NCBI GenBank assembly: GCA_963796685.1
Contig: CAWCMR010000025.1
Coordinates: 2,059,623 to 2,123,622, forward strand
Source: an uncultured delta proteobacterium
Lineage (GTDB): Bacteria > Myxococcota_A > Polyangia > Fen-1088
Direction of reading: 5' to 3'
Length of the DNA stretch: 64,000 bases
Part shown: positions 1 to 64,000 of the stretch, piece by piece
Layout: every line of letters starts with the position of its first letter
Numbering within the stretch: position 1 is the first letter of the stretch
The notes under the pieces: model-generated
The model's database searches: none
What the model saw: the letters and a program-made list of their open reading frames with translations, nothing else
Told to the model about the DNA's origin: nothing
Translations under genes and position numbers: made by a program

Positions 1-319
1 TGCTGGCCATTTGACCGTTCGGGCTATCGAGGTAGCGCGGCTTTGCGAACCCCGTCGGTCCCTTGCGGGTGTAGCCCACACGGGTCACCCCATCGCAGCC
101 ATACGCTTCCCAGGCGATGGCGGTATCGTTGGCCCGCTCCACGAAAAACGGCTCGACCTCGAACTGGCTTGCGCCGTCCAGCGACACGAAGGGCGCGCCG
201 GACCGGTCAGGCCAATCGCTGCAACCACGCGCATCGGATGTCGGCTCTCTTGCCGCCGTCGATGGGCCGCAAGCCCACGCCACGAGCGGCAGGGCGCAAA
301 GAGGTGCCCGCCAATCCAT
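1..319 (-). CDS. Putative lipoprotein, 5' part only (runs off left edge)
   Basis: Manual translation from ATG at 319: MDWRAPLCALPLVAWACGPS... stays open to position 1; lipobox-like VAWA-C. Confidence 0.5.
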   Translation of the reverse strand, partial: MDWRAPLCALPLVAWACGPSTAAREPTSDARGCSDWPDRSGAPFVSLDGASQFEVEPFFVERANDTAIAWEAYGCDGVTRVGYTRKGPTGFAKPRYLDSPNGQMAS

Positions 320-483
320 GCGCGATCGTTTCACCGGATACAACGACTCCCGCTCCGGCGTTGATCGCGCGCGGTCGCAAATGCCATGGCCGCGCATTGT
401 ACGCCGGGCGAGGTTCTGGGCGCCATCATGCGACCCGGCGCGCCTCCCTTTCCCCTTGACTGCCGACGGCCAACTGCGGACTT

Positions 484-1932
484 ATGACAACCATCATGTC
501 GGTTCGTGTTCGCATCGCTCCATCGCCCACCGGCGATCCCCACGTGGGGACCGCCTACATCGCCTTGTTCAACTACGTGTTCGCCAAGAAGCACGGCGGC
601 CAGTTCATCCTGCGTATCGAGGACACGGATCGCGCGCGTTCGACGCCCGATTCCGAGGCGGCCATCCTGCGTGCTCTGCGCTGGGTGGGCGTGGGCTGGG
701 ACGAAGGGCCCGACGTGGGCGGGCCGTGCGGGCCGTACCGGCAGTCGGAACGCAGTGAGATCTATAAGTCCGAGGTGGCGAAGCTCGTCGCCACGGGTGC
801 GGCCTACCGGTGCTTTTGCACGGCCCAGCGGCTGGAAGAGATGCGTGCCGCCGCCAAGGGCAAGTCGTTCGTGGGCTACGACGGGCACTGCCGCGGCGTC
901 GACAAGGCCGAGTCCGACCGGCGCGCGACTGCGGGCGAGCCCTTCGTCATCCGCCTGGCCATGCCCAAGACCGGCGAGACCGTGTTCACCGATCGCCTGC
1001 GCGGCGAGGTCCGCTTCGACAACACCCAGATCGACGACCAGATCCTGCTCAAGAGCGACGGCTTCCCCACCTACCACCTGGCCAACGTGGTCGACGACCG
1101 CCTGATGGGCATCACCCACGTCATTCGCGCCGAGGAATGGCTGTCGTCCACGCCCAAGCACGTCGAGCTGTACAAGGCCTTCGGCTGGCAAGCACCCGAG
1201 TGGATCCACATGCCGCTCCTGCGCAACGCCGACAAGTCGAAGATCTCCAAGCGCAAAAATCCCGTCTCGCTCGACTACTACCGCGCCGCCGGCTTCCTGC
1301 CCGAGGCGCTGCTCAACTACCTCGGCACCATGGGCTGGTCCATCTCGGGCGACCGCGAGAAGTTCACCCTGGCCGAGATGATCGAGGTCTTCACCTTCGA
1401 CCGCATGAGCCTGGGCGGCCCGGTGTTCGACCTGGTCAAGCTGTCGGCCATGAACGCCGACTACCTGCGGGCGCTGGACGACGCGGGCATCGTGGCGCGC
1501 CTGCGCGGATGGCGCCTGGGCGACGAGTACCTGAAGCAGCTCGTGCCGCTGGTGCGCCAGCGGGTGCAGCGCCTGGACGAATTCATTCCCATGACCGAGT
1601 TCTTCTACTCGGGCGATCTCGACTACACGCCGGTCGCCAAGGATCTGATTCCCAAGAACCGCACCGCCAAGGACGTGGCCGATTGCCTGCTCGGCTTCGT
1701 CGAGGCCCTGGACGTGCAGCGCGACTTCTCCCACGCTGCCCTGGAAGCCGCCACGCGCGCCTACGCCGAGAAGATCGCCTGGGACGTGAAAGAGCTGTTC
1801 ATGGTCGTGCGCATGGCCGCCACGGCTCGCAAGGCCACCCCGCCGCTCTTCGAAACCCTGGCCGTGCTCGGCCGCGACCTCGTCCGCCGCCGCCTGCGCC
1901 TGTGCGGCGAATTCATGAAGCGGATGAAGTAG
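484..1932 (+). CDS. gltX: Glutamate--tRNA ligase
   Basis: [13 protein letters not shown] (HIGH-like), LRIEDTD, KISKR (KMSKS-like) motifs; start may be ATG 496. Confidence 0.97.
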
Positions 1933-1941
1933 GCGCAGGGC

Positions 1942-1957
1942 CATTACCATGGTAATG
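1942..1957. promoter_or_regulatory. Perfect 16-bp palindrome, probable antitoxin operator
   Basis: CATTACCATGGTAATG lies 7 bp upstream of the AbrB-type antitoxin start. Confidence 0.65.
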
Positions 1958-1964
1958 TGTATCC

Positions 1965-2225
1965 ATGGCGCTGGCACAATCGAGGATTACCGCACAGGGG
2001 CAGATTTCCGTTCCGCTCGAGGTGCGCAAGAGGCTCGGCATAGGGCCGGGGGCCGTGCTTGAATGGAATGAGGAGAACGGGCAGGTCTTCGTTCGCCGGG
2101 CCGGCCGCACCTCTTCGGTCGAAATCCATCAGGCCTTGTTCTCGGCTCGACCGCCGCACAAGAGCGCCGCCGAAATGAAAGAGGGGATCAGACGCCTCGT
2201 CAGAAAACGCCATGCGCGCCATTGA
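1965..2225 (+). CDS. AbrB/MazE/SpoVT-family antitoxin (VapB-like)
   Basis: SRITAQGQISVPLEVRKRLGI swapped-hairpin motif; overlaps the downstream PIN gene. Confidence 0.9.
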   Translation: MALAQSRITAQGQISVPLEVRKRLGIGPGAVLEWNEENGQVFVRRAGRTSSVEIHQALFSARPPHKSAAEMKEGIRRLVRKRHARH

Positions 2226-2592
2226 TACCAATGTTCTCGTGCGGCTCCTGGCGCGCGACGACGCCAAGCAAGTCGCGGCGGCCGAGCGTTTCGTGGAAAA
2301 CGGCGCCTGGGTTTCTCACCTGGTCCTGATGGAGACCGCGTGGGTGCTGGAGAGCGTCTATGACCTCGCCCCTGATCGCATCGCGCTCGCGCTGGAGATG
2401 CTGATTGGCCATGCCCATCTCACCATCGAAAGGGCGGAGGTCGTCGTGGCGGCGCTCGACGAGCTCCGCAAGCGACCGAAACTGGGGTTCTCGGACTGCC
2501 TCATCGTCGCCACGGCCCGCCACGCCGGCCACATCCCGGTCGCGACCTTCGACCGAGACCTGGCCAAGCTCGAAGACGTGCAGAGGCTGTGA
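2212..2592 (+). CDS. vapC: PIN-domain toxin (VapC family)
   Basis: IDTNVLVR ... ETAWVL ... FSDCLI ... TFDRDL acidic PIN motifs. Confidence 0.9.
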   Translation: MRAIDTNVLVRLLARDDAKQVAAAERFVENGAWVSHLVLMETAWVLESVYDLAPDRIALALEMLIGHAHLTIERAEVVVAALDELRKRPKLGFSDCLIVATARHAGHIPVATFDRDLAKLEDVQRL

Positions 2593-2702
2593 GCCAATCC
2601 CGCGCCCCGTCTCCGTGTCCTCCTCTGCCTCTGCGCTCCCTCCTTACAAAGAATCACACATGATTACAATTGCGTGACAATTGCGGGGGTAGGTTGCCCG
2701 TC

Positions 2703-4370
2703 ATGGACGCCTCCAGCGTGCTCACGACGCTCTACCTGATCATTCTTCCCTTGCTCGCGGTCTACGGGTTCCATCGCTCGTCGCTGGTGTATCTCTACTA
2801 CCGCCACAAGGACAAGCAGCCCGTCGAGCCGGGCAAGTTCGCCGACCTGCCCGCCGTGACGGTGCAGTTGCCGCTCTTCAACGAGATGTACGTGGTCGAG
2901 CGCCTGCTCGACGCCGTGGCGGCCATCCGCTATCCGCACGACCGCTTCCAGATCCAGGTGCTCGACGATTCCACCGACGAGACCTGCGACATCTGCAAGA
3001 ACAAGATCGAGCAGCTCATCGTGCGCTACCCCGACCTCGACATCGAGTACGTGCACCGTACGGATCGCACGGGCTTCAAGGCCGGCGCGCTCGACAACGG
3101 CCTGCGCACGGCCAAGGGCGAGCTGGTCATGATCTTCGACGCCGACTTCGTTCCCAACCCCGACATCCTCGAAAAGACCGTCCACCACTTCCTCGACCCC
3201 AAGGTCGCGGTGGTGCAGTGCCGCTGGGAGCACATCAACCGCGATTTCTCGGCCCTGACCGAGGCGCAGGCCCTGATGCTCAACGGTCACTTCGTGATGG
3301 AGCACGCGGGCCGCAACCGCTCGGGCCGCTTCTTCAATTTCAACGGCACCGCCGGTATGTGGCGGCGCGCGGCCATCGTGGATGCCGGCGGCTGGCACCA
3401 CGATACGCTGACAGAGGATATGGATCTGTCCTACCGCGCGCAGCTACGCGGCTGGCGCTTCGTGTACCTGCCCGACATCGCCGCGCCGGCCGAGCTGCCC
3501 GTCGAGATGTCGGCCTTCAAGGCGCAACAGTTTCGCTGGGCCAAGGGCTCGATCCAGGTCGCGCGCAAGCTTCTGCCGCGCATCCTCAGGTCGAACGCGA
3601 CCTTCGGCCAGAAGAGCGAGGCCTTCTTTCACCTGACCAACAACTTCGCCTACCCGCTCTTGCTGCTGCTCTCGCTGCTGCTCCTGCCCAACCTGATGTT
3701 TCGCACCACCCACGGCGTGCGCGAGGTGCTGCTCATCGATCTGCCGCTCTTCTTCGGCACCACCCTCAGCATCGCCTCGTTTTACGTCACCTCCGAACGC
3801 GAGGTCGCGCGCATGAGCGGCTCCACGTCGCACTCGACCTGGGGCACCCTGGCCCAGATCCCCTTGGTCCTGTCCCTCGGCATCGGCCTGTGCGTGAACC
3901 AGACCCGCGCGGTGATCGAGGCGGTGTTCGGCCGCGAGACCGAGTTCGTGCGCACGCCCAAGCACGGCATCTGCGGCAAGCTGGAATCCTGGTCGGGCAA
4001 GAAGTACCGCGCCGCCAAGTCGCTGACGCCGTTCTTCGAGATGTTCATGGCCGCGTACTTCGTGGTCGCGGTCCAGATCGCGATCGCCAACGGGCACTAC
4101 GTCTCCGTTCCGTTCTTGCTGCTCTTTCTCTTCGGCTTCTCCTACGTGGGCGCGCTGTCCATGTGGCAAGGCGGCTTCGGCCAGGCCCTGCGCAGGGTGT
4201 GGCAACGCGAGGAGCGCGCCGTGGTGCCCGTGTCCATGATGTCCGCGCCCTTCGTGGCGGCCATGCCCGACGCCACGCCCGGCCCCATCTTGCTGCCCAT
4301 GGAGGCGCGCCCGCTGCGCCCGGCGCGCGCCCGCGCAGGCAACGAGCCCCACGGCCGCGCTTCGGTTTGA
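2703..4370 (+). CDS. Processive GT2 glycosyltransferase, cellulose-synthase-like membrane protein
   Basis: DDS, FKAGAL, DAD, TED and QQFRW (QxxRW) motifs; N- and C-terminal TM segments. Confidence 0.9.
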   Translation: MDASSVLTTLYLIILPLLAVYGFHRSSLVYLYYRHKDKQPVEPGKFADLPAVTVQLPLFNEMYVVERLLDAVAAIRYPHDRFQIQVLDDSTDETCDICKNKIEQLIVRYPDLDIEYVHRTDRTGFKAGALDNGLRTAKGELVMIFDADFVPNPDILEKTVHHFLDPKVAVVQCRWEHINRDFSALTEAQALMLNGHFVMEHAGRNRSGRFFNFNGTAGMWRRAAIVDAGGWHHDTLTEDMDLSYRAQLRGWRFVYLPDIAAPAELPVEMSAFKAQQFRWAKGSIQVARKLLPRILRSNATFGQKSEAFFHLTNNFAYPLLLLLSLLLLPNLMFRTTHGVREVLLIDLPLFFGTTLSIASFYVTSEREVARMSGSTSHSTWGTLAQIPLVLSLGIGLCVNQTRAVIEAVFGRETEFVRTPKHGICGKLESWSGKKYRAAKSLTPFFEMFMAAYFVVAVQIAIANGHYVSVPFLLLFLFGFSYVGALSMWQGGFGQALRRVWQREERAVVPVSMMSAPFVAAMPDATPGPILLPMEARPLRPARARAGNEPHGRASV

Positions 4371-4417
4371 TCGCCATCCGCACTTGGTCGCGGTCGCGAA
4401 TGAGCGAAGTCCACCGA

Positions 4418-4489
4418 GTAGGGGCGGGTTTGAAACCCGCCCTCAGGTGTCTCGCGATCCAGTGGGGCGGGTTTCAAACCCGCCCCTAC
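4418..4489. repeat. Inverted pair of GTAG-type REP palindromes between convergent genes
   Basis: GTAGGGGCGGGTTTGAAACCCGCCC at 4418-4442 and an inverted copy ending CCCCTAC at 4464-4489. Confidence 0.85.
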
Positions 4490-4494
4490 CAGCG

Positions 4495-4965
4495 CTAGCC
4501 AGGGGTCGGTTTTGATTCCGCCCGGGCGGGCTTTTCGGTGGCCGGCTCGGGCACCAGCGGAAAGCGATCGCCGCGGGCGCGCCGCTGTTTGATCATCATC
4601 CAGCGACCGCCGCGCTGTTCCCAGCGCTGTTGCAGGGTGGCCTGGCGAACCGACGGATCGCTCTTCTTGTACCACTCGATCTTCACGTCGACCGTCGCCG
4701 CCTCGGCTCCTTGCATGAACCGCACTCCCAGCACCTCGTAGTCCACGATAACCAAATCCGCGTCCACCATGTTTGCGCGCGCCTGAAAGAGCGCGTTTTC
4801 TTCCGGGGTCATGGACTGTCCCACGATTTCCCAACGCCCCCAGCGGAAATCGTCGTTGAACATACGTGCGTCGCGAATCAAGTCGTCCTGGCGCCGCTGC
4901 GACGGGGTCATACACCCAAGCGCGCTCGCGAAAAGCAACGCCGCTGTCACGGTTCTCCATCTCAT
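4495..4965 (-). CDS. Hypothetical lipoprotein
   Basis: Signal peptide MRWRTVTAALLFASALG-C; coding-like composition. Confidence 0.7.
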   Translation of the reverse strand: MRWRTVTAALLFASALGCMTPSQRRQDDLIRDARMFNDDFRWGRWEIVGQSMTPEENALFQARANMVDADLVIVDYEVLGVRFMQGAEAATVDVKIEWYKKSDPSVRQATLQQRWEQRGGRWMMIKQRRARGDRFPLVPEPATEKPARAESKPTPG

Positions 4966-5025
4966 TGGACGACTCCCCTCGACTCTTTCAAGATCCGAAA
5001 ACCCTTCTGGTTGATTTCTTCCACG

Positions 5026-5928
5026 TCACTCGCCTGGCCGGCCGAAGACTACGCGCTCGATGCCGGCGAGATCCCGTCGCGTGCTCACCGCGCTGTACCC
5101 TTCGCCGCGCAAGAGCTCCGTCACCGCGGCGGCCTGACCTGCGCCGATTTCCATGGCCAGCGCGCCATCCGGCGCCAAGACCTGTCGCGCCTCGCTGGCC
5201 AGCCGGCGTATGAGCGCCAGGCCGTCCTCGCCACCGTCGAGGGCCAGGCGCGGCTCTCGAAGCACCTCGGGTGAAAGCCCGTCGATGTCTCGGGTGGGGA
5301 TGTACGGCGGGTTGCTGGCCACGAGATCGAAGGGGCCGCGTCCGGTCAGCGGCGCGACGAGGTCGCCCTGCAAGAAGGCGACTTCGAGGCCGAGGCGCTC
5401 GGCATTGCCGCGCGCCACTTCCAGCGCTTCCGGCGACAGATCGACGGCCAAGACCTCGTCGCCGGGGCGTTCTTTCTTGAGGGCCAGGGCCAGCGCGCCC
5501 GAGCCCGTGCCGATGTCCGCCACGCGCAACGCTCTCCCGCGGTCGGGCATCGCCTCGAGCAGCTCCAGCGCTTGCGCGACCAGGGTTTCCGTGTCGGGCC
5601 GGGGCACCAGCACGCGCGCGTCGACCATCAGATCCAGGCTCCAGAACTCCTTGCGACCGAGGATGTACGCCACCGATTCGCCGGCCATGCGTCGCTGCAC
5701 GAGGCCGCGGTACGCGCCGAGCTCGGGGTCGCCGAGGGGCTGATCGAAGTGCGTGTACAGCTCGACCCGCGTCCGGCCGAAAGCCTGCGTAGCCAGCAGC
5801 TCGGCGTCCAGGCGCGCGCTCGCGATGCCCTGGCGCTCGAATCGCCCGATGGTCCAGCGCAAGACCTCGAGGATGGTCCAGATCGGTTTCTGCGCGGGTG
5901 GCGCGGGCGGCAATCGACTGTCGAGCAC
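5026..5928 (-). CDS. prmC: Release factor glutamine methyltransferase PrmC/HemK
   Basis: VLVPRPDTE, DIGTGSG, SNPPY, DGGEDGL motifs; start codon uncertain. Confidence 0.93.
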   Translation of the reverse strand: MLDSRLPPAPPAQKPIWTILEVLRWTIGRFERQGIASARLDAELLATQAFGRTRVELYTHFDQPLGDPELGAYRGLVQRRMAGESVAYILGRKEFWSLDLMVDARVLVPRPDTETLVAQALELLEAMPDRGRALRVADIGTGSGALALALKKERPGDEVLAVDLSPEALEVARGNAERLGLEVAFLQGDLVAPLTGRGPFDLVASNPPYIPTRDIDGLSPEVLREPRLALDGGEDGLALIRRLASEARQVLAPDGALAMEIGAGQAAAVTELLRGEGYSAVSTRRDLAGIERVVFGRPGE

Positions 5929-6011
5929 CCGATGATTGTGCCGGATGCATCCCGGGATTGCGAGATTCCTTGGTTTCCGCCCCCGCGGCCGGGCTGCTAC
6001 ACTCGGCGGCG

Positions 6012-8134
6012 ATGAACCGTCCCAGCTCGGCGATAGTAGCCTGCGCAAGCGCCTTTCTGGTGGCCGCCGCGGCCTCGGCCACGACGACGCGACTGTTTCG
6101 CCAGAGCACGGCCAAGGACTTCGAGGAAGGGGAGGCTACGGCCACCATGGTTGCGCCCCGGGCCAAGTGCTGCCCGGCCTGAAGAGCACCCGCGTGGCCA
6201 TCGACGCGGCGTTTGCATGGTGCGGTGTCCTTTCGCGCGACCGGGGCACGGCGTACTTCGGCACCGGCGACCGCGGACGCATCTTTGCCGTGGCGGCCGC
6301 CGGGACGGGGGGCGCGCGCCTGCTGGCCCAGATCGATGCCCCGTGGGTTACCGCCCTGGCGGTGCGGCCCGACGGAAGCCTGCTGGCCGGCTCGACCCCG
6401 GGTGGACGCATCTTCGCCGTCGACGCCAAGACCGGCAAGAGCAGCGTGTTCGCCAAGCTCGACGCCGAGCACGTGTGGGCCATCGAATACGATGCCGTGC
6501 GCGCCCTGACCTATGCCGCCACCGGCGATGGCGGGAAGATCTTCGCCATCGACGCCAAGGGGCATTCGCACCTGTATTGGGATGCCGGAGACGCACACGT
6601 GATGTCGCTGGCCAGGGATGGCGATGCGCTCTTGGCGGGTACCGCGGGCAAGGCCTTGCTCTACCGCGTGTACGCCAACGGCCGCTCCGAGGCCTTGCAC
6701 GACTTCGATGCCGACGAGGTTCGGGCCATCGTGCGCGGCAAGGGCGCGATCTATCTGGCCGTCAACGATTTCGACAATCCGGCGGACACCAAGGATCCAG
6801 CGCCCACCGGCGCGCAGCCGGCCAAGGGCACGCGCATCGTGACTGGCCCCGCGCCCGCGTCGGGCGCCATCGCACGCGCCGACGCGGTCAAGGCCAAGGC
6901 CGCCATCTACCGGCTCGACGACGACGGCCGCATCGAGCAGCTCTTTGCCCTGGCCGACGGCTACTTCACCGCTTTGCTGCTCGACGAGAAGGGCAACCTG
7001 TTCGCCTCGGCGGGTAGCCAGGGCAAGATCTACCGCATCGCGCCCGATCGGACCGTGGCCCTGGCGGCCGACATCTCCGAACGGCAGGCGCTGACCATGG
7101 TGCAAACCCGGGATGGTTTTCTGGTGGGCAGCGGCGATGTCGGTGCCATCTACCGGGTGCGTCCGGTCCAGGGCGCCGAGGCCTCCTATCTCAGCAAGGT
7201 GTTCGATGCCGAAACGCCCGCGCGTTGGGGCCACGTGTGGTGGACTGGCTCGCGCGACTTGGTGCTGGAGACGCGTTCGGGCAACACCGGCAAGCCGGAT
7301 GCAAGCTGGTCGTCGTTTCTCCGGCTTGCCGACGTCAGCCACGCCGGGGGGGAGGGCACGGGCGGCATCCGCAGCCCGGGTGGTCGCTACTTGCAGTACC
7401 GCGCGACCTTGCCCGGCCGTGATTCGGTTCTGAGCGACATCTCGATCTACTACGCCCCCCACAACCAGCGTGCGCGCATCACCGAGGTCTATCTCGCCGA
7501 TGCATCGACGTCGGCCGGCCAAAGCACGGGCGGAACGTCTGCGGCCGCCGCGCCCTCGGCGGGCAGCGCGCGGGCGCACTCTTCGACGTTGAAGCTGCGT
7601 TGGAAGGTCGAGAATCCCGACAACGACGAGCTCATCTACAAGCTGTGGTTTCGCCAGGTGGGCGATTCCGTGTGGCGCCCGCTGGGCGGACCGGATCCCT
7701 TGGGCAAAGCCGAATACGACTGGAACACCGACTCGGTTCCCGACGGGCGCTACGCCATCCGGGTGTGGGCCTCGGACGAAAAGGTCACGCCCGCCGACCG
7801 CGCCCTCGACTTCCTGTTCGAGTCGCCCCCCTTCCTGGTCGACAACACCAAGCCGGAGATCCGCGGCCTTGCGACCCTGGCTGCCACCCCGATGCGCGTC
7901 ATCGGCCGCGCCCACGACGCGCGCTCCGTGATCTCGGCCATCGAGTTTGCCGTCGACGGCAACGAGTGGTGGCCGGCCCAGCCCGACGACGGAGTGCTGG
8001 ACGAACGCGACGAGGCGTTCACCGTGCAACTGTCGAAAGCGCTCGCTCCAGGACCGCACATCGTCAACGTGCGCGCCTGGGACTCCGCCGACAACGTGGG
8101 CTCGGCCCGCATCGAGATTCGCGTCGGGAAATAG
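6012..8134 (+). CDS. Secreted beta-propeller protein with C-terminal Ig/FN3-like domains; frameshift near 6160
   Basis: Signal peptide and start (MNRPSSAIV...) in one frame, continuing as GQVLPGLKS... in another; repeated GxIF/GKIY blade motifs; DNTKP Ig-like end. Confidence 0.7.
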
Positions 8135-8171
8135 CGCGAAGTCGCGCTCGGGACGCCGCCGAAAGGCGCGA

Positions 8172-8546
8172 CTACTTCGCGGCCTTGGCCTTTGCCTTCA
8201 CCTTGACGGCGGGCTTCTTGGCCTTGCGCTCGGTGGCCTTGGCCAGGTCGACCAGGCGCGCGTCCGAGTAGGCGGCCAGGCGCTCGACGAAGGGCTTGTC
8301 CTTGGTGCGGCCCAGGGCCTTGGCCACTTGCTCGACGAGAGCGTCGCGGTTGCTGTACTTGTCCTTCACCACCATCGCGACCTGATGCAGGCGCAGCAGC
8401 TTGGTGTTGGCGGCACTGCTCAGGCGCTTGCGCAAATCATCCTTCGACTCGTCGCCGCGGTCGAGCAGCCCGACCAGCTTGTCTACCAGCTTGTCCTTGG
8501 CGCCGAAGGTTTCGTTCACGATTGCGAGGGGGGATTTCTGCGACAT
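8172..8546 (-). CDS. Small basic hypothetical protein
   Basis: 124 aa, Lys-rich, strong GC3 bias, RBS-like GGAGA upstream. Confidence 0.75.
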   Translation of the reverse strand: MSQKSPLAIVNETFGAKDKLVDKLVGLLDRGDESKDDLRKRLSSAANTKLLRLHQVAMVVKDKYSNRDALVEQVAKALGRTKDKPFVERLAAYSDARLVDLAKATERKAKKPAVKVKAKAKAAK

Positions 8547-8594
8547 GGTCTGTCTCCGTCTTTCCGAAGAGGCTTAGCGACGAGGGCGCTTCTC

Positions 8595-9894
8595 TTACCT
8601 CAAAACGTGCAACGTCGCCAGAGTCTCTTGGGCGGCGGCCACAAAAGAATCGATTTCCGCATCCGTGTGCGCCAGCGAAATGAAGGCAGCTTCGAGCTGG
8701 GCGGGCGGCAAGTAGAAGCCGCGGTCCAGCATGCCGTGGAAGAAGTCCGCATAAACCTTGGTGTTCGCCCTCTTCGCGTCTGCGAAATCCGCAACCGGGC
8801 CTGGGAAAAAGAAGAGGGTGAAGGCTGACCCAACGCGCTGAACACACGCGTCGACGCTGGACTTTGAGATTGCGTCATGAATTCCTGCTTCAAGCCTGGC
8901 GCCCATGGTTTCGAGGCGCTCGTAGCTCTTGGCATTCAGCTGGCTCAGCATGGCAAGGCCCGCGGCCATGGCCAAGGGATTGCCCGAGAGGGTTCCGGCC
9001 TGGTACACCGGGCCGTCGGGAGCCACCATCTTCATGATGTCGGCCCGCCCGCCGTATGCGCCGAGAGGCAGGCCGCCACCGATGATCTTGCCCAGGCAGG
9101 TCAGGTCCGGGCGAACCGAATACAGTCTCTGCGCGCCCCCGGGCCCTGCCCGAAAGCCGGAGATGACTTCGTCGAAGATGAGCAGGGCGCCGGCTTCGTC
9201 ACACAGGCGGCGCAAGGCCTGCAGGTAGCCGGCCTTGGGCGGCACCAGGCCCATGTTGCCCGGAATCGGCTCCACGATGAGCGCCGCCACCTGGCCCGGA
9301 TTGGCGGCAAAGGCCGCGGCCATGGCCCGCTCGTCGTTGAAGGGCACGATGACGGTATCGGCCACCGCCGCCGCCGTCACTCCCGCCGAGCCGGGAATGC
9401 CCAGGGTCGCGGCACCCGAGCCGGCAGCGGCCAGCAGCATGTCCGCGTGTCCGTGGTAGCCGCCATCGATCTTGATGAGCTTGTTGCGCCCGGTGAAGCC
9501 GCGCGCCACCCGTAGGGCCGACATGGTGGCCTCGGTCCCCGAAGACACGAACCGCATGCGCTCCATCGAAGGGAAGAGGGCGCGGATGGCCTCGCCGAGC
9601 TCGAATCTCGCGCTCCGTCGAGGCCCCGAAGGTCGTGCCTTGCCCGGCGGCCTCGGTGATGGCGGCCACGACCCGCGGGTTGGCGTGCCCGAGGATGAGC
9701 GGCCCCCACGAACCGAGAAAATCGGTGTAGCGATTCCCGTCGGCGTCCCACACGAAGGCGCCCTCGCCGCGCGCGAGGAACACCGGCGTTCCCCCCACCG
9801 CCTTGAACGCCCGCACCGGTGAATTCACGCCGCCCGGGAAGAGCCCGCAGGCGCGTTCGAATAGTTGCCGCGATTTCTCGTTCTGCCTGCCCAT
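8595..9894 (-). CDS. hemL: Glutamate-1-semialdehyde 2,1-aminomutase; +1 frameshift near 9605
   Basis: [11 protein letters not shown] in ORF 9199-9894; [34 protein letters not shown] in ORF 8595-9566. Confidence 0.93.
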
Positions 9895-9967
9895 CTAGAA
9901 CACCTCCGGGTTGCGGAAGGGGCGCTGCGGCAATTCGTGGGGGTGCAAAGAGATCCAACAATGAGGT

Positions 9968-10011
9968 CCCCTCGCCCCGGCGTCAGCCGGGGAGAGGGAC
10001 AGGGTGAGGGG
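9968..10011. repeat. GC-rich palindromic element (CCCCTCACCC-type REP-like)
   Basis: CCCTCGCCCCGGC-GTCA-GCCGGGGAGAGGG hairpin followed by ACAGGGTGAGGGG, between gyrA and hemL. Confidence 0.55.
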
Positions 10012-10039
10012 CCAACCAGCCCCTAGGTCGTCGATCACG

Positions 10040-12730
10040 CTAGTTCGTCTTTCCATCATCGTCGGCGCCCTCGTCGTCAACCGCCTCGTCGCTCTCCTCC
10101 CCCTCATCCACCTCGTCGTCATCGTCCGCCGTGGCCTCTTCGCCCAAGTCCTCCTCGGCCAGGGTCTGCTCCTCGGCGCGCGCGGCGGCCACCTCGGGCG
10201 AGACCTCGTGCTCGCCTTCTTCCTTGTCGGCCATGCGCTCCATGGCCACCACGACCTCGTCATCCTCCAGCCGGATCAGGCGCACCCCTTGCGTGTTGCG
10301 GCCGATCGTCGGAATGCCGTCGATGGGCATGCGGATGAGCTTGCCGCGGCTGGTGATGAGCATCAGGTCTTCGTCGTCGGTGACCATGCGCAGGCCGACC
10401 ACCTTGCCGTTGCGCTCGGTCGTCTTGATGGTGATGACGCCCTTGCCGCCGCGGTTCTTGGTCGGGTAGTCGGTCGAAACCGTGCGCTTGCCGAACCCGC
10501 GCTCGCACACCGTGAGCAGGGTGGCCGGCGTCTCGCGCGGCACGGCCGCCATGCCGATGACGAAATCGTCCTTGTCGCGCAGCCGGATCCCGCGCACGCC
10601 GGCCGCCGAGCGGCCCATGGGCCGGACGGTCTCTTCGCGGAAGCGGATGGCCCAGCCGTCGCGCGTGCCCAGCATGAGGTCGGCGCTGCCCTCGGTGATG
10701 CGCAGGCCGACCAGATCGTCGTCCTCGCCGATGGACAGCGCGATGATGCCCGAGCTGCGGATGTTCTGAAAGGCTTGCAGCGAGGTCTTCTTGATCTTGC
10801 CGCGCTTGGTGGCCATGACCACGAACGCGCCCTCCGAGAATTCGCGCACCGGCTGCAGCGCCACCACCCGCTCGCCCTCTTGCAGCGGGATGAGGTTCAC
10901 GAAGGCCTTGCCCTTGGCGGTGCGGCCGGCCTGGGGGATCTCCCAGATCTTCTTGGCGTAGACCCGGCCCTTGCTGGTGAACATCAGCATGGTGTCGTGG
11001 GTCGACGCCACGAAGAGCTGCGCCACGAAGTCTTCCTCGTGCGTGGACGCGCCCGTGATGCCGCGCCCGCCGCGCCGCTGCGGCTTGTACAGATCCTTCG
11101 GGTTGCGCTTGACGTAGCCGCCGTGGGTGACGGTGACGACCATCTCCTCCTCGGCGATCATGTCTTCGACGTCGATATCGCCCACGTCGATGTCCAGGAT
11201 CTCGGTGCGCCGTTCGTCGCCGTAGAGCTCCTTCTGCTCTTCCAGCTCGGTGACGATGACCCCGACCAGGACCTCGTCGCTGGCCAGGATCTCCTCCAGG
11301 CGGGCGATCAGCGCCGCGGTCTCGGCGATCTCCGCGTCCAGCTTGTCGCGCTCGAGCCCGGTCAGCTTGGACAGGCGCATGTTCAGGATTTCCTGGGCCT
11401 GGATGGCCGACAGGTCGAAGCTCTCCATCAGGCCGGTCTTGGCCGCCTCGGTGTCTTTTGACGATCGAATCAAATCGATGACCGCGTCGATGTGGTCGAT
11501 CGCGATCTTGAGGCCCTCCAGGATGTGCATGTGGGCCTTGGCCTTGGCCAGGTCGAACTGGGTGCGCCGGGTGACGACGTCGCGACGGTGCTGGATGAAG
11601 TACTGGAGGGCGTGCTTGAGCGACAGCGTCTGCGGCCGTCCGTCGACGATGGCCAGCATGTTGATGCCGAAGGACTCCTGCATCGGCGTCATCTTCCACA
11701 GGTTGTTCTGCACGACCTCGGGCACGGCGTCCTTCTTGAGGTCGATGACCACGCGCATGCCCTCGCGGTCCGATTCGTCGCGCACGTCGGAGATGCCGTC
11801 GATCTTCTTTTCGCGCACCAGCTCGGCGATCTTCTCGATCAGGCGCGCCTTGTTGACCTGGTACGGGATCTCGCTGGCCACGATGGACTTGCGCCCGCTC
11901 TTGGGATGCTCCTCGATGACGGTGCGGGCCCGCATGAGCAGGCTGCCGCGCCCCGAGCGGTAGGCCGCGCGAATGCCGCCGCGCCCGCAAATGAAGCCGC
12001 CGGTGGGAAAATCCGGGCCGGGAACGATGTCCAGTAGCTCGTCGACCTCGATGTCGGGGTTCTTGATGATGGCGATGGTGGCGTCGATGATCTCGCTCAG
12101 GTTGTGCGGCGGAATATTGGTGGCCATGCCGACCGCGATGCCGGAGGCGCCGTTGACCAAGAGGTTGGGCAGGCGCGTGGGCAGGACCGTGGGCTCGGTT
12201 TCCTTGTCGTCGTAGTTGGGCTGGAAGTCGACCGTGTTCTTGTCGATGTCGGCCAGTAATTCTTGGCCGATCTTCTTCATCCGACACTCGGTGTAGCGGT
12301 AAGCCGCCGCCGGATCGCCGTCGATGGAGCCGAAGTTTCCCTGCCCGTCGATGAGCGGGTAGCGCATGGAAAAGTCCTGCGCCAGGCGTACCAGGGCGTC
12401 GTAGCAGGCGCTGTCGCCGTGGGGATGGAACTTGCCCAGCACCTCGCCGACCACGCGGGCGCACTTGATGTACGGCCGGTTCCACACGTTGTTCATCTGG
12501 TGCTGGCCGAACAGGATGCGGCGGTGGACCGGCTTGAGCCCGTCGCGCACGTCGGGCAACGCGCGCGAGACGATCACGCTCATGGCGTAGTCCATGAACG
12601 ACGACTTCATCTCCTCCTCGATGGACACGGGAATGCGAATGCCGCCCGAAGAGGGCGGCACCGCGGGCGGCACCATGGGGGGTGTCGGGGGGATCGGGGG
12701 TGGAGGCGAGCTGCCGTCAGTAGGTTCCAT
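10040..12730 (-). CDS. gyrA: DNA gyrase subunit A
   Basis: [36 protein letters not shown], GyrA-box QRRGGRG, acidic tail. Confidence 0.98.
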
Positions 12731-12763
12731 GCGGTGGCCGCGAAACCTATCAAGGAGCGCGCT

Positions 12764-13132
12764 TCAAGTCACGAGGCGCGAGCCCGTTCCGTCGACACCC
12801 GCCGTCGCGGCGGTCTTGGTAGGGGCGGGTTTCGAACCCGCCCCGGGACACTTTTCGCGATACACGTCTTTTCGGTCCCCGATCCGAATCACACAGATGA
12901 GGATCTCTTTGTCCACGATGTCGACGATGATCCTGTAGTCCCCGTGGTCGTATCGCCAGAAGTCGCCCAGCTTGGAACCCTTCAACGCCTTTCCAATGGC
13001 TCGCGGATTTTCCAGCGGCGCGATGCGCTCGTCGAGATACTTCAGGATGCGCCTTGCGATCTGGCGGTCGAAAGACTTGAGGTTTCGCTCGGCTTCGGGT
13101 GAGTAGCGTAACTGCCAGAGGGCCTTACTCAT
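12764..13132 (-). CDS. relE: RelE/StbE-family toxin with C-terminal extension through a REP
   Basis: GKALKGSKLGDFWRY..GDYRII..IRIGDRKDVYR; overlaps the upstream antitoxin. Confidence 0.88.
   Translation of the reverse strand: MSKALWQLRYSPEAERNLKSFDRQIARRILKYLDERIAPLENPRAIGKALKGSKLGDFWRYDHGDYRIIVDIVDKEILICVIRIGDRKDVYREKCPGAGSKPAPTKTAATAGVDGTGSRLVT
12819..12844 (+). repeat. GTAG-type REP
   Basis: GTAGGGGCGGGTTTCGAACCCGCCCC. Confidence 0.8.
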
Positions 13133-13355
13133 TGGCCGTCTTCAAACCGTACCGCTTCATCATGTCCTCATGCGAAATCGTTGGGGCACCGGCACGAACT
13201 TCGGCGAGGCTCTTCTCGGCGAGGTACACGTCTTCCATGTCGTCGATTCGCTCTTCGATGGCCAGGCGGGCGTAGAACGATTTCGTTCGTCCAGTGGTCT
13301 TTGCCAGGGAGGTGAGGCGTTTCTCTAGGGCTTGGGGTAGGCGTATCGCGAGCAC
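13125..13355 (-). CDS. relB: RelB/CopG ribbon-helix-helix antitoxin
   Basis: MLAIRLP..LEKRL..LAKTTGRTKSFYAR.AI RHH signature. Confidence 0.88.
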   Translation of the reverse strand: MLAIRLPQALEKRLTSLAKTTGRTKSFYARLAIEERIDDMEDVYLAEKSLAEVRAGAPTISHEDMMKRYGLKTANE

Positions 13356-13367
13356 GAGTTCGTACCT

Positions 13368-13387
13368 ATGTCATACACGTATAACAT
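13368..13387. promoter_or_regulatory. Imperfect palindrome, probable relBE operator
   Basis: ATGTCATACACGTATAACAT, 12 bp upstream of the antitoxin start. Confidence 0.55.
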
Positions 13388-13441
13388 CCTGGAATTTCCT
13401 TGCAAGGCTTGTCGCGGCAAAGAGTCCCAAGGATGGCTTTT

Positions 13442-13466
13442 GTAGGGGCGGGTTTCAAACCCGCCC
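13442..13466 (+). repeat. GTAG-type REP
   Basis: GTAGGGGCGGGTTTCAAACCCGCCC. Confidence 0.8.
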
Positions 13467-13500
13467 ACAGGTGACGCTTTACGAGAACGGAGCTCAATCG

Positions 13501-14117
13501 TCAGAAAGTAGATCTGATCCTACTCAGCCGCGTTCGGATCTCTGGCGAGTCAAGCTCGGGATGGTCTTCGAGAAGCCGGACCACGTCAGCTACATCGTGG
13601 ATCTCTTGCTCGTCCGCCTTTGGGGCCCTTCGGCTGCCGCCAACTTCAACAAAATCAAATCCGGCATCGTCGCGAGTTGAAATGAAAAGCGTCCCACGCA
13701 GGCCTTCTCGGCACGCCCTACCGCTAGAGCCATGAGAGGGTCGCTCGAGAATTGGACCGCCACCCGCTGCCTTCGAGGTGTTCCTACCGGGGCTGGGCCT
13801 CTCCAGTTTTCCGACCATTCGTGGATGCCGTCGGGACTAAATCCGGCTGCCTCGAGTTTTTGTCTTGGCAGATCGTCATGAGAGCGAAGGTCAATGTCGA
13901 GATCGGCCGTGGTACGTGGCTCCTCCGTGTAGAGCTGCATGGCAACCCCGCCGATCACGGCGTAGGGCGTTCCCGTGGATTCGAGCACGTCCACCAAGCC
14001 TGCCAACACCTTCTCTTTGTCGTCTACGGGCAACCCCATGGTTTCGCCCCAGAGATGGTCGAGGGTAAGCCCGACCGCAAAGCGATCTTCGAGCTGCTCT
14101 GCGGTGGGCCGGGGCAT
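13501..14117 (-). CDS. Nucleotidyltransferase (AbiEii/DUF6036-like); frameshift near 13602
   Basis: YAVIGGVA...PRTTADLDI and LILLKL motifs; C-terminus HDVADVVRLL.. continues in the frame of ORF 13501-13818. Confidence 0.7.
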
Positions 14118-14540
14118 AGGTAGATTGTAGCATGCGTAGAGAGGACTTCGGCGGCACCTGCCCTTCTCTCCCAGCGCAGACGCTGCGAAGCGGGGAGGGC
14201 GTTGGGCAAGGAGCGGTCCCGCCGGGCCCCATTTTCTCGCCGTCCCCGACACCTTCCCCTCCGTCGAACGCTCGGACAAGAACGTTTCTTTTCAACTTAG
14301 TGTGTTTCCCACTACATTTGCGACACGCGCTTCCGGGATCTGCGACGGTGGTGTGCGCGCGGTCATGTTTTGTCTGCTGTCAGCTCCTACCTTTACGTCC
14401 AAAATGTCGGCCACCGGGGCTAAGAAAGCGCAGTTAATGATTATTTTTCTTGCCTCTTTCGGTACTGGCCCCAAAATGTTCCGGCTGCTGCGATGCGCTC
14501 GCATTGCGGAACAACATTGGGTTTCGACGGAGGCTATTAC

Positions 14541-17500
14541 ATGACGTGTTCTAAGAACTTCGGACGGTTGCTCCAGGCCAGTTGCCTGGGGCTCATTGGC
14601 ATGCTGACGGTCGTCGGCTGCGGCGGGAGTGAAAACCCCGCTCACAACGACGCTGCTCCAAGTGATGGCGGGGGCTCGAAAGTGCCCAACCTCACCGCTA
14701 GTACGGGGACCGTAAGCGTCGGTACCGTCGACGTCGGCAAGATCTCGACGGCGGCTACGGTGGTCATCACCAACAACGGAACCGGTGCGGGCGTGGTGAC
14801 CGTGACACCATCCGGGGTCACGGCTTCCGGCTGCGCCGGAAACCTGGCAGTCAATGCACCGTGCACGCTCTCGATCACCGCGACCCCGTCGGTTGCAGGT
14901 CCGATCACGGGCAGCGTATCCGTCGTCATCGCCGGGGGCAACACCCTCACCATCGGCGTCACCGGCAACGCCGTGCCTCCGGGTAACTTTACCCTCGACA
15001 AGACCGCCATCGACCTCGGCCCGCTTGCTGTCGGCCAGGTCGCTCAGGCCACGGTCACGGTCACGGCCGGGTCGGCGTTGACCGGGCTCACGACGACCGT
15101 GCAAGGTGCGGACGTCAAGCCAGACGCCGCCTCTACATGCACTGCGACCCTTGGTGCTGGCCTGACCTGCACCGTGGTGGTCGACTTCAGCATGGCCACG
15201 GCCGGCACCCCGATCGGCGACGCGATCCTCGTTTCTCAGGGCGGCGTCACCAAGACCGTCCCCATCACAGCCACTGTCCTGGCGTTGGCCAAGCTCAGCG
15301 CCTCGCCGCTTTCGGGGGCCCTTGTGGCAGCGCCGGGCGCGACAAGCGCTCCGCTCTCCATCAATGTCGGCAACACGGGTGGTATGACGACCGGTCAGAT
15401 CGTCGTGGCGATTTCCGGCGCGAATGCGGCGGATTTCAAGATCGTCTCTGATACCTGCAGCATCGTGAACCTTGCGGGCGGCGCGACCTGCGCCGTGGCA
15501 GTGGTTTACACCCCGGCTGCCACTGCTACCTTGGCCGAAGCGGCTACCCTGACCATCACGGACAAGGGCGCGGCCGGGTCCGTGGCCACGGTCGCCCTCA
15601 GCGGCACGCCCCAGCTCCCCAGCAACCTCAAGATCACCGGCGGGCCGGACCTTGGCCAGGTGGCCCCAGGCGGCTCGGGCTCCGAGGTGGTCTTCACGGT
15701 GACCAATACCTCCACGACGGCTTCGGGCGCAGTCACCGCGACTGTCGGAAGCTCGAGCGTCACCATCTCCAGCAACACCTGCGCGACCAAGGCCACGCTG
15801 ATCCAGAACGATACCTGCACCATCGGCCTGAAGCTGACGCCTCCGAGCACCGCCCTTGCATCTAGCATTTCGACCCTTTTGACCGTCTCATCGGCCAGCG
15901 GCGACACCACGAACGTGATGGTGACCGGCACCATCCTGAGCGGCGTGGTTCTCTCGGCGACGCCCGCCTCGGTAAGCTTCGGCTCGGTTCCAGCCAATCA
16001 ACAGTCGGCTGTCAAGACCGTCACCATCACCAATGGCGGCGCTACCGCGACGAGCATCTTGAGCGCCACGCTCTCGGGAACGGGTGCGGCCCAGGTCGTT
16101 ATCACCGGGAACACCTGCACCGGCGTTCTGGCTCCGGCCGCGACCTGCACCGTCTCGGTCCAGTACAGCCCCACGGATACGACCGGCGTCAGTGGCCAGA
16201 TCACCGTCACCGACGGCGCGGCGACTGTCTCCGTCCCCATGGTGGGCACGGGTTTGGCGCCGAGCGTGTTCACGCTGGTTACTGACACCTCCGCCTTCTC
16301 AGCCTTCGGTCCGACTGTGGTCGGATACACCTCCTCGCCTCAAAGCGTGCATCTCCAGTTAGTGTCCAGCGCTACGACCGATTCCGGGGCGATCACTCTT
16401 ACCATCGGCGGCGCCAATGCAGCCGACTATGCTACGGTGCCTGCGAACACCAACTGCACCCTGCTCCAGGCCGGGCAAAACTGCGACATCACCGTGGCCT
16501 TCACGCCCGGTGCTGTCGGAGCTAGCGCGGCGACCCTCACCGTGACGGGTGCCAAGGGTGGCACGTACACGTTCGACCTCAAGGGCACCGGCCTGGCCCT
16601 GGTTCAGCTCGTCCCGCTGGGTCAGACGGCCACCACGATCGCCACGCCCTACACAGGTCTCGATTTCGGCCAGCAGCCCAATGCCACGCTAGGCAACGTC
16701 TTCGCGTATCGTGTCGTGGTCCGCGGCGCAACCAATCCTGCCGCGACCTCTACGGTGCCCAGCATCGCCATGGCACCTGGCACGCCGCCGGACTTCACCT
16801 ACGTGACAGGTACAACAGTTGGGGACGCCACTACGTGGGCGCCCGCCCCGACCAATCCGTGCAATCCCGGTCCAACCCTGACCCTCCCGGCAGACGCATC
16901 TTCATCTCCGTGGATTGTCGGTGCCAAGACGTCTACGAATCCCTCGATCGCGCCTAATGCCCCGGTTTCCACGCTGAATACCGATGAGCAGTCCACTGTT
17001 TTGTACTGGACCTGCGACTTCTACGTCCAGTTCAGCCCGACCAGTGGCAAGAGTGCGACGCCGAAGACGGCGACGCTCACCGCCACCGCCTCGGCTGGCG
17101 GGACGGCGACCCTGACCCTGACCGGCACCGCGAGCGGCCCGCTCACTATCACGCCCTCGGTGACCTTCGACCCGACTCCGCTCGGCACGAGCAGCGCCGA
17201 TGTCCAGGCAGGTAACAGGACCTTGACCGTCGTCAACAAGGCGGTTAACAGCATCAGCCAAGGGCCGCTATCGGTGGCACTGGGAGGTGCCAACGCGGCC
17301 GATTTCGCGATCGTTTCAGACGGTTGTTCCGGCCAGCCGCCGCTCGTCCCCAGTGGAGGCCACTGCGATATCGTCGTTGCCTTCACCCCGAGTGTGGCTG
17401 CTGTCGAGACAGCGACACTCACCGTGACGGCTTCGAATACGGGAGAAACTGCGCAGGCTACCCTCAAGGGTACCGGCAGCGCGTCTTCCGCCATCACCGT

Positions 17501-20183
17501 GACCCCGACCGCGGTGGCGCCTGCCGCCGTGGACTTCGGCTCGGTGGCTCAGAACAACGTCGGTGTGTGGACCAGCTTCACCGTTACCAATCCAGCGACG
17601 GGTACGGAAACCGGCCCCCTCGCCTACTCGCTTGGTAGCGAAGATCCATTCGAGCTGTACACGCCCGCGGCTGCGGGTGTCACCGCGTACCCGGCTGGCT
17701 TCTGTGGCGATCCCTCCGGCGGTGCTCAATCCACCTCGTTGGTCCCTGGCGCAACCTGCATCATTCAGGTCCGCTTTATTCCGACGCTAGTTGGTGCGGC
17801 GAGTGGCTCACTGACCGTGGGTAGCCTTGCCGCTATTCCGCTCAAGGGCATGGGGACGGCCCAGCTGGTCCTCTCCGGAAGCGCCATCACGACGGTCAAC
17901 AGCGTCCAGACCCTGGCCTTCGGCAATGTTGGCGTGGGTGCGACAGGCACGCAAACCTTCACCGTCACCAACAATGGTGCAGCCACCTCGGCAGGCAGCG
18001 TCGCGTTGACGCTATCCAACAATGCTGCCGACCCGGCGGTCTTTGCCGCAGGTCTCCCGCCCCACTTCAGTCCAGGAACCACCGGTTGTGGGTCGACTCT
18101 GGCCGGCGGTCAGAGCTGCCAGATGACCCTCATCTACACGGGCGTTGCCCTGGAGACTGTGTCCCAACAGATCGTCATCTCGAATTCAACTCCGCTCGGC
18201 ACTACGAATCCCGTCAACGCGTCGCTGGTTCTCACGGCTAAGACCGTGAATCCGGCACTGCTTGCGCTGTCCGGCTTCGACTATTACACGCCGCCTACGC
18301 CAGCTGATGGATCGGGCCAGGCGATCGACCTAGGGGCAACGCCGATTGGTACGTCCACCGGTGTGCTTACGCTGGTATTCGTCAACAACGGAGCCGTCGC
18401 TGCTACAGGGCTCCAGGCCTCATGGCCGTTCACCAATCCTCCCGGGAACACCGACTTCTCGATTGCGGCAGAAAACCAGGGGACCTGCTTCGGGATCGGT
18501 GGAACGCTCGCACCGCAGCAGACCTGCACCGTCAACGTTCGTTGCACGCCGTCGGCTCTAGGTGACCGCGTTGCCGAGCTTCAACTGAACGGCCTGGCTG
18601 CGCCCGGCCCCGTCGTCAAGCTTCACGCGACTGGGATTGCGCCCACGAACGTGTACGCCTTCGCGCAAGGCGGAAGCAACTCGTTCTACAACTTCGTCGG
18701 AGCCACAACCGCTCTGCCCGGTGCGGGGGCCAAGGCCTACTTCACGTTGGTCAATGGCACGACGAGCCCGATTCCCCTCGGAACCAGCACCACTGACTTC
18801 ACGGGTGGCTCGGGCACCACCCTCAGTGTCATCGGGGTCGCGCTTCCAACCACCGAGCCTTCTACGGACTTCGCCCTGTCGAAGCCGACAGGCGTGGCAG
18901 GCATCGCAAATCCGTGCGGGACGACGCTCAGTTCAGGCGGTCAATGCACCTTCGCGGTGACCTTCACGCCCACGTGGAACGATACCGACCATCTCTACCG
19001 ATGGGCCAACGTGACCACGTCCGTAGGGAGCGCCACTGATATCGTTGGGGTCTTTGGTCGGGTGCAGATGCCCGCCATGCTGCAGCTCAGCGCCGCGCCT
19101 TCGGTGGGGCAGGTAACTGTCACTGCGGCGACCACTAGCGTGGCCGGCTCCGTCGACTTCGGTCAAATCCTGACCGGGCAACTCTCGTCCGAGGTCTTCA
19201 CCATCACCAACATCGGTGACGTGGCCACGGCCGGAAATGTGGGGTTGAAGATGATCGGCACGGGGTCGTATGCGGTCCTTGGCACCTCGACGTGCGGAAG
19301 CTCTCCGCTCGCTCCGGGCGCAGCCGCAGCCTGCACCGTGACCGTTAACTCCCAGCTCACGTCCAGCACCGGAACTCGGACGGGTCTGTCGGTCCAAGCG
19401 GTCGACCTCGGTGTCCCAACGGCCACCGGCGAGGAGAGCCTGCAGACCTTCGACCTACAGGCCGAGGTCGTGAACCAGGCAAACCTCACGCTCAATCCCA
19501 CTGGTACGACGTTTGCGACCAGCACCCCGGCGGGCTCGACGGATGCTGAGAGGGTCACGATTACTGTGGCGAATGGAGATCCGGCGAACGATGATGCGTC
19601 GAATCGACAGAACACCACGGCGCTCATCGTCACCCTGTCGGACTCGACGAACTTCGCGGTGGACAGCGCCAGCACCTGTCTGAATCCCTCGACGCAGACG
19701 TACAAGGCACTACCGCTCACCGCGAGCGGAGTCGATAGCGAGTCCTGCACGATCATTGTCAAGTTCACTCCGCAGGCCGCTGGAGCTAAGAGCACGACCG
19801 TGTCGGTAAGCGCGACGACGGGAGGCACGCCAACCCCAGTCTCCCTGACGGGAACGGGATTGAGCACGCTGACCTCGGATGCGAGTGCCAACCCGGCCGC
19901 GCCCACGACCTTCACCATCACCCACGGTGGTAGCGGGACGACGGGTCTTCTCACAGAGTCGCTGACGGGAACCAACGCCTCCGCCTTCGTCATCAGCGAC
20001 GATCAATGCTACGGCACTTCGCTCACAGGCAATGGAGACACTTGCCAGGTTACGGTGACCTTCGTCGGCACCTGCAGCGCGACCACTGCCCAGACCGCCA
20101 CCCTCAAGGTGACGGATGGAACGGCGAACAGCACCGTGAGCATTCCGATGTCGGTTGGCGGCGCGACCGCTGGCTGCCCGTAG
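14541..20183 (+). CDS. Very large surface lipoprotein with tandem Cys-paired Ig-like (ASH / choice-of-anchor D-like) repeats
   Basis: GGAGG RBS at 14529; lipobox TVVG-C; repeated 'DFG...FTVTN.G...TC...L.PG.TC.I.V.F.P...A.LTV' units; Thr/Ala/Gly/Val-rich. Confidence 0.85.
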   Translation: MTCSKNFGRLLQASCLGLIGMLTVVGCGGSENPAHNDAAPSDGGGSKVPNLTASTGTVSVGTVDVGKISTAATVVITNNGTGAGVVTVTPSGVTASGCAGNLAVNAPCTLSITATPSVAGPITGSVSVVIAGGNTLTIGVTGNAVPPGNFTLDKTAIDLGPLAVGQVAQATVTVTAGSALTGLTTTVQGADVKPDAASTCTATLGAGLTCTVVVDFSMATAGTPIGDAILVSQGGVTKTVPITATVLALAKLSASPLSGALVAAPGATSAPLSINVGNTGGMTTGQIVVAISGANAADFKIVSDTCSIVNLAGGATCAVAVVYTPAATATLAEAATLTITDKGAAGSVATVALSGTPQLPSNLKITGGPDLGQVAPGGSGSEVVFTVTNTSTTASGAVTATVGSSSVTISSNTCATKATLIQNDTCTIGLKLTPPSTALASSISTLLTVSSASGDTTNVMVTGTILSGVVLSATPASVSFGSVPANQQSAVKTVTITNGGATATSILSATLSGTGAAQVVITGNTCTGVLAPAATCTVSVQYSPTDTTGVSGQITVTDGAATVSVPMVGTGLAPSVFTLVTDTSAFSAFGPTVVGYTSSPQSVHLQLVSSATTDSGAITLTIGGANAADYATVPANTNCTLLQAGQNCDITVAFTPGAVGASAATLTVTGAKGGTYTFDLKGTGLALVQLVPLGQTATTIATPYTGLDFGQQPNATLGNVFAYRVVVRGATNPAATSTVPSIAMAPGTPPDFTYVTGTTVGDATTWAPAPTNPCNPGPTLTLPADASSSPWIVGAKTSTNPSIAPNAPVSTLNTDEQSTVLYWTCDFYVQFSPTSGKSATPKTATLTATASAGGTATLTLTGTASGPLTITPSVTFDPTPLGTSSADVQAGNRTLTVVNKAVNSISQGPLSVALGGANAADFAIVSDGCSGQPPLVPSGGHCDIVVAFTPSVAAVETATLTVTASNTGETAQATLKGTGSASSAITVTPTAVAPAAVDFGSVAQNNVGVWTSFTVTNPATGTETGPLAYSLGSEDPFELYTPAAAGVTAYPAGFCGDPSGGAQSTSLVPGATCIIQVRFIPTLVGAASGSLTVGSLAAIPLKGMGTAQLVLSGSAITTVNSVQTLAFGNVGVGATGTQTFTVTNNGAATSAGSVALTLSNNAADPAVFAAGLPPHFSPGTTGCGSTLAGGQSCQMTLIYTGVALETVSQQIVISNSTPLGTTNPVNASLVLTAKTVNPALLALSGFDYYTPPTPADGSGQAIDLGATPIGTSTGVLTLVFVNNGAVAATGLQASWPFTNPPGNTDFSIAAENQGTCFGIGGTLAPQQTCTVNVRCTPSALGDRVAELQLNGLAAPGPVVKLHATGIAPTNVYAFAQGGSNSFYNFVGATTALPGAGAKAYFTLVNGTTSPIPLGTSTTDFTGGSGTTLSVIGVALPTTEPSTDFALSKPTGVAGIANPCGTTLSSGGQCTFAVTFTPTWNDTDHLYRWANVTTSVGSATDIVGVFGRVQMPAMLQLSAAPSVGQVTVTAATTSVAGSVDFGQILTGQLSSEVFTITNIGDVATAGNVGLKMIGTGSYAVLGTSTCGSSPLAPGAAAACTVTVNSQLTSSTGTRTGLSVQAVDLGVPTATGEESLQTFDLQAEVVNQANLTLNPTGTTFATSTPAGSTDAERVTITVANGDPANDDASNRQNTTALIVTLSDSTNFAVDSASTCLNPSTQTYKALPLTASGVDSESCTIIVKFTPQAAGAKSTTVSVSATTGGTPTPVSLTGTGLSTLTSDASANPAAPTTFTITHGGSGTTGLLTESLTGTNASAFVISDDQCYGTSLTGNGDTCQVTVTFVGTCSATTAQTATLKVTDGTANSTVSIPMSVGGATAGCP

Positions 20184-20214
20184 TCGCTAGTCGCTAGACC
20201 TAGCATCCAAAGTG

Positions 20215-20249
20215 AAACCCCGGGGCCTCGGCTCCGGGGTTTTTCTTTT
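20215..20249 (+). terminator. Rho-independent terminator
   Basis: AAACCCCGGGGC-CTCG-GCTCCGGGGTTT stem followed by TTCTTTT. Confidence 0.85.
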
Positions 20250-20336
20250 GGTGCGCCTAGGATGACCGTCGTCTTGGGGGTGGAAATTCCCCCGGAAGGA
20301 GACCATCCCAAACGAAGCCGCCGCGCCGCGCGCAGT

Positions 20337-20399
20337 GGAGGTGCCAGAGACTATTGGTCGCTGGGGAGGTGCGCAGTGGAGGTGCCAGAGACCTATTGG
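20337..20399 (+). repeat. Two copies of the GGAGGTGCCAGAGAC(C)TATTGG motif
   Basis: Copies at 20337-20357 and 20378-20399, each preceded by GCGCAGT; same motif at 24333-24410 and 25652-25673. Confidence 0.8.
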
Positions 20400-20487
20400 C
20401 GCGAGGCGTCTACATCTATGGACGGCCTAGACTAGTGCTGAGCGACAATTACATCTCCCCACGTGTGAATGTAGTTGACGTCCAGCA

Positions 20488-20623
20488 CGCGGCCAAGGTC
20501 TGCAGTCCCACCAGGTGCGCGGTGCAATCGAAGGCGGGAAGCACGAGCCCATCGCGAACCATCGCCAGTACCACCAGGGCGTTGCGTAAGTGGAAGGCCG
20601 CTTCGGCAAGGATAGAATTACAT
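20488..20623 (-). pseudogene. Middle fragment of a PIN-domain toxin gene
   Basis: CNSILAEAAFHLRNALVVLAMVRDGLVLPAFDCTAHLVGLQTLAA; joins in frame to the fragment at 24158-24332. Confidence 0.7.
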
Positions 20624-20687
20624 CCAAAAACCCCATCCGAGGGTACTTCTTCGTCCCTAAACCTCGACCGGAAATGCCACGGAAATA

Positions 20688-20759
20688 CCCAGGGTACTAC
20701 CCTTCTCTCGCAACTTTCTGCTTCCGTTTCCGAGAAGCTATGGATGACACTCGCTCGTC
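20688..20759 (+). repeat. ~70-bp direct repeat (upstream region plus first codons of a RAYT-like transposase); partner at 25690-25757
   Basis: CGCAACTTTCTGC..CCGTTTCCGA.AAGCTATG.ATGACACTC.CTCGTC; the core has only 4 mismatches in ~51 nt between copies. Confidence 0.8.
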
Positions 20760-21095
20760 GGCTCGGTACACGCCGGCGCTGGGGCGTGCAGCTATTCGGC
20801 AGCGACGGCGAAGCAACCTGATCTGCTTCCACTCGTTCGAGCGCCTTCTCGCCTGCCGCGCGGTGGGCGGGCTGGTGAATGTAACGCGAGGATGCTCGAG
20901 GACTTTCGGATGCCGGGCACATCTGGCTGTCGAGCAAACCTAGGAAGGAACCCCCGCGCGGATCGCTGCTTGCAGACGAGCGCTCGTCGGGGTCTTCGAG
21001 GGAGGAGGTGTAGGCGTGGTCGACGCCGTACGTGGCAATTCGACTTTCCGCTGCATGCTAGCAACGACATCATATTTACGGTAAATATGGTGGCT

Positions 21096-22253
21096 ATGTA
21101 TACACGGACGCTAGGGCTCCCAGAAAGCTCGTTCTTCCTCTTCGGTCCGCGCGGGACCGGGAAGACGACCTGGTTGCGGCAGCAACTCGGGGCCGCTCGC
21201 CGGTACGACCTCTTGCTTGAACGGGAGCATCTGCGACTGTTGCGTGACCAGGAGGTGTTTCACCAGGAGGTCGAGGCGCTAAAGTCAGGGTCTTGGGTAG
21301 TCGTCGACGAGGTCCAGCGTATGCCGGCCCTACTCGACGAGGTCCAGGACATCATCAGTCGGCATGGCAAGCATATACGCTTCGCACTGACTGGTTCAAG
21401 TGCGCGGAAGCTGAAGCGGGGACAGGCAAATCTACTGGCGGCCCGAGTGATCAATCGGCGCTTCTTCCCCTTGACTGCGTCGGAAATGGGCGACGAGTTT
21501 AGCATCGACGAGGTTCTTCAATTCGGAACCCTGCCCGCGGTAGCAGCCGAAACGGAGGCAAGGGCGAAGGTCGACCTGCTCGACGCGTACGTGGAAAACT
21601 ATATCGGGCAGGAGATCCGCGCCGAGGCCGCGGCCAAGCGACTCGATTCCTTCACGCGCTTCATGGTCATCGCCGCATTGGCGAATGCTCAGGTCACCAA
21701 CGTGGCAGCGATTGCGCGCGATGCGGCAGTGGCAAGACCCACGGTCAACGGTTACTTCGACATTCTGGTGGATACGCTGATCGGCACTTGGCTGCCGGCT
21801 TGGCGTCCACGCGCCAAGGTCAAGGAGGTGGCTCACCCGAAGTTCTTCTTCTTCGACAGCGGCGTTGCGCGCGCCATGGCGAGCCGACTGCGCGAGCCCT
21901 TGGAAAGCGCCGAGAAGGGCCACCTCTTCGAAACCTACATCTTGCATGAGCTTCGTGCCCGGATGAACCAAGCCGGTACCGGCGGCGAATTCGGCTACTG
22001 GCGCACGCCTTCAGGAACGGAGATCGATTTTGTCTGGACCCGTGGTGGTCGCTCGGTCGGTATCGAGGTCAAGAGCAGCAACCGGTGGAAGTCGGAGTAC
22101 TCGCGTGCGCTTGCCGAGCTTTTCGGCGAAGGCGCTCTGAGCTCGGCATTCGGCGTCTATCTGGGCGAGCACGAGATCAAGGATCGCGGTATCCGCGTGC
22201 TGCCACTCGCAGCATTTCTGCAAGCGCTAGCGGCGGGCGAGGTGATCGGCTGA
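21096..22253 (+). CDS. AAA_14 ATPase with C-terminal DUF4143 / PD-(D/E)xK-like domain
   Basis: GPRGTGKT Walker A, VDEVQR Walker B, TGSSARKL, KFFFFDSG, EIDFV..GIEVK. Confidence 0.9.
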   Translation: MYTRTLGLPESSFFLFGPRGTGKTTWLRQQLGAARRYDLLLEREHLRLLRDQEVFHQEVEALKSGSWVVVDEVQRMPALLDEVQDIISRHGKHIRFALTGSSARKLKRGQANLLAARVINRRFFPLTASEMGDEFSIDEVLQFGTLPAVAAETEARAKVDLLDAYVENYIGQEIRAEAAAKRLDSFTRFMVIAALANAQVTNVAAIARDAAVARPTVNGYFDILVDTLIGTWLPAWRPRAKVKEVAHPKFFFFDSGVARAMASRLREPLESAEKGHLFETYILHELRARMNQAGTGGEFGYWRTPSGTEIDFVWTRGGRSVGIEVKSSNRWKSEYSRALAELFGEGALSSAFGVYLGEHEIKDRGIRVLPLAAFLQALAAGEVIG

Positions 22254-22543
22254 CCGGGAGGTAGACTTCCAAGCCCGCAAGCGGGCATTGGCCGGCTCTT
22301 GAATCAACGTGCCGTGGCGCGCTCAGAAAACGAGCCCTTCAGGTGTCACCAGGACCCAGGCCCGTGCAACCCACCCACCCACGACTACCCAGTGTGGGGA
22401 TTTGCGATCACGCTAATAGCCGCGGTTCCAGAGGAGTCCTCGCGTGGGCAAGGATAGAATTATGGCGCTCCTGGCCCCGAGCTGCCTACTGGATTGCTCG
22501 TACCTATATTGCATTAACTTAGCACTAGAGATATCTTACTGCC

Positions 22544-23179
22544 GTGAGATTTGATGCGCTTCTGGCGCTGGTTGCTGACGAACCTGTGTTCGCTTCCGCC
22601 CTTCTGCTGGCCGGGGACGTGTCAGCTGCGCAGGTGCGTCTGCAGCTGTCGCGCTGGGTGAAAGCTGGCCGGTTGCTTCGACTCCGCCGCGGGCTCTATG
22701 CATTGGCGCCGACGTGGCGGAAGGTGGAGCCGCACCCGTTCCTTGTGGCGAACCGGCTCCAGCGAGGATCCTACGTGAGCCTGCAGTCGGCCCTCGCTTT
22801 TTACGGGGTCATTCCCGAGCATGTGCCGGTGGTGACCAGCGTCGGGCAGGGGCGCCCAGAAACGCTACACAATCCTCTGGGTGGATTTCAGTTCAACCAC
22901 CTCACCGGGACGCTCTTCCTCGGCTATTCAAGGATGGAGGTTGCCGCCCGACAGTTCGCCTTCGTGGCCTCGCCGGAGAAGGCCCTGCTTGATCTCGTTT
23001 ACCTCACCCCAGGCGCAGATTCCCAGGACTACCTCCGAGAGCTTCGCCTGCAGAGCTCGGAGGCGATGGACGTGTCGACGCTGGACGAGCTTGCGCGGCG
23101 AAGCGGCAAAGCCAAACTGGTCAGGGCAGCCCGACTCGTCGAGAGCCTATTCTCGGTGGCGGAGGGAGACTCACTATGA
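22544..23179 (+). CDS. Type IV TA antitoxin, AbiEi-like
   Basis: LSRWVKAGRLLRLRRGLY, SYVSLQSALAFYG.IPE, ASPEKALLD motifs. Confidence 0.85.
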   Translation: MRFDALLALVADEPVFASALLLAGDVSAAQVRLQLSRWVKAGRLLRLRRGLYALAPTWRKVEPHPFLVANRLQRGSYVSLQSALAFYGVIPEHVPVVTSVGQGRPETLHNPLGGFQFNHLTGTLFLGYSRMEVAARQFAFVASPEKALLDLVYLTPGADSQDYLRELRLQSSEAMDVSTLDELARRSGKAKLVRAARLVESLFSVAEGDSL

Positions 23180-23982
23180 AGGAGTATCTGCGGCAACTGA
23201 CCGCACAGGCGGACAACGACCTTGCCCGCGGGTGTTTGGCTCGTGAGTATCTTCAAGCGCGCGTCCTCGAGTCGTTGCAAGACGAAGGCGTGTTTTTGCG
23301 CTGGGCCTTCGTGGGCGGCACCGCGTTGCGATTCCTGTTCGCCATTCCGAGGTTCTCGGAGGATCTGGACTTTTCCGTACCCTCGCCGGGGGCCGACCCT
23401 GGCTTCAGGCCGATCTTGACCGTGCTCAAGCGGGTCTTCGAACGCGAAGGCTACCGGATCGAGGTCAAGGTCAGCGAACACAGGACGGTGGCCACGGCGT
23501 GGGTGAAGTTTCCCGGACTGCCGCATGAGCTTGGTCTGTCGCCACGTGCGACCCAGACCCTTTCCATCAAGGTCGAATTGGACAAGAACCCACCAGCGGG
23601 AGCGGGTATCGAAACCTCGGTCGTTCGCCGGCACGTGACCCTGCACCTCTGCCATCATGACAAGCCTTCGCTCCTGGCGGGAAAGCTCCACGCCATCCTG
23701 AACCGCCCCTGGACCAAGGGCCGCGATCTCTACGACCTCGTTTGGTATTTGGCGGATCGCACCTGGCCAGCGCCCAACCTGGACATGCTCAACTCCGCAT
23801 TGGCGCAGACCGCCTGGAAAGGCGCCGTCATGACGGCAACCAACTGGCGGGAAGAAATCCGCAAGCGGACGAACATGCTCGACTGGGAACACGCTCGCGC
23901 CGACGTGAGGCCATTCCTGGAGCGGGAACGCGACCTCGATCTGGTGACCAGGGAAGTCCTGAGCAAACTGTTGGGCAGCTAA
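23176..23982 (+). CDS. Type IV TA toxin, AbiEii nucleotidyltransferase
   Basis: FVGGTALR, RFSEDLDF, AGKLHA, KGRDLYDL motifs; ATGA overlap with the antitoxin. Confidence 0.88.
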   Translation: MKEYLRQLTAQADNDLARGCLAREYLQARVLESLQDEGVFLRWAFVGGTALRFLFAIPRFSEDLDFSVPSPGADPGFRPILTVLKRVFEREGYRIEVKVSEHRTVATAWVKFPGLPHELGLSPRATQTLSIKVELDKNPPAGAGIETSVVRRHVTLHLCHHDKPSLLAGKLHAILNRPWTKGRDLYDLVWYLADRTWPAPNLDMLNSALAQTAWKGAVMTATNWREEIRKRTNMLDWEHARADVRPFLERERDLDLVTREVLSKLLGS

Positions 23983-24157
23983 GGTCACAGCCGGTGGCGC
24001 GCCGGGCGCCCAGGCAGTTGTGCACGCGGGACGCACGGGACACCCACCACGGGACGGCCCTTCCTGGAAGTTTTCCTGCCCCCACAAGACGACGTTGCAA
24101 TCGCGCTCATAGAGTCTGCGCGCGCCTGGGCGCCACAGGTTCTCCCTGCCTTGCTTT

Positions 24158-24332
24158 TCAGCCAGTCGGTGGGCAGATGAGCGGAATCGCCTCACGCTTG
24201 TTCCGCCGGTAGATGCGGAAGTCCTTCCGATCGACGGTGATCACCGGCAGCTTGGGATGGAGCTCGCTCATGCGGATTAGACAAAGATCCGCAAAGTCGG
24301 GGTTGCGATCGGCGTAGCGCGCGGCCAAGGTC
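24158..24332 (-). pseudogene. C-terminal fragment of a PIN-domain toxin gene
   Basis: Manual translation: TLAARYADRNPDFADLCLIRMSELHPKLPVITVDRKDFRIYRRNKREAIPLICPPTG-stop; no start codon before an in-frame stop. Confidence 0.8.
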
Positions 24333-24453
24333 AGACCTATTGGCTAGCCCGCGGGGGAGGTGCCAGAGACCTGGGAGAGCGAGCCCTGAGGTGGTGCCAG
24401 AGACCGATTGCCCGAGGAGTAGGCGAAGGCCTGCCGGACATCTCTGGACACCT
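24333..24453 (+). repeat. Cluster of GGTGCCAGAGACC motifs (one half copy, two full copies, one degenerate inverted copy)
   Basis: AGACCTATTGG 24333-24343; GGAGGTGCCAGAGACCT 24356-24372; GGTGCCAGAGACCGATTG 24393-24410; TCTCTGGACACCT 24441-24453. Confidence 0.75.
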
Positions 24454-24514
24454 ACTGTCCCGACGATTCAGAATGGCCCACCCCGCGCCTTTCGAACCCA
24501 CCTCCATGGTCCGT

Positions 24515-24970
24515 CTACTGGAGGAGACGCCGATCAAAGACGAAGTCGGTGGGTGGTCGAAGGTGAATCTCAGAAAAGTCGGGGTGTTTAGGATTGATCA
24601 GAAAATTCACCTCATCAGGAACGATTGCACTCGGCACCGCAAGGATAACTGAATCGCCTGCGTTGACCCAGTCATCGCCAAGGCGCTGCAGAGACAGCGG
24701 CGGTGGTTCGTGTTGCCAGTCCTTCGGGAGCTGCTGGGCAGGAAAGGTTCTCATCAACGCTTCATCGAAGTCGAAGGCGAACAACTTGTAGGGAGCCGTC
24801 GGCGCGATGTGAACGCGAACCTCGAGCACAGCAAGAGATTGGTGTTCGCTGGAATAGATTATCGGTACTCCGACGGAGTTCCATCGCCCGCCGTACCGCC
24901 TCGCCCCTTCACCGTCGAAAGCCGTCTTCTCTTGAGGTGCGGGCACCAGGCGCCAACCGGTACGTATCAA
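24515..24970 (-). CDS. RES-domain toxin (NAD+ phosphorylase family)
   Basis: AFDGEGARRYGGRWNS.G, LAVLE, VPSAIVP.E.N.LINP.HPDF. Confidence 0.92.
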   Translation of the reverse strand: MIRTGWRLVPAPQEKTAFDGEGARRYGGRWNSVGVPIIYSSEHQSLAVLEVRVHIAPTAPYKLFAFDFDEALMRTFPAQQLPKDWQHEPPPLSLQRLGDDWVNAGDSVILAVPSAIVPDEVNFLINPKHPDFSEIHLRPPTDFVFDRRLLQ

Positions 24971-25578
24971 GTATAGACTCCGTACTCGATTCTGCCCAAA
25001 AGGTTCTCAACCTCGCGCGCACCAACTTCGCTTTTTGCATAGTCGAGGGGCACGGCACCCGCGAGACCGAGTTGGGGAGAGTTGAGCCATTTGTTTGCGT
25101 CGTCCTTGCTTCCGAGGACCTTGATCGCCTTGCTGAGCAGCAAGGCGAAGCGAACAACACGATCTGAAACCAAGGGGGTAAGATTGGACCCCGTGGTCTT
25201 GCGACGGTGGAACGTCGTCTTGGACAGGCCGACGAGGGGGAGAAGCCTTTCCGATGAGACGTCGAGACTGTCCTGGAGAACGGTCAATTCGGACTCTGGT
25301 AGGCCAGCTTCGGTGGCTTCGACTTGTAGAGAGATGGGGACGTCATGGGTTGGACCGCGTCCCATCGCAGTGTCTAGATAGAATTGGACTACGCCTTGGC
25401 GAAGCTTGACGTGGACTGAGACCTTGCGACGGCTGGGCGTCGCTGCTTTCTTGGCAAGCCGGTGGGCTTCCCTGGTGGACGCACCGAGAAAGCCACACCG
25501 GGTGTCCGTCGGAGTTTTCTTGGGAGACGCCCGAAGTGGAGCTTTCTTGGCACGCGCCGCTGTCGAGGTGGTTTTCAT
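24967..25578 (-). CDS. Xre/MbcA/ParS antitoxin (DUF2384)
   Basis: HTH region, then WL.SPQLGLAGAVPLDYA.SEVGAREVENLLGRIEYGV; overlaps the RES gene. Confidence 0.9.
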   Translation of the reverse strand: MKTTSTAARAKKAPLRASPKKTPTDTRCGFLGASTREAHRLAKKAATPSRRKVSVHVKLRQGVVQFYLDTAMGRGPTHDVPISLQVEATEAGLPESELTVLQDSLDVSSERLLPLVGLSKTTFHRRKTTGSNLTPLVSDRVVRFALLLSKAIKVLGSKDDANKWLNSPQLGLAGAVPLDYAKSEVGAREVENLLGRIEYGVYT

Positions 25579-25651
25579 TTGACACTAATGATAGTTGCAT
25601 TTGGTACGTCTGGCAAGCGTCGGATATTCGAGATTGTGGTTCAACTCCGGA

Positions 25652-25673
25652 GGAGGTGCCAGAGACCTATTGG
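25652..25673 (+). repeat. GGAGGTGCCAGAGACCTATTGG motif
   Basis: Identical to 20378-20399. Confidence 0.8.
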
Positions 25674-25741
25674 TTAGCTGACGACAAAGCCCAGGGTACT
25701 TTTCCGCGCAACTTTCTGCTGCCGTTTCCGAAAAGCTATGC

Positions 25742-25865
25742 ATGACACTCCCTCGTCAGGTCGCGTCCGGTCGTGTCTACATGGTCATCCGCCGCTGCTC
25801 CGAGCCGCGCTCTTTCTTGCGCCCCGATGACTACAACAAAAGCCCCTACGGCTGCCCGGATCCCT
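25742..25865 (+). pseudogene. 5' remnant of a RAYT/IS200-like (Y1 HUH) transposase
   Basis: MTLPRQVASGRVYMVIRRCSEPRSFLRPDD resembles, from memory, N-termini of the 'PR..PG..Y.ITRRC..R.FLLRPD' Y1 transposases; it ends before any HUH motif. Confidence 0.6.
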
Positions 25866-27497
25866 CTACCGCGGAATGCTCTTTCCCGCGGAGGCTTCGA
25901 TCTTCCTGAAGTCCTCGATGTGGGCCAGGAAGACGCGCACGATGTCGGGGTCGAATTGGGTGCCGCTACAGCGTTCCATCTCGCCGCAGGCGATGACGTG
26001 GGGCAGGGCTTTGCGGTAGGCGCGGTCGGTGGTCATGGCGTCGTAGGCGTCGGCCACGGCGACGATGCGACCGATGGTGGGGATGCGCTCGGCTTGCAGG
26101 CCTTGCGGGTACCCCGAGCCGTCCCAGGCCTCGTGGTGGCAGTAGCAGCCTGGCACGATGTCGCGCATGAACGGGATGGGCTCTAGGATGCGGCGGCCCT
26201 TGGCCGGGTGCGAGCGGAACATGGCCAGCTCTTCGGGGGTCAGCTTGCCGGGCTTGTTGAGGCGGTCGTTGCGAATGCCGATCTTGCCCACGTCGTGCAG
26301 CAGACCGGACTTGACCACGGTTTCGATCTCCTCGCTCGGCAATCGCATGCCCACGGCGATGAGGCGCGCGTAGGTGGCCACGCGCTCGGAATGGCCGCGG
26401 GTGTAGCGGTCGGATTCTTCCAAGGCGTGGGCGAAGCCGATGATGGTCTGCTTGAAGTTCTCTTCCAGCGAAATGTTGGCGTGGACCAGGTCTTCGTTGG
26501 CGTCGACCAGGCTTTCGTACAGGCGCGCGTTCTCGATGGAGACCGCGGCGCGGCTGCCGAGCACGTACAGCATCTTGCGCTGGCCCTCGCTGAATTTGGC
26601 ACCCTTGGTGTAGCTGTAGGCGTTCAGCATGCCGATGGTGCGGCCCTTGAGCTTGAGCGGAATGGAACAGAAGCTCACCAGGCGCTTTTCGGGCGGGCCT
26701 GACAGAAAACGAAAGGCGCGCGACCCGTGCACCAGCAGGGGCTTGTCTTCTTGCAGAAGCGGCAGCACCTCGTTGAAGTTGAGCGGCGGCGCGGGCTCGC
26801 TGGCCTCGAGGCGAGGCGAGACCTTGCGCGCGTGCTCGATGAAGGCGCCGGGCAGGTCGCTGGCGTGGCGTGCGTCGCCCGGACGTTCCAGCATCAGGTT
26901 GACGATGTCGGCGTCCACCGCGTCCAGCACGGCGTCGAGCACGAGGTCGAGCACCTTCTCGACGGACAGCGAGGTCGCGATGGCCTCGCTGATCTTGTAG
27001 ATGGAAAGCGCGTCCTTGAGGCGGAGGTTCTCGTGTTGCAGGCGCTGGCGGTCGAGCCCGCGCTTGACGATGTGGATGACCTCCTCGACTTTGAAGGGCT
27101 TGAGGATGTAGTCGTACGCCCCGTGCTTCATGGCCTCGATGGCGGTCTCCACCGTGCCGAAGCCGGTCATGATCACCGTCAGCACCGGAATCCCGAGCTC
27201 GGTGATCTTCTCGATGAGATCGAGCCCGTTCATCTTGGGCATCTTGAGGTCGGAGATGACCAGGTTGTAGCTGCGCTTTTGCAGCTCCTCCAAGGCCTGC
27301 ACGCCGTCCTCGACGGTGCGCACCACGTAGCCTTCCAGGCCGAGAAAGTCCGACAGGATCTCGCGGATCACGCGCTCGTCGTCGACCACCAGGATGCGCG
27401 GGCTATCCGGGTTGAAGGTGTACTCGAGTCGCTGGCTTACGGCGCCAAGCTCGTCGGAGCTCTCCTCGGGTGTGCTGCCTAGAGGGGTCGTGGTCAT
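25866..27497 (-). CDS. Response regulator with REC, GAF and HD-GYP phosphodiesterase domains
   Basis: ILVVDDE, DLKMP, KPF; GAF region; GHSERV, LHDVGKIG, HHEAWDGSGYP, VADAYDAM. Confidence 0.93.
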   Translation of the reverse strand: MTTTPLGSTPEESSDELGAVSQRLEYTFNPDSPRILVVDDERVIREILSDFLGLEGYVVRTVEDGVQALEELQKRSYNLVISDLKMPKMNGLDLIEKITELGIPVLTVIMTGFGTVETAIEAMKHGAYDYILKPFKVEEVIHIVKRGLDRQRLQHENLRLKDALSIYKISEAIATSLSVEKVLDLVLDAVLDAVDADIVNLMLERPGDARHASDLPGAFIEHARKVSPRLEASEPAPPLNFNEVLPLLQEDKPLLVHGSRAFRFLSGPPEKRLVSFCSIPLKLKGRTIGMLNAYSYTKGAKFSEGQRKMLYVLGSRAAVSIENARLYESLVDANEDLVHANISLEENFKQTIIGFAHALEESDRYTRGHSERVATYARLIAVGMRLPSEEIETVVKSGLLHDVGKIGIRNDRLNKPGKLTPEELAMFRSHPAKGRRILEPIPFMRDIVPGCYCHHEAWDGSGYPQGLQAERIPTIGRIVAVADAYDAMTTDRAYRKALPHVIACGEMERCSGTQFDPDIVRVFLAHIEDFRKIEASAGKSIPR

Positions 27498-27522
27498 TCG
27501 ATCAAGCTCGATAGACCTGAGT

Positions 27523-29193
27523 CTACCTCAAAGACACGCGGGCGAAGAACTCGTCCAGCTTTTCCCTGCGAGCCGGGTCGAGGTAATCGAAATTGACGCC
27601 ACGGTCCGTAACCTCCCAGAATTGCCTGTCGTTCACGGCAACCAGCTCGGCCCGAATCGAGGCCATACGCTCCGGTTTCTCGCCGCGCATGTCGGCGCAA
27701 ATGCGGTCGGCCTGGGGCAGGGCGCCCTTGGACAGGTAGAAGGTCGCCAACCTGATCTGGGCCTTGCGCACGCCGCGCAGGGTTGATTCCTGGGCATGGG
27801 TCTCCGCTTCCTTGTCGACCTCCAGGAAGATGTTCAGCAACGTGTCATGGCAAGCGATATCCTGGGTGTACGTGCGCTCGCACAGCACCGCCAGGTCGTG
27901 GGCCGCGGTTTCGGTGACGAAGCCCAGATCCGCCTTCTGCGCGGTTTGGCCGTAGTAGGCGAGGCAGCGGCCGATCTCCATCACCAGATCGCCGAAGCCC
28001 TGGGGAGGTTTCGCTTCCTTTCCGCCTTCGCCCACGCGATGTCCCTTGCGCAGGATGTGCTCGGCCAGCATTCGGTACTGGTGCAGGATGTTGTAGCAGG
28101 CGCGCACGTCGCGCTGGTTGAGGGCGCTGCGCAGGTAGGTGTTGAAGTAGCGGATGGCCAGCACCATGACTTCGCGGTCGCCGTGGCGCAGGGCCTCTTC
28201 GGCAATGTAGCGGGTCTCGATGGCCACCACATGGGCGAGCTCGGGCAGGTGGTCGAGGGCTTCGGAAAAAACGCTGCGGAAGTGGTGCAGCACCTTCCAC
28301 TCGACCCAAGTCCTGTTGCCTTCGAGCGCGTGTAGCGAGTCCGGCGTGAGCGCGATGAAATCGGGGTTACCGTGGAGGCGCGACCCGAGGACGAACCACT
28401 CCGCCGGCAAGGCGGCCTTCTCCTCGAGGAACCTGACCGCGAACTCGCGCAGGGCCGTGACCGCGCCGGTGGCGATGATCTTGTCCTTTTGGGCCGCCGT
28501 GTTCACCGCGATGTCCGACAGGTGTTCCAGGCCGGCCACGCAGCTCGCCTGGCGCACGTCCAGGTCGTGACGATCGCGGCGCGCTACCCCGCGCGCCAAC
28601 ACGGCGTCCAGCACCTGCTGCCCAATGCGCGTGATGACCTTCTCGGGATCGAGGAACGCGAACACGTAGGCGAAATAGGGGATGAGCAAGAGCAGGCTGG
28701 CGGTCACCACCACCGTGGTCATGGCCACCGTGGCCCGCGGCACGAAACCGCTGGTGACCACGATGCTGACCCACACCGCGTTGATGCAGGCCACGACGAA
28801 GAAGCCCATGATGGCCAGGTTCTTCTTGTCGCGGAAAAACATCTCGGCGATACGCGGGGTATACCGGGTTGCGGCGAGCTGGACGACAATGGACACCACG
28901 GTGATGGCGATGCCGAGCACGGCCACCACCACCTGGGCCAAGCTGCCGAGGGCGTTCTGCAGCGTCTCGGCGTCGAGATCCACCAGCAATCGCCAGGCCC
29001 CGAGGTGCTCGGCCGCGGGTGTGCGCCGGCCGAAAAACGCCACGTCGAGCAGCCAGAAGACGGCGAAAAGGACGAGCGACAGCGCCAGCAGGATGCCGAT
29101 GCCCGAGGGAAAGCGCGGACGCCACCTTGGCGGGGTGGCCGAAATCGCCGGCGCGCCGCCGACCGTGCTGCTGCGTGGCTGATCGCGTTTCAC
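27523..29193 (-). CDS. DUF2254-like membrane protein
   Basis: VVQLAATRYTPR motif within four hydrophobic segments, followed by a long helical domain; start uncertain. Confidence 0.75.
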   Translation of the reverse strand: MKRDQPRSSTVGGAPAISATPPRWRPRFPSGIGILLALSLVLFAVFWLLDVAFFGRRTPAAEHLGAWRLLVDLDAETLQNALGSLAQVVVAVLGIAITVVSIVVQLAATRYTPRIAEMFFRDKKNLAIMGFFVVACINAVWVSIVVTSGFVPRATVAMTTVVVTASLLLLIPYFAYVFAFLDPEKVITRIGQQVLDAVLARGVARRDRHDLDVRQASCVAGLEHLSDIAVNTAAQKDKIIATGAVTALREFAVRFLEEKAALPAEWFVLGSRLHGNPDFIALTPDSLHALEGNRTWVEWKVLHHFRSVFSEALDHLPELAHVVAIETRYIAEEALRHGDREVMVLAIRYFNTYLRSALNQRDVRACYNILHQYRMLAEHILRKGHRVGEGGKEAKPPQGFGDLVMEIGRCLAYYGQTAQKADLGFVTETAAHDLAVLCERTYTQDIACHDTLLNIFLEVDKEAETHAQESTLRGVRKAQIRLATFYLSKGALPQADRICADMRGEKPERMASIRAELVAVNDRQFWEVTDRGVNFDYLDPARREKLDEFFARVSLR

Positions 29194-29287
29194 ACCCACC
29201 TCACCCCTAACGCATACCACGAGGCGTGGATGCGGAAAATGCGGCATTGAGATTCACGATCCCGCGACAACCGCAGAAGGCCATGTC

Positions 29288-29375
29288 TGCAGTCGCAGTC
29301 GCAGTCGCAGTCGCAGTCGCAGTCGTGGTCGTAGCCGTAGCCGTGGCCGTGGTCGTGGCCGTGGCCATGGCCGAG
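29288..29375. repeat. Hexamer microsatellite (GCAGTC)n grading into (GTGGCC/GTAGCC)n
   Basis: Directly visible; related hexamer runs at 29518-29555, 35001-35075 and in the 53-kb repeats. Confidence 0.85.
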
Positions 29376-29672
29376 CAACTACTCTGTTGGGCCGCCGATA
29401 TTTGTGCACGTTCGGCTGCCAGAAACTTGATGTGTATCGTTGTGCCGTGATGTTCCTGGGCGTGGCCTCCACCCTCGCCGAGCGGCCGAGCGAGTCTCCC
29501 GCGGGCCCATAGTGTCCGGCCACGGCCACGGTGACGTCTACGGCCACGACTACCCTTCGATGCCCTGCCCGGCGAGCTGCTATTCCCTTTGGACGTGGCT
29601 TCATCCAGGCACCCCACGGCCTCGCGGGATTAGGATTGTTCGTCCGTTCCACTGTACTATCCTCGAAGCGCC

Positions 29673-30441
29673 ATGCTCCTCGCAGTCGACATCGGAAATA
29701 CCCACACCGCGTTCGGTCTCTTCGACGGCGAAACCTTGCGCTTCGACTGGCGCATCGAAACCCGCAGCGAGCGCACGGCGGACGAGCAGGCGGCCCTCGT
29801 TCGCGGACTCTTCGAGCTGGAGGGTCTGGACATGGGTCGGGTCGACGCGGCCATCGTTTCGTCGGTGGTGCCGCCCGCGACCCTGCCCATGGAGCGGCTG
29901 TTCGCCCGCTACTTCAAGCTCGTGCCGCTGGTGGTGGGACCGGGGATGAAGACCGGCATGCCGGTGCTGTATGAAAACCCGCGCGACTTGGGCGCCGATC
30001 GCATCGTGAACGCGGTGGCGGCCTACACACGCTTCTCCCAGGGCGCCATCGTGGTCGACTTCGGCACGGCCACGACCCTGGACGTGGTTACGGCGCGCGG
30101 CGAGTACGCGGGCGGCGTCATCACCCCCGGGCTGCTCATTTCGGCGGACGCCCTCTACCGCGCGACCGCCAAGCTGCCGCGGGTCGAGATCGCGCGGCCC
30201 AAGGCCGTGGTGGGTACCAACACCGTGGCCAGCATCCAGTCGGGCCTGGTGTTCGGTTACGCCGGGATGATCGACGCGCTGGTGAACCGCATTCGCGCCG
30301 AGGTCGCGTACGCGCCGAAGGTGGTGGCCACCGGCGGGCTGGGCGCCTTGGTGGCGCGCGAATCCTGCCACCATCGAGGAATACGACGAGCTTCTGACCT
30401 TGCGCGGGCTCAAGATCCTCTACGAGCGGAACCGTGGCTAG
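29673..30441 (+). CDS. coaX: Type III pantothenate kinase; +1 frameshift near 30367
   Basis: VDIGNT, LGADRI, VDFGTATT, GGVITPG, VVATGG; the native end TIEEYDELLTLRGLKILYERNRG-stop is in another frame. Confidence 0.93.
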
Positions 30442-30456
30442 AAGGAGCATATTGCC

Positions 30457-31587
30457 GTGGAGGGACTGAAGGTCGATCCCCTCGTCGGGCCGGCCCTGCC
30501 GAAGGCGGTGGCCGCGCTGGCAGCGGGTGCGTCGCCGGCCAAGCTGATGGCCGTGCGCGGGATGGCGCCCATGCGTCCCGCCGAGTTCCTGATGGCGGTG
30601 TACCAGCTCTCGTTCGACCGCGATCCGGCGGTGAAGAGCGCCGCCGAGGCCGCGCCGGCAAACCTGCCCGACAAGCTCGTGCTCGGACCGCTCGGCGATG
30701 CGCTGCCCGCGCAGGTCCTGCATTTCTTCGCCGAGCGCCTGCCGCTGTCTCGACGCCAGGCCATCGAAAAGATTCTGCTCAACCAGTCCACCGCCGATGA
30801 AACCTTCGTGCTGCTCGGAGGACGGCTCGACGAGGGCGGCCTGGAAATCATCTTCCAGAACGAAGTGCGCCTGCTGCGTTGCCCGGCGCTGGTCGAGGCA
30901 CTCTATTTCAACAAGAAGGCGCGCATGTCTTCCGTTACGCGCGCGCTCGAGCTCTGCGCGCGCAATGGGGTGCGTCTGGATGGCATTCCGGCCTACGCGG
31001 ACCTGGCCGAGGCCATCATGGCCGACCCCAACGCCGTCGCGCCGTCGGCTGCGGATGATGCCTTCGCCGCCGTCATGACCGAGTCCAGCGTGCCGGTCCC
31101 GGCCGAGGCAAGCGGCGAAGGGAATGGGGCCGCCGAGGAATCCGCGCCGGAAAACAAGAAGAAGACCAGCTCCTCGTTCATCAAGTTCGACGAGCTGAAG
31201 ATCTTCGAGAAGATCCGCCTCGCCACCATCGGCAACGCCTACTGTCGATCGGTGCTCATCCGCGATTCCAACCGCCTGGTCGCCATGACGGTGGTTCGAT
31301 CGCCGGCCATCAGCGACGGCGAGATCGTGGCCGCGGCGGCGAATCGCGCGGTCTGCGACGACGTGATTCGCTTCATCGCCAACAGTCGCGAGCACACCAA
31401 GGACTATGCGGTAAAACAGGCGCTGGTGAACAACCCCAAGTGTCCGCTGGCTTCGTCGCTGCGCCTGCTCAGTTTCCTTCGTCCCGACGATCTCAGGGCG
31501 GTTGCGCGCTCTAGGAACATTCCCGGTGCCCTGGCCACCGCGGCCAAGAAGCTGCTACAAACGCGAGAGAAACCCGGTGGAGGTTGA
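30457..31587 (+). CDS. Alpha-helical (HEAT-like) hypothetical protein
   Basis: AAGGAG RBS; KIRLATIGN..RSVLIRDSNRLVA, LVNNPKCP helical repeats. Confidence 0.75.
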   Translation: MEGLKVDPLVGPALPKAVAALAAGASPAKLMAVRGMAPMRPAEFLMAVYQLSFDRDPAVKSAAEAAPANLPDKLVLGPLGDALPAQVLHFFAERLPLSRRQAIEKILLNQSTADETFVLLGGRLDEGGLEIIFQNEVRLLRCPALVEALYFNKKARMSSVTRALELCARNGVRLDGIPAYADLAEAIMADPNAVAPSAADDAFAAVMTESSVPVPAEASGEGNGAAEESAPENKKKTSSSFIKFDELKIFEKIRLATIGNAYCRSVLIRDSNRLVAMTVVRSPAISDGEIVAAAANRAVCDDVIRFIANSREHTKDYAVKQALVNNPKCPLASSLRLLSFLRPDDLRAVARSRNIPGALATAAKKLLQTREKPGGG

Positions 31588-31591
31588 GCCG

Positions 31592-32686
31592 GTGGCGCCC
31601 GAGCAGGAAAAGCGGTTCATCGAGCCGGCCTTGTACGACCGGCTCGGGCTCATCCTGCTTGCGCCGAGAGTAGGGCTGCGCGGTGTCGTGGAGCGCAAAC
31701 GCGGCGCGCTTCGCGATGCTTTCTATCTGGTGCTCGTGTCCATCGTCGCGTTTCGGCTGCCGGACTTGGTCCGGGCCGCATTGTCGTTTTCGCGGATTTC
31801 GCTGGCCGGGGGCTTGACCCAAACCATGGGCGTGGTGGGCGCCGAGCTGCGCACCGCCGCCTTCGTCACCCTGGTCGCGGCCCTGATCATCGTCGTCTTC
31901 GCCGGCCGCGGTCGAAGGGATCCTTCCCTTGCCCTCGAGCTGGGGGCCGCGTGCTACGTCCCCTACTTCTGCATCTGGAGCCCGCTCCGCCTCCTCGATA
32001 TGGAAGCCCTGCTCGGCTATGTGCCGATCGTCGTCAGCCAGGTGGTTCGCGTCCTGGCGTGGGCTTGGGTGGCGGGCCTCGTCGGGTTGTCGTTGCTCGT
32101 TGTGCGCCGGGGAGAAGGCTCGACCTCTCCGGCCATTCCCGTGCGTAGCCGCGTCGCCGGCCTCTCCGTGCTCGCCATCCCCGCGCTTGCGCTGGTCCTT
32201 GCCACCGTGTGGAGCACGCGGCACTACGAGCTCTTGCGTCCGCTCGGTCGCACGGACCAGGCCCCGGACTTCACGCTCGCTCGCGTCGACGGGAAGCCCG
32301 GCAAGGTCAGGCTCTCGGACCTGCGCGGGCACGTGGTCTTGCTCGATTTTTGGGCCACCTGGTGTCCGCCGTGCCTGGCCATGCTGCCCACGCTGCACGA
32401 GCTCTACCGAGACTGGCAGCCGCGCGGGGTGGAGTTCATCGGCATCGACTCGGACGGACCGACGACCTCGCGCGACGACCTGCGCGACTTTCTCGCGCAA
32501 AGGCCGTCCCCCTATCCGGTGGTGCGCGACGACCAGGACGTGGGCGGGCTCTATGGCGTGTTTTCGATTCCGCACCTCGTCGTCATCGGGCGTGACGGAA
32601 CGATCGCGCGCGTCTTCGTGGGCGGCGTCAGTCGCTCCCAGCTCGACAAGGCCCTCACCGCCGCAAGCGGGGGCGGCATTCGGTAA
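31592..32686 (+). CDS. Membrane protein fused to a TlpA/ResA thioredoxin domain
   Basis: About 5 TM segments, then APDFTL and DFWATWCPPC. Confidence 0.85.
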   Translation: MAPEQEKRFIEPALYDRLGLILLAPRVGLRGVVERKRGALRDAFYLVLVSIVAFRLPDLVRAALSFSRISLAGGLTQTMGVVGAELRTAAFVTLVAALIIVVFAGRGRRDPSLALELGAACYVPYFCIWSPLRLLDMEALLGYVPIVVSQVVRVLAWAWVAGLVGLSLLVVRRGEGSTSPAIPVRSRVAGLSVLAIPALALVLATVWSTRHYELLRPLGRTDQAPDFTLARVDGKPGKVRLSDLRGHVVLLDFWATWCPPCLAMLPTLHELYRDWQPRGVEFIGIDSDGPTTSRDDLRDFLAQRPSPYPVVRDDQDVGGLYGVFSIPHLVVIGRDGTIARVFVGGVSRSQLDKALTAASGGGIR

Positions 32687-32723
32687 TTGGTTCCCTGGGC
32701 GCGCAGGGAATAGACTTTTCGCC

Positions 32724-33806
32724 ATGCGCATGCGGCGTTACCTCCTTGCCGAGTGCCTGGTCTTGGCCTCGGCCGTGGCGGGGACGGCGCTGCTCGTTCG
32801 CGGCGCGGTTCGCCTCGCCTTCGCCGAAAGAGAGGTGGCGCGTTCCCGGCCGATGCCGGTGCCCGTGCAGGGTGTGCAAGGATCCTTGGCGGGCGAAAGC
32901 GAGCCGCCCTCGCCACCCAGCCCGAACGTCGCCCGGGAATCGGCGGGAACCTTCATGGGCCTGGAGGACGACGTTCTCATCGCACGCATGCGCAGCCAGC
33001 CCATCGTGCGCATGAAATTCAACAAGGGCGGATCGTCGCTGTCGTTCCGGGTCGATTTCGCCGACGGGTCGCGGGCGGCCTTCAAGCCGGCGCAGACCAA
33101 CCTGCAAACCGTCCCGCGCCGGGAAGTCGCGGCCTACCGGATCGATCGCCTGCTCGGGCTCAATGCCGTTCCGCCGGCCACGCCCAGGATGGTTTCCCGC
33201 GAGGACATGTTCGCGCACCTGCACCCGGAAACCATGGCCATGCTCCCGCGCATTCGAGCCGAGACCATCTTCGATCCGCGCGGTAACACCGCGGGGGTGA
33301 TGATGTACTGGGTTCCCGTGATCAAGGACTCGGGGCTCGATACACCCGAGGGCATCGCCCGGAGCACGCGCTGGCTGACCCAGGGCCAGACCATCCCCGA
33401 CCGGAAACACGGGTTGGCGGCTCAGCTTGCCGACCTCTTGGTGTTCGATTTTCTCATCTCCAACCCCGACCGCTACAGCGGCGGCAACATACTGACCAAC
33501 GAGGACGGGTCGCGCTTGCTCTTCATGGACAACACGATGTCGTTCTTCATCGAGCCCCAGGGCAACGAGAAGACACGAGCGGCGCTGGCGCGCGCGCAGC
33601 GATTCTCGCGCAGGTTGTACCAGGCGCTCGAGCGCATTTCGGAAGAGGCGCTGACGCGCATCCTGGCCCAGGCCTCGGAGGGCGACTACGAGATCCTGAC
33701 CAACCCGGAGATCCGGGCGGTGGTGGCCAGGCGCGACTACATCCGGAAATACGTCGACGGCCTGGTGGCAACCTACGGGGCCAGCGAGGTGTTTTTCTTT
33801 CCCTGA
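32724..33806 (+). CDS. Exported or membrane-anchored atypical kinase (FAM20/four-jointed/PI3-4K-like fold)
   Basis: N-terminal hydrophobic segment; AAFKP, REVAAYRIDRLLGL..VPP, FDFLISNPDR, FMDN. Confidence 0.65.
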   Translation: MRMRRYLLAECLVLASAVAGTALLVRGAVRLAFAEREVARSRPMPVPVQGVQGSLAGESEPPSPPSPNVARESAGTFMGLEDDVLIARMRSQPIVRMKFNKGGSSLSFRVDFADGSRAAFKPAQTNLQTVPRREVAAYRIDRLLGLNAVPPATPRMVSREDMFAHLHPETMAMLPRIRAETIFDPRGNTAGVMMYWVPVIKDSGLDTPEGIARSTRWLTQGQTIPDRKHGLAAQLADLLVFDFLISNPDRYSGGNILTNEDGSRLLFMDNTMSFFIEPQGNEKTRAALARAQRFSRRLYQALERISEEALTRILAQASEGDYEILTNPEIRAVVARRDYIRKYVDGLVATYGASEVFFFP

Positions 33807-33817
33807 GGGGATGGGGC

Positions 33818-33843
33818 GGGGCGGGTTTGAAACCCGCCCCTAC
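33818..33843 (-). repeat. GTAG-type REP overlapping the nadA stop codon
   Basis: GGGGCGGGTTTGAAACCCGCCCCTAC. Confidence 0.8.
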
Positions 33844-34925
33844 GACGCAAGGTCGATCATCCTCTGCATGGCGCGGGCGGCACCGACGCGGACGTCTTCG
33901 GGAACGGTCACGCGGCACTCGGCGGGCTCGTCGCGCAAGGTGGTGTAGACGTTCTCGAGATCGATGGCCTTCATGTGCTCGCATAGGCGGCACGGTTTGT
34001 AGAATTGCTTTTCCGGGTGCTCGAGCTCCAGGCGCACGACCAATCCACACTCGGTGAGGATGGCCAGCCTGGTCTTTTCGGGATGGGTCTCGACGTATTT
34101 GGCCATCTGCGAGGTGGACATCACCTCGTCGGCGGCCTTCTGCAGCTCGGGCTTCACCTCGCCGTGGACGATCACCACGGCGGCGGGATCGTCGCGGCGG
34201 ATCTTGGCGATGTCGCCGACGGTCATGTTGTGGTGCACGTGGCAGGCGCCTTCCCAGGCGAACACGCAGCCGGCCAAACCTTGCCGCTCTCCCTCGCGCA
34301 GCAAGGGCTCGATGCGTTCGAGGTATTCCTTGGGGTGGAAGGCGTGCGGTTCGGGCGGGGGCAGGTACATGCGCCCGGTCTTGATGGCGACCTGGTAGGC
34401 CAGGTTCTGATCGGGGACGAACAGAATGTCCGGTGCGCCCAGCCGCTCGGCGATCCGCACCGCATTCGAGCTGGTGCAACAGGCGTCGGACAGCGCCTTC
34501 ACGTCGGCGTAGGTGTTCACGTAGGTCATGGTGACGAACTTGCGGCCGAGGCCGCGCAAGAAGTCCTGGCGCTCCTCCAGGTCGTCCACGTCCACCTCGG
34601 CCAGCGAGCACAGCGCGCGCTGGCTGGGCAGAAAGACCGGCACGTGGGGGGCGAGGGTGTAGCAGCCTTCGGCCATGAAGCGGACGCCGCAGAAGACCAC
34701 CATGCGGGCGTCCACGTCGCGCGCGCGCACCGCCAGCTCGAACGAATCGCCGACGGTATCGGCGATGGCCTGCACCTCGGGCACCTGGTAGTTGTGCGCC
34801 GGCACGAAGGCGCGCTTGTCGGCCTTGAGGCGGCGGATCTCGTCCCACAACCAAGCCGTGCGCGCGGCTCGGCTTTCTTCGATTTGTCCGCCACGCACCA
34901 GGCGTTCGATGGATACATCCAGCAT
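33840..34925 (-). CDS. nadA: Quinolinate synthase A
   Basis: AHNYQ, GDSFEL, FCGVRFMAE, TYVNT, CTSSNA, CHVH, CEHMK. Confidence 0.95.
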   Translation of the reverse strand: MLDVSIERLVRGGQIEESRAARTAWLWDEIRRLKADKRAFVPAHNYQVPEVQAIADTVGDSFELAVRARDVDARMVVFCGVRFMAEGCYTLAPHVPVFLPSQRALCSLAEVDVDDLEERQDFLRGLGRKFVTMTYVNTYADVKALSDACCTSSNAVRIAERLGAPDILFVPDQNLAYQVAIKTGRMYLPPPEPHAFHPKEYLERIEPLLREGERQGLAGCVFAWEGACHVHHNMTVGDIAKIRRDDPAAVVIVHGEVKPELQKAADEVMSTSQMAKYVETHPEKTRLAILTECGLVVRLELEHPEKQFYKPCRLCEHMKAIDLENVYTTLRDEPAECRVTVPEDVRVGAARAMQRMIDLAS

Positions 34926-35030
34926 CGCGCTAGATCTACCAGCGGGCCCGCCTGAATGCTATGGCCCGCGTCTGCCCATAATTCCCCGATAGCCGCAGAA
35001 GGTCGTGGTCGTGGCCGTGGTCGTGGCCGT

Positions 35031-35179
35031 GGCCGGTTGTAATCGCCGTCGGCTGCGGCCACGGCCACGGCCACGGTAAGCCGTCTACGTCCACGACCAC
35101 CGGTCATCGTTCCGACTGGGTGCGTGCGTCCGTCGTGGAAAGGTGTCTCTATCGGGTACCTTCCGCGCTGTCGCTTCTC
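35031..35179 (-). repeat. Dispersed ~150-bp element, homologous to the submodule at 53041/53404/53766
   Basis: Reverse complement GCGACAGCGCGGAAGGTACC...ACCTTTCCACGACGGACGCACGCA...GGTGGTCGTGGACGTAGACGGCTTACCGTGGCC...TTACAACCGGCC matches the 53-kb copies. Confidence 0.85.
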
Positions 35180-35190
35180 TTGTCGCGGGA

Positions 35191-36840
35191 TTAGCGTCTG
35201 CCCGAACCGGCGCGCGCACGCGCTCGGGCCGCGTGGCGTAGGGACTTGCCCGTGGGACCCGGACCGAGCGCGTCGCGCGCGTCCTCGCCGTGGCCGGGGC
35301 CGATCACGTCGCGCAGGTAGGCCTGGTATTGGAAGGTGTCCGAGTGCTTCTCGTTGTGACAATGAATGCAGACCGATTCGGGGGTCTTGAGGTGCACGGC
35401 GAAGGGCGTTTCCTTGCCGTGCCGCTCGACGTGAATCGAGCCTGGCCCGTGGCAAACCTCGCACTGAATATTCTGCAGGCCGCGCGTGTAACCCAGGCTG
35501 GAGCCACCCACCTCGCCGTAGCCCGTGACGTGGCAACTCACGCAATCGTCGTGCGCTTCCTTGCCGACTTGGACCAGGGTTTTCCAGGCCTGGGCATGGA
35601 CCGTGTGCTTCCAGAAGCGGGCGGCCGGCTTGTGGCACGAGACGCATTTATCCCCGCCCACGTAGGACGCCCGTCCAGGCTCGGCGGGAACGGGCGGCTC
35701 GGCCATGCGCAGATTGGCAGCGCCGATGGCGCGGTCGAGCTTGTGCATGCTGGCCGACAAAGCTGGATCGCGCGGAAGCGTGCGCTGGATCGGGATGAGC
35801 GAATCGGTGAAGTACGACCCCACGGACGGCGCCTTCCACAGGCCGTCGCCAAGTCGCGAGCGCTCGGCGCGCAGCTGGTCGCGCTCGCGAACCTTGGCCG
35901 CCAGGAACGCCGGGTCGGAGCCGGATTCCTTCTGCCAGCGGGCGAGGTCGACCTCGAGTCTTTCGAGGGCGCGGTCGAGCTCGGTCCGTCGTTCTTTCGC
36001 CTGGGCGGCGCCTCCCGCGTCGACCAGCGGCTCGTCGGTCGAGCGCGGTCGCTTGCCACGCAAGACGATGTCCAGGCGGCCCACCCGTTCCAGCTCCTCG
36101 GCGGGCGCGACCACATAGGCCGCGCCGACCGATTCCGCCCTGGCCATACCCTGGCCCACGTGCTTACCCACCACCACGAAGTCGGCTCCCGAGGTGCGAG
36201 CGAGCTGGCGTGCCAGGGACCGTTCGACCGGAGCCAAGAGCACGATCACCTCTGCCCCGGCCGCGCGCAGGCGAGCAATCTCCTGCCGCGCCGCCGTAGT
36301 CGGGTCTTGGACGGGCAAACCTACCTTGGCCAGAAGGTCCGGATCGGCCGGGTCGGCGATCCCGAGCACACCGATCTTGATCGACCCCACCGTGGCGAGG
36401 TGCGAGGGCTCGACGAATGGCGCTTGCGCCAAATTCACGGCCAGGCGCTTGGGCACGACGTCACCTGGGCCGAAGGCCAGGTCGCTGTCGCCGAGCGCGC
36501 TGCCACCAAAGGGCAACTTCGCGATCTCGTGCGCCAGGAAGTCGGCCCGCAGCTTGGCTGCCGGCCGCTTTCTCTCCGAGGTTTCACCGGCCGCGTAGGT
36601 GAGGTTGCCGGCATCGACGAGCAAGGCCGCCTGGTCGCGGCCCGCCGCGGCCCTGACCATCGCGGTCACGCGGGCGAAGTCACCCAAGGGGTCGCTGGTG
36701 CAGCCACAAGGTTCGAGGGTTCCATGGGTTTCGGCCGTGTAGAAGATGACCGCCCGTCGTTCGCTCGCTGTGGCCGCGTCCGACCTTGGTGCGATGAGGC
36801 TGCCCATGGCAAGGAACGTGACCAGGATGAGCTTGTGCAT
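35191..36840 (-). CDS. Secreted UshA/metallophosphoesterase-like domain fused to a tetraheme cytochrome c (c554-like)
   Basis: Signal peptide; HGTLEPCGC and VDAGN; four CxxCH motifs (CVSCH x2, CEVCH, CIHCH). Confidence 0.85.
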   Translation of the reverse strand: MHKLILVTFLAMGSLIAPRSDAATASERRAVIFYTAETHGTLEPCGCTSDPLGDFARVTAMVRAAAGRDQAALLVDAGNLTYAAGETSERKRPAAKLRADFLAHEIAKLPFGGSALGDSDLAFGPGDVVPKRLAVNLAQAPFVEPSHLATVGSIKIGVLGIADPADPDLLAKVGLPVQDPTTAARQEIARLRAAGAEVIVLLAPVERSLARQLARTSGADFVVVGKHVGQGMARAESVGAAYVVAPAEELERVGRLDIVLRGKRPRSTDEPLVDAGGAAQAKERRTELDRALERLEVDLARWQKESGSDPAFLAAKVRERDQLRAERSRLGDGLWKAPSVGSYFTDSLIPIQRTLPRDPALSASMHKLDRAIGAANLRMAEPPVPAEPGRASYVGGDKCVSCHKPAARFWKHTVHAQAWKTLVQVGKEAHDDCVSCHVTGYGEVGGSSLGYTRGLQNIQCEVCHGPGSIHVERHGKETPFAVHLKTPESVCIHCHNEKHSDTFQYQAYLRDVIGPGHGEDARDALGPGPTGKSLRHAARARARAGSGRR

Positions 36841-36979
36841 TGGCGCGCGGGAAAATCCCATATCTTCCGGCCTCTGTCGAAGGGTTGTGCCAAAGGGTTG
36901 TGTGTCGATGCGTCGATAATGCAGGTGGACGTCGTCATCGGACAATCCGAAAGATTCGTAGGAATCAGAAAGAAGCACC

Positions 36980-37008
36980 TTCGCCTTGACAATCAGCTGC
37001 GTTATAAT
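36980..37008 (+). promoter_or_regulatory. Probable sigma70 promoter of the rpsP operon
   Basis: TATAAT at 37003-37008. TTGACA (36986) is only 11 bp upstream; TTCGCC (36980) is at 17 bp. Confidence 0.5.
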
Positions 37009-37054
37009 CACTCTCACCCGCTGGCTCACATCGAGCTCACAAGGAATCTAGATC

Positions 37055-37321
37055 ATGGCCGTCACTCTCAGACTCACCCGCTGCGGAGGCAAGAAGTCTC
37101 CTCATTATCGTGTTGTTGCCGCCGATGAACGAAGTCCGCGCGACGGCCGACTCATCGAGCAGATCGGAATCTACGATCCCAGGCAAGACCCGCCCGCCGT
37201 CAAGCTCGACTTGGCGAGGTTGGATCACTGGCTCTCGTGCGGCGCCGTGCCCAGCGAGACCGTCGGCCAGCTAATCAAGAAGGCTCGGCGCGCCGCCGAC
37301 GCCATTTCTGCCAAGGCGTGA
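37055..37321 (+). CDS. rpsP: 30S ribosomal protein S16
   Basis: LRLTRCGGKKSPHYRVVAADERSPRDGR. Confidence 0.97.
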   Translation: MAVTLRLTRCGGKKSPHYRVVAADERSPRDGRLIEQIGIYDPRQDPPAVKLDLARLDHWLSCGAVPSETVGQLIKKARRAADAISAKA

Positions 37322-37324
37322 TCC

Positions 37325-37612
37325 GTGACTGAGGGCAATCCCTCCCCCTCCGCAGCACCGTCTGACAAGGCACCGGCCTTGCGCGAGCTCGTGCTCTACC
37401 TTGCGCGGGCGCTGGTCGAGCACCCGGACGAGGTCGTGGTCGAGGAGATCGAAGAGCCCGACGCCACGGTGTTCGAGCTCAAGGTCGCCGAGTCGGATCT
37501 GGGTCGCGTGATCGGCCGCCAGGGGCGGACTGCGAAGGCGCTTCGCACCGTGCTCTCGGCCGCCTCGGCCAAGATGAAACGGCGAGCAATCCTCGAAATC
37601 CTCGAGGACTAG
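37325..37612 (+). CDS. khpA: KH-domain RNA-binding protein KhpA
   Basis: DLGRVIGRQGRTAKALR; synteny after rpsP. Confidence 0.92.
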   Translation: MTEGNPSPSAAPSDKAPALRELVLYLARALVEHPDEVVVEEIEEPDATVFELKVAESDLGRVIGRQGRTAKALRTVLSAASAKMKRRAILEILED

Positions 37613-37651
37613 GTTCGAGCAGGGCCGGTCGCTGGCCTTGCAGGTGCTCGC

Positions 37652-38161
37652 ATGGAATCGGCGTGGTTGCCCTTCGGAATCCTGCGGCGCCCGCACGGAA
37701 CCTCGGGCGAGATTCCGCTCCGTCCCTTCAATGCTGAGGCTTCCGGGGATTCCTCGCCCAGCCCACCCGTGCAGGTTCGGCTTGCGCGCGGCGGGAAGAT
37801 CACCGAAGCCAAGCTCGTCGCCTGCCGAGCCGTGCGCGGGGAGTTTCTGGTTCGCTTCGAAGGCATCGCCACGCGGGAGTCTGCCGCCGCCCTGGCGGGG
37901 CAGGAGCTGCACCTTCCGCGCGGCGTTTTCGCGCCTCTCGACGGTGCCGAGTTCTTCGTGGAGGATCTCGTCGGGTGCGAGGTCTTCGCGGAAGATGGCC
38001 GGCCGGTCGGCTTGGTCGCGGGAGCGTTCTGGAACGGGGCCCACGACGTCGTCGCGATCGTGGGCGAGGACGGCAGCGAGCGCCTGCTCCCCGTGGTTTC
38101 CGAGTTCATCCGCCGATTCGAGAGCGCGCCGCGCCGGTTGATCGTCGACCTTCATGACTGA
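37652..38161 (+). CDS. rimM: Ribosome maturation factor RimM
   Basis: RPHG..GE, EFFVEDLVGCEV, GAHDV; synteny. Confidence 0.9.
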   Translation: MESAWLPFGILRRPHGTSGEIPLRPFNAEASGDSSPSPPVQVRLARGGKITEAKLVACRAVRGEFLVRFEGIATRESAAALAGQELHLPRGVFAPLDGAEFFVEDLVGCEVFAEDGRPVGLVAGAFWNGAHDVVAIVGEDGSERLLPVVSEFIRRFESAPRRLIVDLHD

Positions 38162-38948
38162 GCCAGCGTCCACCCCTTGCCCATCCCCGCTCCTCGACGT
38201 GGAGCTGCTTTCGCTGTTTCCGGAGATCTTCGATTCGTTCTTGCGCACCAGCCTGGTCGGCAAGGCTATCCAAGGCGGCATCGTGCGTGTGGCCTGCACC
38301 AACCCGCGCGACTTCGCCCTCGGCCGGCACCGCCAGGTCGACGATGCTTCCTACGGCGGCGGTCCAGGCATGGTCTTGCGTCCCGAGCCGCTGGCCGCGG
38401 CCATCGAATCGGTCGAATCGGCGCGGGGCCGGGCGCATCGCGTGCTGCTCTCACCCGCGGGGCGACTCTTCGATCAAGCGCTGGCGCAGGAGCTGGCCGG
38501 TCGCACGCGCTTGATGCTGATTTGTGGTCGCTATGAAGGCGTGGACGAACGGATCGCGGATCTCTTCGCCGATGAGGTCGTCAGCATCGGCGACTACGTG
38601 CTCGCGGGTGGGGAGGTGGCCGCGACGGTCATCGTCGAGGCCGTGTCGCGTCTCGTCCCTGGTGTTCTCGGGTGCGAGGCTTCCACCGTCGACGAATCGT
38701 TCTCCGCCGGTCGGCTCGAGTATCCACAGTGGACCCGACCGCCGGAGTTCCGTGGCCGCGTCGTGCCAGAGATCCTGCTTTCCGGCAACCATGCCCAGGT
38801 GGCGGCGTGGCGTCGGCTGGAATCCCTGCGCAGGACCCAGGCGCGGAGGCCGGATCTGCTTCTGCGTCACCCGTTGACCGACGATGAACAGGCTTTGCTC
38901 TCGGGGGGCACCGGCAAAGCGCGCAAGAGGCCCGCCCGGCAAAGATGA
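38154..38948 (+). CDS. trmD: tRNA (guanine-N1)-methyltransferase
   Basis: YGGGPGMV, CGRYEGVDER, SIGDYVLAGGE, LEYPQWTRP. Confidence 0.97.
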   Translation: MTEPASTPCPSPLLDVELLSLFPEIFDSFLRTSLVGKAIQGGIVRVACTNPRDFALGRHRQVDDASYGGGPGMVLRPEPLAAAIESVESARGRAHRVLLSPAGRLFDQALAQELAGRTRLMLICGRYEGVDERIADLFADEVVSIGDYVLAGGEVAATVIVEAVSRLVPGVLGCEASTVDESFSAGRLEYPQWTRPPEFRGRVVPEILLSGNHAQVAAWRRLESLRRTQARRPDLLLRHPLTDDEQALLSGGTGKARKRPARQR

Positions 38949-38967
38949 TGGATCTCTCCGGTGGATG

Positions 38968-38996
38968 TTGACTAAGTGCCGCCTTCCGCGTAGTAA
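38968..38996 (+). promoter_or_regulatory. Probable internal sigma70 promoter for rplS
   Basis: TTGACT-17 bp-TAGTAA. Confidence 0.55.
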
Positions 38997-39016
38997 ATAC
39001 GCCCCTTAGGAGCGTC

Positions 39017-39460
39017 ATGAGCACCCACCCCTTGATCCGAGAAATCGAAAACTCGTTCCGCCGGGACAACATCCCGGACTTCCGTCCTGGCGACAGCGTC
39101 AGGGTGCACACGCTCATCAAGGAAGGCGACAAAGAGCGTGTCCAGATCTTCGAGGGCGTCGTCATCGATCGCCGCAGTGGTACCTCGTTGGCGTCGTTCA
39201 CCGTGCGCAAGATCTCCTACGGTGTCGGCGTGGAGCGTGTCTTCCCCTTGCACTCGACCCGAATCGAGAAGATCGAGGTGGTGCAGCGAGGTCGGGTCCG
39301 CCGCGCACGCCTCAACTACCTGCGCAAGCTGCAAGGCAAGGCTGCTCGAATCAAGGGCGAGCGCATGCAGGTGACGGTGGGGGATGCGGCGGTCGCGGAG
39401 CCGGAAGCGGCACCCGCGGCACCCGCGGCACCCGCGGCACCGACGGCTCCCTCGGCCTAG
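39017..39460 (+). CDS. rplS: 50S ribosomal protein L19
   Basis: [48 protein letters not shown]. Confidence 0.97.
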
Positions 39461-39465
39461 GCCAC

Positions 39466-39850
39466 CTACCCAGTCTGAAACGCATCCTCGACGTGCATCA
39501 GCTCGGGCGGAGCATCGTCGAGCGCAAAGGTTACCCCCACGACGTCGAAGCGAAAGACGGCCGCCTGGGGACGTTCCTCGTCGATGTACATGCGCGCGGC
39601 GCGAAGAACCCGCGCCCTTTTGTGGGCATCGACGGTTTCGAGCGCGTGGCCGCGCTCCGTCCCTGTGCGTGAGCGGACCTCGACGAATACGCACAGGCCT
39701 TCCGTGCCGGCCACGAGATCGAGCTTCTCCTTCAGGCCTGCGCCAATTTCGCGCCAGAATCTTGTATCCGCGCTGCTCGAGATAGTCCGCCGCCAGCTGC
39801 TCCGCGCGCATCCCGAGGGCCTGTCTCTTGGAGAGCACCCGATCGGCCAT
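39466..39850 (-). CDS. yraN: YraN-family (UPF0102) nuclease-like protein; +1 frameshift near 39725
   Basis: G.RAEQLAADYL..RGYKILARNWR in one frame; LDLVA..VFVEVRSR..RFDVVGV in the next. Confidence 0.85.
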
Positions 39851-39896
39851 GAGGGAAATCGCTGCTCGCGAACGGCTGGTAGCCGAAGCGCTCAGT

Positions 39897-40400
39897 CTAT
39901 TGGTTGCAAGTCGCGGCGGCTGCGCCCTGGCACGCGATGGGGGTCGGAGCCCCAATCGATGGGTTGAGGAAGTCCTTGCACAGACAGAGCTTCTGGCAGC
40001 AGATGTTGCCCTTTACGAAGGCGATCCCGCAGGAAAAACCCAGCTTGCAACGCGTGTCTAGCGGGTTGTTCGTGTCGCGTGTCTGCCCGTCGCAGTCGCT
40101 GTCCTGAGAGCAGCTGGCGGAACAGTAGGCGCTGGTGGGAGGATCGACCGACGGCGCTCCTTGCTGAACCACAGGCTTGAGGCAGATTCGACTCGGGCAC
40201 TCGAGGGCCTCGGAGTTGTAAACGCCCTGAGCCGGGCCGGCATCCGGAACAAGAACATCGCAATGGCGACCGATGGCCTTGTCTTCGCACCCTGTGCTGC
40301 CAACTAAGGCCATAACGGCTAGCGGCAAGGCGCCCAAAAGAGTCAGGCGCAGCAGAGCTGGTCGCAGCTTGTGGGTTTTGGCACGCGGATTCTGGCTCAT
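39897..40400 (-). CDS. cglC: Adventurous-gliding Cys-rich lipoprotein CglC/GltK
   Basis: Lipobox STG-C, IGRHC, ALECPSRICL, YCSASCSQDSDC, CCQKLCLC; divergent from gltC. Confidence 0.7.
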   Translation of the reverse strand: MSQNPRAKTHKLRPALLRLTLLGALPLAVMALVGSTGCEDKAIGRHCDVLVPDAGPAQGVYNSEALECPSRICLKPVVQQGAPSVDPPTSAYCSASCSQDSDCDGQTRDTNNPLDTRCKLGFSCGIAFVKGNICCQKLCLCKDFLNPSIGAPTPIACQGAAAATCNQ

Positions 40401-40467
40401 CGAAGGACTCCTTCTGTCCGGTTGGGCCGCGAAGATACTCAAGTACGTCTAGGCGCCAAGGACGGCC

Positions 40468-40495
40468 ATCTTAGCGAGGCAAGGCATCATGTCAA
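40468..40495 (-). promoter_or_regulatory. sigma70 promoter for cglC
   Basis: Minus strand TTGACA-16 bp-TAAGAT. Confidence 0.6.
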
Positions 40496-40576
40496 CAGGG
40501 AATCGCACTTCCGATCATCCCGGTTTTGTTTCGCGGATCCGCGATGTTAGAGCGCGCAGCGGTGAATGGTTCTCGC

Positions 40577-40605
40577 TTGACACTGCAGATCGCCCTGCCT
40601 AGGAT
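40577..40605 (+). promoter_or_regulatory. sigma70 promoter for the glt operon
   Basis: TTGACA-17 bp-TAGGAT. Confidence 0.75.
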
Positions 40606-40611
40606 GGCTCG

Positions 40612-40727
40612 GTTTTATAGCCTATCAACGACGATCATGTGCTGCTCTCCCGACGGTAAGTCGGGAATGTGGTGCGTGAACGCCCACCTCCTTATTGATC
40701 TGGATCGTGTGTTGAGGTAGGCAAAAC
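40612..40727 (+). ncRNA. Candidate structured 5' leader or sRNA, family unknown
   Basis: Long closing stem with two internal hairpins, starting at the predicted TSS (see findings). Confidence 0.45.
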
Positions 40728-40804
40728 GATTCCGAATTGCAGGCCATTTCATCATTTGCTCGTCCCAATCTTCACGGGCGGGCACCACCTTGTGAGGTCC
40801 ATCC

Positions 40805-42620
40805 ATGAGCCGTGAAAAGGGTTGCGCTCTGTTCCTCGTGTTCGCGTTCACCGTGGCAGTCGTTCCAAACGCCATGGCGAAGAGGAGGTCCAAGTCTTCA
40901 GGCGCGGGAGAGCCTTCGTCGGAGTCGGGATCGAGCAGGGGCAAGTCGAAGGGCGACGCCGCAACTCTGACGGGTGGCGGTGGCGGCGACTCCGTCGCGC
41001 GCGGTGACAAGTTCTACGACGGCAAGAACTATTACATGGCCTCCATCGAGTACAACAAGGCGCTCGAGGATCAGGGCGGCGACGAGCTCAGCAAGCAGGA
41101 GGCCGAGTTCAAGATGGGGAAGACCCTCTACAAGCTCCACTTCTACTCCGCCTCCATCAGCTATTTCGACCGCGTCGTGCAGAAGGGCAACGCGCACCCC
41201 CATTACAACGAGACCCTGCAGTGGTTGGCCGCTCTGACGCGAGACGTGCCGGACTCCGCGGGCGTGCTCGAAAAAATCGGCAAGTACGACCGGAGCGAGC
41301 TCGAGAACCCGCAGCTTTCGGCCGTTCGCGACGAGCTCTACTTCCTGCTTGGCAAGTACAACTACACCAAGAACAAGTTCAAGGACGCGGTCGACCTTTT
41401 CAACCAGGTGAACCCGAAGAGTCCCTTCTACGTGCAGGCCAAGCTGTTCGAGGGCGCGACCTTCGTCCGCCAATACGAGGCCAAGCCCGCGGTGGAGGCT
41501 TTCAAGGAGGTTTTGCGCGTGGCCGAGGAGAAGCTCGGATCCCAAGGTCCGTCCGTTCCAGGATCTGGCCAACCTGTCGCTCGCTCGCGTCTTCTACTCG
41601 ACGGGTCAGTTCGTGCTGGCGACGAAGTACTTCGACCGCGTGTCGCCCGATTCCTATGACTGGCCAAACAGCTTGTTCGAGTCGTCCTGGGCGAACTTCA
41701 TGCTCAAGCAGGCCGGGTACTCGAAGGCGCTCGGTAACATCCACACGCTGCGTGCGCCGTTCTTCGAGTACTTCATCAAGCCCGAGTCGGCCGCCGAGGC
41801 CCTCACCGTCAAGGCGACCATCTACTTCTACAACTGCCTCTTCGATCGCGCGAGCGACGCCATGACGGAATTCGACGAGAGCGTGCCGGACATCAAGAAA
41901 GGTTTGGACGAGCTGCTCAAGAAGTACCAGGGGGACAACGCCCAGTTCTTCGATCAGGCGGTCAAGATCCGAATGGGACGTTCCGGCATGAAGGCCGTGG
42001 TCGAGCGCGCGGCACGCGCCGTGCTCACCGACCGCAGCTTGGCCAAGCGCTTCGAATACGTGCGCGAGCTGGACAAGGAGATGGGCCAATACGAAAAGGC
42101 CGATGTGGCTTGGAAGTCGACCGCGGTCGCCACCAACGTCTCCTCCGATATCGGCGTCAATCGCGCCCTCATGGTCAACGAGGCGGGCGAAATGGCGCGC
42201 AAGCGCATCGAGCGCCTGGTGAGCGAGCTCTCCGCACTCATCGTCCGCGTGACCAAGATCAAATACGAAATCCTCGAGGGTGAGAAGCGGCAAGAGGAAG
42301 AGGATCTGCGCGACGAGCAGTTGAAGAACCGCAACCGCAAGGCCAAGGACATCGTCACCATCAACGTCGACGACGAGCACCAGTTCTGGCCGTTCACCGG
42401 CGAATACTGGCGCGACGAGCTTGGCTACTACCGCTACAAGCTGGCCAACAAGTGCGGCCAGTCGGGAACGCCGGAAGGTGCGCCTCAGAGCGCGATGCCC
42501 GGTACCGAGGGCGGGGGCGAGCCGGGAGAGGGGACTACCGAGCCCGCGACGTCGCCCGCGACGCCGCCCACCGAGGGATCGGCACCGGCCAGCGAGCCCG
42601 CTGCGCCGGCAGGAGATTAG
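40805..42620 (+). CDS. gltC: Adventurous-gliding TPR protein GltC-like; +1 frameshift near 41530
   Basis: Signal peptide, TPRs, KALGNIHTL.APFF, C-terminal DDEHQFWPFTGEYWRDELGYY motif. Confidence 0.75.
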
Positions 42621-42659
42621 GGATATTTGGGACTTCCACCGAGGGACAAGGAAACAACC

Positions 42660-45600
42660 ATGACGTGTAATCGACTCTTCGTTCGCTATGTCTCGCTCGC
42701 CGCCTTTCTCACGGTGGGTGCCTACGGCGCCCAAGTGGCTCGTGCCGAGGCCAAATTCAAGAAGAAGGAAATCGAGGTCTCGGGCGGCCAGCAGACCCAG
42801 CTGACCAAGCCGCAAGAACCCGTCAAGGAACAGCACAAGCAGACGGGGCCGACGCTGACCGTGGACGCGTTCGTGGGGCAGCAGCGCGACAAGATCAACA
42901 AGATCACCGATCGGCAAATCAAGTACATGCTGGACTTGGTTCGCAACTCGACCGATGACGATCCGCAGAAGCCGGACTATCTGTTCCGCCTCGGCGAGCT
43001 CTTCGCCGACAAGCAGCGCAACTTCTCCTTCGAGGCACGTGGCTTGGATCAGAAGATCTTCGAGGCCCAGCAGGCGAAGAACAGCGGCCAGGCCGCAAGC
43101 CTGAAGCAGAAGCAGCAGCAGTACGACAAGGCGGCGGAGAAGCTGTCTTTGGAGGCGGTCAAGAGCTACGTCGCGGCTTCCAAGTATCCCAAGTACAACC
43201 GCATGGACGAGGTGCTCTTCCGCCTCGCCTACCTTCTTCAGATGATCAAGAAGGAGGATCAGGCCCGCGAGTTCTTCCACCGCCTGATCAAGGACTTCCC
43301 CCAGTCCAAGTACGTGCCGAACGCGTACCTCTCCTTCGCCGAATACTACTTTGGCAAGGGCGAGATGGAGAACGCCGGCAAGTTCTACGAGAAGGTCGAG
43401 CAGTTCCCCGGTTCGTCGGTGTTCGGCTTCGCCCTCTACAAGCAAGGGTGGGTTCAGATCAACCTGGGCAACTTCAAGGGCGCGCTGGAGATCTTCGTCA
43501 AGGTCATCCAGCTTTGCCAGAACGGCAAGATTCCCAAGAACCAGGCTGGTCCGCTCCAGAAGGAAGCGAAGAAGGACTTGGTCAAGGCCTACGCCAGGAC
43601 GCCCGGCGCCAACCCCGACAAGGCCTGGGATTTCTTCCAGAGGATGGGGGGCGACTACGCGCCCAAGATGCTCGAGTCGCTGGCCGAGCTCTACTGGGAG
43701 CAAGGCATGTTCCCCGAGTCGTCGAAGATCTATCGCAAGATCATGGCGCTCAACGAAAAGTCGCCGCGACTGTGCGAGTGGCAGAACAAGATCCTGCGCA
43801 ACACGCTCTCGGCCGGCAACAAGCGGGATCAGGTCCAGGAGCTCAAGCGCCTCGGTAACGTGTACGAGGCGATGACCAAGCGACAGGACGTCAAGAAGGA
43901 CGTCATGAGCGAGTGCAAGAACTCCTTCCACGACACCAGCAAAGAGCTCGCGCTCATCTGGCACAAGGAAGCGCAGCGCACGAAGAACGCCGACACCTAC
44001 CAGCTGGCCGGCATGGTGTACAAGGAGTTCCTCAGCCACTTCAACAACGAGAAGGACACCCCGGAGATCACCTTCTACTACGGTGAAATCCTGTGGCAGA
44101 TGAACGCGTGGAAAGAGGCGGCCGAGACCTACACCCACGTCGTCGAGCTGGATCCCAAGGGCAAGTACGTGAAGGAGTCGGCGTACGCGGCCGTGCTGGC
44201 GTGGAAGAACGCGCTCAACATCAGCGACAGCGGCGATTCGGTCGACAAGGACAAGGGCAAGGAAAAAGACCTGAAGCCACGCCCGATCCCCGAGTTCCAG
44301 AAGAAGATGATCGACGCCTTCGACACCTACATCAAGTACGTGCCGGATGCGCCGGAGCTGGTGAAGATCAAGTACCGCAAGGCGCGCGTCTTCTACGACT
44401 ACAACCACTTCGACGAGGCCATCAAGCTGTTCGCCGACATCGTCGATCATCACCCCACGGACGAGCTGGCCATCTACTCGGCGAACCTCCTGCTCGACTG
44501 CCTCAACATCCTCAAGCACTACAAGGAGCTGCTGGCGACGGTGGAGAAGTACTTGGCGAACCCGGTTCTCATGAAGGACGAGGAGTTCCGCAAGCAAATG
44601 GTGTCGCTCAAGACCGACAGCCTGGTTGCCGAGGCGAAGCAATACGAGAAGGAAAAGAATTACAAGGAGTGTGGCATCTCCTTCGTGGCCGCGGCCGAGA
44701 CCATTCCGGACCACAAGGATCATGCCCAGCGCCTCTACAACGCCGGACTATGCTTCCAGAACGCGCGCCTCATCGGTCAGGCCATCAAGGCCCGCGAGGA
44801 GCTCATCAAGGACCACCCCAAGGACGTCTTGGCGCAACGGGCGCTGTTCCAGATTGCGTCCGGCTACCACCAGCTCGCCTACTACTCCGAGGCGGCCAAG
44901 CGCTACGAGGAATTCGCGGGCAAGTTCCCGGGTGAGAAACAGGCCTTCACCGCTCTCGGTAACGCCTACTCTTTCCGCATCGGCCTCGGCGAGTTCGACA
45001 AGGCCATCGACGATATGAACAGCTTCGTCAAGTACTACGGCGACAAGAAGCCGGCGGACACGGCGAACGTCGTGTTCCAGATGAGCGAGGTCTACGAGAA
45101 GCAGAACAAGACCGACGAGCTCGCCAAGCACCTCGAGGCCTACCTCAAGAAGTGGGGCGCCAGAGGCGGCATCGACAAGCAGATTCTCGCGCACTTCAAG
45201 CTGGGCGAGATCGCCTGGAAGAAGTCCTGCCCGCAAGAAGGCGTGAACGGCGCATGCCTCAAGGTCGAGCGCGTGGCCATGAACGGCCGCAGCAAGGCCC
45301 TCTATGCGATCAACAGCAAGATCAAGGACAAGAAGAAGAAGCTCAAGGAGAAGCTGCGCACGCAGTGTGGTCCGCCCACCAGCTCGAAGATCACGGTCTA
45401 CGATCGCTCCTCCAAGCCCGCCTCGGAAGCACAGAAGCACTTCAGCGAGGTGCTCAAGCTGTGGGCCAGGGGTGAGGCCGAGAAGAAGCTGTCGAGCCAG
45501 GTGCCCAATGCCGGCGAAGCCGCCGCGCGCGACGTCTTCATGCGTTTCGCGGTGGCAGGTGCCGCCTTCTACCAGGCCGAGCAGGTCTACGAGCAGTTCC

Positions 45601-46208
45601 TCAAGGTGAAGTTCCCACAGGGACTCGACTTCCAGCAGCCGACCCAGTTCGACAGCAAGCGGGTCGCCGAAGCGAAGAAGAAGAAGTTCGAGGACTCGCA
45701 GAAGAAGTTCCTGGCCTACCTCACCGACAAGAGCAAGCTGGCCGAGCGTTTGGCGGGGCCGAGCAAGGACAAGAAGGGTATGTACGACTTCGTGCTCGAC
45801 TATCACGTCGCGCACTGGACCATCGCCGCGTCGGCCCGCATCGGGCAAATCTTCGCCGACTTCGTCAACCAGCTCTACACCGCGGAGATTCCAAAGGATC
45901 TGAAGGAGCAGGACGAGTGGGGGAACAGGCCCCGCGAAATCTTCTGCGACGCCTTGGTCGACAAGGCCGAGCCGATCGAGTCGAAAGCTGTCTTCGGCTA
46001 CGATCTCTGCCTCAAGGCGGCCACGGAGCAGTCGTGGTTCAACGAGTGGTCGACCTTGTGCGAGGTCGAGCTCAACCAGCTCAAGCCAAGCGAATATCCC
46101 CTCGCAGCTGAGGCCAAGCCAGAGCCGGGCTATGTATCGACGCCCATCACTCCGGCCGCCATCATCTCCGAGTTGCCCGACGACGTTCAGGTTAATACGA
46201 AGGATTAG
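42660..46208 (+). CDS. gltD: Adventurous-gliding TPR protein GltD/AgmU-like
   Basis: Signal peptide; ~1,180 aa of TPRs; C-terminal WFNEWSTLCE.ELN; synteny. Confidence 0.75.
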   Translation: MTCNRLFVRYVSLAAFLTVGAYGAQVARAEAKFKKKEIEVSGGQQTQLTKPQEPVKEQHKQTGPTLTVDAFVGQQRDKINKITDRQIKYMLDLVRNSTDDDPQKPDYLFRLGELFADKQRNFSFEARGLDQKIFEAQQAKNSGQAASLKQKQQQYDKAAEKLSLEAVKSYVAASKYPKYNRMDEVLFRLAYLLQMIKKEDQAREFFHRLIKDFPQSKYVPNAYLSFAEYYFGKGEMENAGKFYEKVEQFPGSSVFGFALYKQGWVQINLGNFKGALEIFVKVIQLCQNGKIPKNQAGPLQKEAKKDLVKAYARTPGANPDKAWDFFQRMGGDYAPKMLESLAELYWEQGMFPESSKIYRKIMALNEKSPRLCEWQNKILRNTLSAGNKRDQVQELKRLGNVYEAMTKRQDVKKDVMSECKNSFHDTSKELALIWHKEAQRTKNADTYQLAGMVYKEFLSHFNNEKDTPEITFYYGEILWQMNAWKEAAETYTHVVELDPKGKYVKESAYAAVLAWKNALNISDSGDSVDKDKGKEKDLKPRPIPEFQKKMIDAFDTYIKYVPDAPELVKIKYRKARVFYDYNHFDEAIKLFADIVDHHPTDELAIYSANLLLDCLNILKHYKELLATVEKYLANPVLMKDEEFRKQMVSLKTDSLVAEAKQYEKEKNYKECGISFVAAAETIPDHKDHAQRLYNAGLCFQNARLIGQAIKAREELIKDHPKDVLAQRALFQIASGYHQLAYYSEAAKRYEEFAGKFPGEKQAFTALGNAYSFRIGLGEFDKAIDDMNSFVKYYGDKKPADTANVVFQMSEVYEKQNKTDELAKHLEAYLKKWGARGGIDKQILAHFKLGEIAWKKSCPQEGVNGACLKVERVAMNGRSKALYAINSKIKDKKKKLKEKLRTQCGPPTSSKITVYDRSSKPASEAQKHFSEVLKLWARGEAEKKLSSQVPNAGEAAARDVFMRFAVAGAAFYQAEQVYEQFLKVKFPQGLDFQQPTQFDSKRVAEAKKKKFEDSQKKFLAYLTDKSKLAERLAGPSKDKKGMYDFVLDYHVAHWTIAASARIGQIFADFVNQLYTAEIPKDLKEQDEWGNRPREIFCDALVDKAEPIESKAVFGYDLCLKAATEQSWFNEWSTLCEVELNQLKPSEYPLAAEAKPEPGYVSTPITPAAIISELPDDVQVNTKD

Positions 46209-46217
46209 GAGCCAGGA

Positions 46218-48125
46218 ATGACCATGCACGGACGACTTGGAATGTGGTCACTCAAGACCGTTTTTGCTGCCTCTGCCCTGGCCCTGCTGGTCGGCGGCTG
46301 CGCATCCTCAAACTCCGCCGCCAAGAAGGACAAGCTTCCCGACGAAGAGGAAGGTTGGGCCCCTGGGGCAGCGCCCAAGGCGGGAAACACCGGCCCGGCA
46401 GAAATCCCCTTTGCCAAGCGGAAGACGTCGGGGCGGATGATCACGGAGGATCTGAAAGAGGACTACGAGAAGGCGGTCACCAACTACCAGAACGCGAAGA
46501 AGAATGGGCCTCTCAGCCCCTCTGATTGCAGTTCTTTGGCCAGCGCCTTCAAGAAGATCGCGGACAAGGATCCGCAGCTCCTCGAGGCTCGCGACAATGA
46601 GGCGACCATCTACCTCGAGTGTGGCGAGAAGGACAAGGCGGTCGGCATCTGGAATTCGCTGACCAGTGGCCCCAAACCCTACGCTCCAGCACTCGCGAAC
46701 TTGGGATATCTGGCCTGGCAAGGCGGGAACAAGGCCAATGCGGAGTCACTTTTCAACCGTGCTGTGCAGGCCGATCCGCTGATCGGATCGATCTATGCCC
46801 GCATCAACCTGGCGCAAATCTTGCGCGAGCAGGCGAGAACGGCCACCAGCGCGGAGCAGAAAAAGGCCCTGAACGACCAGGCGGTTCGCCATCTACGTAC
46901 CGTCTTGGCGCTCGATGGCAACAACCTCCAGGCGTACGCGGGCTTGACCTACATCTACTTCGATTTGGGGCTTCCCGACGCGGCCAAGCTCGTGGGTGCG
47001 CAGGCCATCAAGCGGGCCAAGGAAATTGCAACCGGCAAGTTCGAGGATGAGTCCACGGTCGCGGAGGAAGTGGCGAAGAAGGGCAGGAAGCTGAAGGCCA
47101 AGAAGGAGAAGGCGAAGGAGGAGGCCAAGGAGGAGCAAGGGGGCAAGGCCGCCGCTGAAGACGAGGGCACGGGTGGTGCAGGCTACACGACGGAAATGAA
47201 GAAGGCCGTCGCGGTCGTGTACAACACGCTCGGTATGATCTCTCTGTCGAAGAAGAACTACACCGAGGCGATCAAGAACTACACCCGTGCGGTCCAGTTC
47301 GACCCGACGCTTTACGAAGCTCGCCTGAACCTGGCCGCGCTTTCGCTCAAGTTTCGCAACTACGATACCGCGGAGCAGAATCTTCGCGAAGTCCTGAAGG
47401 CCCAACCCAAGAACTACGAGGCCATCATCGGGCTTGGGGTGGCACTTCGTGGCAACAAGAAGTTCGACGAAGCGGAAGCCGAGTACAACCGGGCGAGGAC
47501 CATGGACCCGCAACGCCCCGAAGCCTACTTCAACCTTGGCATCCTCTATCAGGAGTACAAGGGTGGGAGCGACAGGCCCATGCTGCAAAAGGCGCAGGGG
47601 TACTACAAAGACTATCTGTCTCGCTCCCAGTCGCCGAAAATGCGCAAGGACGCGGAGAAGCGCATCAAGGATATCGACGAGACCTTCGCGGCCTTGAAAG
47701 AGGCCGACCAGATGATGAAGGAAGCCGAAGAGATGCAGCGCAAGGCCGAGGCGCAGCAGAAGGCCATGGAAGAGCAGATGAAGAAGCAGGAGGCGGCCGA
47801 AAAGGCCCAGGTGGAGGCCGACAAGAAGAAGGCCGAGGACGACAAGCTCAAGGCCGAGGCAGACAAGAAGAAGGCGGAAGAGGACAAGGCCAAGGCCGCC
47901 GAGGACAAGAAGAAGGCTGCTGCGGACAAGAAATTGGCGGACGAGGAGAAGGCCAAGAAGCCCGCGGACCCGAAGGATGTCGCGGACCCCAAGACCAAAG
48001 CGACCCCCGACAAGGCGACCGGGACGCCAGCCCCTGCGGTGGCTGACGATAAGGGCGACAAGTCCGACAAGGACAATGCTGACGCGGCGAAAAAGCCAGC
48101 GGACAGCAAGAAAAAGAAGAAATAG
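46218..48125 (+). CDS. gltE: Adventurous-gliding TPR lipoprotein GltE/AglT-like with K/A/E/D-rich tail
   Basis: Lipobox LVGG-C; TPRs; lies between gltD and gltF. Confidence 0.7.
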   Translation: MTMHGRLGMWSLKTVFAASALALLVGGCASSNSAAKKDKLPDEEEGWAPGAAPKAGNTGPAEIPFAKRKTSGRMITEDLKEDYEKAVTNYQNAKKNGPLSPSDCSSLASAFKKIADKDPQLLEARDNEATIYLECGEKDKAVGIWNSLTSGPKPYAPALANLGYLAWQGGNKANAESLFNRAVQADPLIGSIYARINLAQILREQARTATSAEQKKALNDQAVRHLRTVLALDGNNLQAYAGLTYIYFDLGLPDAAKLVGAQAIKRAKEIATGKFEDESTVAEEVAKKGRKLKAKKEKAKEEAKEEQGGKAAAEDEGTGGAGYTTEMKKAVAVVYNTLGMISLSKKNYTEAIKNYTRAVQFDPTLYEARLNLAALSLKFRNYDTAEQNLREVLKAQPKNYEAIIGLGVALRGNKKFDEAEAEYNRARTMDPQRPEAYFNLGILYQEYKGGSDRPMLQKAQGYYKDYLSRSQSPKMRKDAEKRIKDIDETFAALKEADQMMKEAEEMQRKAEAQQKAMEEQMKKQEAAEKAQVEADKKKAEDDKLKAEADKKKAEEDKAKAAEDKKKAAADKKLADEEKAKKPADPKDVADPKTKATPDKATGTPAPAVADDKGDKSDKDNADAAKKPADSKKKKK

Positions 48126-48241
48126 AGGGTAGACTCCCCTTCGCGGACGGTTTCCAAAGAAATTTTGGAACTTTGTCCGGTTCCAGTTGTCAGTAGGAGC
48201 GGGTCAAAGTACCCGCCCCGAATGAGCAAGGAGAAGGCGCC

Positions 48242-48496
48242 ATGAAGACTCTGGCAATGATAGTGGTTCTGAGCTTGACAGCAGGGGTGGGGACCGCGCT
48301 CGCACAAGAGGCGGGTGATAACGCAACCTACAAGTCCAAGACGGTGTACGACTTCGAAGACGATAACGTCGAAGGGGATCTGCAGCGTCCTGACGGCGAG
48401 TTGGTGAACTCGATCAACAAGGCCCAGCACGAGAGCCTCATCGAAATCCGAAAAGACTTCATCCCTGAAATGCTCAAGTCGCTCGAAGACATCTAG
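48242..48496 (+). CDS. cglF: Adventurous-gliding protein CglF/GltF
   Basis: Signal peptide plus KTVYDFEDDNVEGDLQRPDGE..SLIEIRKDFIPEMLKS. Confidence 0.85.
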   Translation: MKTLAMIVVLSLTAGVGTALAQEAGDNATYKSKTVYDFEDDNVEGDLQRPDGELVNSINKAQHESLIEIRKDFIPEMLKSLEDI

Positions 48497-48595
48497 GCGC
48501 GGGCAGGGCCTTCTTGGCCATTTCCGTGACTGGACGCCTCGGCGCTGGCGGCGGCCTAGGGCCGCCGCTGTTGTAAGGAAGACAAGGAGAACGCC

Positions 48596-50851
48596 ATGGC
48601 CAACGCACCCATCCCCATTCAATTCCAGATTTACAAAGGGGATCAGCTGGTTCGAGAAGAGATCCTGAACGAGCCGGTGATCAAGATAGGCAAGCTGGCC
48701 TCCTCGCACCTTCGGCTCGAAGACGAGACGGTTTCGCGCATGCACGCAGTCGTCGAGGTCACCGGGCCGGGCGAGATCCAACTCATTGACCTCGGCTCGA
48801 CGCGCGGCACGACGGTCAACGGCGAGCGAATCAACAAGGCGATCCTGAAATCCGGCGATCAGGTCCAGTTTGGCGACACCCGCGTAGTCGTCAACTTCGG
48901 CGCCGCCGCGGCGGATGCTGACGCAACTCCCCCGCCAGCGGTCGTTCCGGCGCAGGCTGCGCACCAAGCACAGGCATTTCCTTCGACGATACAGTTCGCA
49001 CCGCAGCCGGCTGCGCCTGTACCCCAGTTTGCCCCTCCTGCGCAACCCGCGGCTCCGCAGCAATACGCGCCCCCGCAGCAGCAGTACGCGCCTCCGCAGC
49101 AGCAGTACGCGCCTCCGCAGACCCAGGCTCCCCAGGCTGGCCCAGTGGCGCCGACCTTCGGCGCGCCGGCTGGGCACGTCGCGGCCGAGGTGGAGCTGCT
49201 CGACGGCAGCAAGGCCATGGAGGTTCAATCCGTGTATCGCGGAGTGGTGATCAACACCCGCCACCTGACGGATCCATCCGGAAAGAGCACGGCGGGCCAG
49301 TCCAAGGCCTTCGTGGCTGCTGGTGCGGCGGTCGTGCTCATCGCTCTGATTACCTTCTTCATCACCATCGTCAACGCCGGACGCGAGAAGGAAAGGTACG
49401 AGAGGTACCTTGCCGACGGCGGAGACGCCAAGAACTTCCAGTGGGCGCGCCAGTCCCCGGTGCTCGATGTCACCGTCTTCGGCGGCCTGGCCCTCGGCAT
49501 CTCGCTGGTCTACATGGGCCTCAAGCGACGGACGAAGTCGACTCCGAACTACATCATCGGCTCCGATGTTCAGGCCGATACGCCGGTCGCCCCGGAGTTC
49601 ATCGGAAGCAGCTCGTTCTCCTTGGTTTCGCCCTCGGGCGCGGACTATATGGTCAACGTCACGCCCAACATGTCGGGCGAGGTCTACCTCGACGGCCAAA
49701 CCGTTCCCTTGCAGCAGTTCGTCCAGCAGCGTGGGCTCAGCTTCTCGCTTGGGGATCGCGGACGGGCCAAGATCGACTGCGGTGCGACCACCTTCCTGGT
49801 CAGCGCCACGCCCAAACCCCGAGCTTTGCCGGTGCCCTTCCTCATTTGGCGCTGGAGCGAGCAGGCTTACACCGTCGGAACGGCTGCGGCTCTTCTGCTC
49901 TTCCTGCTCATGATCTTCTCGGTTCCGCCGGATCCGAAGTCACTGTCTCTCGACCTCTTCAATGCGGATAGCCGCTTCGTCAACTTCCTCATCAAGCCCC
50001 CGGAGGAAAAGGAAGAAGAGATCCCCGAGTGGCTCAAGAAGAAGGGGCCCGACGAGCAGGGTGGCAAGGGCAAGCGCCACAAGGGCGAAGAGGGCAAGAT
50101 GGGCAAGAAGACCTCCAAGAACAAGGAGGGTCTGTACGGCCTCAAGGGTCCGAAGGACAACCCGGATCCGCACCTGGCGAAGAAGCTCGCCGAAGAGAAC
50201 GCGAAGAACGCCGGTATCTTGGGCGTGCTCAAGATGAACGAGGGTTCACACCTGGCTTCGATCTTCGGTCGTGACACGGCGGCGGGCTCCGATGCGGTCA
50301 ACGTGCTCGGCGGCCTCATCGGCAACGAGATCGGCGAGGCTTACGGCGTTGGCGGTCTTGGTCTGGTCGGAACTGGCACCGGTGGCGGTGGTACGGGTGA
50401 AGGCACCATCGGCCTCGGCAACTTCGGCACCATCGGCAAGGGCGGCGGCGGCGGCAATGGCTCGGGTTACGGTCGCGGTGCCGGTGGTCTCGGCGGGCGT
50501 CGGGCCAGGGCTCCAGACGTCATCCCCGGTCAAGCCAACGTGCGCGGCTCCCTCGACAAGGAGATCATCCGCCGCATCATTCGCCGCCACATCAACGAAG
50601 TGAAATACTGCTACGAATCGGAATTGACCAAGAAGGCGGATCTCTCGGGCCGTATCTCGGTTCAGTTCACCATCGCGGCCACGGGGCAAGTCATTGCCTC
50701 CGTGCTGCAAAGCTCGACCATGGGCAACCTCCGCGTTGAAAACTGCGTGGTGCAGTCCGTTCGACGCTGGGAGTTCCCGAAGCCGATGGGCGGCGGTATC
50801 GTCATCGTCTCGTATCCGTTCAACTTCACTGCCGGTGGGGCGGGCGAATAG
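48596..50851 (+). CDS. gltG: Adventurous-gliding protein GltG (FHA, TM, Gly-rich linker, TonB-C-like AgmX/PglI domain)
   Basis: FHA (KIGK..SRMHA..DLGSTRGTTVNG); P/Q linker; LDKEIIRRIIRRH..YCYE..FPKPMGGG. Confidence 0.85.
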   Translation: MANAPIPIQFQIYKGDQLVREEILNEPVIKIGKLASSHLRLEDETVSRMHAVVEVTGPGEIQLIDLGSTRGTTVNGERINKAILKSGDQVQFGDTRVVVNFGAAAADADATPPPAVVPAQAAHQAQAFPSTIQFAPQPAAPVPQFAPPAQPAAPQQYAPPQQQYAPPQQQYAPPQTQAPQAGPVAPTFGAPAGHVAAEVELLDGSKAMEVQSVYRGVVINTRHLTDPSGKSTAGQSKAFVAAGAAVVLIALITFFITIVNAGREKERYERYLADGGDAKNFQWARQSPVLDVTVFGGLALGISLVYMGLKRRTKSTPNYIIGSDVQADTPVAPEFIGSSSFSLVSPSGADYMVNVTPNMSGEVYLDGQTVPLQQFVQQRGLSFSLGDRGRAKIDCGATTFLVSATPKPRALPVPFLIWRWSEQAYTVGTAAALLLFLLMIFSVPPDPKSLSLDLFNADSRFVNFLIKPPEEKEEEIPEWLKKKGPDEQGGKGKRHKGEEGKMGKKTSKNKEGLYGLKGPKDNPDPHLAKKLAEENAKNAGILGVLKMNEGSHLASIFGRDTAAGSDAVNVLGGLIGNEIGEAYGVGGLGLVGTGTGGGGTGEGTIGLGNFGTIGKGGGGGNGSGYGRGAGGLGGRRARAPDVIPGQANVRGSLDKEIIRRIIRRHINEVKYCYESELTKKADLSGRISVQFTIAATGQVIASVLQSSTMGNLRVENCVVQSVRRWEFPKPMGGGIVIVSYPFNFTAGGAGE

Positions 50852-50902
50852 GGCCTTCGGGTCCGCACGATCTGGAAGGCCAGAGGAACAAGGGAGGTCA
50901 TC

Positions 50903-51791
50903 ATGAGACGCTATTTCAATGTCGTCGTCGCTCTGGCCGTGCTTCTGCCGGCATGCGACGCGTTCGTGTGCAGCCAGAGCCGAATCAAGGCCATCGAGAT
51001 TGCCAACAAGGGCGTCGAGCACTTCACGAATCGCGCCTACGAGGCCGCGGAGCGGGACCTGCGGCTGGCCATCCAGACCGATCCGACTTACGAGAAGGCG
51101 TATTACAACCTGGGCAAGGTTTACCAGGCCCAGCGTAAGTGGGACAAGGCGGCCGATGCCTTCGAATCGGCGGTACAGCGCAGCCCGGACAACGCCAACT
51201 TCCACTACGATCTTGGCGAGGCCTACCTGGAAGCCAAGATGCTCGACAAGGCCGAGGGCGCGCTCAAGAAAGCCACCGAGCTCGAATCCGAAGCTCTTCA
51301 AGGCATTTTGGCGACTGGGCTTGGTGTACATGTACGAGGAGAAGCCCAAAGAGGCGGACGCGGCGTTGCGCCAGGCCATCGAGCTCAATCCGCGCATGGA
51401 CAAGCCCTTCGTCGCACTCGGGCAGCTCTACTTGAACTGGGACGCGGACAAGGAGGCGGTTCAGGTTTTCGGCGAGTGCGTGCGTGCCAATGAGAACAGC
51501 GCTGAATGTTACAACTTCTATGGCGTTGCCCTGAAGCAGGTCAAGCAATATGACCAAGCCGTGCGGGCCTTCAAGGAGGCTATCGACCTCGATCCCAATA
51601 TGTTCGAAGCGATCTACAACTGCGGCATGACCTATGCCGAGTGGTACGAGGAGTCCCACTCGAACGAGCACAAGACGCTCGCCCATGACTACTTGCAGAA
51701 ATACGTGGCCACGGGTGGTGGCAAGGATGGCGCAGAAGCCGGCTTCATCCGCGCGGCAAACGACAAGCTGTATGCTCTGAGCGGACCATAG
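50903..51791 (+). CDS. TPR lipoprotein; +1 frameshift near 51285
   Basis: LLPA-C lipobox; TPR motifs in both ORF 50903-51493 and ORF 50919-51791. Confidence 0.75.
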
Positions 51792-51793
51792 TA

Positions 51794-52450
51794 ATGGGAA
51801 CCCTGGGAGGGTTCCCAAACCCTCCCGCGCTCTGGCTTCGCCGGGCAAAGCCCGGCTACGCCAACGCGAGTTGATGGGAACCCTGGGAGGGTTCCCAAAC
51901 CCTCCCGCGCTCTGGCTTCGCCGGGCAAAGCCCGGCTACGCCAACGCGAGTTGATGGGAACCCTGGGAGGGTTCCCAAACCCTCCCGCGCTCTGGCTTCG
52001 CCGGGCAAAGCCCGGCTACGCCAACGCGAGTTGATGGGAACCCTGGGAGGGTTCCCAAACCCTCCCGCGCTCTGGCTTCGCCGGGCAAAGCCCGGCTACG
52101 CCAACGCGAGTTGATGGGAACCCTGGGAGGGTTCCCAAACCCTCCCGCGCTCTGGCTTCGCCGGGCAAAGCCCGGCTACGCCAACGCGAGTTGATGGGAA
52201 CCCTGGGAGGGTTCCCAAACCCTCCCGCGCTCTGGCTTCGCCGGGCAAAGCCCGGCTACGCCAACGCGAGTTGATGGGAACCCTGGGAGGGTTCCCAAAC
52301 CCTCCCGCGCTCTGGCTTCGCCGGGCAAAGCCCGGCTACGCCAACGCGAGTTGATGGGAACCCTGGGAGGGTTCCCAAACCCTCCCGCGCTCTGGCTTCG
52401 CCGGGCAAAGCCCGGCTACGCCAACGCGAGTTGATGGGAACCCTGGGAGG
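51794..52450. repeat. Perfect tandem array: 8 x 80 bp plus a 17-bp partial unit
   Basis: Unit ATGGGAACCCTGGGAGGGTTCCCAAACCCTCCCGCGCTCTGGCTTCGCCGGGCAAAGCCCGGCTACGCCAACGCGAGTTG. Confidence 0.95.
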
Positions 52451-53917
52451 CTCGGCACCTGCCTCCCACCCTGCCACCCCCGCGCTACGCGCGGCCTCGC
52501 CAAACCCTCCCGCGCTCTGGCGGAGCCGCGAGGGGCGCGTCCGAAGGACGCGAGGGGGAGGGCGTGGAGGTGTAGGTCCCGAAGCACCGACGAAGTCGGT
52601 GGGCAAAGCCCGGCTACGCCAACGCGAGTTGATGGGAACCCTGGGAGGGTTCCCAAACCCTCGCGCGCTCTGGCGGAGGCGCGAGGGGCGCGTCCGAAGG
52701 ACGCGAGGGGGAGGGCGTGGAGGTGTAGGTCCCGAAGCACCGACGAAGTCGGTGGGCAAAGCCCGGCTACGCCAACGCGAGTTGATGGGAACCCTGGGAG
52801 GCTCGGCACCTGCCTCCCACCCTGCCACCCCCGCGCTACGCGCGGCCTCGCCAAACCCTCGGCCCCTACCCGCCACCCTCCTCCCCGCTCGCTTCGCTCG
52901 GCCTCGCGCGCTCTGGCGGAGGCGCGAGGGGCGCGTCCGAAGGACGCGAGGGGGAGGGCGTGGAGGTGTAGGTCCCGAAGCACCGAGGAAGTCGGTGGCC
53001 AAAGCCCGGCTACGCCAACGCGAGTTGATGGGAACCCTGGGAGAGCGACAGCGCGGAAGGTACCAGAAAATGACACCTTTCCACGACGGACGCACGCATC
53101 CAATCGGAGCGATGACGGGTGGTCGTGGACGTAGACGGCTTACCGTGGCCGTGGCCGTGGCCGACGGCTATTACAACCGGCCACGACCGCGTCGCTTCAG
53201 GGGGGCCAACCCCTCGGCCCGCTACCCCCAACCCGCCACCCTCCTCCCCGCTCGCTTCGCTCGGCCTCGCGCGCTCTGGCGGAGGCGCGAGGGGCGCGTC
53301 CGAAGGACGCGAGGGGGAGGGCGTGGAGGTGTAGGTCCCGAAGCACCGAGGAAGTCGGTGGCCAAAGCCCGGCTACGCCAACGCGAGTTGATGGGAACCC
53401 TGGGAGAGCGACAGCGCGGAAGGTACCAGAAAATGACACCTTTCCACGACGGACGCACGCATCCAATCGGAGCGATGACGGGTGGTCGTGGACGTAGACG
53501 GCTTACCGTGGCCGTGGCCGTGGCCGACGGCTATTACAACCGGCCACGACCGCGTCGCTTCAGGGGGGCCAACCCCTCGGCCCGCTACCCCAACCCGCCA
53601 CCCTCCTCCCCGCTCGCTTCGCTCGGCCTCGCGCGCTCTGGCGGAGGCGCGAGGGGCGCGTCCGAAGGACGCGAGGGGGAGGGCGTGGAGGTGTAGGTCC
53701 CGAAGCACCGAGGAAGTCGGTGGCCAAAGCCCGGCTACGCCAACGCGAGTTGATGGGAACCCTGGGAGAGCGACAGCGCGGAAGGTACCAGAAAATGACA
53801 CCTTTCCACGACGGACGCACGCATCCAATCGGAGCGATGACGGGTGGTCGTGGACGTAGACGGCTTACCGTGGCCGTAGGCGTCCTCGCCGTCGTGGACG
53901 ACGGCTATTGCAACCGG
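52451..53917. repeat. Modular palindromic repeat region including ~3 x 362-363-bp units
   Basis: Units start at about 52868, 53231 and 53593; built from pieces of the 80-bp unit plus inserted hairpin modules. Confidence 0.9.
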
Positions 53918-54358
53918 GATCCAGGCCATCGGCCCGATGGCGGCATTGGGAGGGTTCGGCTGTGCCCTCGGCCTCCCCGCCACCCACCACCCCGCTCGCT
54001 TCGCTGGGCCTCACCTACCCTGGCTTGAGCGCAAAGCGCGGCCGAGGAGGGCTACCAACTTCGGCCGGCAAAGCAGCCACCAGCGGCGCTTTCGCTTCTG
54101 GTGCCTTTGCCATATCAAGGGTAATCTCGTGCCGGCCGGGAGACGGAGCTTCATGTCATGTTGGTCCCATTGGCCGCAAAATGTGCCTCTATCCTATTTC
54201 AAGCCTCGTCATCGCTCGGGCTTCATTCTCGTTGTTTGTATTCCGGAGCGCGTGATATAAAAACGCTCCATTTTCCGCGGTTTTAGCCCAATTCGGGCTG
54301 GAGACGACAGCCACCCGGCTCCGCTTCATTTTTGGCCCCATTCATTCCGGAGGAACAC

Positions 54359-64000
<9,642 letters not shown>

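Follow-up and report, generated by a model that had tools for sequence, protein, structure and literature searches.

What are short motifs, all in one orientation, doing at the boundaries between the modules of a defence island? The question arises in a stretch of 64,000 nucleotides (the window) from an uncultured delta proteobacterium (source genome G000), where a first-pass annotation had read such motifs as recombination sites through which toxin-antitoxin (TA) and defence genes are gained and lost, integron-like but with the enzyme supplied in trans. The reading that we favour on balance, as a fairly probable one, is that the locus is a variable slot that has been filled with TA and abortive-infection (Abi) modules and with debris of a Y1/HUH (RAYT-like) element, and that the motif is a degenerate, Y1-linked, REP-like repeat that acts as a breakpoint. 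The features of the locus, in window positions, are as follows.

14493..20183, + strand: left flank, conserved gene for a 1896-aa Ig-like repeat surface protein (ORF list)
20203-20254: terminator-like hairpin after the surface-protein gene (inverted repeat I1)
20337..20357, + strand: motif copy A (GGAGGTGCCAGAGAC-TATTGG, one base missing)
20364..20371, + strand: left partial unit GGAGGTGC, ending within the core like the family's left half-units (sequence and half-unit grammar)
20378..20399, + strand: motif copy B, exact 22-mer
20436..20487, - strand: 3'-end gene remnant, paralogous to G000:C5:258269-258321 (96% over 53 bp)
20484..20619, - strand: PIN (VapC) toxin gene, middle fragment (ILAEAAFHLRN...LQTLAA)
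20599..20620, + strand: direct repeat D7 (GGCAAGGATAGAATTA core), first copy
20625..20765, + strand: left Y1 upstream remnant, with repeats of CCGAGGGTACTT type at 20637 and 20689 and, at 20744, the initial codons ATGACACTC
21087..22253, + strand: AAA_14/DUF4143 ATPase (Pfam; PADLOC candidate defence family PDC-S01, 8.7e-56)
22441..22462, + strand: direct repeat D7, second copy
22544-23179, + strand: AbiEi antitoxin (Pfam; PADLOC)
23176-23982, + strand: AbiEii nucleotidyltransferase toxin (Pfam; PADLOC)
24158..24332, - strand: PIN gene, C-terminal fragment, its upstream end abutting the motif half-site
24333..24343, + strand: motif half-site AGACCTATTGG, fused directly to the broken PIN gene
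24356..24377, + strand: motif copy D, diverged tail CCTGGGAG
24390..24411, + strand: motif copy E, 3 mismatches
24515-24970, - strand: RES toxin (Pfam RES, 8e-28)
24967-25578, - strand: Xre/MbcA-type antitoxin (Pfam Xre_MbcA_ParS_C, 1.2e-15)
25652..25673, + strand: motif copy F, exact 22-mer on the strand of the Y1 remnant, whose ATG is 69 bp downstream
25681..25847, + strand: right Y1/HUH remnant, comprising a single CCCAGGGTACTT repeat, a conserved leader and some 35 codons of the N-terminus (ATG 25742)
25866..27497, - strand: right flank, conserved response regulator with GAF and HD-GYP domains (Pfam)

The core 12-mer GGTGCCAGAGAC has five exact copies in the window (20340, 20381, 24359, 24393 and 25655), a number that none of 100 dinucleotide shuffles reached (mean 0.49). 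The 22-mer GGAGGTGCCAGAGACCTATTGG is exact at 20378 and 25652 and has three mismatches at 24390, where shuffles expect 0; a copy had earlier been placed at 24393, which is where its core starts, the full 22-mer beginning at 24390. The five cores and one half-site lie, as first described, on the + strand only and at module boundaries, in three clusters that together span 20337-25673: one on the island's left margin, one separating the AbiE/PIN-remnant part from RES-Xre, and one on the right margin. Neither the gap between ATPase and AbiE nor that between AbiE and the PIN remnant contains a motif. That the motif is absent from the rest of the window was borne out and extends to the whole 7.3-Mb genome (26 contigs, 7,309,768 bases), in which 5/5 cores fall inside the island; a Hamming scan found no further motif at four or fewer mismatches outside it, and counts at five to six mismatches equal those of reversed and complemented controls. 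Counted genome-wide, then, the motif is not a dispersed REP in this genome, every copy being in one island. The window copies form no significant hairpin (z = -0.5 to +1.1 for four copies on the + strand, -0.2 for one on the - strand).

Comparison with congeners indicates that the island is a strain-variable accessory slot between the surface-protein and response-regulator genes. Homologues of the left-flank protein in G010 and G001, with HYDIN/ASH/Cep192-type Ig domains, adjoin the same locus, and the right-flank response regulator is 85-95% identical in congeners. The slot is a 257-bp gap with only an AbiEi scar in G010, holds the ATPase only in G001, and in G002 holds VapBC, AbiE, PIN, a DUF4160/DUF2442 pair and Y1 fragments; cargo does differ among congeners, as a site of gain and loss had been expected to show. 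The AbiE pair of the window (PADLOC 3e-53 for AbiEi and 2e-64 for AbiEii) is 97% identical to that on G002:C17. The two D7 copies bracket the Y1 stub and ATPase, a segment that is absent from this junction in G002.

Direct repeats in one orientation where modules meet look like attL/attR scars, and an island grown by tandem site-specific integrations, with the repeats as att-type sites of a tyrosine or serine integrase, might look similar. We consider this very improbable, since the window has no tRNA or tmRNA gene, no recombinase is found among the island ORFs or between the flanking genes (14493-29247), the empty G010 site has no motif copy, and the stutter arrays with half-units described below are not made by integrases. 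It is scarcely credible that the motif is a regulatory site, whether an operator or a sigma-54-type promoter. Its reverse complement does contain TGGCAC (minus strand), and copy F stands 74 bp upstream of the Xre-RES operon, but the -12 element is not conserved among copies, the conserved bases flank TGGCAC on the wrong side, copies follow genes as often as they precede them, and the family forms arrays with half-units. An Rfam scan returned no family at E <=1 except a weak His-leader match.

By its sequence, the window motif is a degenerate local member of a Myxococcota REP-like family whose canonical form is GGTGCCAGACACC plus a lineage-specific tail, with a stem of 6-7 bp and a loop of 5 nt; a canonical copy folds at -10.4 kcal/mol (z = -3.9). 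The exact 13-mer occurs 39, 27, 80, 55 and 29 times in five other Myxococcota genomes (reversed control 0-1), a same-family genome, G041, has GGTGCCAGACACCCATTGG arrays (locus L011, the same array as L098), and a tandem-pair scan for the core finds at least 119 loci. Myxococcota-type records account for 27 of the 80 tandem-pair loci listed, and stutter arrays are present there. Right partial units begin at one identical core position in 33 of 49 cases and left ones end after GGTGC(C) in 21 of 29; these half-unit ends of canonical arrays fall in the hairpin loop and point to a break there, although hairpin-induced replication slippage could be an alternative source of the pattern. Metagenome copies of the window's own motif variant also stutter, and CCGAGGGTAC arrays (63 full units, 16 scattered partials) show no clear half-unit grammar.

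Canonical repeats are tied to Y1 genes. In five genomes that carry them (15 PF01797 matches), the repeat precedes, by 60-120 bp, genes for Y1/HUH proteins of ~300 aa that are homologues of the remnant in the window. A copy with two or fewer mismatches lies within 120 bp upstream of the start at 10 of the 14 Y1 loci examined, an eleventh has a three-mismatch variant, and at eight a further copy follows 60-470 bp after the stop. The encoded proteins can be aligned from end to end with the Y1 family of the window, at 25% identity and with SNHxH and Tyr conserved. Among solved structures the family best matches 4er8, TnpA-REP (E = 9.4e-5), and it matches NCBIfam REP_Tyr_transpos at E = 1e-7; P0001 scores 32 bits against an NCBIfam cut-off of 80 and has no Pfam match.

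Within the window, the repeat of about 70 bp reported at both edges of the island is real and measures 78 bp (20688-20765 and 25690-25763; 84.6% identity by blastn, 89% in a 57-nt core). Its right copy, which reads MTLPRQVASGRVYMVIRRCSEPRSFLRPDD and had been taken for a Y1/RAYT-like N-terminus, shares 61% identity across 36 residues with the N-terminal end of an intact protein of 316 aa with an HUH motif and conserved Tyr (G000:C5:209770-210717). This is the only intact Y1 gene in the source genome, whose assembly (88.6% complete) has no PF01797-type Y1 gene. The right remnant is truncated 19 bp short of the neighbouring gene's stop. The proposed tie between motif and Y1 transposase holds in other Myxococcota but not in this genus: intact Y1 genes here, which are multi-copy (up to nine matches), are flanked by CCGAGGGTACTT arrays and not by the window motif, with CCGAGGGTACTT-type repeats upstream at 21/25 loci and staying near the gene, and no Y1 homologue lies within 1.5 kb of motif copies in congeners. 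The system at this locus in G000 is probably extinct, its copies no longer folding, its Y1 gene reduced to about 35 codons and the intact paralogue accompanied by another repeat.

The closest known systems are REP/BIME elements with their RAYTs (E. coli TnpA-REP, 4er8). As there, the Y1/HUH enzyme has HUH and Tyr motifs, short repeats flank its gene and in many copies face each other in inverted orientation, tens of copies of the canonical repeat lie as small hairpins in intergenic DNA, and several Y1 genes occupy the same chromosomal position in different genomes. In four genomes a Y1 gene lies downstream of an Lhr-type helicase gene (sequence reading; Pfam). Compared with the 165 aa of 4er8, the proteins here reach about 300 aa and carry a C-terminal extension that is conserved, and whole and half repeat units make up stutter arrays in a single orientation, unlike the doublets described for REPINs. 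TnpA-REP cleaves beside the hairpin, whereas the half-unit ends here point to a break in the loop.

IS200/IS605 Y1 transposons would be comparable in applying HUH/Tyr chemistry to hairpin ends of single-stranded DNA and in giving strand-biased copies, and the Y1 profile distantly matches their structures (2xo6 and others, E = 0.03); the system here differs in lacking tnpB and a defined pair of ends, left and right, with a fixed target, and its protein has twice the length. Inside one array, L054, there is a separate, genuine IS200 tnpA (142 bits to PF01797). IS91/ISCR elements, which have ori and ter ends and use Y2 HUH enzymes, perform one-ended capture of adjacent genes. The joining of a precise end to an arbitrary neighbouring point (PIN/half-site), and a circularly permuted segment with a short 17-bp terminal overlap, may be likened to their products, but no Y2 HUH protein or ori/ter ends are present here.

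The PIN gene provides such a junction. Its fragments at 20484-20619 and 24158-24332 are contiguous in G002, and the contiguous form also occurs on a soil contig (the reference gene, L026:4405-4644, matches Pfam PIN). One break falls exactly at the motif half-site 24333-24343, within 1 nt of the position where half-units of the family begin; it is the only half-site junction in the island. The other is an ordinary 3-4 bp microhomology join, AGC(A) at 20485-20488. The fragment end 24316-24332 repeats 20484-20500 (17 bp, 94%), which is the terminal overlap of the permuted PIN-AbiE segment. The motif junctions described here are those of the assembly, and none of the contigs from four runs covers 24357-25650. 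At a second locus, upstream of the intact Y1 gene on G000:C5, a ParE toxin and antitoxin lie between repeat arrays; the orthologous position in the sister species (G002:C37) has HicA, homology ends at the repeats to either side of the exchanged TA pair, and in G010 and G001 the whole block is absent.

It is possible, though we think it unlikely, that selfish or slippage-prone repeats are passive bystanders in dispensable DNA, the TA modules having arrived and been rearranged through illegitimate and homologous recombination that has nothing to do with them; their co-occurrence would then reflect shared tolerance of junk in a hotspot. Short-repeat and microhomology junctions unrelated to the motif (D7, D14 and the AGC(A) join) agree with this, as do a MITE-like insertion in the AbiEi gene of G002, a phage-type integrase beside the VapBC copy on G002:C22, and the canonical arrays themselves, which are intergenic, short and mostly next to housekeeping genes. 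The PIN break and the paired homology breaks at the second locus argue against it, as does the window-type motif within ~100 bp of TA genes at L022 (HicB), L023 (PIN) and L207 (PIN), that is, at 3/10 loci outside the window (L011-L014, L017, L020, L022, L023, L205, L207), a small sample from related genomes.

At the other extreme, a Y1/HUH enzyme acting in trans might actively insert and excise TA and defence cassettes at dedicated motif sites, which we regard as improbable. RES-Xre is enclosed by motifs E and F, with a Y1 stub next to it, ParE or HicA lies between arrays beside an intact Y1 gene, and Doc between arrays in G061; an X1 contig joins the tail of motif F to the left Y1 upstream array (sides of 33-34 nt); and the variable cargo and half-site break fit as well. 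The G061 interval also holds a further ORF pair, nucleotidyltransferase-like by eye and with no Pfam match, which would count likewise. As in integrons and CALINs, short single-strand-foldable sites separate small modules that include TA pairs, and cargo differs between relatives; here, however, IntI is missing, neither an integrase nor any attC-like feature was observed, the sites are arrayed cores of 13-22 nt, and cargo lies in both orientations with a promoter region for each module. No cognate enzyme is present or linked to the copies, and the one intact paralogue goes with another repeat. Of 24 Myxococcota motif-array loci, a TA gene neighbours the array at only one, the others having housekeeping genes or genes without a Pfam match, and RES-Xre and AbiE homologues at other places lack an adjacent motif. 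Among the assembled contigs, no excised or circular form was found.

The recombination-site reading therefore stands in part. Membership in a Y1-linked family, variable cargo, the half-site break and the TA swap between arrays are in its favour; unfolded copies confined to a single island, a different repeat at intact Y1 genes and the rarity of TA neighbours mean that active, dedicated, integron-like capture is not demonstrated. Returning to the Y1-linked repeat as breakpoint, we infer that the motif marks places where the variable island was cut and rejoined. A Y1/HUH enzyme would nick the single-stranded hairpin in its loop and then rejoin it, which would yield stutter arrays and might occasionally join foreign DNA; through such occasional capture the repeats may become breakpoints for the gain, loss and rearrangement of modules.

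The toxin-antitoxin (TA) and defence genes of the island sit between a surface-protein gene and a response-regulator gene, together with copies (A-F) of a 22-nt motif that has a 12-nt core:

14493-20183, left flank: 1896-aa Ig-like surface protein
20337: motif copy with one base deleted
21087-22253, + strand: AAA_14/DUF4143 ATPase, PADLOC candidate PDC-S01 (Pfam, PADLOC)
22544-23982, + strand: AbiEi and AbiEii, frames overlapping by 4 bp (Pfam, PADLOC)
24333: right half-site of the motif, AGACCTATTGG
24515-25578, - strand: RES toxin and Xre/MbcA-type antitoxin (Pfam)
within 25866-29247, right flank: response regulator with GAF and HD-GYP domains, then a further 574-aa ORF

The adjacent AbiEi and AbiEii genes constitute an AbiE type IV TA (abortive infection) pair. 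The RES toxin gene lies downstream of its Xre/MbcA-type antitoxin gene with a 4-bp overlap of frames, the organization of a type II RES-Xre system (Pfam: RES, 8e-28; Xre_MbcA_ParS_C and Xre-like-HTH). The interval between the surface-protein and response-regulator genes varies among congeners, and its TA and defence content differs between them, in agreement with the first-pass annotation, which had proposed that such genes are gained and lost here:

G010: 257 bp, with a 65-bp AbiEi scar
G001: the ATPase gene only, 81% identical
G002: VapBC, an ATPase fragment, AbiE (97%), a PIN gene, fragments of Y1 (RAYT-like HUH transposase) genes, degenerate motif copies and a DUF4160/DUF2442 pair

A PIN gene that runs uninterrupted in G002 is in two pieces in the window: the middle part occupies 20484-20619 and the C-terminal part 24158-24332. 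These fragments stand in permuted order with a 17-bp overlap, which suggests that the segment 20484-24332 is a single unit, circularly permuted, with 17 bp in addition. On the right this segment is fused directly to the motif half-site; on the left, microhomology of the ordinary kind joins it to what remains of another gene. A 22-nt direct repeat (D7) brackets the Y1 stub and the ATPase gene and is present as a single copy at the matching junction of G002. Read from these alignments and junctions, the locus evidently gains and loses TA and defence cargo, with at least one break inside the motif.

Other elements were observed in and around this locus. The AbiEi gene of G002 (L025, contig C17) is interrupted at 7575-7769 by a ~194-bp insertion with inverted ends CCAGAGTTCGTTCC ... 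GGAACGAACTTTGG, which looks like a MITE. A second stretch of the same genome (L026, contig C22, 3927-6364) holds another PIN gene copy, interrupted by an in-frame stop, together with its own RHH antitoxin and a contig end; it is flanked by an internal Y1 fragment and, on the opposite side, by a phage-type integrase. At 20250-20318 of the window, a non-coding element of ~70 nt (GGTGCGCC..GGATGACCGTCGTCTTGGGGGTGGAAATTCCCCCGGAAGGAGACCATCCCAAACGAAGCC) clearly contains a nested hairpin; it recurs at G000:C10:10405-10472 in the source genome (87%) and in G001 and G007, has no match in Rfam, and could be a small RNA or some other mobile-element end. The remnant at 20436-20487 has a paralogue (L201, G000:C5:257500-259500) adjoining a gene with an Imm72 immunity-protein domain, and may be derived from a polymorphic-toxin or immunity locus.

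Contigs from four soil-metagenome runs of one study contain parts of this stretch, none of them running across the whole island or covering 24357-25650 (the RES-Xre part). One carries the contiguous PIN form at ~95% identity and thus comes from a relative, and one other links the tail of motif copy F with the beginning of the array upstream of the left Y1 remnant. This one contig is the sole source of the joints 20248>25652 and 25684>20625; its sides measure 33-34 nt, and it may therefore stem from another organism or locus. The contigs neither corroborate the assembled sequence at the motifs nor reveal excision. In contigs of two runs, 84 bases in 22392-22477 (upstream of AbiEi and including the left part of D7) are replaced by 17 others, showing that related populations carry a second variant of this junction.

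The motif and its orientation are as first described. Exact copies of the 22-mer start at 20378 and 25652, and one with three mismatches starts at 24390; dinucleotide shuffles lead one to expect none. The core, GGTGCCAGAGAC, has five copies, all on the + strand (shuffle mean 0.49; 0 of 100 shuffles reach five). The repeat running into ATGACACTC is likewise a real duplication, with two copies of 78 bp that are 84.6% identical. Throughout the source genome (26 contigs, 7.31 Mb, 64.6% G+C) the core is confined to the five island copies. A Hamming scan found no further motif copies there at up to four mismatches, and counts at five to six mismatches equalled those of reversed and complemented controls. 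Five copies at one locus are not the high-copy dispersed repeat that characterizes RAYT systems, and we reject a genome-wide REP in this genome.

Outside the source genome, the motif belongs to a wider repeat family. Nine of 61 relatives' genomes (the source genome counted) carry the 22-mer at up to three mismatches, with zero to three copies in congeners, and GGTGCCAGACACCCATTGG arrays are present in one genome of the window's family. When the collection was scanned for pairs of cores spaced 10-40 nt apart, at least 119 loci came back; 80 were listed, and 27 of these belong to records titled Myxococcaceae, Myxococcales, Myxococcota, Sandaracinaceae or delta-proteobacteria. The tandem loci of Myxococcota share a common grammar, in which a canonical core, GGTGCCAGACACC, is followed by a lineage-specific tail (most often TCGTTACC) and by stuttering partial duplications. 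In five other Myxococcota genomes (G061-G065) this exact 13-mer is dispersed at high copy number (27-80 copies; the individual counts are 39, 27, 80, 55 and 29, and the reversed control gives 0-1). When flanked as usual (the copy in L107), it folds into a 7-bp stem and 5-nt loop (-10.4 kcal/mol, z = -3.9), and the canonical hairpin reads CGAGGTG-CCAGA-CACCTCG. Copies in the window fold no better than shuffles (z = -0.5 to +1.1) and do not form the imperfect palindrome of a REP. Tandem 12-mer pairs are also multi-copy in termite-gut Treponema MAGs and Pontibacillus genomes (among L060-L139); these and the actinobacterial and other non-Myxococcota matches presumably represent other, unrelated repeats in which the same word has arisen by chance.

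The partial units in these arrays are not randomly cut. In arrays from 32 Myxococcota loci, 33 of 49 right partial units start at one core position (GACACC...) and 21 of 29 left partial units stop after GGTGC or GGTGCC, and both classes of ends map to the hairpin loop. The window obeys the same grammar: a left partial, GGAGGTGC, is found at 20364, and the right half-site at 24333 begins one base off the preferred start of the family. An identical stutter occurs in metagenome copies of the window's own variant (a scan with the exact 19-mer gave three loci, including L206, a coding coincidence). The concentration of ends in the loop would fit an HUH enzyme nicking and rejoining there, and is an indirect suggestion that such an enzyme may cleave and join its repeat on single-stranded DNA. 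Alternatively, the half-units may be the product of hairpin-promoted slippage, which fits the pattern as well. The grammar is absent from the CCGAGGGTAC arrays, which represent the other repeat associated with Y1 genes in the window's genus.

The right copy of the 78-bp repeat had been read as a Y1 transposase N-terminus. This is borne out in that the 55-codon ORF at 25742 matches the N-terminus of P0001, an intact 316-aa Y1/HUH protein of the source genome (C5:209770-210717), at 61% over 36 residues, but the gene in the window is truncated. A profile search of the genome found these two places only; genus-wide the family is multi-copy, individual genomes carrying between 0 and 9 matches, many of them fragments. 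Pfam gives no match to P0001 at E ≤ 1, and the protein falls short of the curated RAYT thresholds (NF047646, PF01797), its match to NCBIfam REP_Tyr_transpos (NF047646) being end-to-end but weak (E = 1e-7, 32 bits, cut-off 80). Its homologues in G061-G065 pass PF01797 (25.8-41 bits, threshold 23), and it aligns full-length, at 25% identity, with ~300-aa Y1_Tnp-passing proteins of other Myxococcota. Alignment of P0001 with the PF01797-positive Myxococcota proteins shows conservation of the HUH motif (SNHxH), of Y120 and of the C-terminal region, and hence the HUH motif and catalytic tyrosine of the Y1 superfamily. The best solved-structure match of the Y1 profile is 4er8, the E. coli REP-associated transposase TnpA-REP (E = 9.4e-5).

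Y1 genes are flanked by cognate repeats, as RAYT genes are, both in the window's genus and in other Myxococcota. In the genus, the upstream arrays are composed of a variable ~10-nt prefix and CCGAGGGTACTT, with the inverse downstream; CCGAGGGTA-type repeats lie upstream in 21 of 25 Y1 loci and inverted downstream in 13 of 25. The 87 matches to CCGAGGGTA in the source genome (control 49) are concentrated at C5:206994-211199. Because the intact Y1 genes of this genus carry flanking repeats of their own, their cognate repeat is not the island motif, contrary to the expectation that the motif would flank an intact transposase. The five other Myxococcota genomes yielded 15 Y1_Tnp matches, and 14 loci were inspected. 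A canonical GGTGCCAGACACC copy with at most two mismatches lies no more than 120 bp upstream of the start codon in ten of the 14 (chance would give a match in roughly 1% of loci, by a rough estimate), and an eleventh has an upstream variant with three mismatches. Eight loci have a further copy 60-470 bp past the stop, and the remaining three carry a different repeat, GAGTTCTCTGAGAC, on both sides. The truncated window gene matches the canonical arrangement, with copy F 69 bp upstream of its ATG on the same strand. Given these upstream and downstream copies, the family therefore relates to Y1 genes as REPs do to RAYTs. The motif resembles a REP and is linked to Y1/HUH genes, and its copies in the source genome look like relics.

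The Y1 genes flanked on both sides by GAGTTCTCTGAGAC (L183, L188 and L189, in G061, G063 and G064) form a third subfamily, always downstream of one gene that reads by eye as cysteine-desulfurase-like; repeat and enzyme seem to co-vary by Y1 subfamily. Two kinds of Y1 gene occur at one locus of G010 (L054, contig C20): a long Y1 gene is followed by a classical IS200-type tnpA at 838-1344 (142 bits to Pfam Y1_Tnp), which separates the long gene's stop from the inverted repeat array downstream of it.

Upstream of the sole intact Y1 gene of the source genome, on contig C5, co-oriented arrays bracket a lipoprotein gene and then a ParE toxin and antitoxin, encoded on the strand opposite to the Y1 gene. 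The orthologous contig of G002 (C37) has the same lipoprotein gene and first array and a 90% identical Y1 gene, and in place of the ParE toxin it encodes a HicA toxin, adjoining an ORF that is HicB-like by eye and has no Pfam match. Homology between the two is lost just after a CCGAGGGTACT unit on the left and is back at the last half-unit before the Y1 leader. The lipoprotein gene is present in G010 and G001, from which the whole TA/array/Y1 block is absent (the anchor search was done at the genus level; its family-level version covered three genomes of the genus). The aligned sequences indicate that the C5/C37 difference is a TA swap in a repeat-bounded slot beside a Y1 gene. This is the strongest support for the idea, put forward in the first-pass annotation, that such repeats serve in cassette capture, yet it involves the other repeat. 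Also upstream of the lipoprotein gene is a ~0.8-kb block (C5:206994-207830; L200 1495-2330) of almost nothing but CCGAGGGTACTT units with several prefixes, tandemly duplicated and with inverted units at its end.

The neighbourhoods of the repeats bear on whether the system is dedicated to cassettes. At 24 canonical array loci the neighbours are mainly housekeeping genes (histidine kinases, LigD, Mfd, PurA, Hsp33, RpoN and others), with one TA gene, a Fic/Doc gene at L093. The window-type variant is near TA genes in 3 of the 10 loci inspected outside the window (L022, L023 and L207; a small set from related genomes). That the motif is an intrinsic end of TA modules is ruled out by homologues of RES-Xre and AbiE in G012, G004 and G037 that have no motif nearby. 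In congeners, tblastn with P0001 found no Y1 homologue near the motif loci. A common gene beside the motif was also sought, and all-against-all tblastx of 11 motif loci and the island returned one short similarity, between L012 and L023; the ORF beside the array of G041, a genome of the same family, was rejected as a Y1 relative when BLASTP found no similarity.

The island also differs from an integron. Pfam detects no IntI or other recombinase domain among its ORFs, attC sites and co-oriented promoterless cassettes are lacking, and the cargo lies on both strands; in place of attC there are short cores in stutter arrays, with no relevant Rfam match. A tRNA- or tmRNA-derived att site is ruled out by the lack of any tRNA gene in the window, and a known RNA family by Rfam, which gave a sub-threshold His-leader match at 20128-20249 only. 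In sum, the reading of the motif as a REP-like recombination site stands as regards its tie to Y1/HUH genes, the turnover of cargo and one break in the motif, but no dedicated capture mechanism emerged.

REP/RAYT systems have been studied mainly in Proteobacteria. Full-text searching of one literature library turned up no study of these systems in Myxococcus or Myxococcota, and words beginning with Myxococc, Deltaproteobacteria and Sorangium are absent from the main text of PMC5581495. We consider it unlikely, if worth stating, that Myxococcota possess an integron-like Y1/HUH system acting on hairpin repeats to move small modules. In such a system, the enzyme would nick the loop of short repeats in co-oriented arrays, both 5' of its own gene and elsewhere, and strand transfer at the nicks would allow small self-contained modules, above all TA and defence genes, to be captured, exchanged and lost between arrays. 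The window would be a burnt-out example, and the C5 locus one that is still complete.

What is new here is a documented Myxococcota repeat family with a likely Y1/HUH partner, a sequence-level hint of the DNA cut site from half-units that end in the hairpin loop, and two loci at which TA cargo between repeat arrays differs among close relatives. Should the enzyme not join foreign DNA, the island would still be explained, as the decayed scar of a mobile element within a variable hotspot of the ordinary kind. Should it do so, there would be a directly testable substrate, the 13-nt hairpin, and product, and bacteria would have a second, integrase-free route to assembling and reshuffling defence and TA islands.

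Follow-up and report, generated by a model that had tools for sequence, protein, structure and literature searches.

The window (the whole 64,000-nucleotide stretch of DNA that was analysed) originates from an uncultured delta proteobacterium and carries a repeat-rich islet of toxin-antitoxin and defence genes. Two pieces of a gene for a VapC-like PIN protein lie in this islet, on either side of a defence gene block, together with short repeats and gene remnants. The features of the islet were located as follows.

20331..20405, plus strand: motif array, two units of GGAGGTGCCAGAGACCTATTGG
20484..20500, unstranded: left repeat copy, AGCA CGCGGCCAAGGTC; its minus strand gives the PIN codons T-L-A-A
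20488..20613, minus strand: PIN middle piece (ILAEAAFHL...LQTLAA), family residues ~41-82, 40/42 identical to the protein P0001
20605..20620, unstranded: left copy of the 16-nt exact repeat GGCAAGGATAGAATTA; 20/22 over 20599-20620
20621..20765, plus strand: left 'leader' copy, decayed; 5' untranslated region and ~8 codons of a transposase-like gene
21093..22253, plus strand: AAA_14/DUF4143 ATPase, matching the PADLOC candidate defence family PDC-S01
22447..22462, unstranded: right copy of the 16-nt repeat, 82 nt upstream of AbiEi
22544..23179, plus strand: AbiEi antitoxin/regulator (Pfam AbiEi_4, E 1.4e-5; PADLOC, E 3e-53)
23176..23982, plus strand: AbiEii nucleotidyltransferase toxin (Pfam, E 2.2e-25; PADLOC, E 2e-64)
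24158..24331, minus strand: PIN C-terminal piece, residues 79-135 and stop codon, 54/57 identical to P0001
24316..24332, unstranded: right repeat copy, AGCG CGCGGCCAAGGTC
24333..24348, plus strand: 3' half of the 22-nt motif, AGACCTATTGGCTAGC
24350..24417, plus strand: motif array, two more units after the half unit
24515-24970, minus strand: RES toxin, intact
24967-25578, minus strand: Xre/ParS-type antitoxin, intact, upstream of RES
25646-25679, plus strand: single motif unit, preceding the right 'leader' copy
25681-25849, plus strand: right 'leader' copy and first 33-36 codons of the transposase-like gene (start 25742)

The intact ATPase, AbiEi and AbiEii genes were the only ORFs found within 20488-24332, and the Pfam and PADLOC matches agreed with the gene content assigned to this segment by the original prediction. 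AbiEi and AbiEii overlap by 4 nt and form an adjacent, intact pair typical of AbiE, an abortive-infection / type IV toxin-antitoxin system. The RES/Xre pair scored 156 bits against NCBIfam NF049844 (cut-off 110) and 103.5 bits against NF049845 (cut-off 90), and is likewise an intact, typical type II system. Both pairs are neighbours of the split PIN gene and not parts of it; the nearby defence and toxin-antitoxin genes operate independently of the PIN pieces.

The minus-strand segments 20613 to 20488 and 24331 to 24161 were found to encode consecutive parts of one highly conserved PIN family (133-135 aa), with an overlap of four codons. With a profile based on 115 full-length relatives, the segment from 24343 to 24161 was placed on positions 79-134 (E 2.8e-36) and the ORF containing 20623 to 20488 on positions 32-85 (E 3e-16), the strong part of the latter match being confined to ~41-82; a weak in-frame likeness to residues 29-40 may extend the middle piece to 20649. 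Neither short piece was recognised in a Pfam search when used alone, and PF01850 is the precomputed domain on the members of the family. At the DNA level, both pieces are contiguous in the closest genomic relative, L001, in which positions 5967-5802 correspond to window positions 24167-24332 (87% identity) and 5810-5692 to 20492-20610 (85% identity). In 80/80 fetched related loci, the stretches matching the two pieces adjoin each other and share 5-8 nt. Both peptides thus aligned consecutively to a single family, and the pieces could be confirmed as permuted parts of one PIN gene that joining of the repeats would bring into a single continuous frame.

The nearest relative of both pieces was the same protein, P0001, at about 95% identity each. 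For the middle piece, P0001 matched at 40/42 residues and the next best protein at 36/42 (86%), against a median of 60% over 118 proteins. P0001 was originally retrieved with the C-terminal piece only, and it ranked top again in an independent search with the middle-piece ORF. These values bear on an alternative origin, in which two different PIN paralogues eroded independently and the common 13 nt reflect ordinary homology. Exact 13-nt repeats are common in the window, and databases do contain short or truncated relatives of the family (147 proteins of 30-73 aa; among the best 120 of these, 41 were N-terminal, 77 C-terminal and 2 internal), many of which are probably contig ends. However, the shared nearest relative, the absence of any further copy of the family from the window and the meeting of the pieces at a four-codon overlap, neither running further, make two paralogues a distinctly improbable source. 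Stops and frameshifts were present in neither piece, and the remnants appear to represent a young pseudogene.

The sequence CGCGGCCAAGGTC is exact at 20488-20500 and 24320-24332, with no third exact copy in the window, and the match rises to 16/17 (94%) when the upstream bases are included (repeat family D12, 20484-20500 vs 24316-24332). The direct repeat had therefore been described correctly, as had the reading of T-L-A-A from both copies in the minus-strand frames. Direct-repeat pairs of 13 nt or longer within 5 kb number 142 across the whole window, and those of 14 nt or longer 111, which leaves about 31 pairs of exactly 13 nt; the counts of the longer classes are raised by a tandem array located at 51.8-53.9 kb. 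A 13-mer by itself is not unusual here. The weight of the repeat lies in its position, as two fragments of one gene carry the same four PIN codons at the ends that face each other.

The beginning of the PIN gene could not be recovered. Residues 1-28 were not found anywhere in the window, in agreement with the earlier remark that the start of the protein was missing, and residues 29-40 are at best vestigial. The N-terminal strand of the relatives carries IADTG with the first conserved acidic residue, which is part of the PIN fold; this strand is absent here, and the domain is incomplete although its homology is clear. A cognate antitoxin lies directly upstream of PIN in 80/80 related loci, and no match to it with E < 0.2 was obtained in the window. 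Compared with its VapC-like relatives (PF01850; family of P0001, to which the pieces are 95% identical over residues 41-82 and 79-135, and of L001 5360-5973), which are intact at 133-135 aa with the antitoxin directly upstream, the window gene survives as two permuted pieces, neither intact nor accompanied by an antitoxin. A rebuilt PIN would lack its first 28-40 residues, including the N-terminal acidic residue, and excision would consequently restore no toxin. The pieces are functionless today and, on balance, are best read as dead remnants of one antitoxin-PIN (VapBC-like) module.

The first 6-8 nt of the left 16-nt copy are PIN codons and the remainder is not PIN; this copy also adjoins the left end of the transposase-like remnant. 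Homology around the 16-nt repeat is absent, with an identity at that offset of 28% vs a null of 27%. On its N side, the middle piece breaks off at the 16-nt repeat. This is a second junction, so the locus has been rearranged more than once. A similar sequence, CGG(C)CAAGG, occurs at both PIN breakpoints and could point to a sequence-directed process, which lies outside the explanation preferred below.

The 'leader' repeat, by an assignment that is new here, appears to be the 5' end of a decayed gene resembling REP-associated tyrosine transposases (Y1/HUH, RAYT-like). The right remnant had 24 relatives at E <= 1e-3, and the full-length relatives P0135, P0136 and P0121 matched positions 4-144/146 of NCBIfam NF047646 with E values of 6e-10, 5e-7 and 4e-11, respectively, scores that fall under the curated cut-off; P0121 also matched Pfam Y1_Tnp under the cut-off (E 3.7e-4). 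A second copy of the 5' part of the gene was present in P0121 and P0122, indicating that this 5' end recurs in other genomes. The right remnant breaks off ahead of the end of an HD-GYP regulator gene at 25866. As predicted, the half motif at 24333-24348 directly adjoins the right repeat, and it matches 25663-25678 at 15/16 positions. The islet thus resembles a REP/RAYT locus in having two 5' remnants of a RAYT-like gene, one of them beside a short repeated motif, but differs in that only ~8 and ~33 codons of the gene are left, all motif copies lie in the same orientation on one strand, and the motif arrays gave no sign of palindromic folding (no better than shuffles, z -0.65 to +0.46). The motif was found in 0/24 upstream read-through sequences of the transposase-like relatives.

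The islet was also searched for a site-specific system. No Rfam family was detected in 19800-26300 at E <= 0.01, one His_leader match being sub-threshold (E 0.23), and no recombinase Pfam match was obtained in the island ORFs or in the 69 ORFs of at least 200 aa elsewhere in the window. The statement that the window holds no integrase stands with respect to such matches, but must be qualified by the two RAYT-like gene remnants. The G+C content of the island (0.56-0.63) is slightly below that of the flanks (0.63-0.66). In separate comparisons of the flanks, none was significant (p 0.07-0.99). The left flank showed a weak likeness to the missing 5' half of the motif (roughly 8/10 with one gap, read by eye), so insertion into a motif unit is no more than suggestive. 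Elsewhere in the window, two overlapping frames cover an aminotransferase gene (8595-9894), possibly owing to a sequence error. Nothing in these searches seems to point to site-specific recombination, and no active mobile system is evident from the DNA.

Integron gene cassettes are small circles that carry genes of toxin-antitoxin or defence systems and stand in arrays between recombination sites. The islet is similar in that the ATPase-AbiE and RES/Xre blocks are separated by a short repeat in one orientation and that a circular intermediate is implied; here, in contrast, no integrase Pfam match was found, the motif arrays gave no hairpin signal by folding, and the PIN crossover on the left side is not at the repeat motif. 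Elements of the SSV type and the Mx8 type usually target a tRNA gene, and the window contains no tRNA. Phage Mx8 of Myxococcus carries attP inside int (PMC6070905), and the 'suicidal' integrases of SSV-type archaeal elements have their own gene split on integration (PMC7253208); a circle that integrates inside its own gene leaves the parts of that gene at opposite ends of the element with a short common core (PMC7253208, PMC6070905). The permuted halves and the short core seen here are alike. In those elements, however, the split gene is an integrase, the reaction is site-specific and reversible, the element encodes its recombinase and joining restores the gene, whereas in the window a toxin pseudogene is split, the segment holds ~8 codons of a transposase-like gene and no recombinase, and the rejoined frame, although continuous, is without its first 28-40 residues.

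An active, integrase-less mobile cassette with its crossover site inside its own PIN gene, whose excision would rebuild that gene, would leave such a footprint of an internal attachment site, and the right end within a repeated motif could mark its target. Several observations make this proposal highly doubtful. AbiEi, AbiEii, RES and Xre were found within 10 kb of PIN in 0/80 relatives' loci, and 1/80 had a distant ATPase; the PIN gene thus looks unlike the cassette's own gene, and no coherent PIN-AbiE unit seems to exist. None of the 80 PIN loci contains the motif, the rebuilt gene would have neither residues 1 to ~28-40 nor an antitoxin, the segment has no recombinase gene, and a database search with the fused middle-piece ORF returned 17 matches, all ordinary PINs, none of which reproduces the fusion. 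The circular cassette of the original prediction accordingly survives in part: the permuted order calls for a circular or tandem 3,832-bp intermediate, but the 0/80 count, the lost N-terminus and antitoxin, the missing recombinase and the second junction speak against an active cassette with a crossover in its own PIN gene.

The arrangement is, in our judgement by a modest balance, a one-off scar of illegitimate recombination in a scrambled toxin-antitoxin/defence islet. The swapped order of the PIN parts implies an intermediate, 3,832 bp in length, that was a circle or a tandem repeat; this form, the order of events and the manner of joining are probable rather than observed. The stretch from the left end of the transposase-like gene through the ATPase and AbiEi/AbiEii to PIN may have closed into a 3,832-bp circle or been tandemly duplicated, by an illegitimate, microhomology-type join at PIN codon ~41 (GGCAAG.. 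junction), whereby the PIN N-terminus and the antitoxin would have been lost. A break at PIN codons 79-82 would then have opened the circle or tandem unit, which would have become joined to the repeat-rich intergenic islet, its right end landing mid-way in one 22-nt motif unit. In this view the inserted DNA was terminally redundant over a short length: the 13-17 nt at both ends could arise from a filled-in staggered break or from copying slightly over one unit, and would not be an attachment core in common with the chromosome. To our knowledge, no mechanism has been demonstrated for such a 13-17-nt duplication of incoming DNA, which counts against the scar reading, as do the weak likeness of the left flank to the motif and the non-significant flank comparisons.

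An identical end product would result from a local rearrangement that took several steps and involved no free circle: tandem duplication of the block running from the left end to AbiE-PIN(41-135) followed by two deletions, or microhomology-mediated template switching during replication that copied PIN 41-82 leftward of the block, with deletion of the original. The junctions are microhomology-like, the first 6-8 nt of the 16-nt repeat being common to PIN; the islet repeat families D1-D4 could drive unequal exchange, and the recurrence of the transposase-like 5' end in P0121 and P0122 is in line with this. Two independent end points would nevertheless have to fall within 13-17 nt in a 400-nt gene, a coincidence of roughly 5% a priori (our own rough estimate, not computed by a tool), and such a history is considered rather unlikely. 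An assembly artefact, in which, for example, a small circular replicon or a collapsed repeat was joined into the chromosome, might be entertained because the underlying assembly could be a draft or derive from a metagenome and because of the two-frame aminotransferase gene with its possible sequence error. Yet a 13-17-nt repeat is shorter than the usual assembly k-mers, unique sequence lies at both joins, and misjoining of an intact replicon would leave the missing PIN N-terminus unexplained; an artefact of this kind is hardly credible.

A repeated, sequence-directed process that moves toxin-antitoxin/defence cassettes and leaves terminal redundancies of 'one unit plus 13-22 nt' is also very unlikely. 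The CGG(C)CAAGG sequence is found at both breakpoints, one of them at the left end of the transposase-like gene, and the driver would perhaps be a RAYT-like HUH enzyme acting in trans on single-stranded circles, or rolling-circle copying. The locus would then hold two nested examples, the 3,832-bp unit with the PIN repeat and a 1,842-bp ATPase unit with the 16-nt repeat.

The PIN toxin gene is dead, and the cell is thus functionally unaffected. If the scar reading is right, the locus would show, in a clean natural case, that a small block of defence genes (the candidate PDC-S01 ATPase and AbiE) went through a circular or tandem state and was captured without a dedicated integrase, which would bear on the shuffling of defence islets. 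Both the 'leader' and the motif repeats would belong to a decayed REP-associated-transposase-like locus, which may be a hot spot for recombination.

The 13-mer CGCGGCCAAGGTC was present in exactly two copies in the window (20488–20500 and 24320–24332), and with the four upstream bases included, the copies matched at 16 of 17 positions (repeat family D12). Each copy lies in a minus-strand ORF (20449..20937 and 24158..24328, respectively) and encodes T-L-A-A in its frame. A count of direct-repeat pairs within 5 kb over the whole window revealed 142 pairs with a length of 13 nt or more, 111 of which reached 14 nt or more, leaving approximately 31 of exactly 13 nt, with the counts of the longer classes raised by a tandem array at 51.8–53.9 kb. 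An exact 13-nt repeat is not rare in this window, and its meaning can come only from its coding content and position. The tandem-repeat region (51794–53877) consisted of an 80-nt unit repeated 8.2 times with 100% identity, followed by units of 153 nt (×2.0), 56 nt (×1.9), and 363 nt (×2.8).

The original prediction described the sequences at the two repeats as permuted pieces of one PIN toxin gene, and this geometry was found to be real and correctly read. Neither short piece was recognised by Pfam on its own, and a profile made from relatives took its place. The C-terminal piece alone as query retrieved 5,769 proteins at E ≤ 0.01 among 5,788 candidates, the best of which were 133–135 aa long, many with the precomputed domain PF01850, and the top match, P0001, was 95% identical. 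Alignment with eight relatives placed the middle piece (ILAEAAFHL...LQTLAA) at residues 41–82 and the C-terminal piece (TLAARYADRN...ICPPTG) at residues 79–135, with TLAA as the sole overlap. The profile, built from 115 full-length relatives, located the pieces at positions 32–85 (E = 3e-16) and 79–134 (E = 2.8e-36), and produced no match beyond these two in the six frames of 20200–25900. The middle piece was identical to P0001 at 40 of 42 residues (next-best protein, 36 of 42; median, 60% over 118 proteins), although P0001 had been fetched with the C-terminal piece only, and a separate search with the 162-aa ORF holding the middle piece again placed P0001 first. Independent erosion of two PIN paralogues is unlikely, since the same protein is nearest to both pieces. 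One scan of species-representative genomes using P0001 yielded 427 confirmed relatives, and the best 80 loci were kept. All 80 carried intact genes (131–135 matched residues), in which the matches to the two window pieces were contiguous, overlapping by 5–8 nt. At L001, the closest related locus (a Myxococcales assembly), window 24167–24332 corresponded to 5967–5802 (87%) and window 20492–20610 to 5810–5692 (85%). Based on the profile positions, the shared nearest relative, and this contiguity, both peptides fall one after the other on a single PIN family, as the test named with the prediction demanded. Comparison of the PIN protein with a plasmid collection revealed only 11 distant matches (<60% identity), all cyanobacterial. 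No fused ORF spanning the junctions could be identified among database proteins, where 17 of 17 matches were ordinary PINs; gene callers may skip such an ORF.

The window is chromosomal, and its chromosomal genes include those for glutamyl-tRNA synthetase, gyrase A, PrmC, type III pantothenate kinase, NadA, and TrmD. The PIN pieces lie in an islet (about 20246–25865) that is bordered on one side by the gene of a 1,896-aa surface-protein-like product, which has a strong terminator at 20214–20243, and on the other by an HD-GYP response regulator gene, whose 3' end faces the islet. The G+C content of the islet was 0.56–0.63 compared to 0.63–0.66 in the flanks. Besides the PIN pieces, it contains the following genes:

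21093–22253, + strand, AAA_14/DUF4143 ATPase (PADLOC candidate system PDC-S01, E = 9e-56)
22544–23179, + strand, AbiEi
23176–23982, + strand, AbiEii
24515–24970, − strand, RES toxin
24967–25578, − strand, Xre/ParS antitoxin

The whole-islet DNA (20200–25900) had no match in plasmid and phage collections, and neither the Rfam scan of the islet nor the tRNA scan of the window gave anything above threshold. AbiEi, AbiEii, RES, and Xre were found within 10 kb of the PIN gene in none of the 80 loci, and an ATPase, 29% identical, was near it in one. The PIN gene is no habitual partner of the ATPase/AbiE cassette. Elsewhere in the window, an apparently intact toxin-antitoxin pair of overlapping genes was observed at 1965–2225 and 2212–2592; its 126-aa PIN-like gene is about 30% identical to the split PIN, and the 86-aa ORF at 1965–2225 resembles, by eye, an AbrB/SpoVT-type antitoxin. 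A class-III aminotransferase on the minus strand (8595–9894) is read from two ORFs that overlap and differ in frame (profile positions 9–64 and 86–371), which is due either to a sequence error or to a frameshift in a pseudogene.

In the original prediction, the first approximately 40 residues of the PIN protein had not been found. Residues 1–28 indeed left no trace in the window, while residues 29–40 are weakly resembled in frame upstream of the middle piece, with E, S, and C shared at conserved sites; the DNA similarity to L001 ends at 20610. In L001, a 70-aa antitoxin gene precedes the PIN gene and overlaps its start, and an antitoxin of this type was directly upstream on the same strand in all 80 loci. 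A search of the window for this antitoxin revealed no trace (best chance match, E = 0.26). The N-terminal acidic residue of the PIN fold has a catalytic role. Since the N-terminal strand carrying it is gone, the joined pieces would be readable as one open frame, yet would not make up a PIN domain. The break-up was probably recent, because neither piece contains a stop or a frameshift and each shares 95% identity with P0001.

A second junction could be recognised at the N-terminal side of the middle piece. The 16-mer GGCAAGGATAGAATTA occurs exactly at 20605–20620 and 22447–22462, and extends to a match of 20 of 22 (20599–20620 and 22441–22462). The left copy delimits the middle piece on its N-terminal side; the first 6–8 nt of this copy are PIN codons (L-A) and the remainder is non-PIN. 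The right copy is located 82 nt upstream from AbiEi. No homology was found surrounding the pair. The possibility that 22362–22462 is a degraded duplicate of the middle piece was rejected, as its ungapped identity at offset 1842 was 28% against a null of 27%, and 1,855 of 4,639 offsets were equally good. As the 16-mer is part PIN and part non-PIN, with no homology around it, the gene was also broken at about codon 41, at a microhomology-type join. The 16-mer brackets 1,842 bp with the ATPase gene in the same manner as the PIN repeat brackets 3,832 bp, a geometry of a unit plus a short repeat. The breakpoint sequences are alike, namely CGGCCAAGG at codons 79–82 and CGGCAAGG at codons 41–44, with GGGCAAGG in the 16-mer copy next to AbiE; a CGG(C)CAAGG-like sequence is common to both PIN breakpoints and the 16-mer.

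Another repeat, 20679–20765 against 25681–25763 (89–92% identical), appears to be the 5' end of a gene resembling REP-associated tyrosine transposases (Y1/HUH). For the 55-aa ORF at 25742, a search of 1.84 billion representatives yielded 24 relatives (E ≤ 1e-3), which aligned to the first 29–51 residues of the ORF, mostly at their own N-termini. The full-length relatives P0135, P0136, and P0121 matched positions 4–144/146 of the NCBIfam REP-associated tyrosine transposase model, all below the curated cut-off (E = 6e-10, 5e-7, and 4e-11, respectively). A weak Pfam Y1_Tnp match was present in P0121, and the alignment of the relatives revealed an SNH.H motif; a sequence search of P0135 against the PDB gave no match. 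The 5' untranslated region conserved among these relatives could be recognised at 25682–25741 and 20626–20739. Approximately 8 codons are left in the left copy (20621–20765), which begins at most 5 bases from the 16-mer, and 33–36 in the right copy (25742–25849). Since these repeats read as 5' remnants of a transposase-like gene, the islet appears to be a transposase-like locus that has decayed, with toxin-antitoxin and defence genes shuffled into it. In the relatives P0121 and P0122, a second copy of the N-terminal stretch was observed close to the C-terminal end, so the 5' end of the gene recurs in other genomes.

The islet also carries five copies of the 22-nt motif GGAGGTGCCAGAGACCTATTGG, all on the + strand (starts 20331, 20372, 24350, 24384, and 25646), arranged in arrays at 20331–20405 and 24333–24417 and as a single unit at 25646–25679. 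A 3' half copy (24333–24348) abuts the right PIN repeat. The motif was absent from the rest of the window and from all 80 PIN loci, and peptides encoded by it were found in none of the 24 transposase-like relatives. Its identity as a palindromic REP or attC-like site was rejected, as it folded no better than shuffles. The sequence ACATCT.TGGAC..CCTA follows both the left and right arrays (20412–20429 and 24437–24454; 16 of 18, p about 0.07), and the arrays may belong to a repeat unit of greater length.

The middle piece, followed toward the PIN N-terminus, runs through the ATPase and AbiE genes to the PIN stop codon; this topology therefore requires that the 3,832-bp unit existed at some time as a circle or a tandem repeat. 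In the history with the fewest events, the unit would have closed at the codon-41 junction with loss of the N-terminus and antitoxin, and would then have opened at codons 79–82 and entered the islet, where the right end of the unit cut one motif unit between CCAG and AGACC. By eye, the left flank is only weakly like the missing motif half, and comparison of 20400–20500, 20613–20678, and 23983–24157 with other flanks gave nothing significant (best p about 0.07). In this history, the 13–17-nt duplication would belong to the incoming DNA and not to the target, and so has the look of a staggered break that was filled in, or of copying that ran slightly past one unit, rather than of a shared attachment core. 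Rival explanations of the arrangement are two deletions after a tandem duplication, template switching during replication, misassembly, and the unlikely erosion of two paralogues described above.

SSV-type 'suicidal' integrases are split into permuted halves by integration of their carrier element (PMC7253208), and the same is known for phage Mx8 of Myxococcus, which has attP inside int (PMC6070905). The window has the same geometry, with permuted gene halves at the unit ends. However, it differs in their defining features, as no recombinase, no restorable gene, and nothing pointing to site specificity were found, and the predicted active cassette recombining within its own PIN gene could not be upheld. 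Outside the islet, a Pfam scan of 69 ORFs of at least 200 aa, two giant ORFs aside, detected no recombinase domain. The islet resembles integron cassette arrays and REP/RAYT loci in part.

Short PIN relatives were examined for a hot spot of breaks at codons 79–82 in other genomes. Among the best 120 of 147, 77 were C-terminal pieces, with the match starting at residue 80 in 16, 67 in 20, and 77 in 8, which start-codon choice, contig ends, and the 30–73-aa limit can explain. In P0174 and P0196, PIN residues about 1–19 are fused directly to about 85–135, internal deletions with ends on similar ..DR.. sequence, indicating that the PIN family decays by short-repeat deletions elsewhere too. The feature itself is best read as the scar of a recent rearrangement, in which a dead PIN gene remains as two permuted pieces within a scrambled toxin-antitoxin and defence islet.
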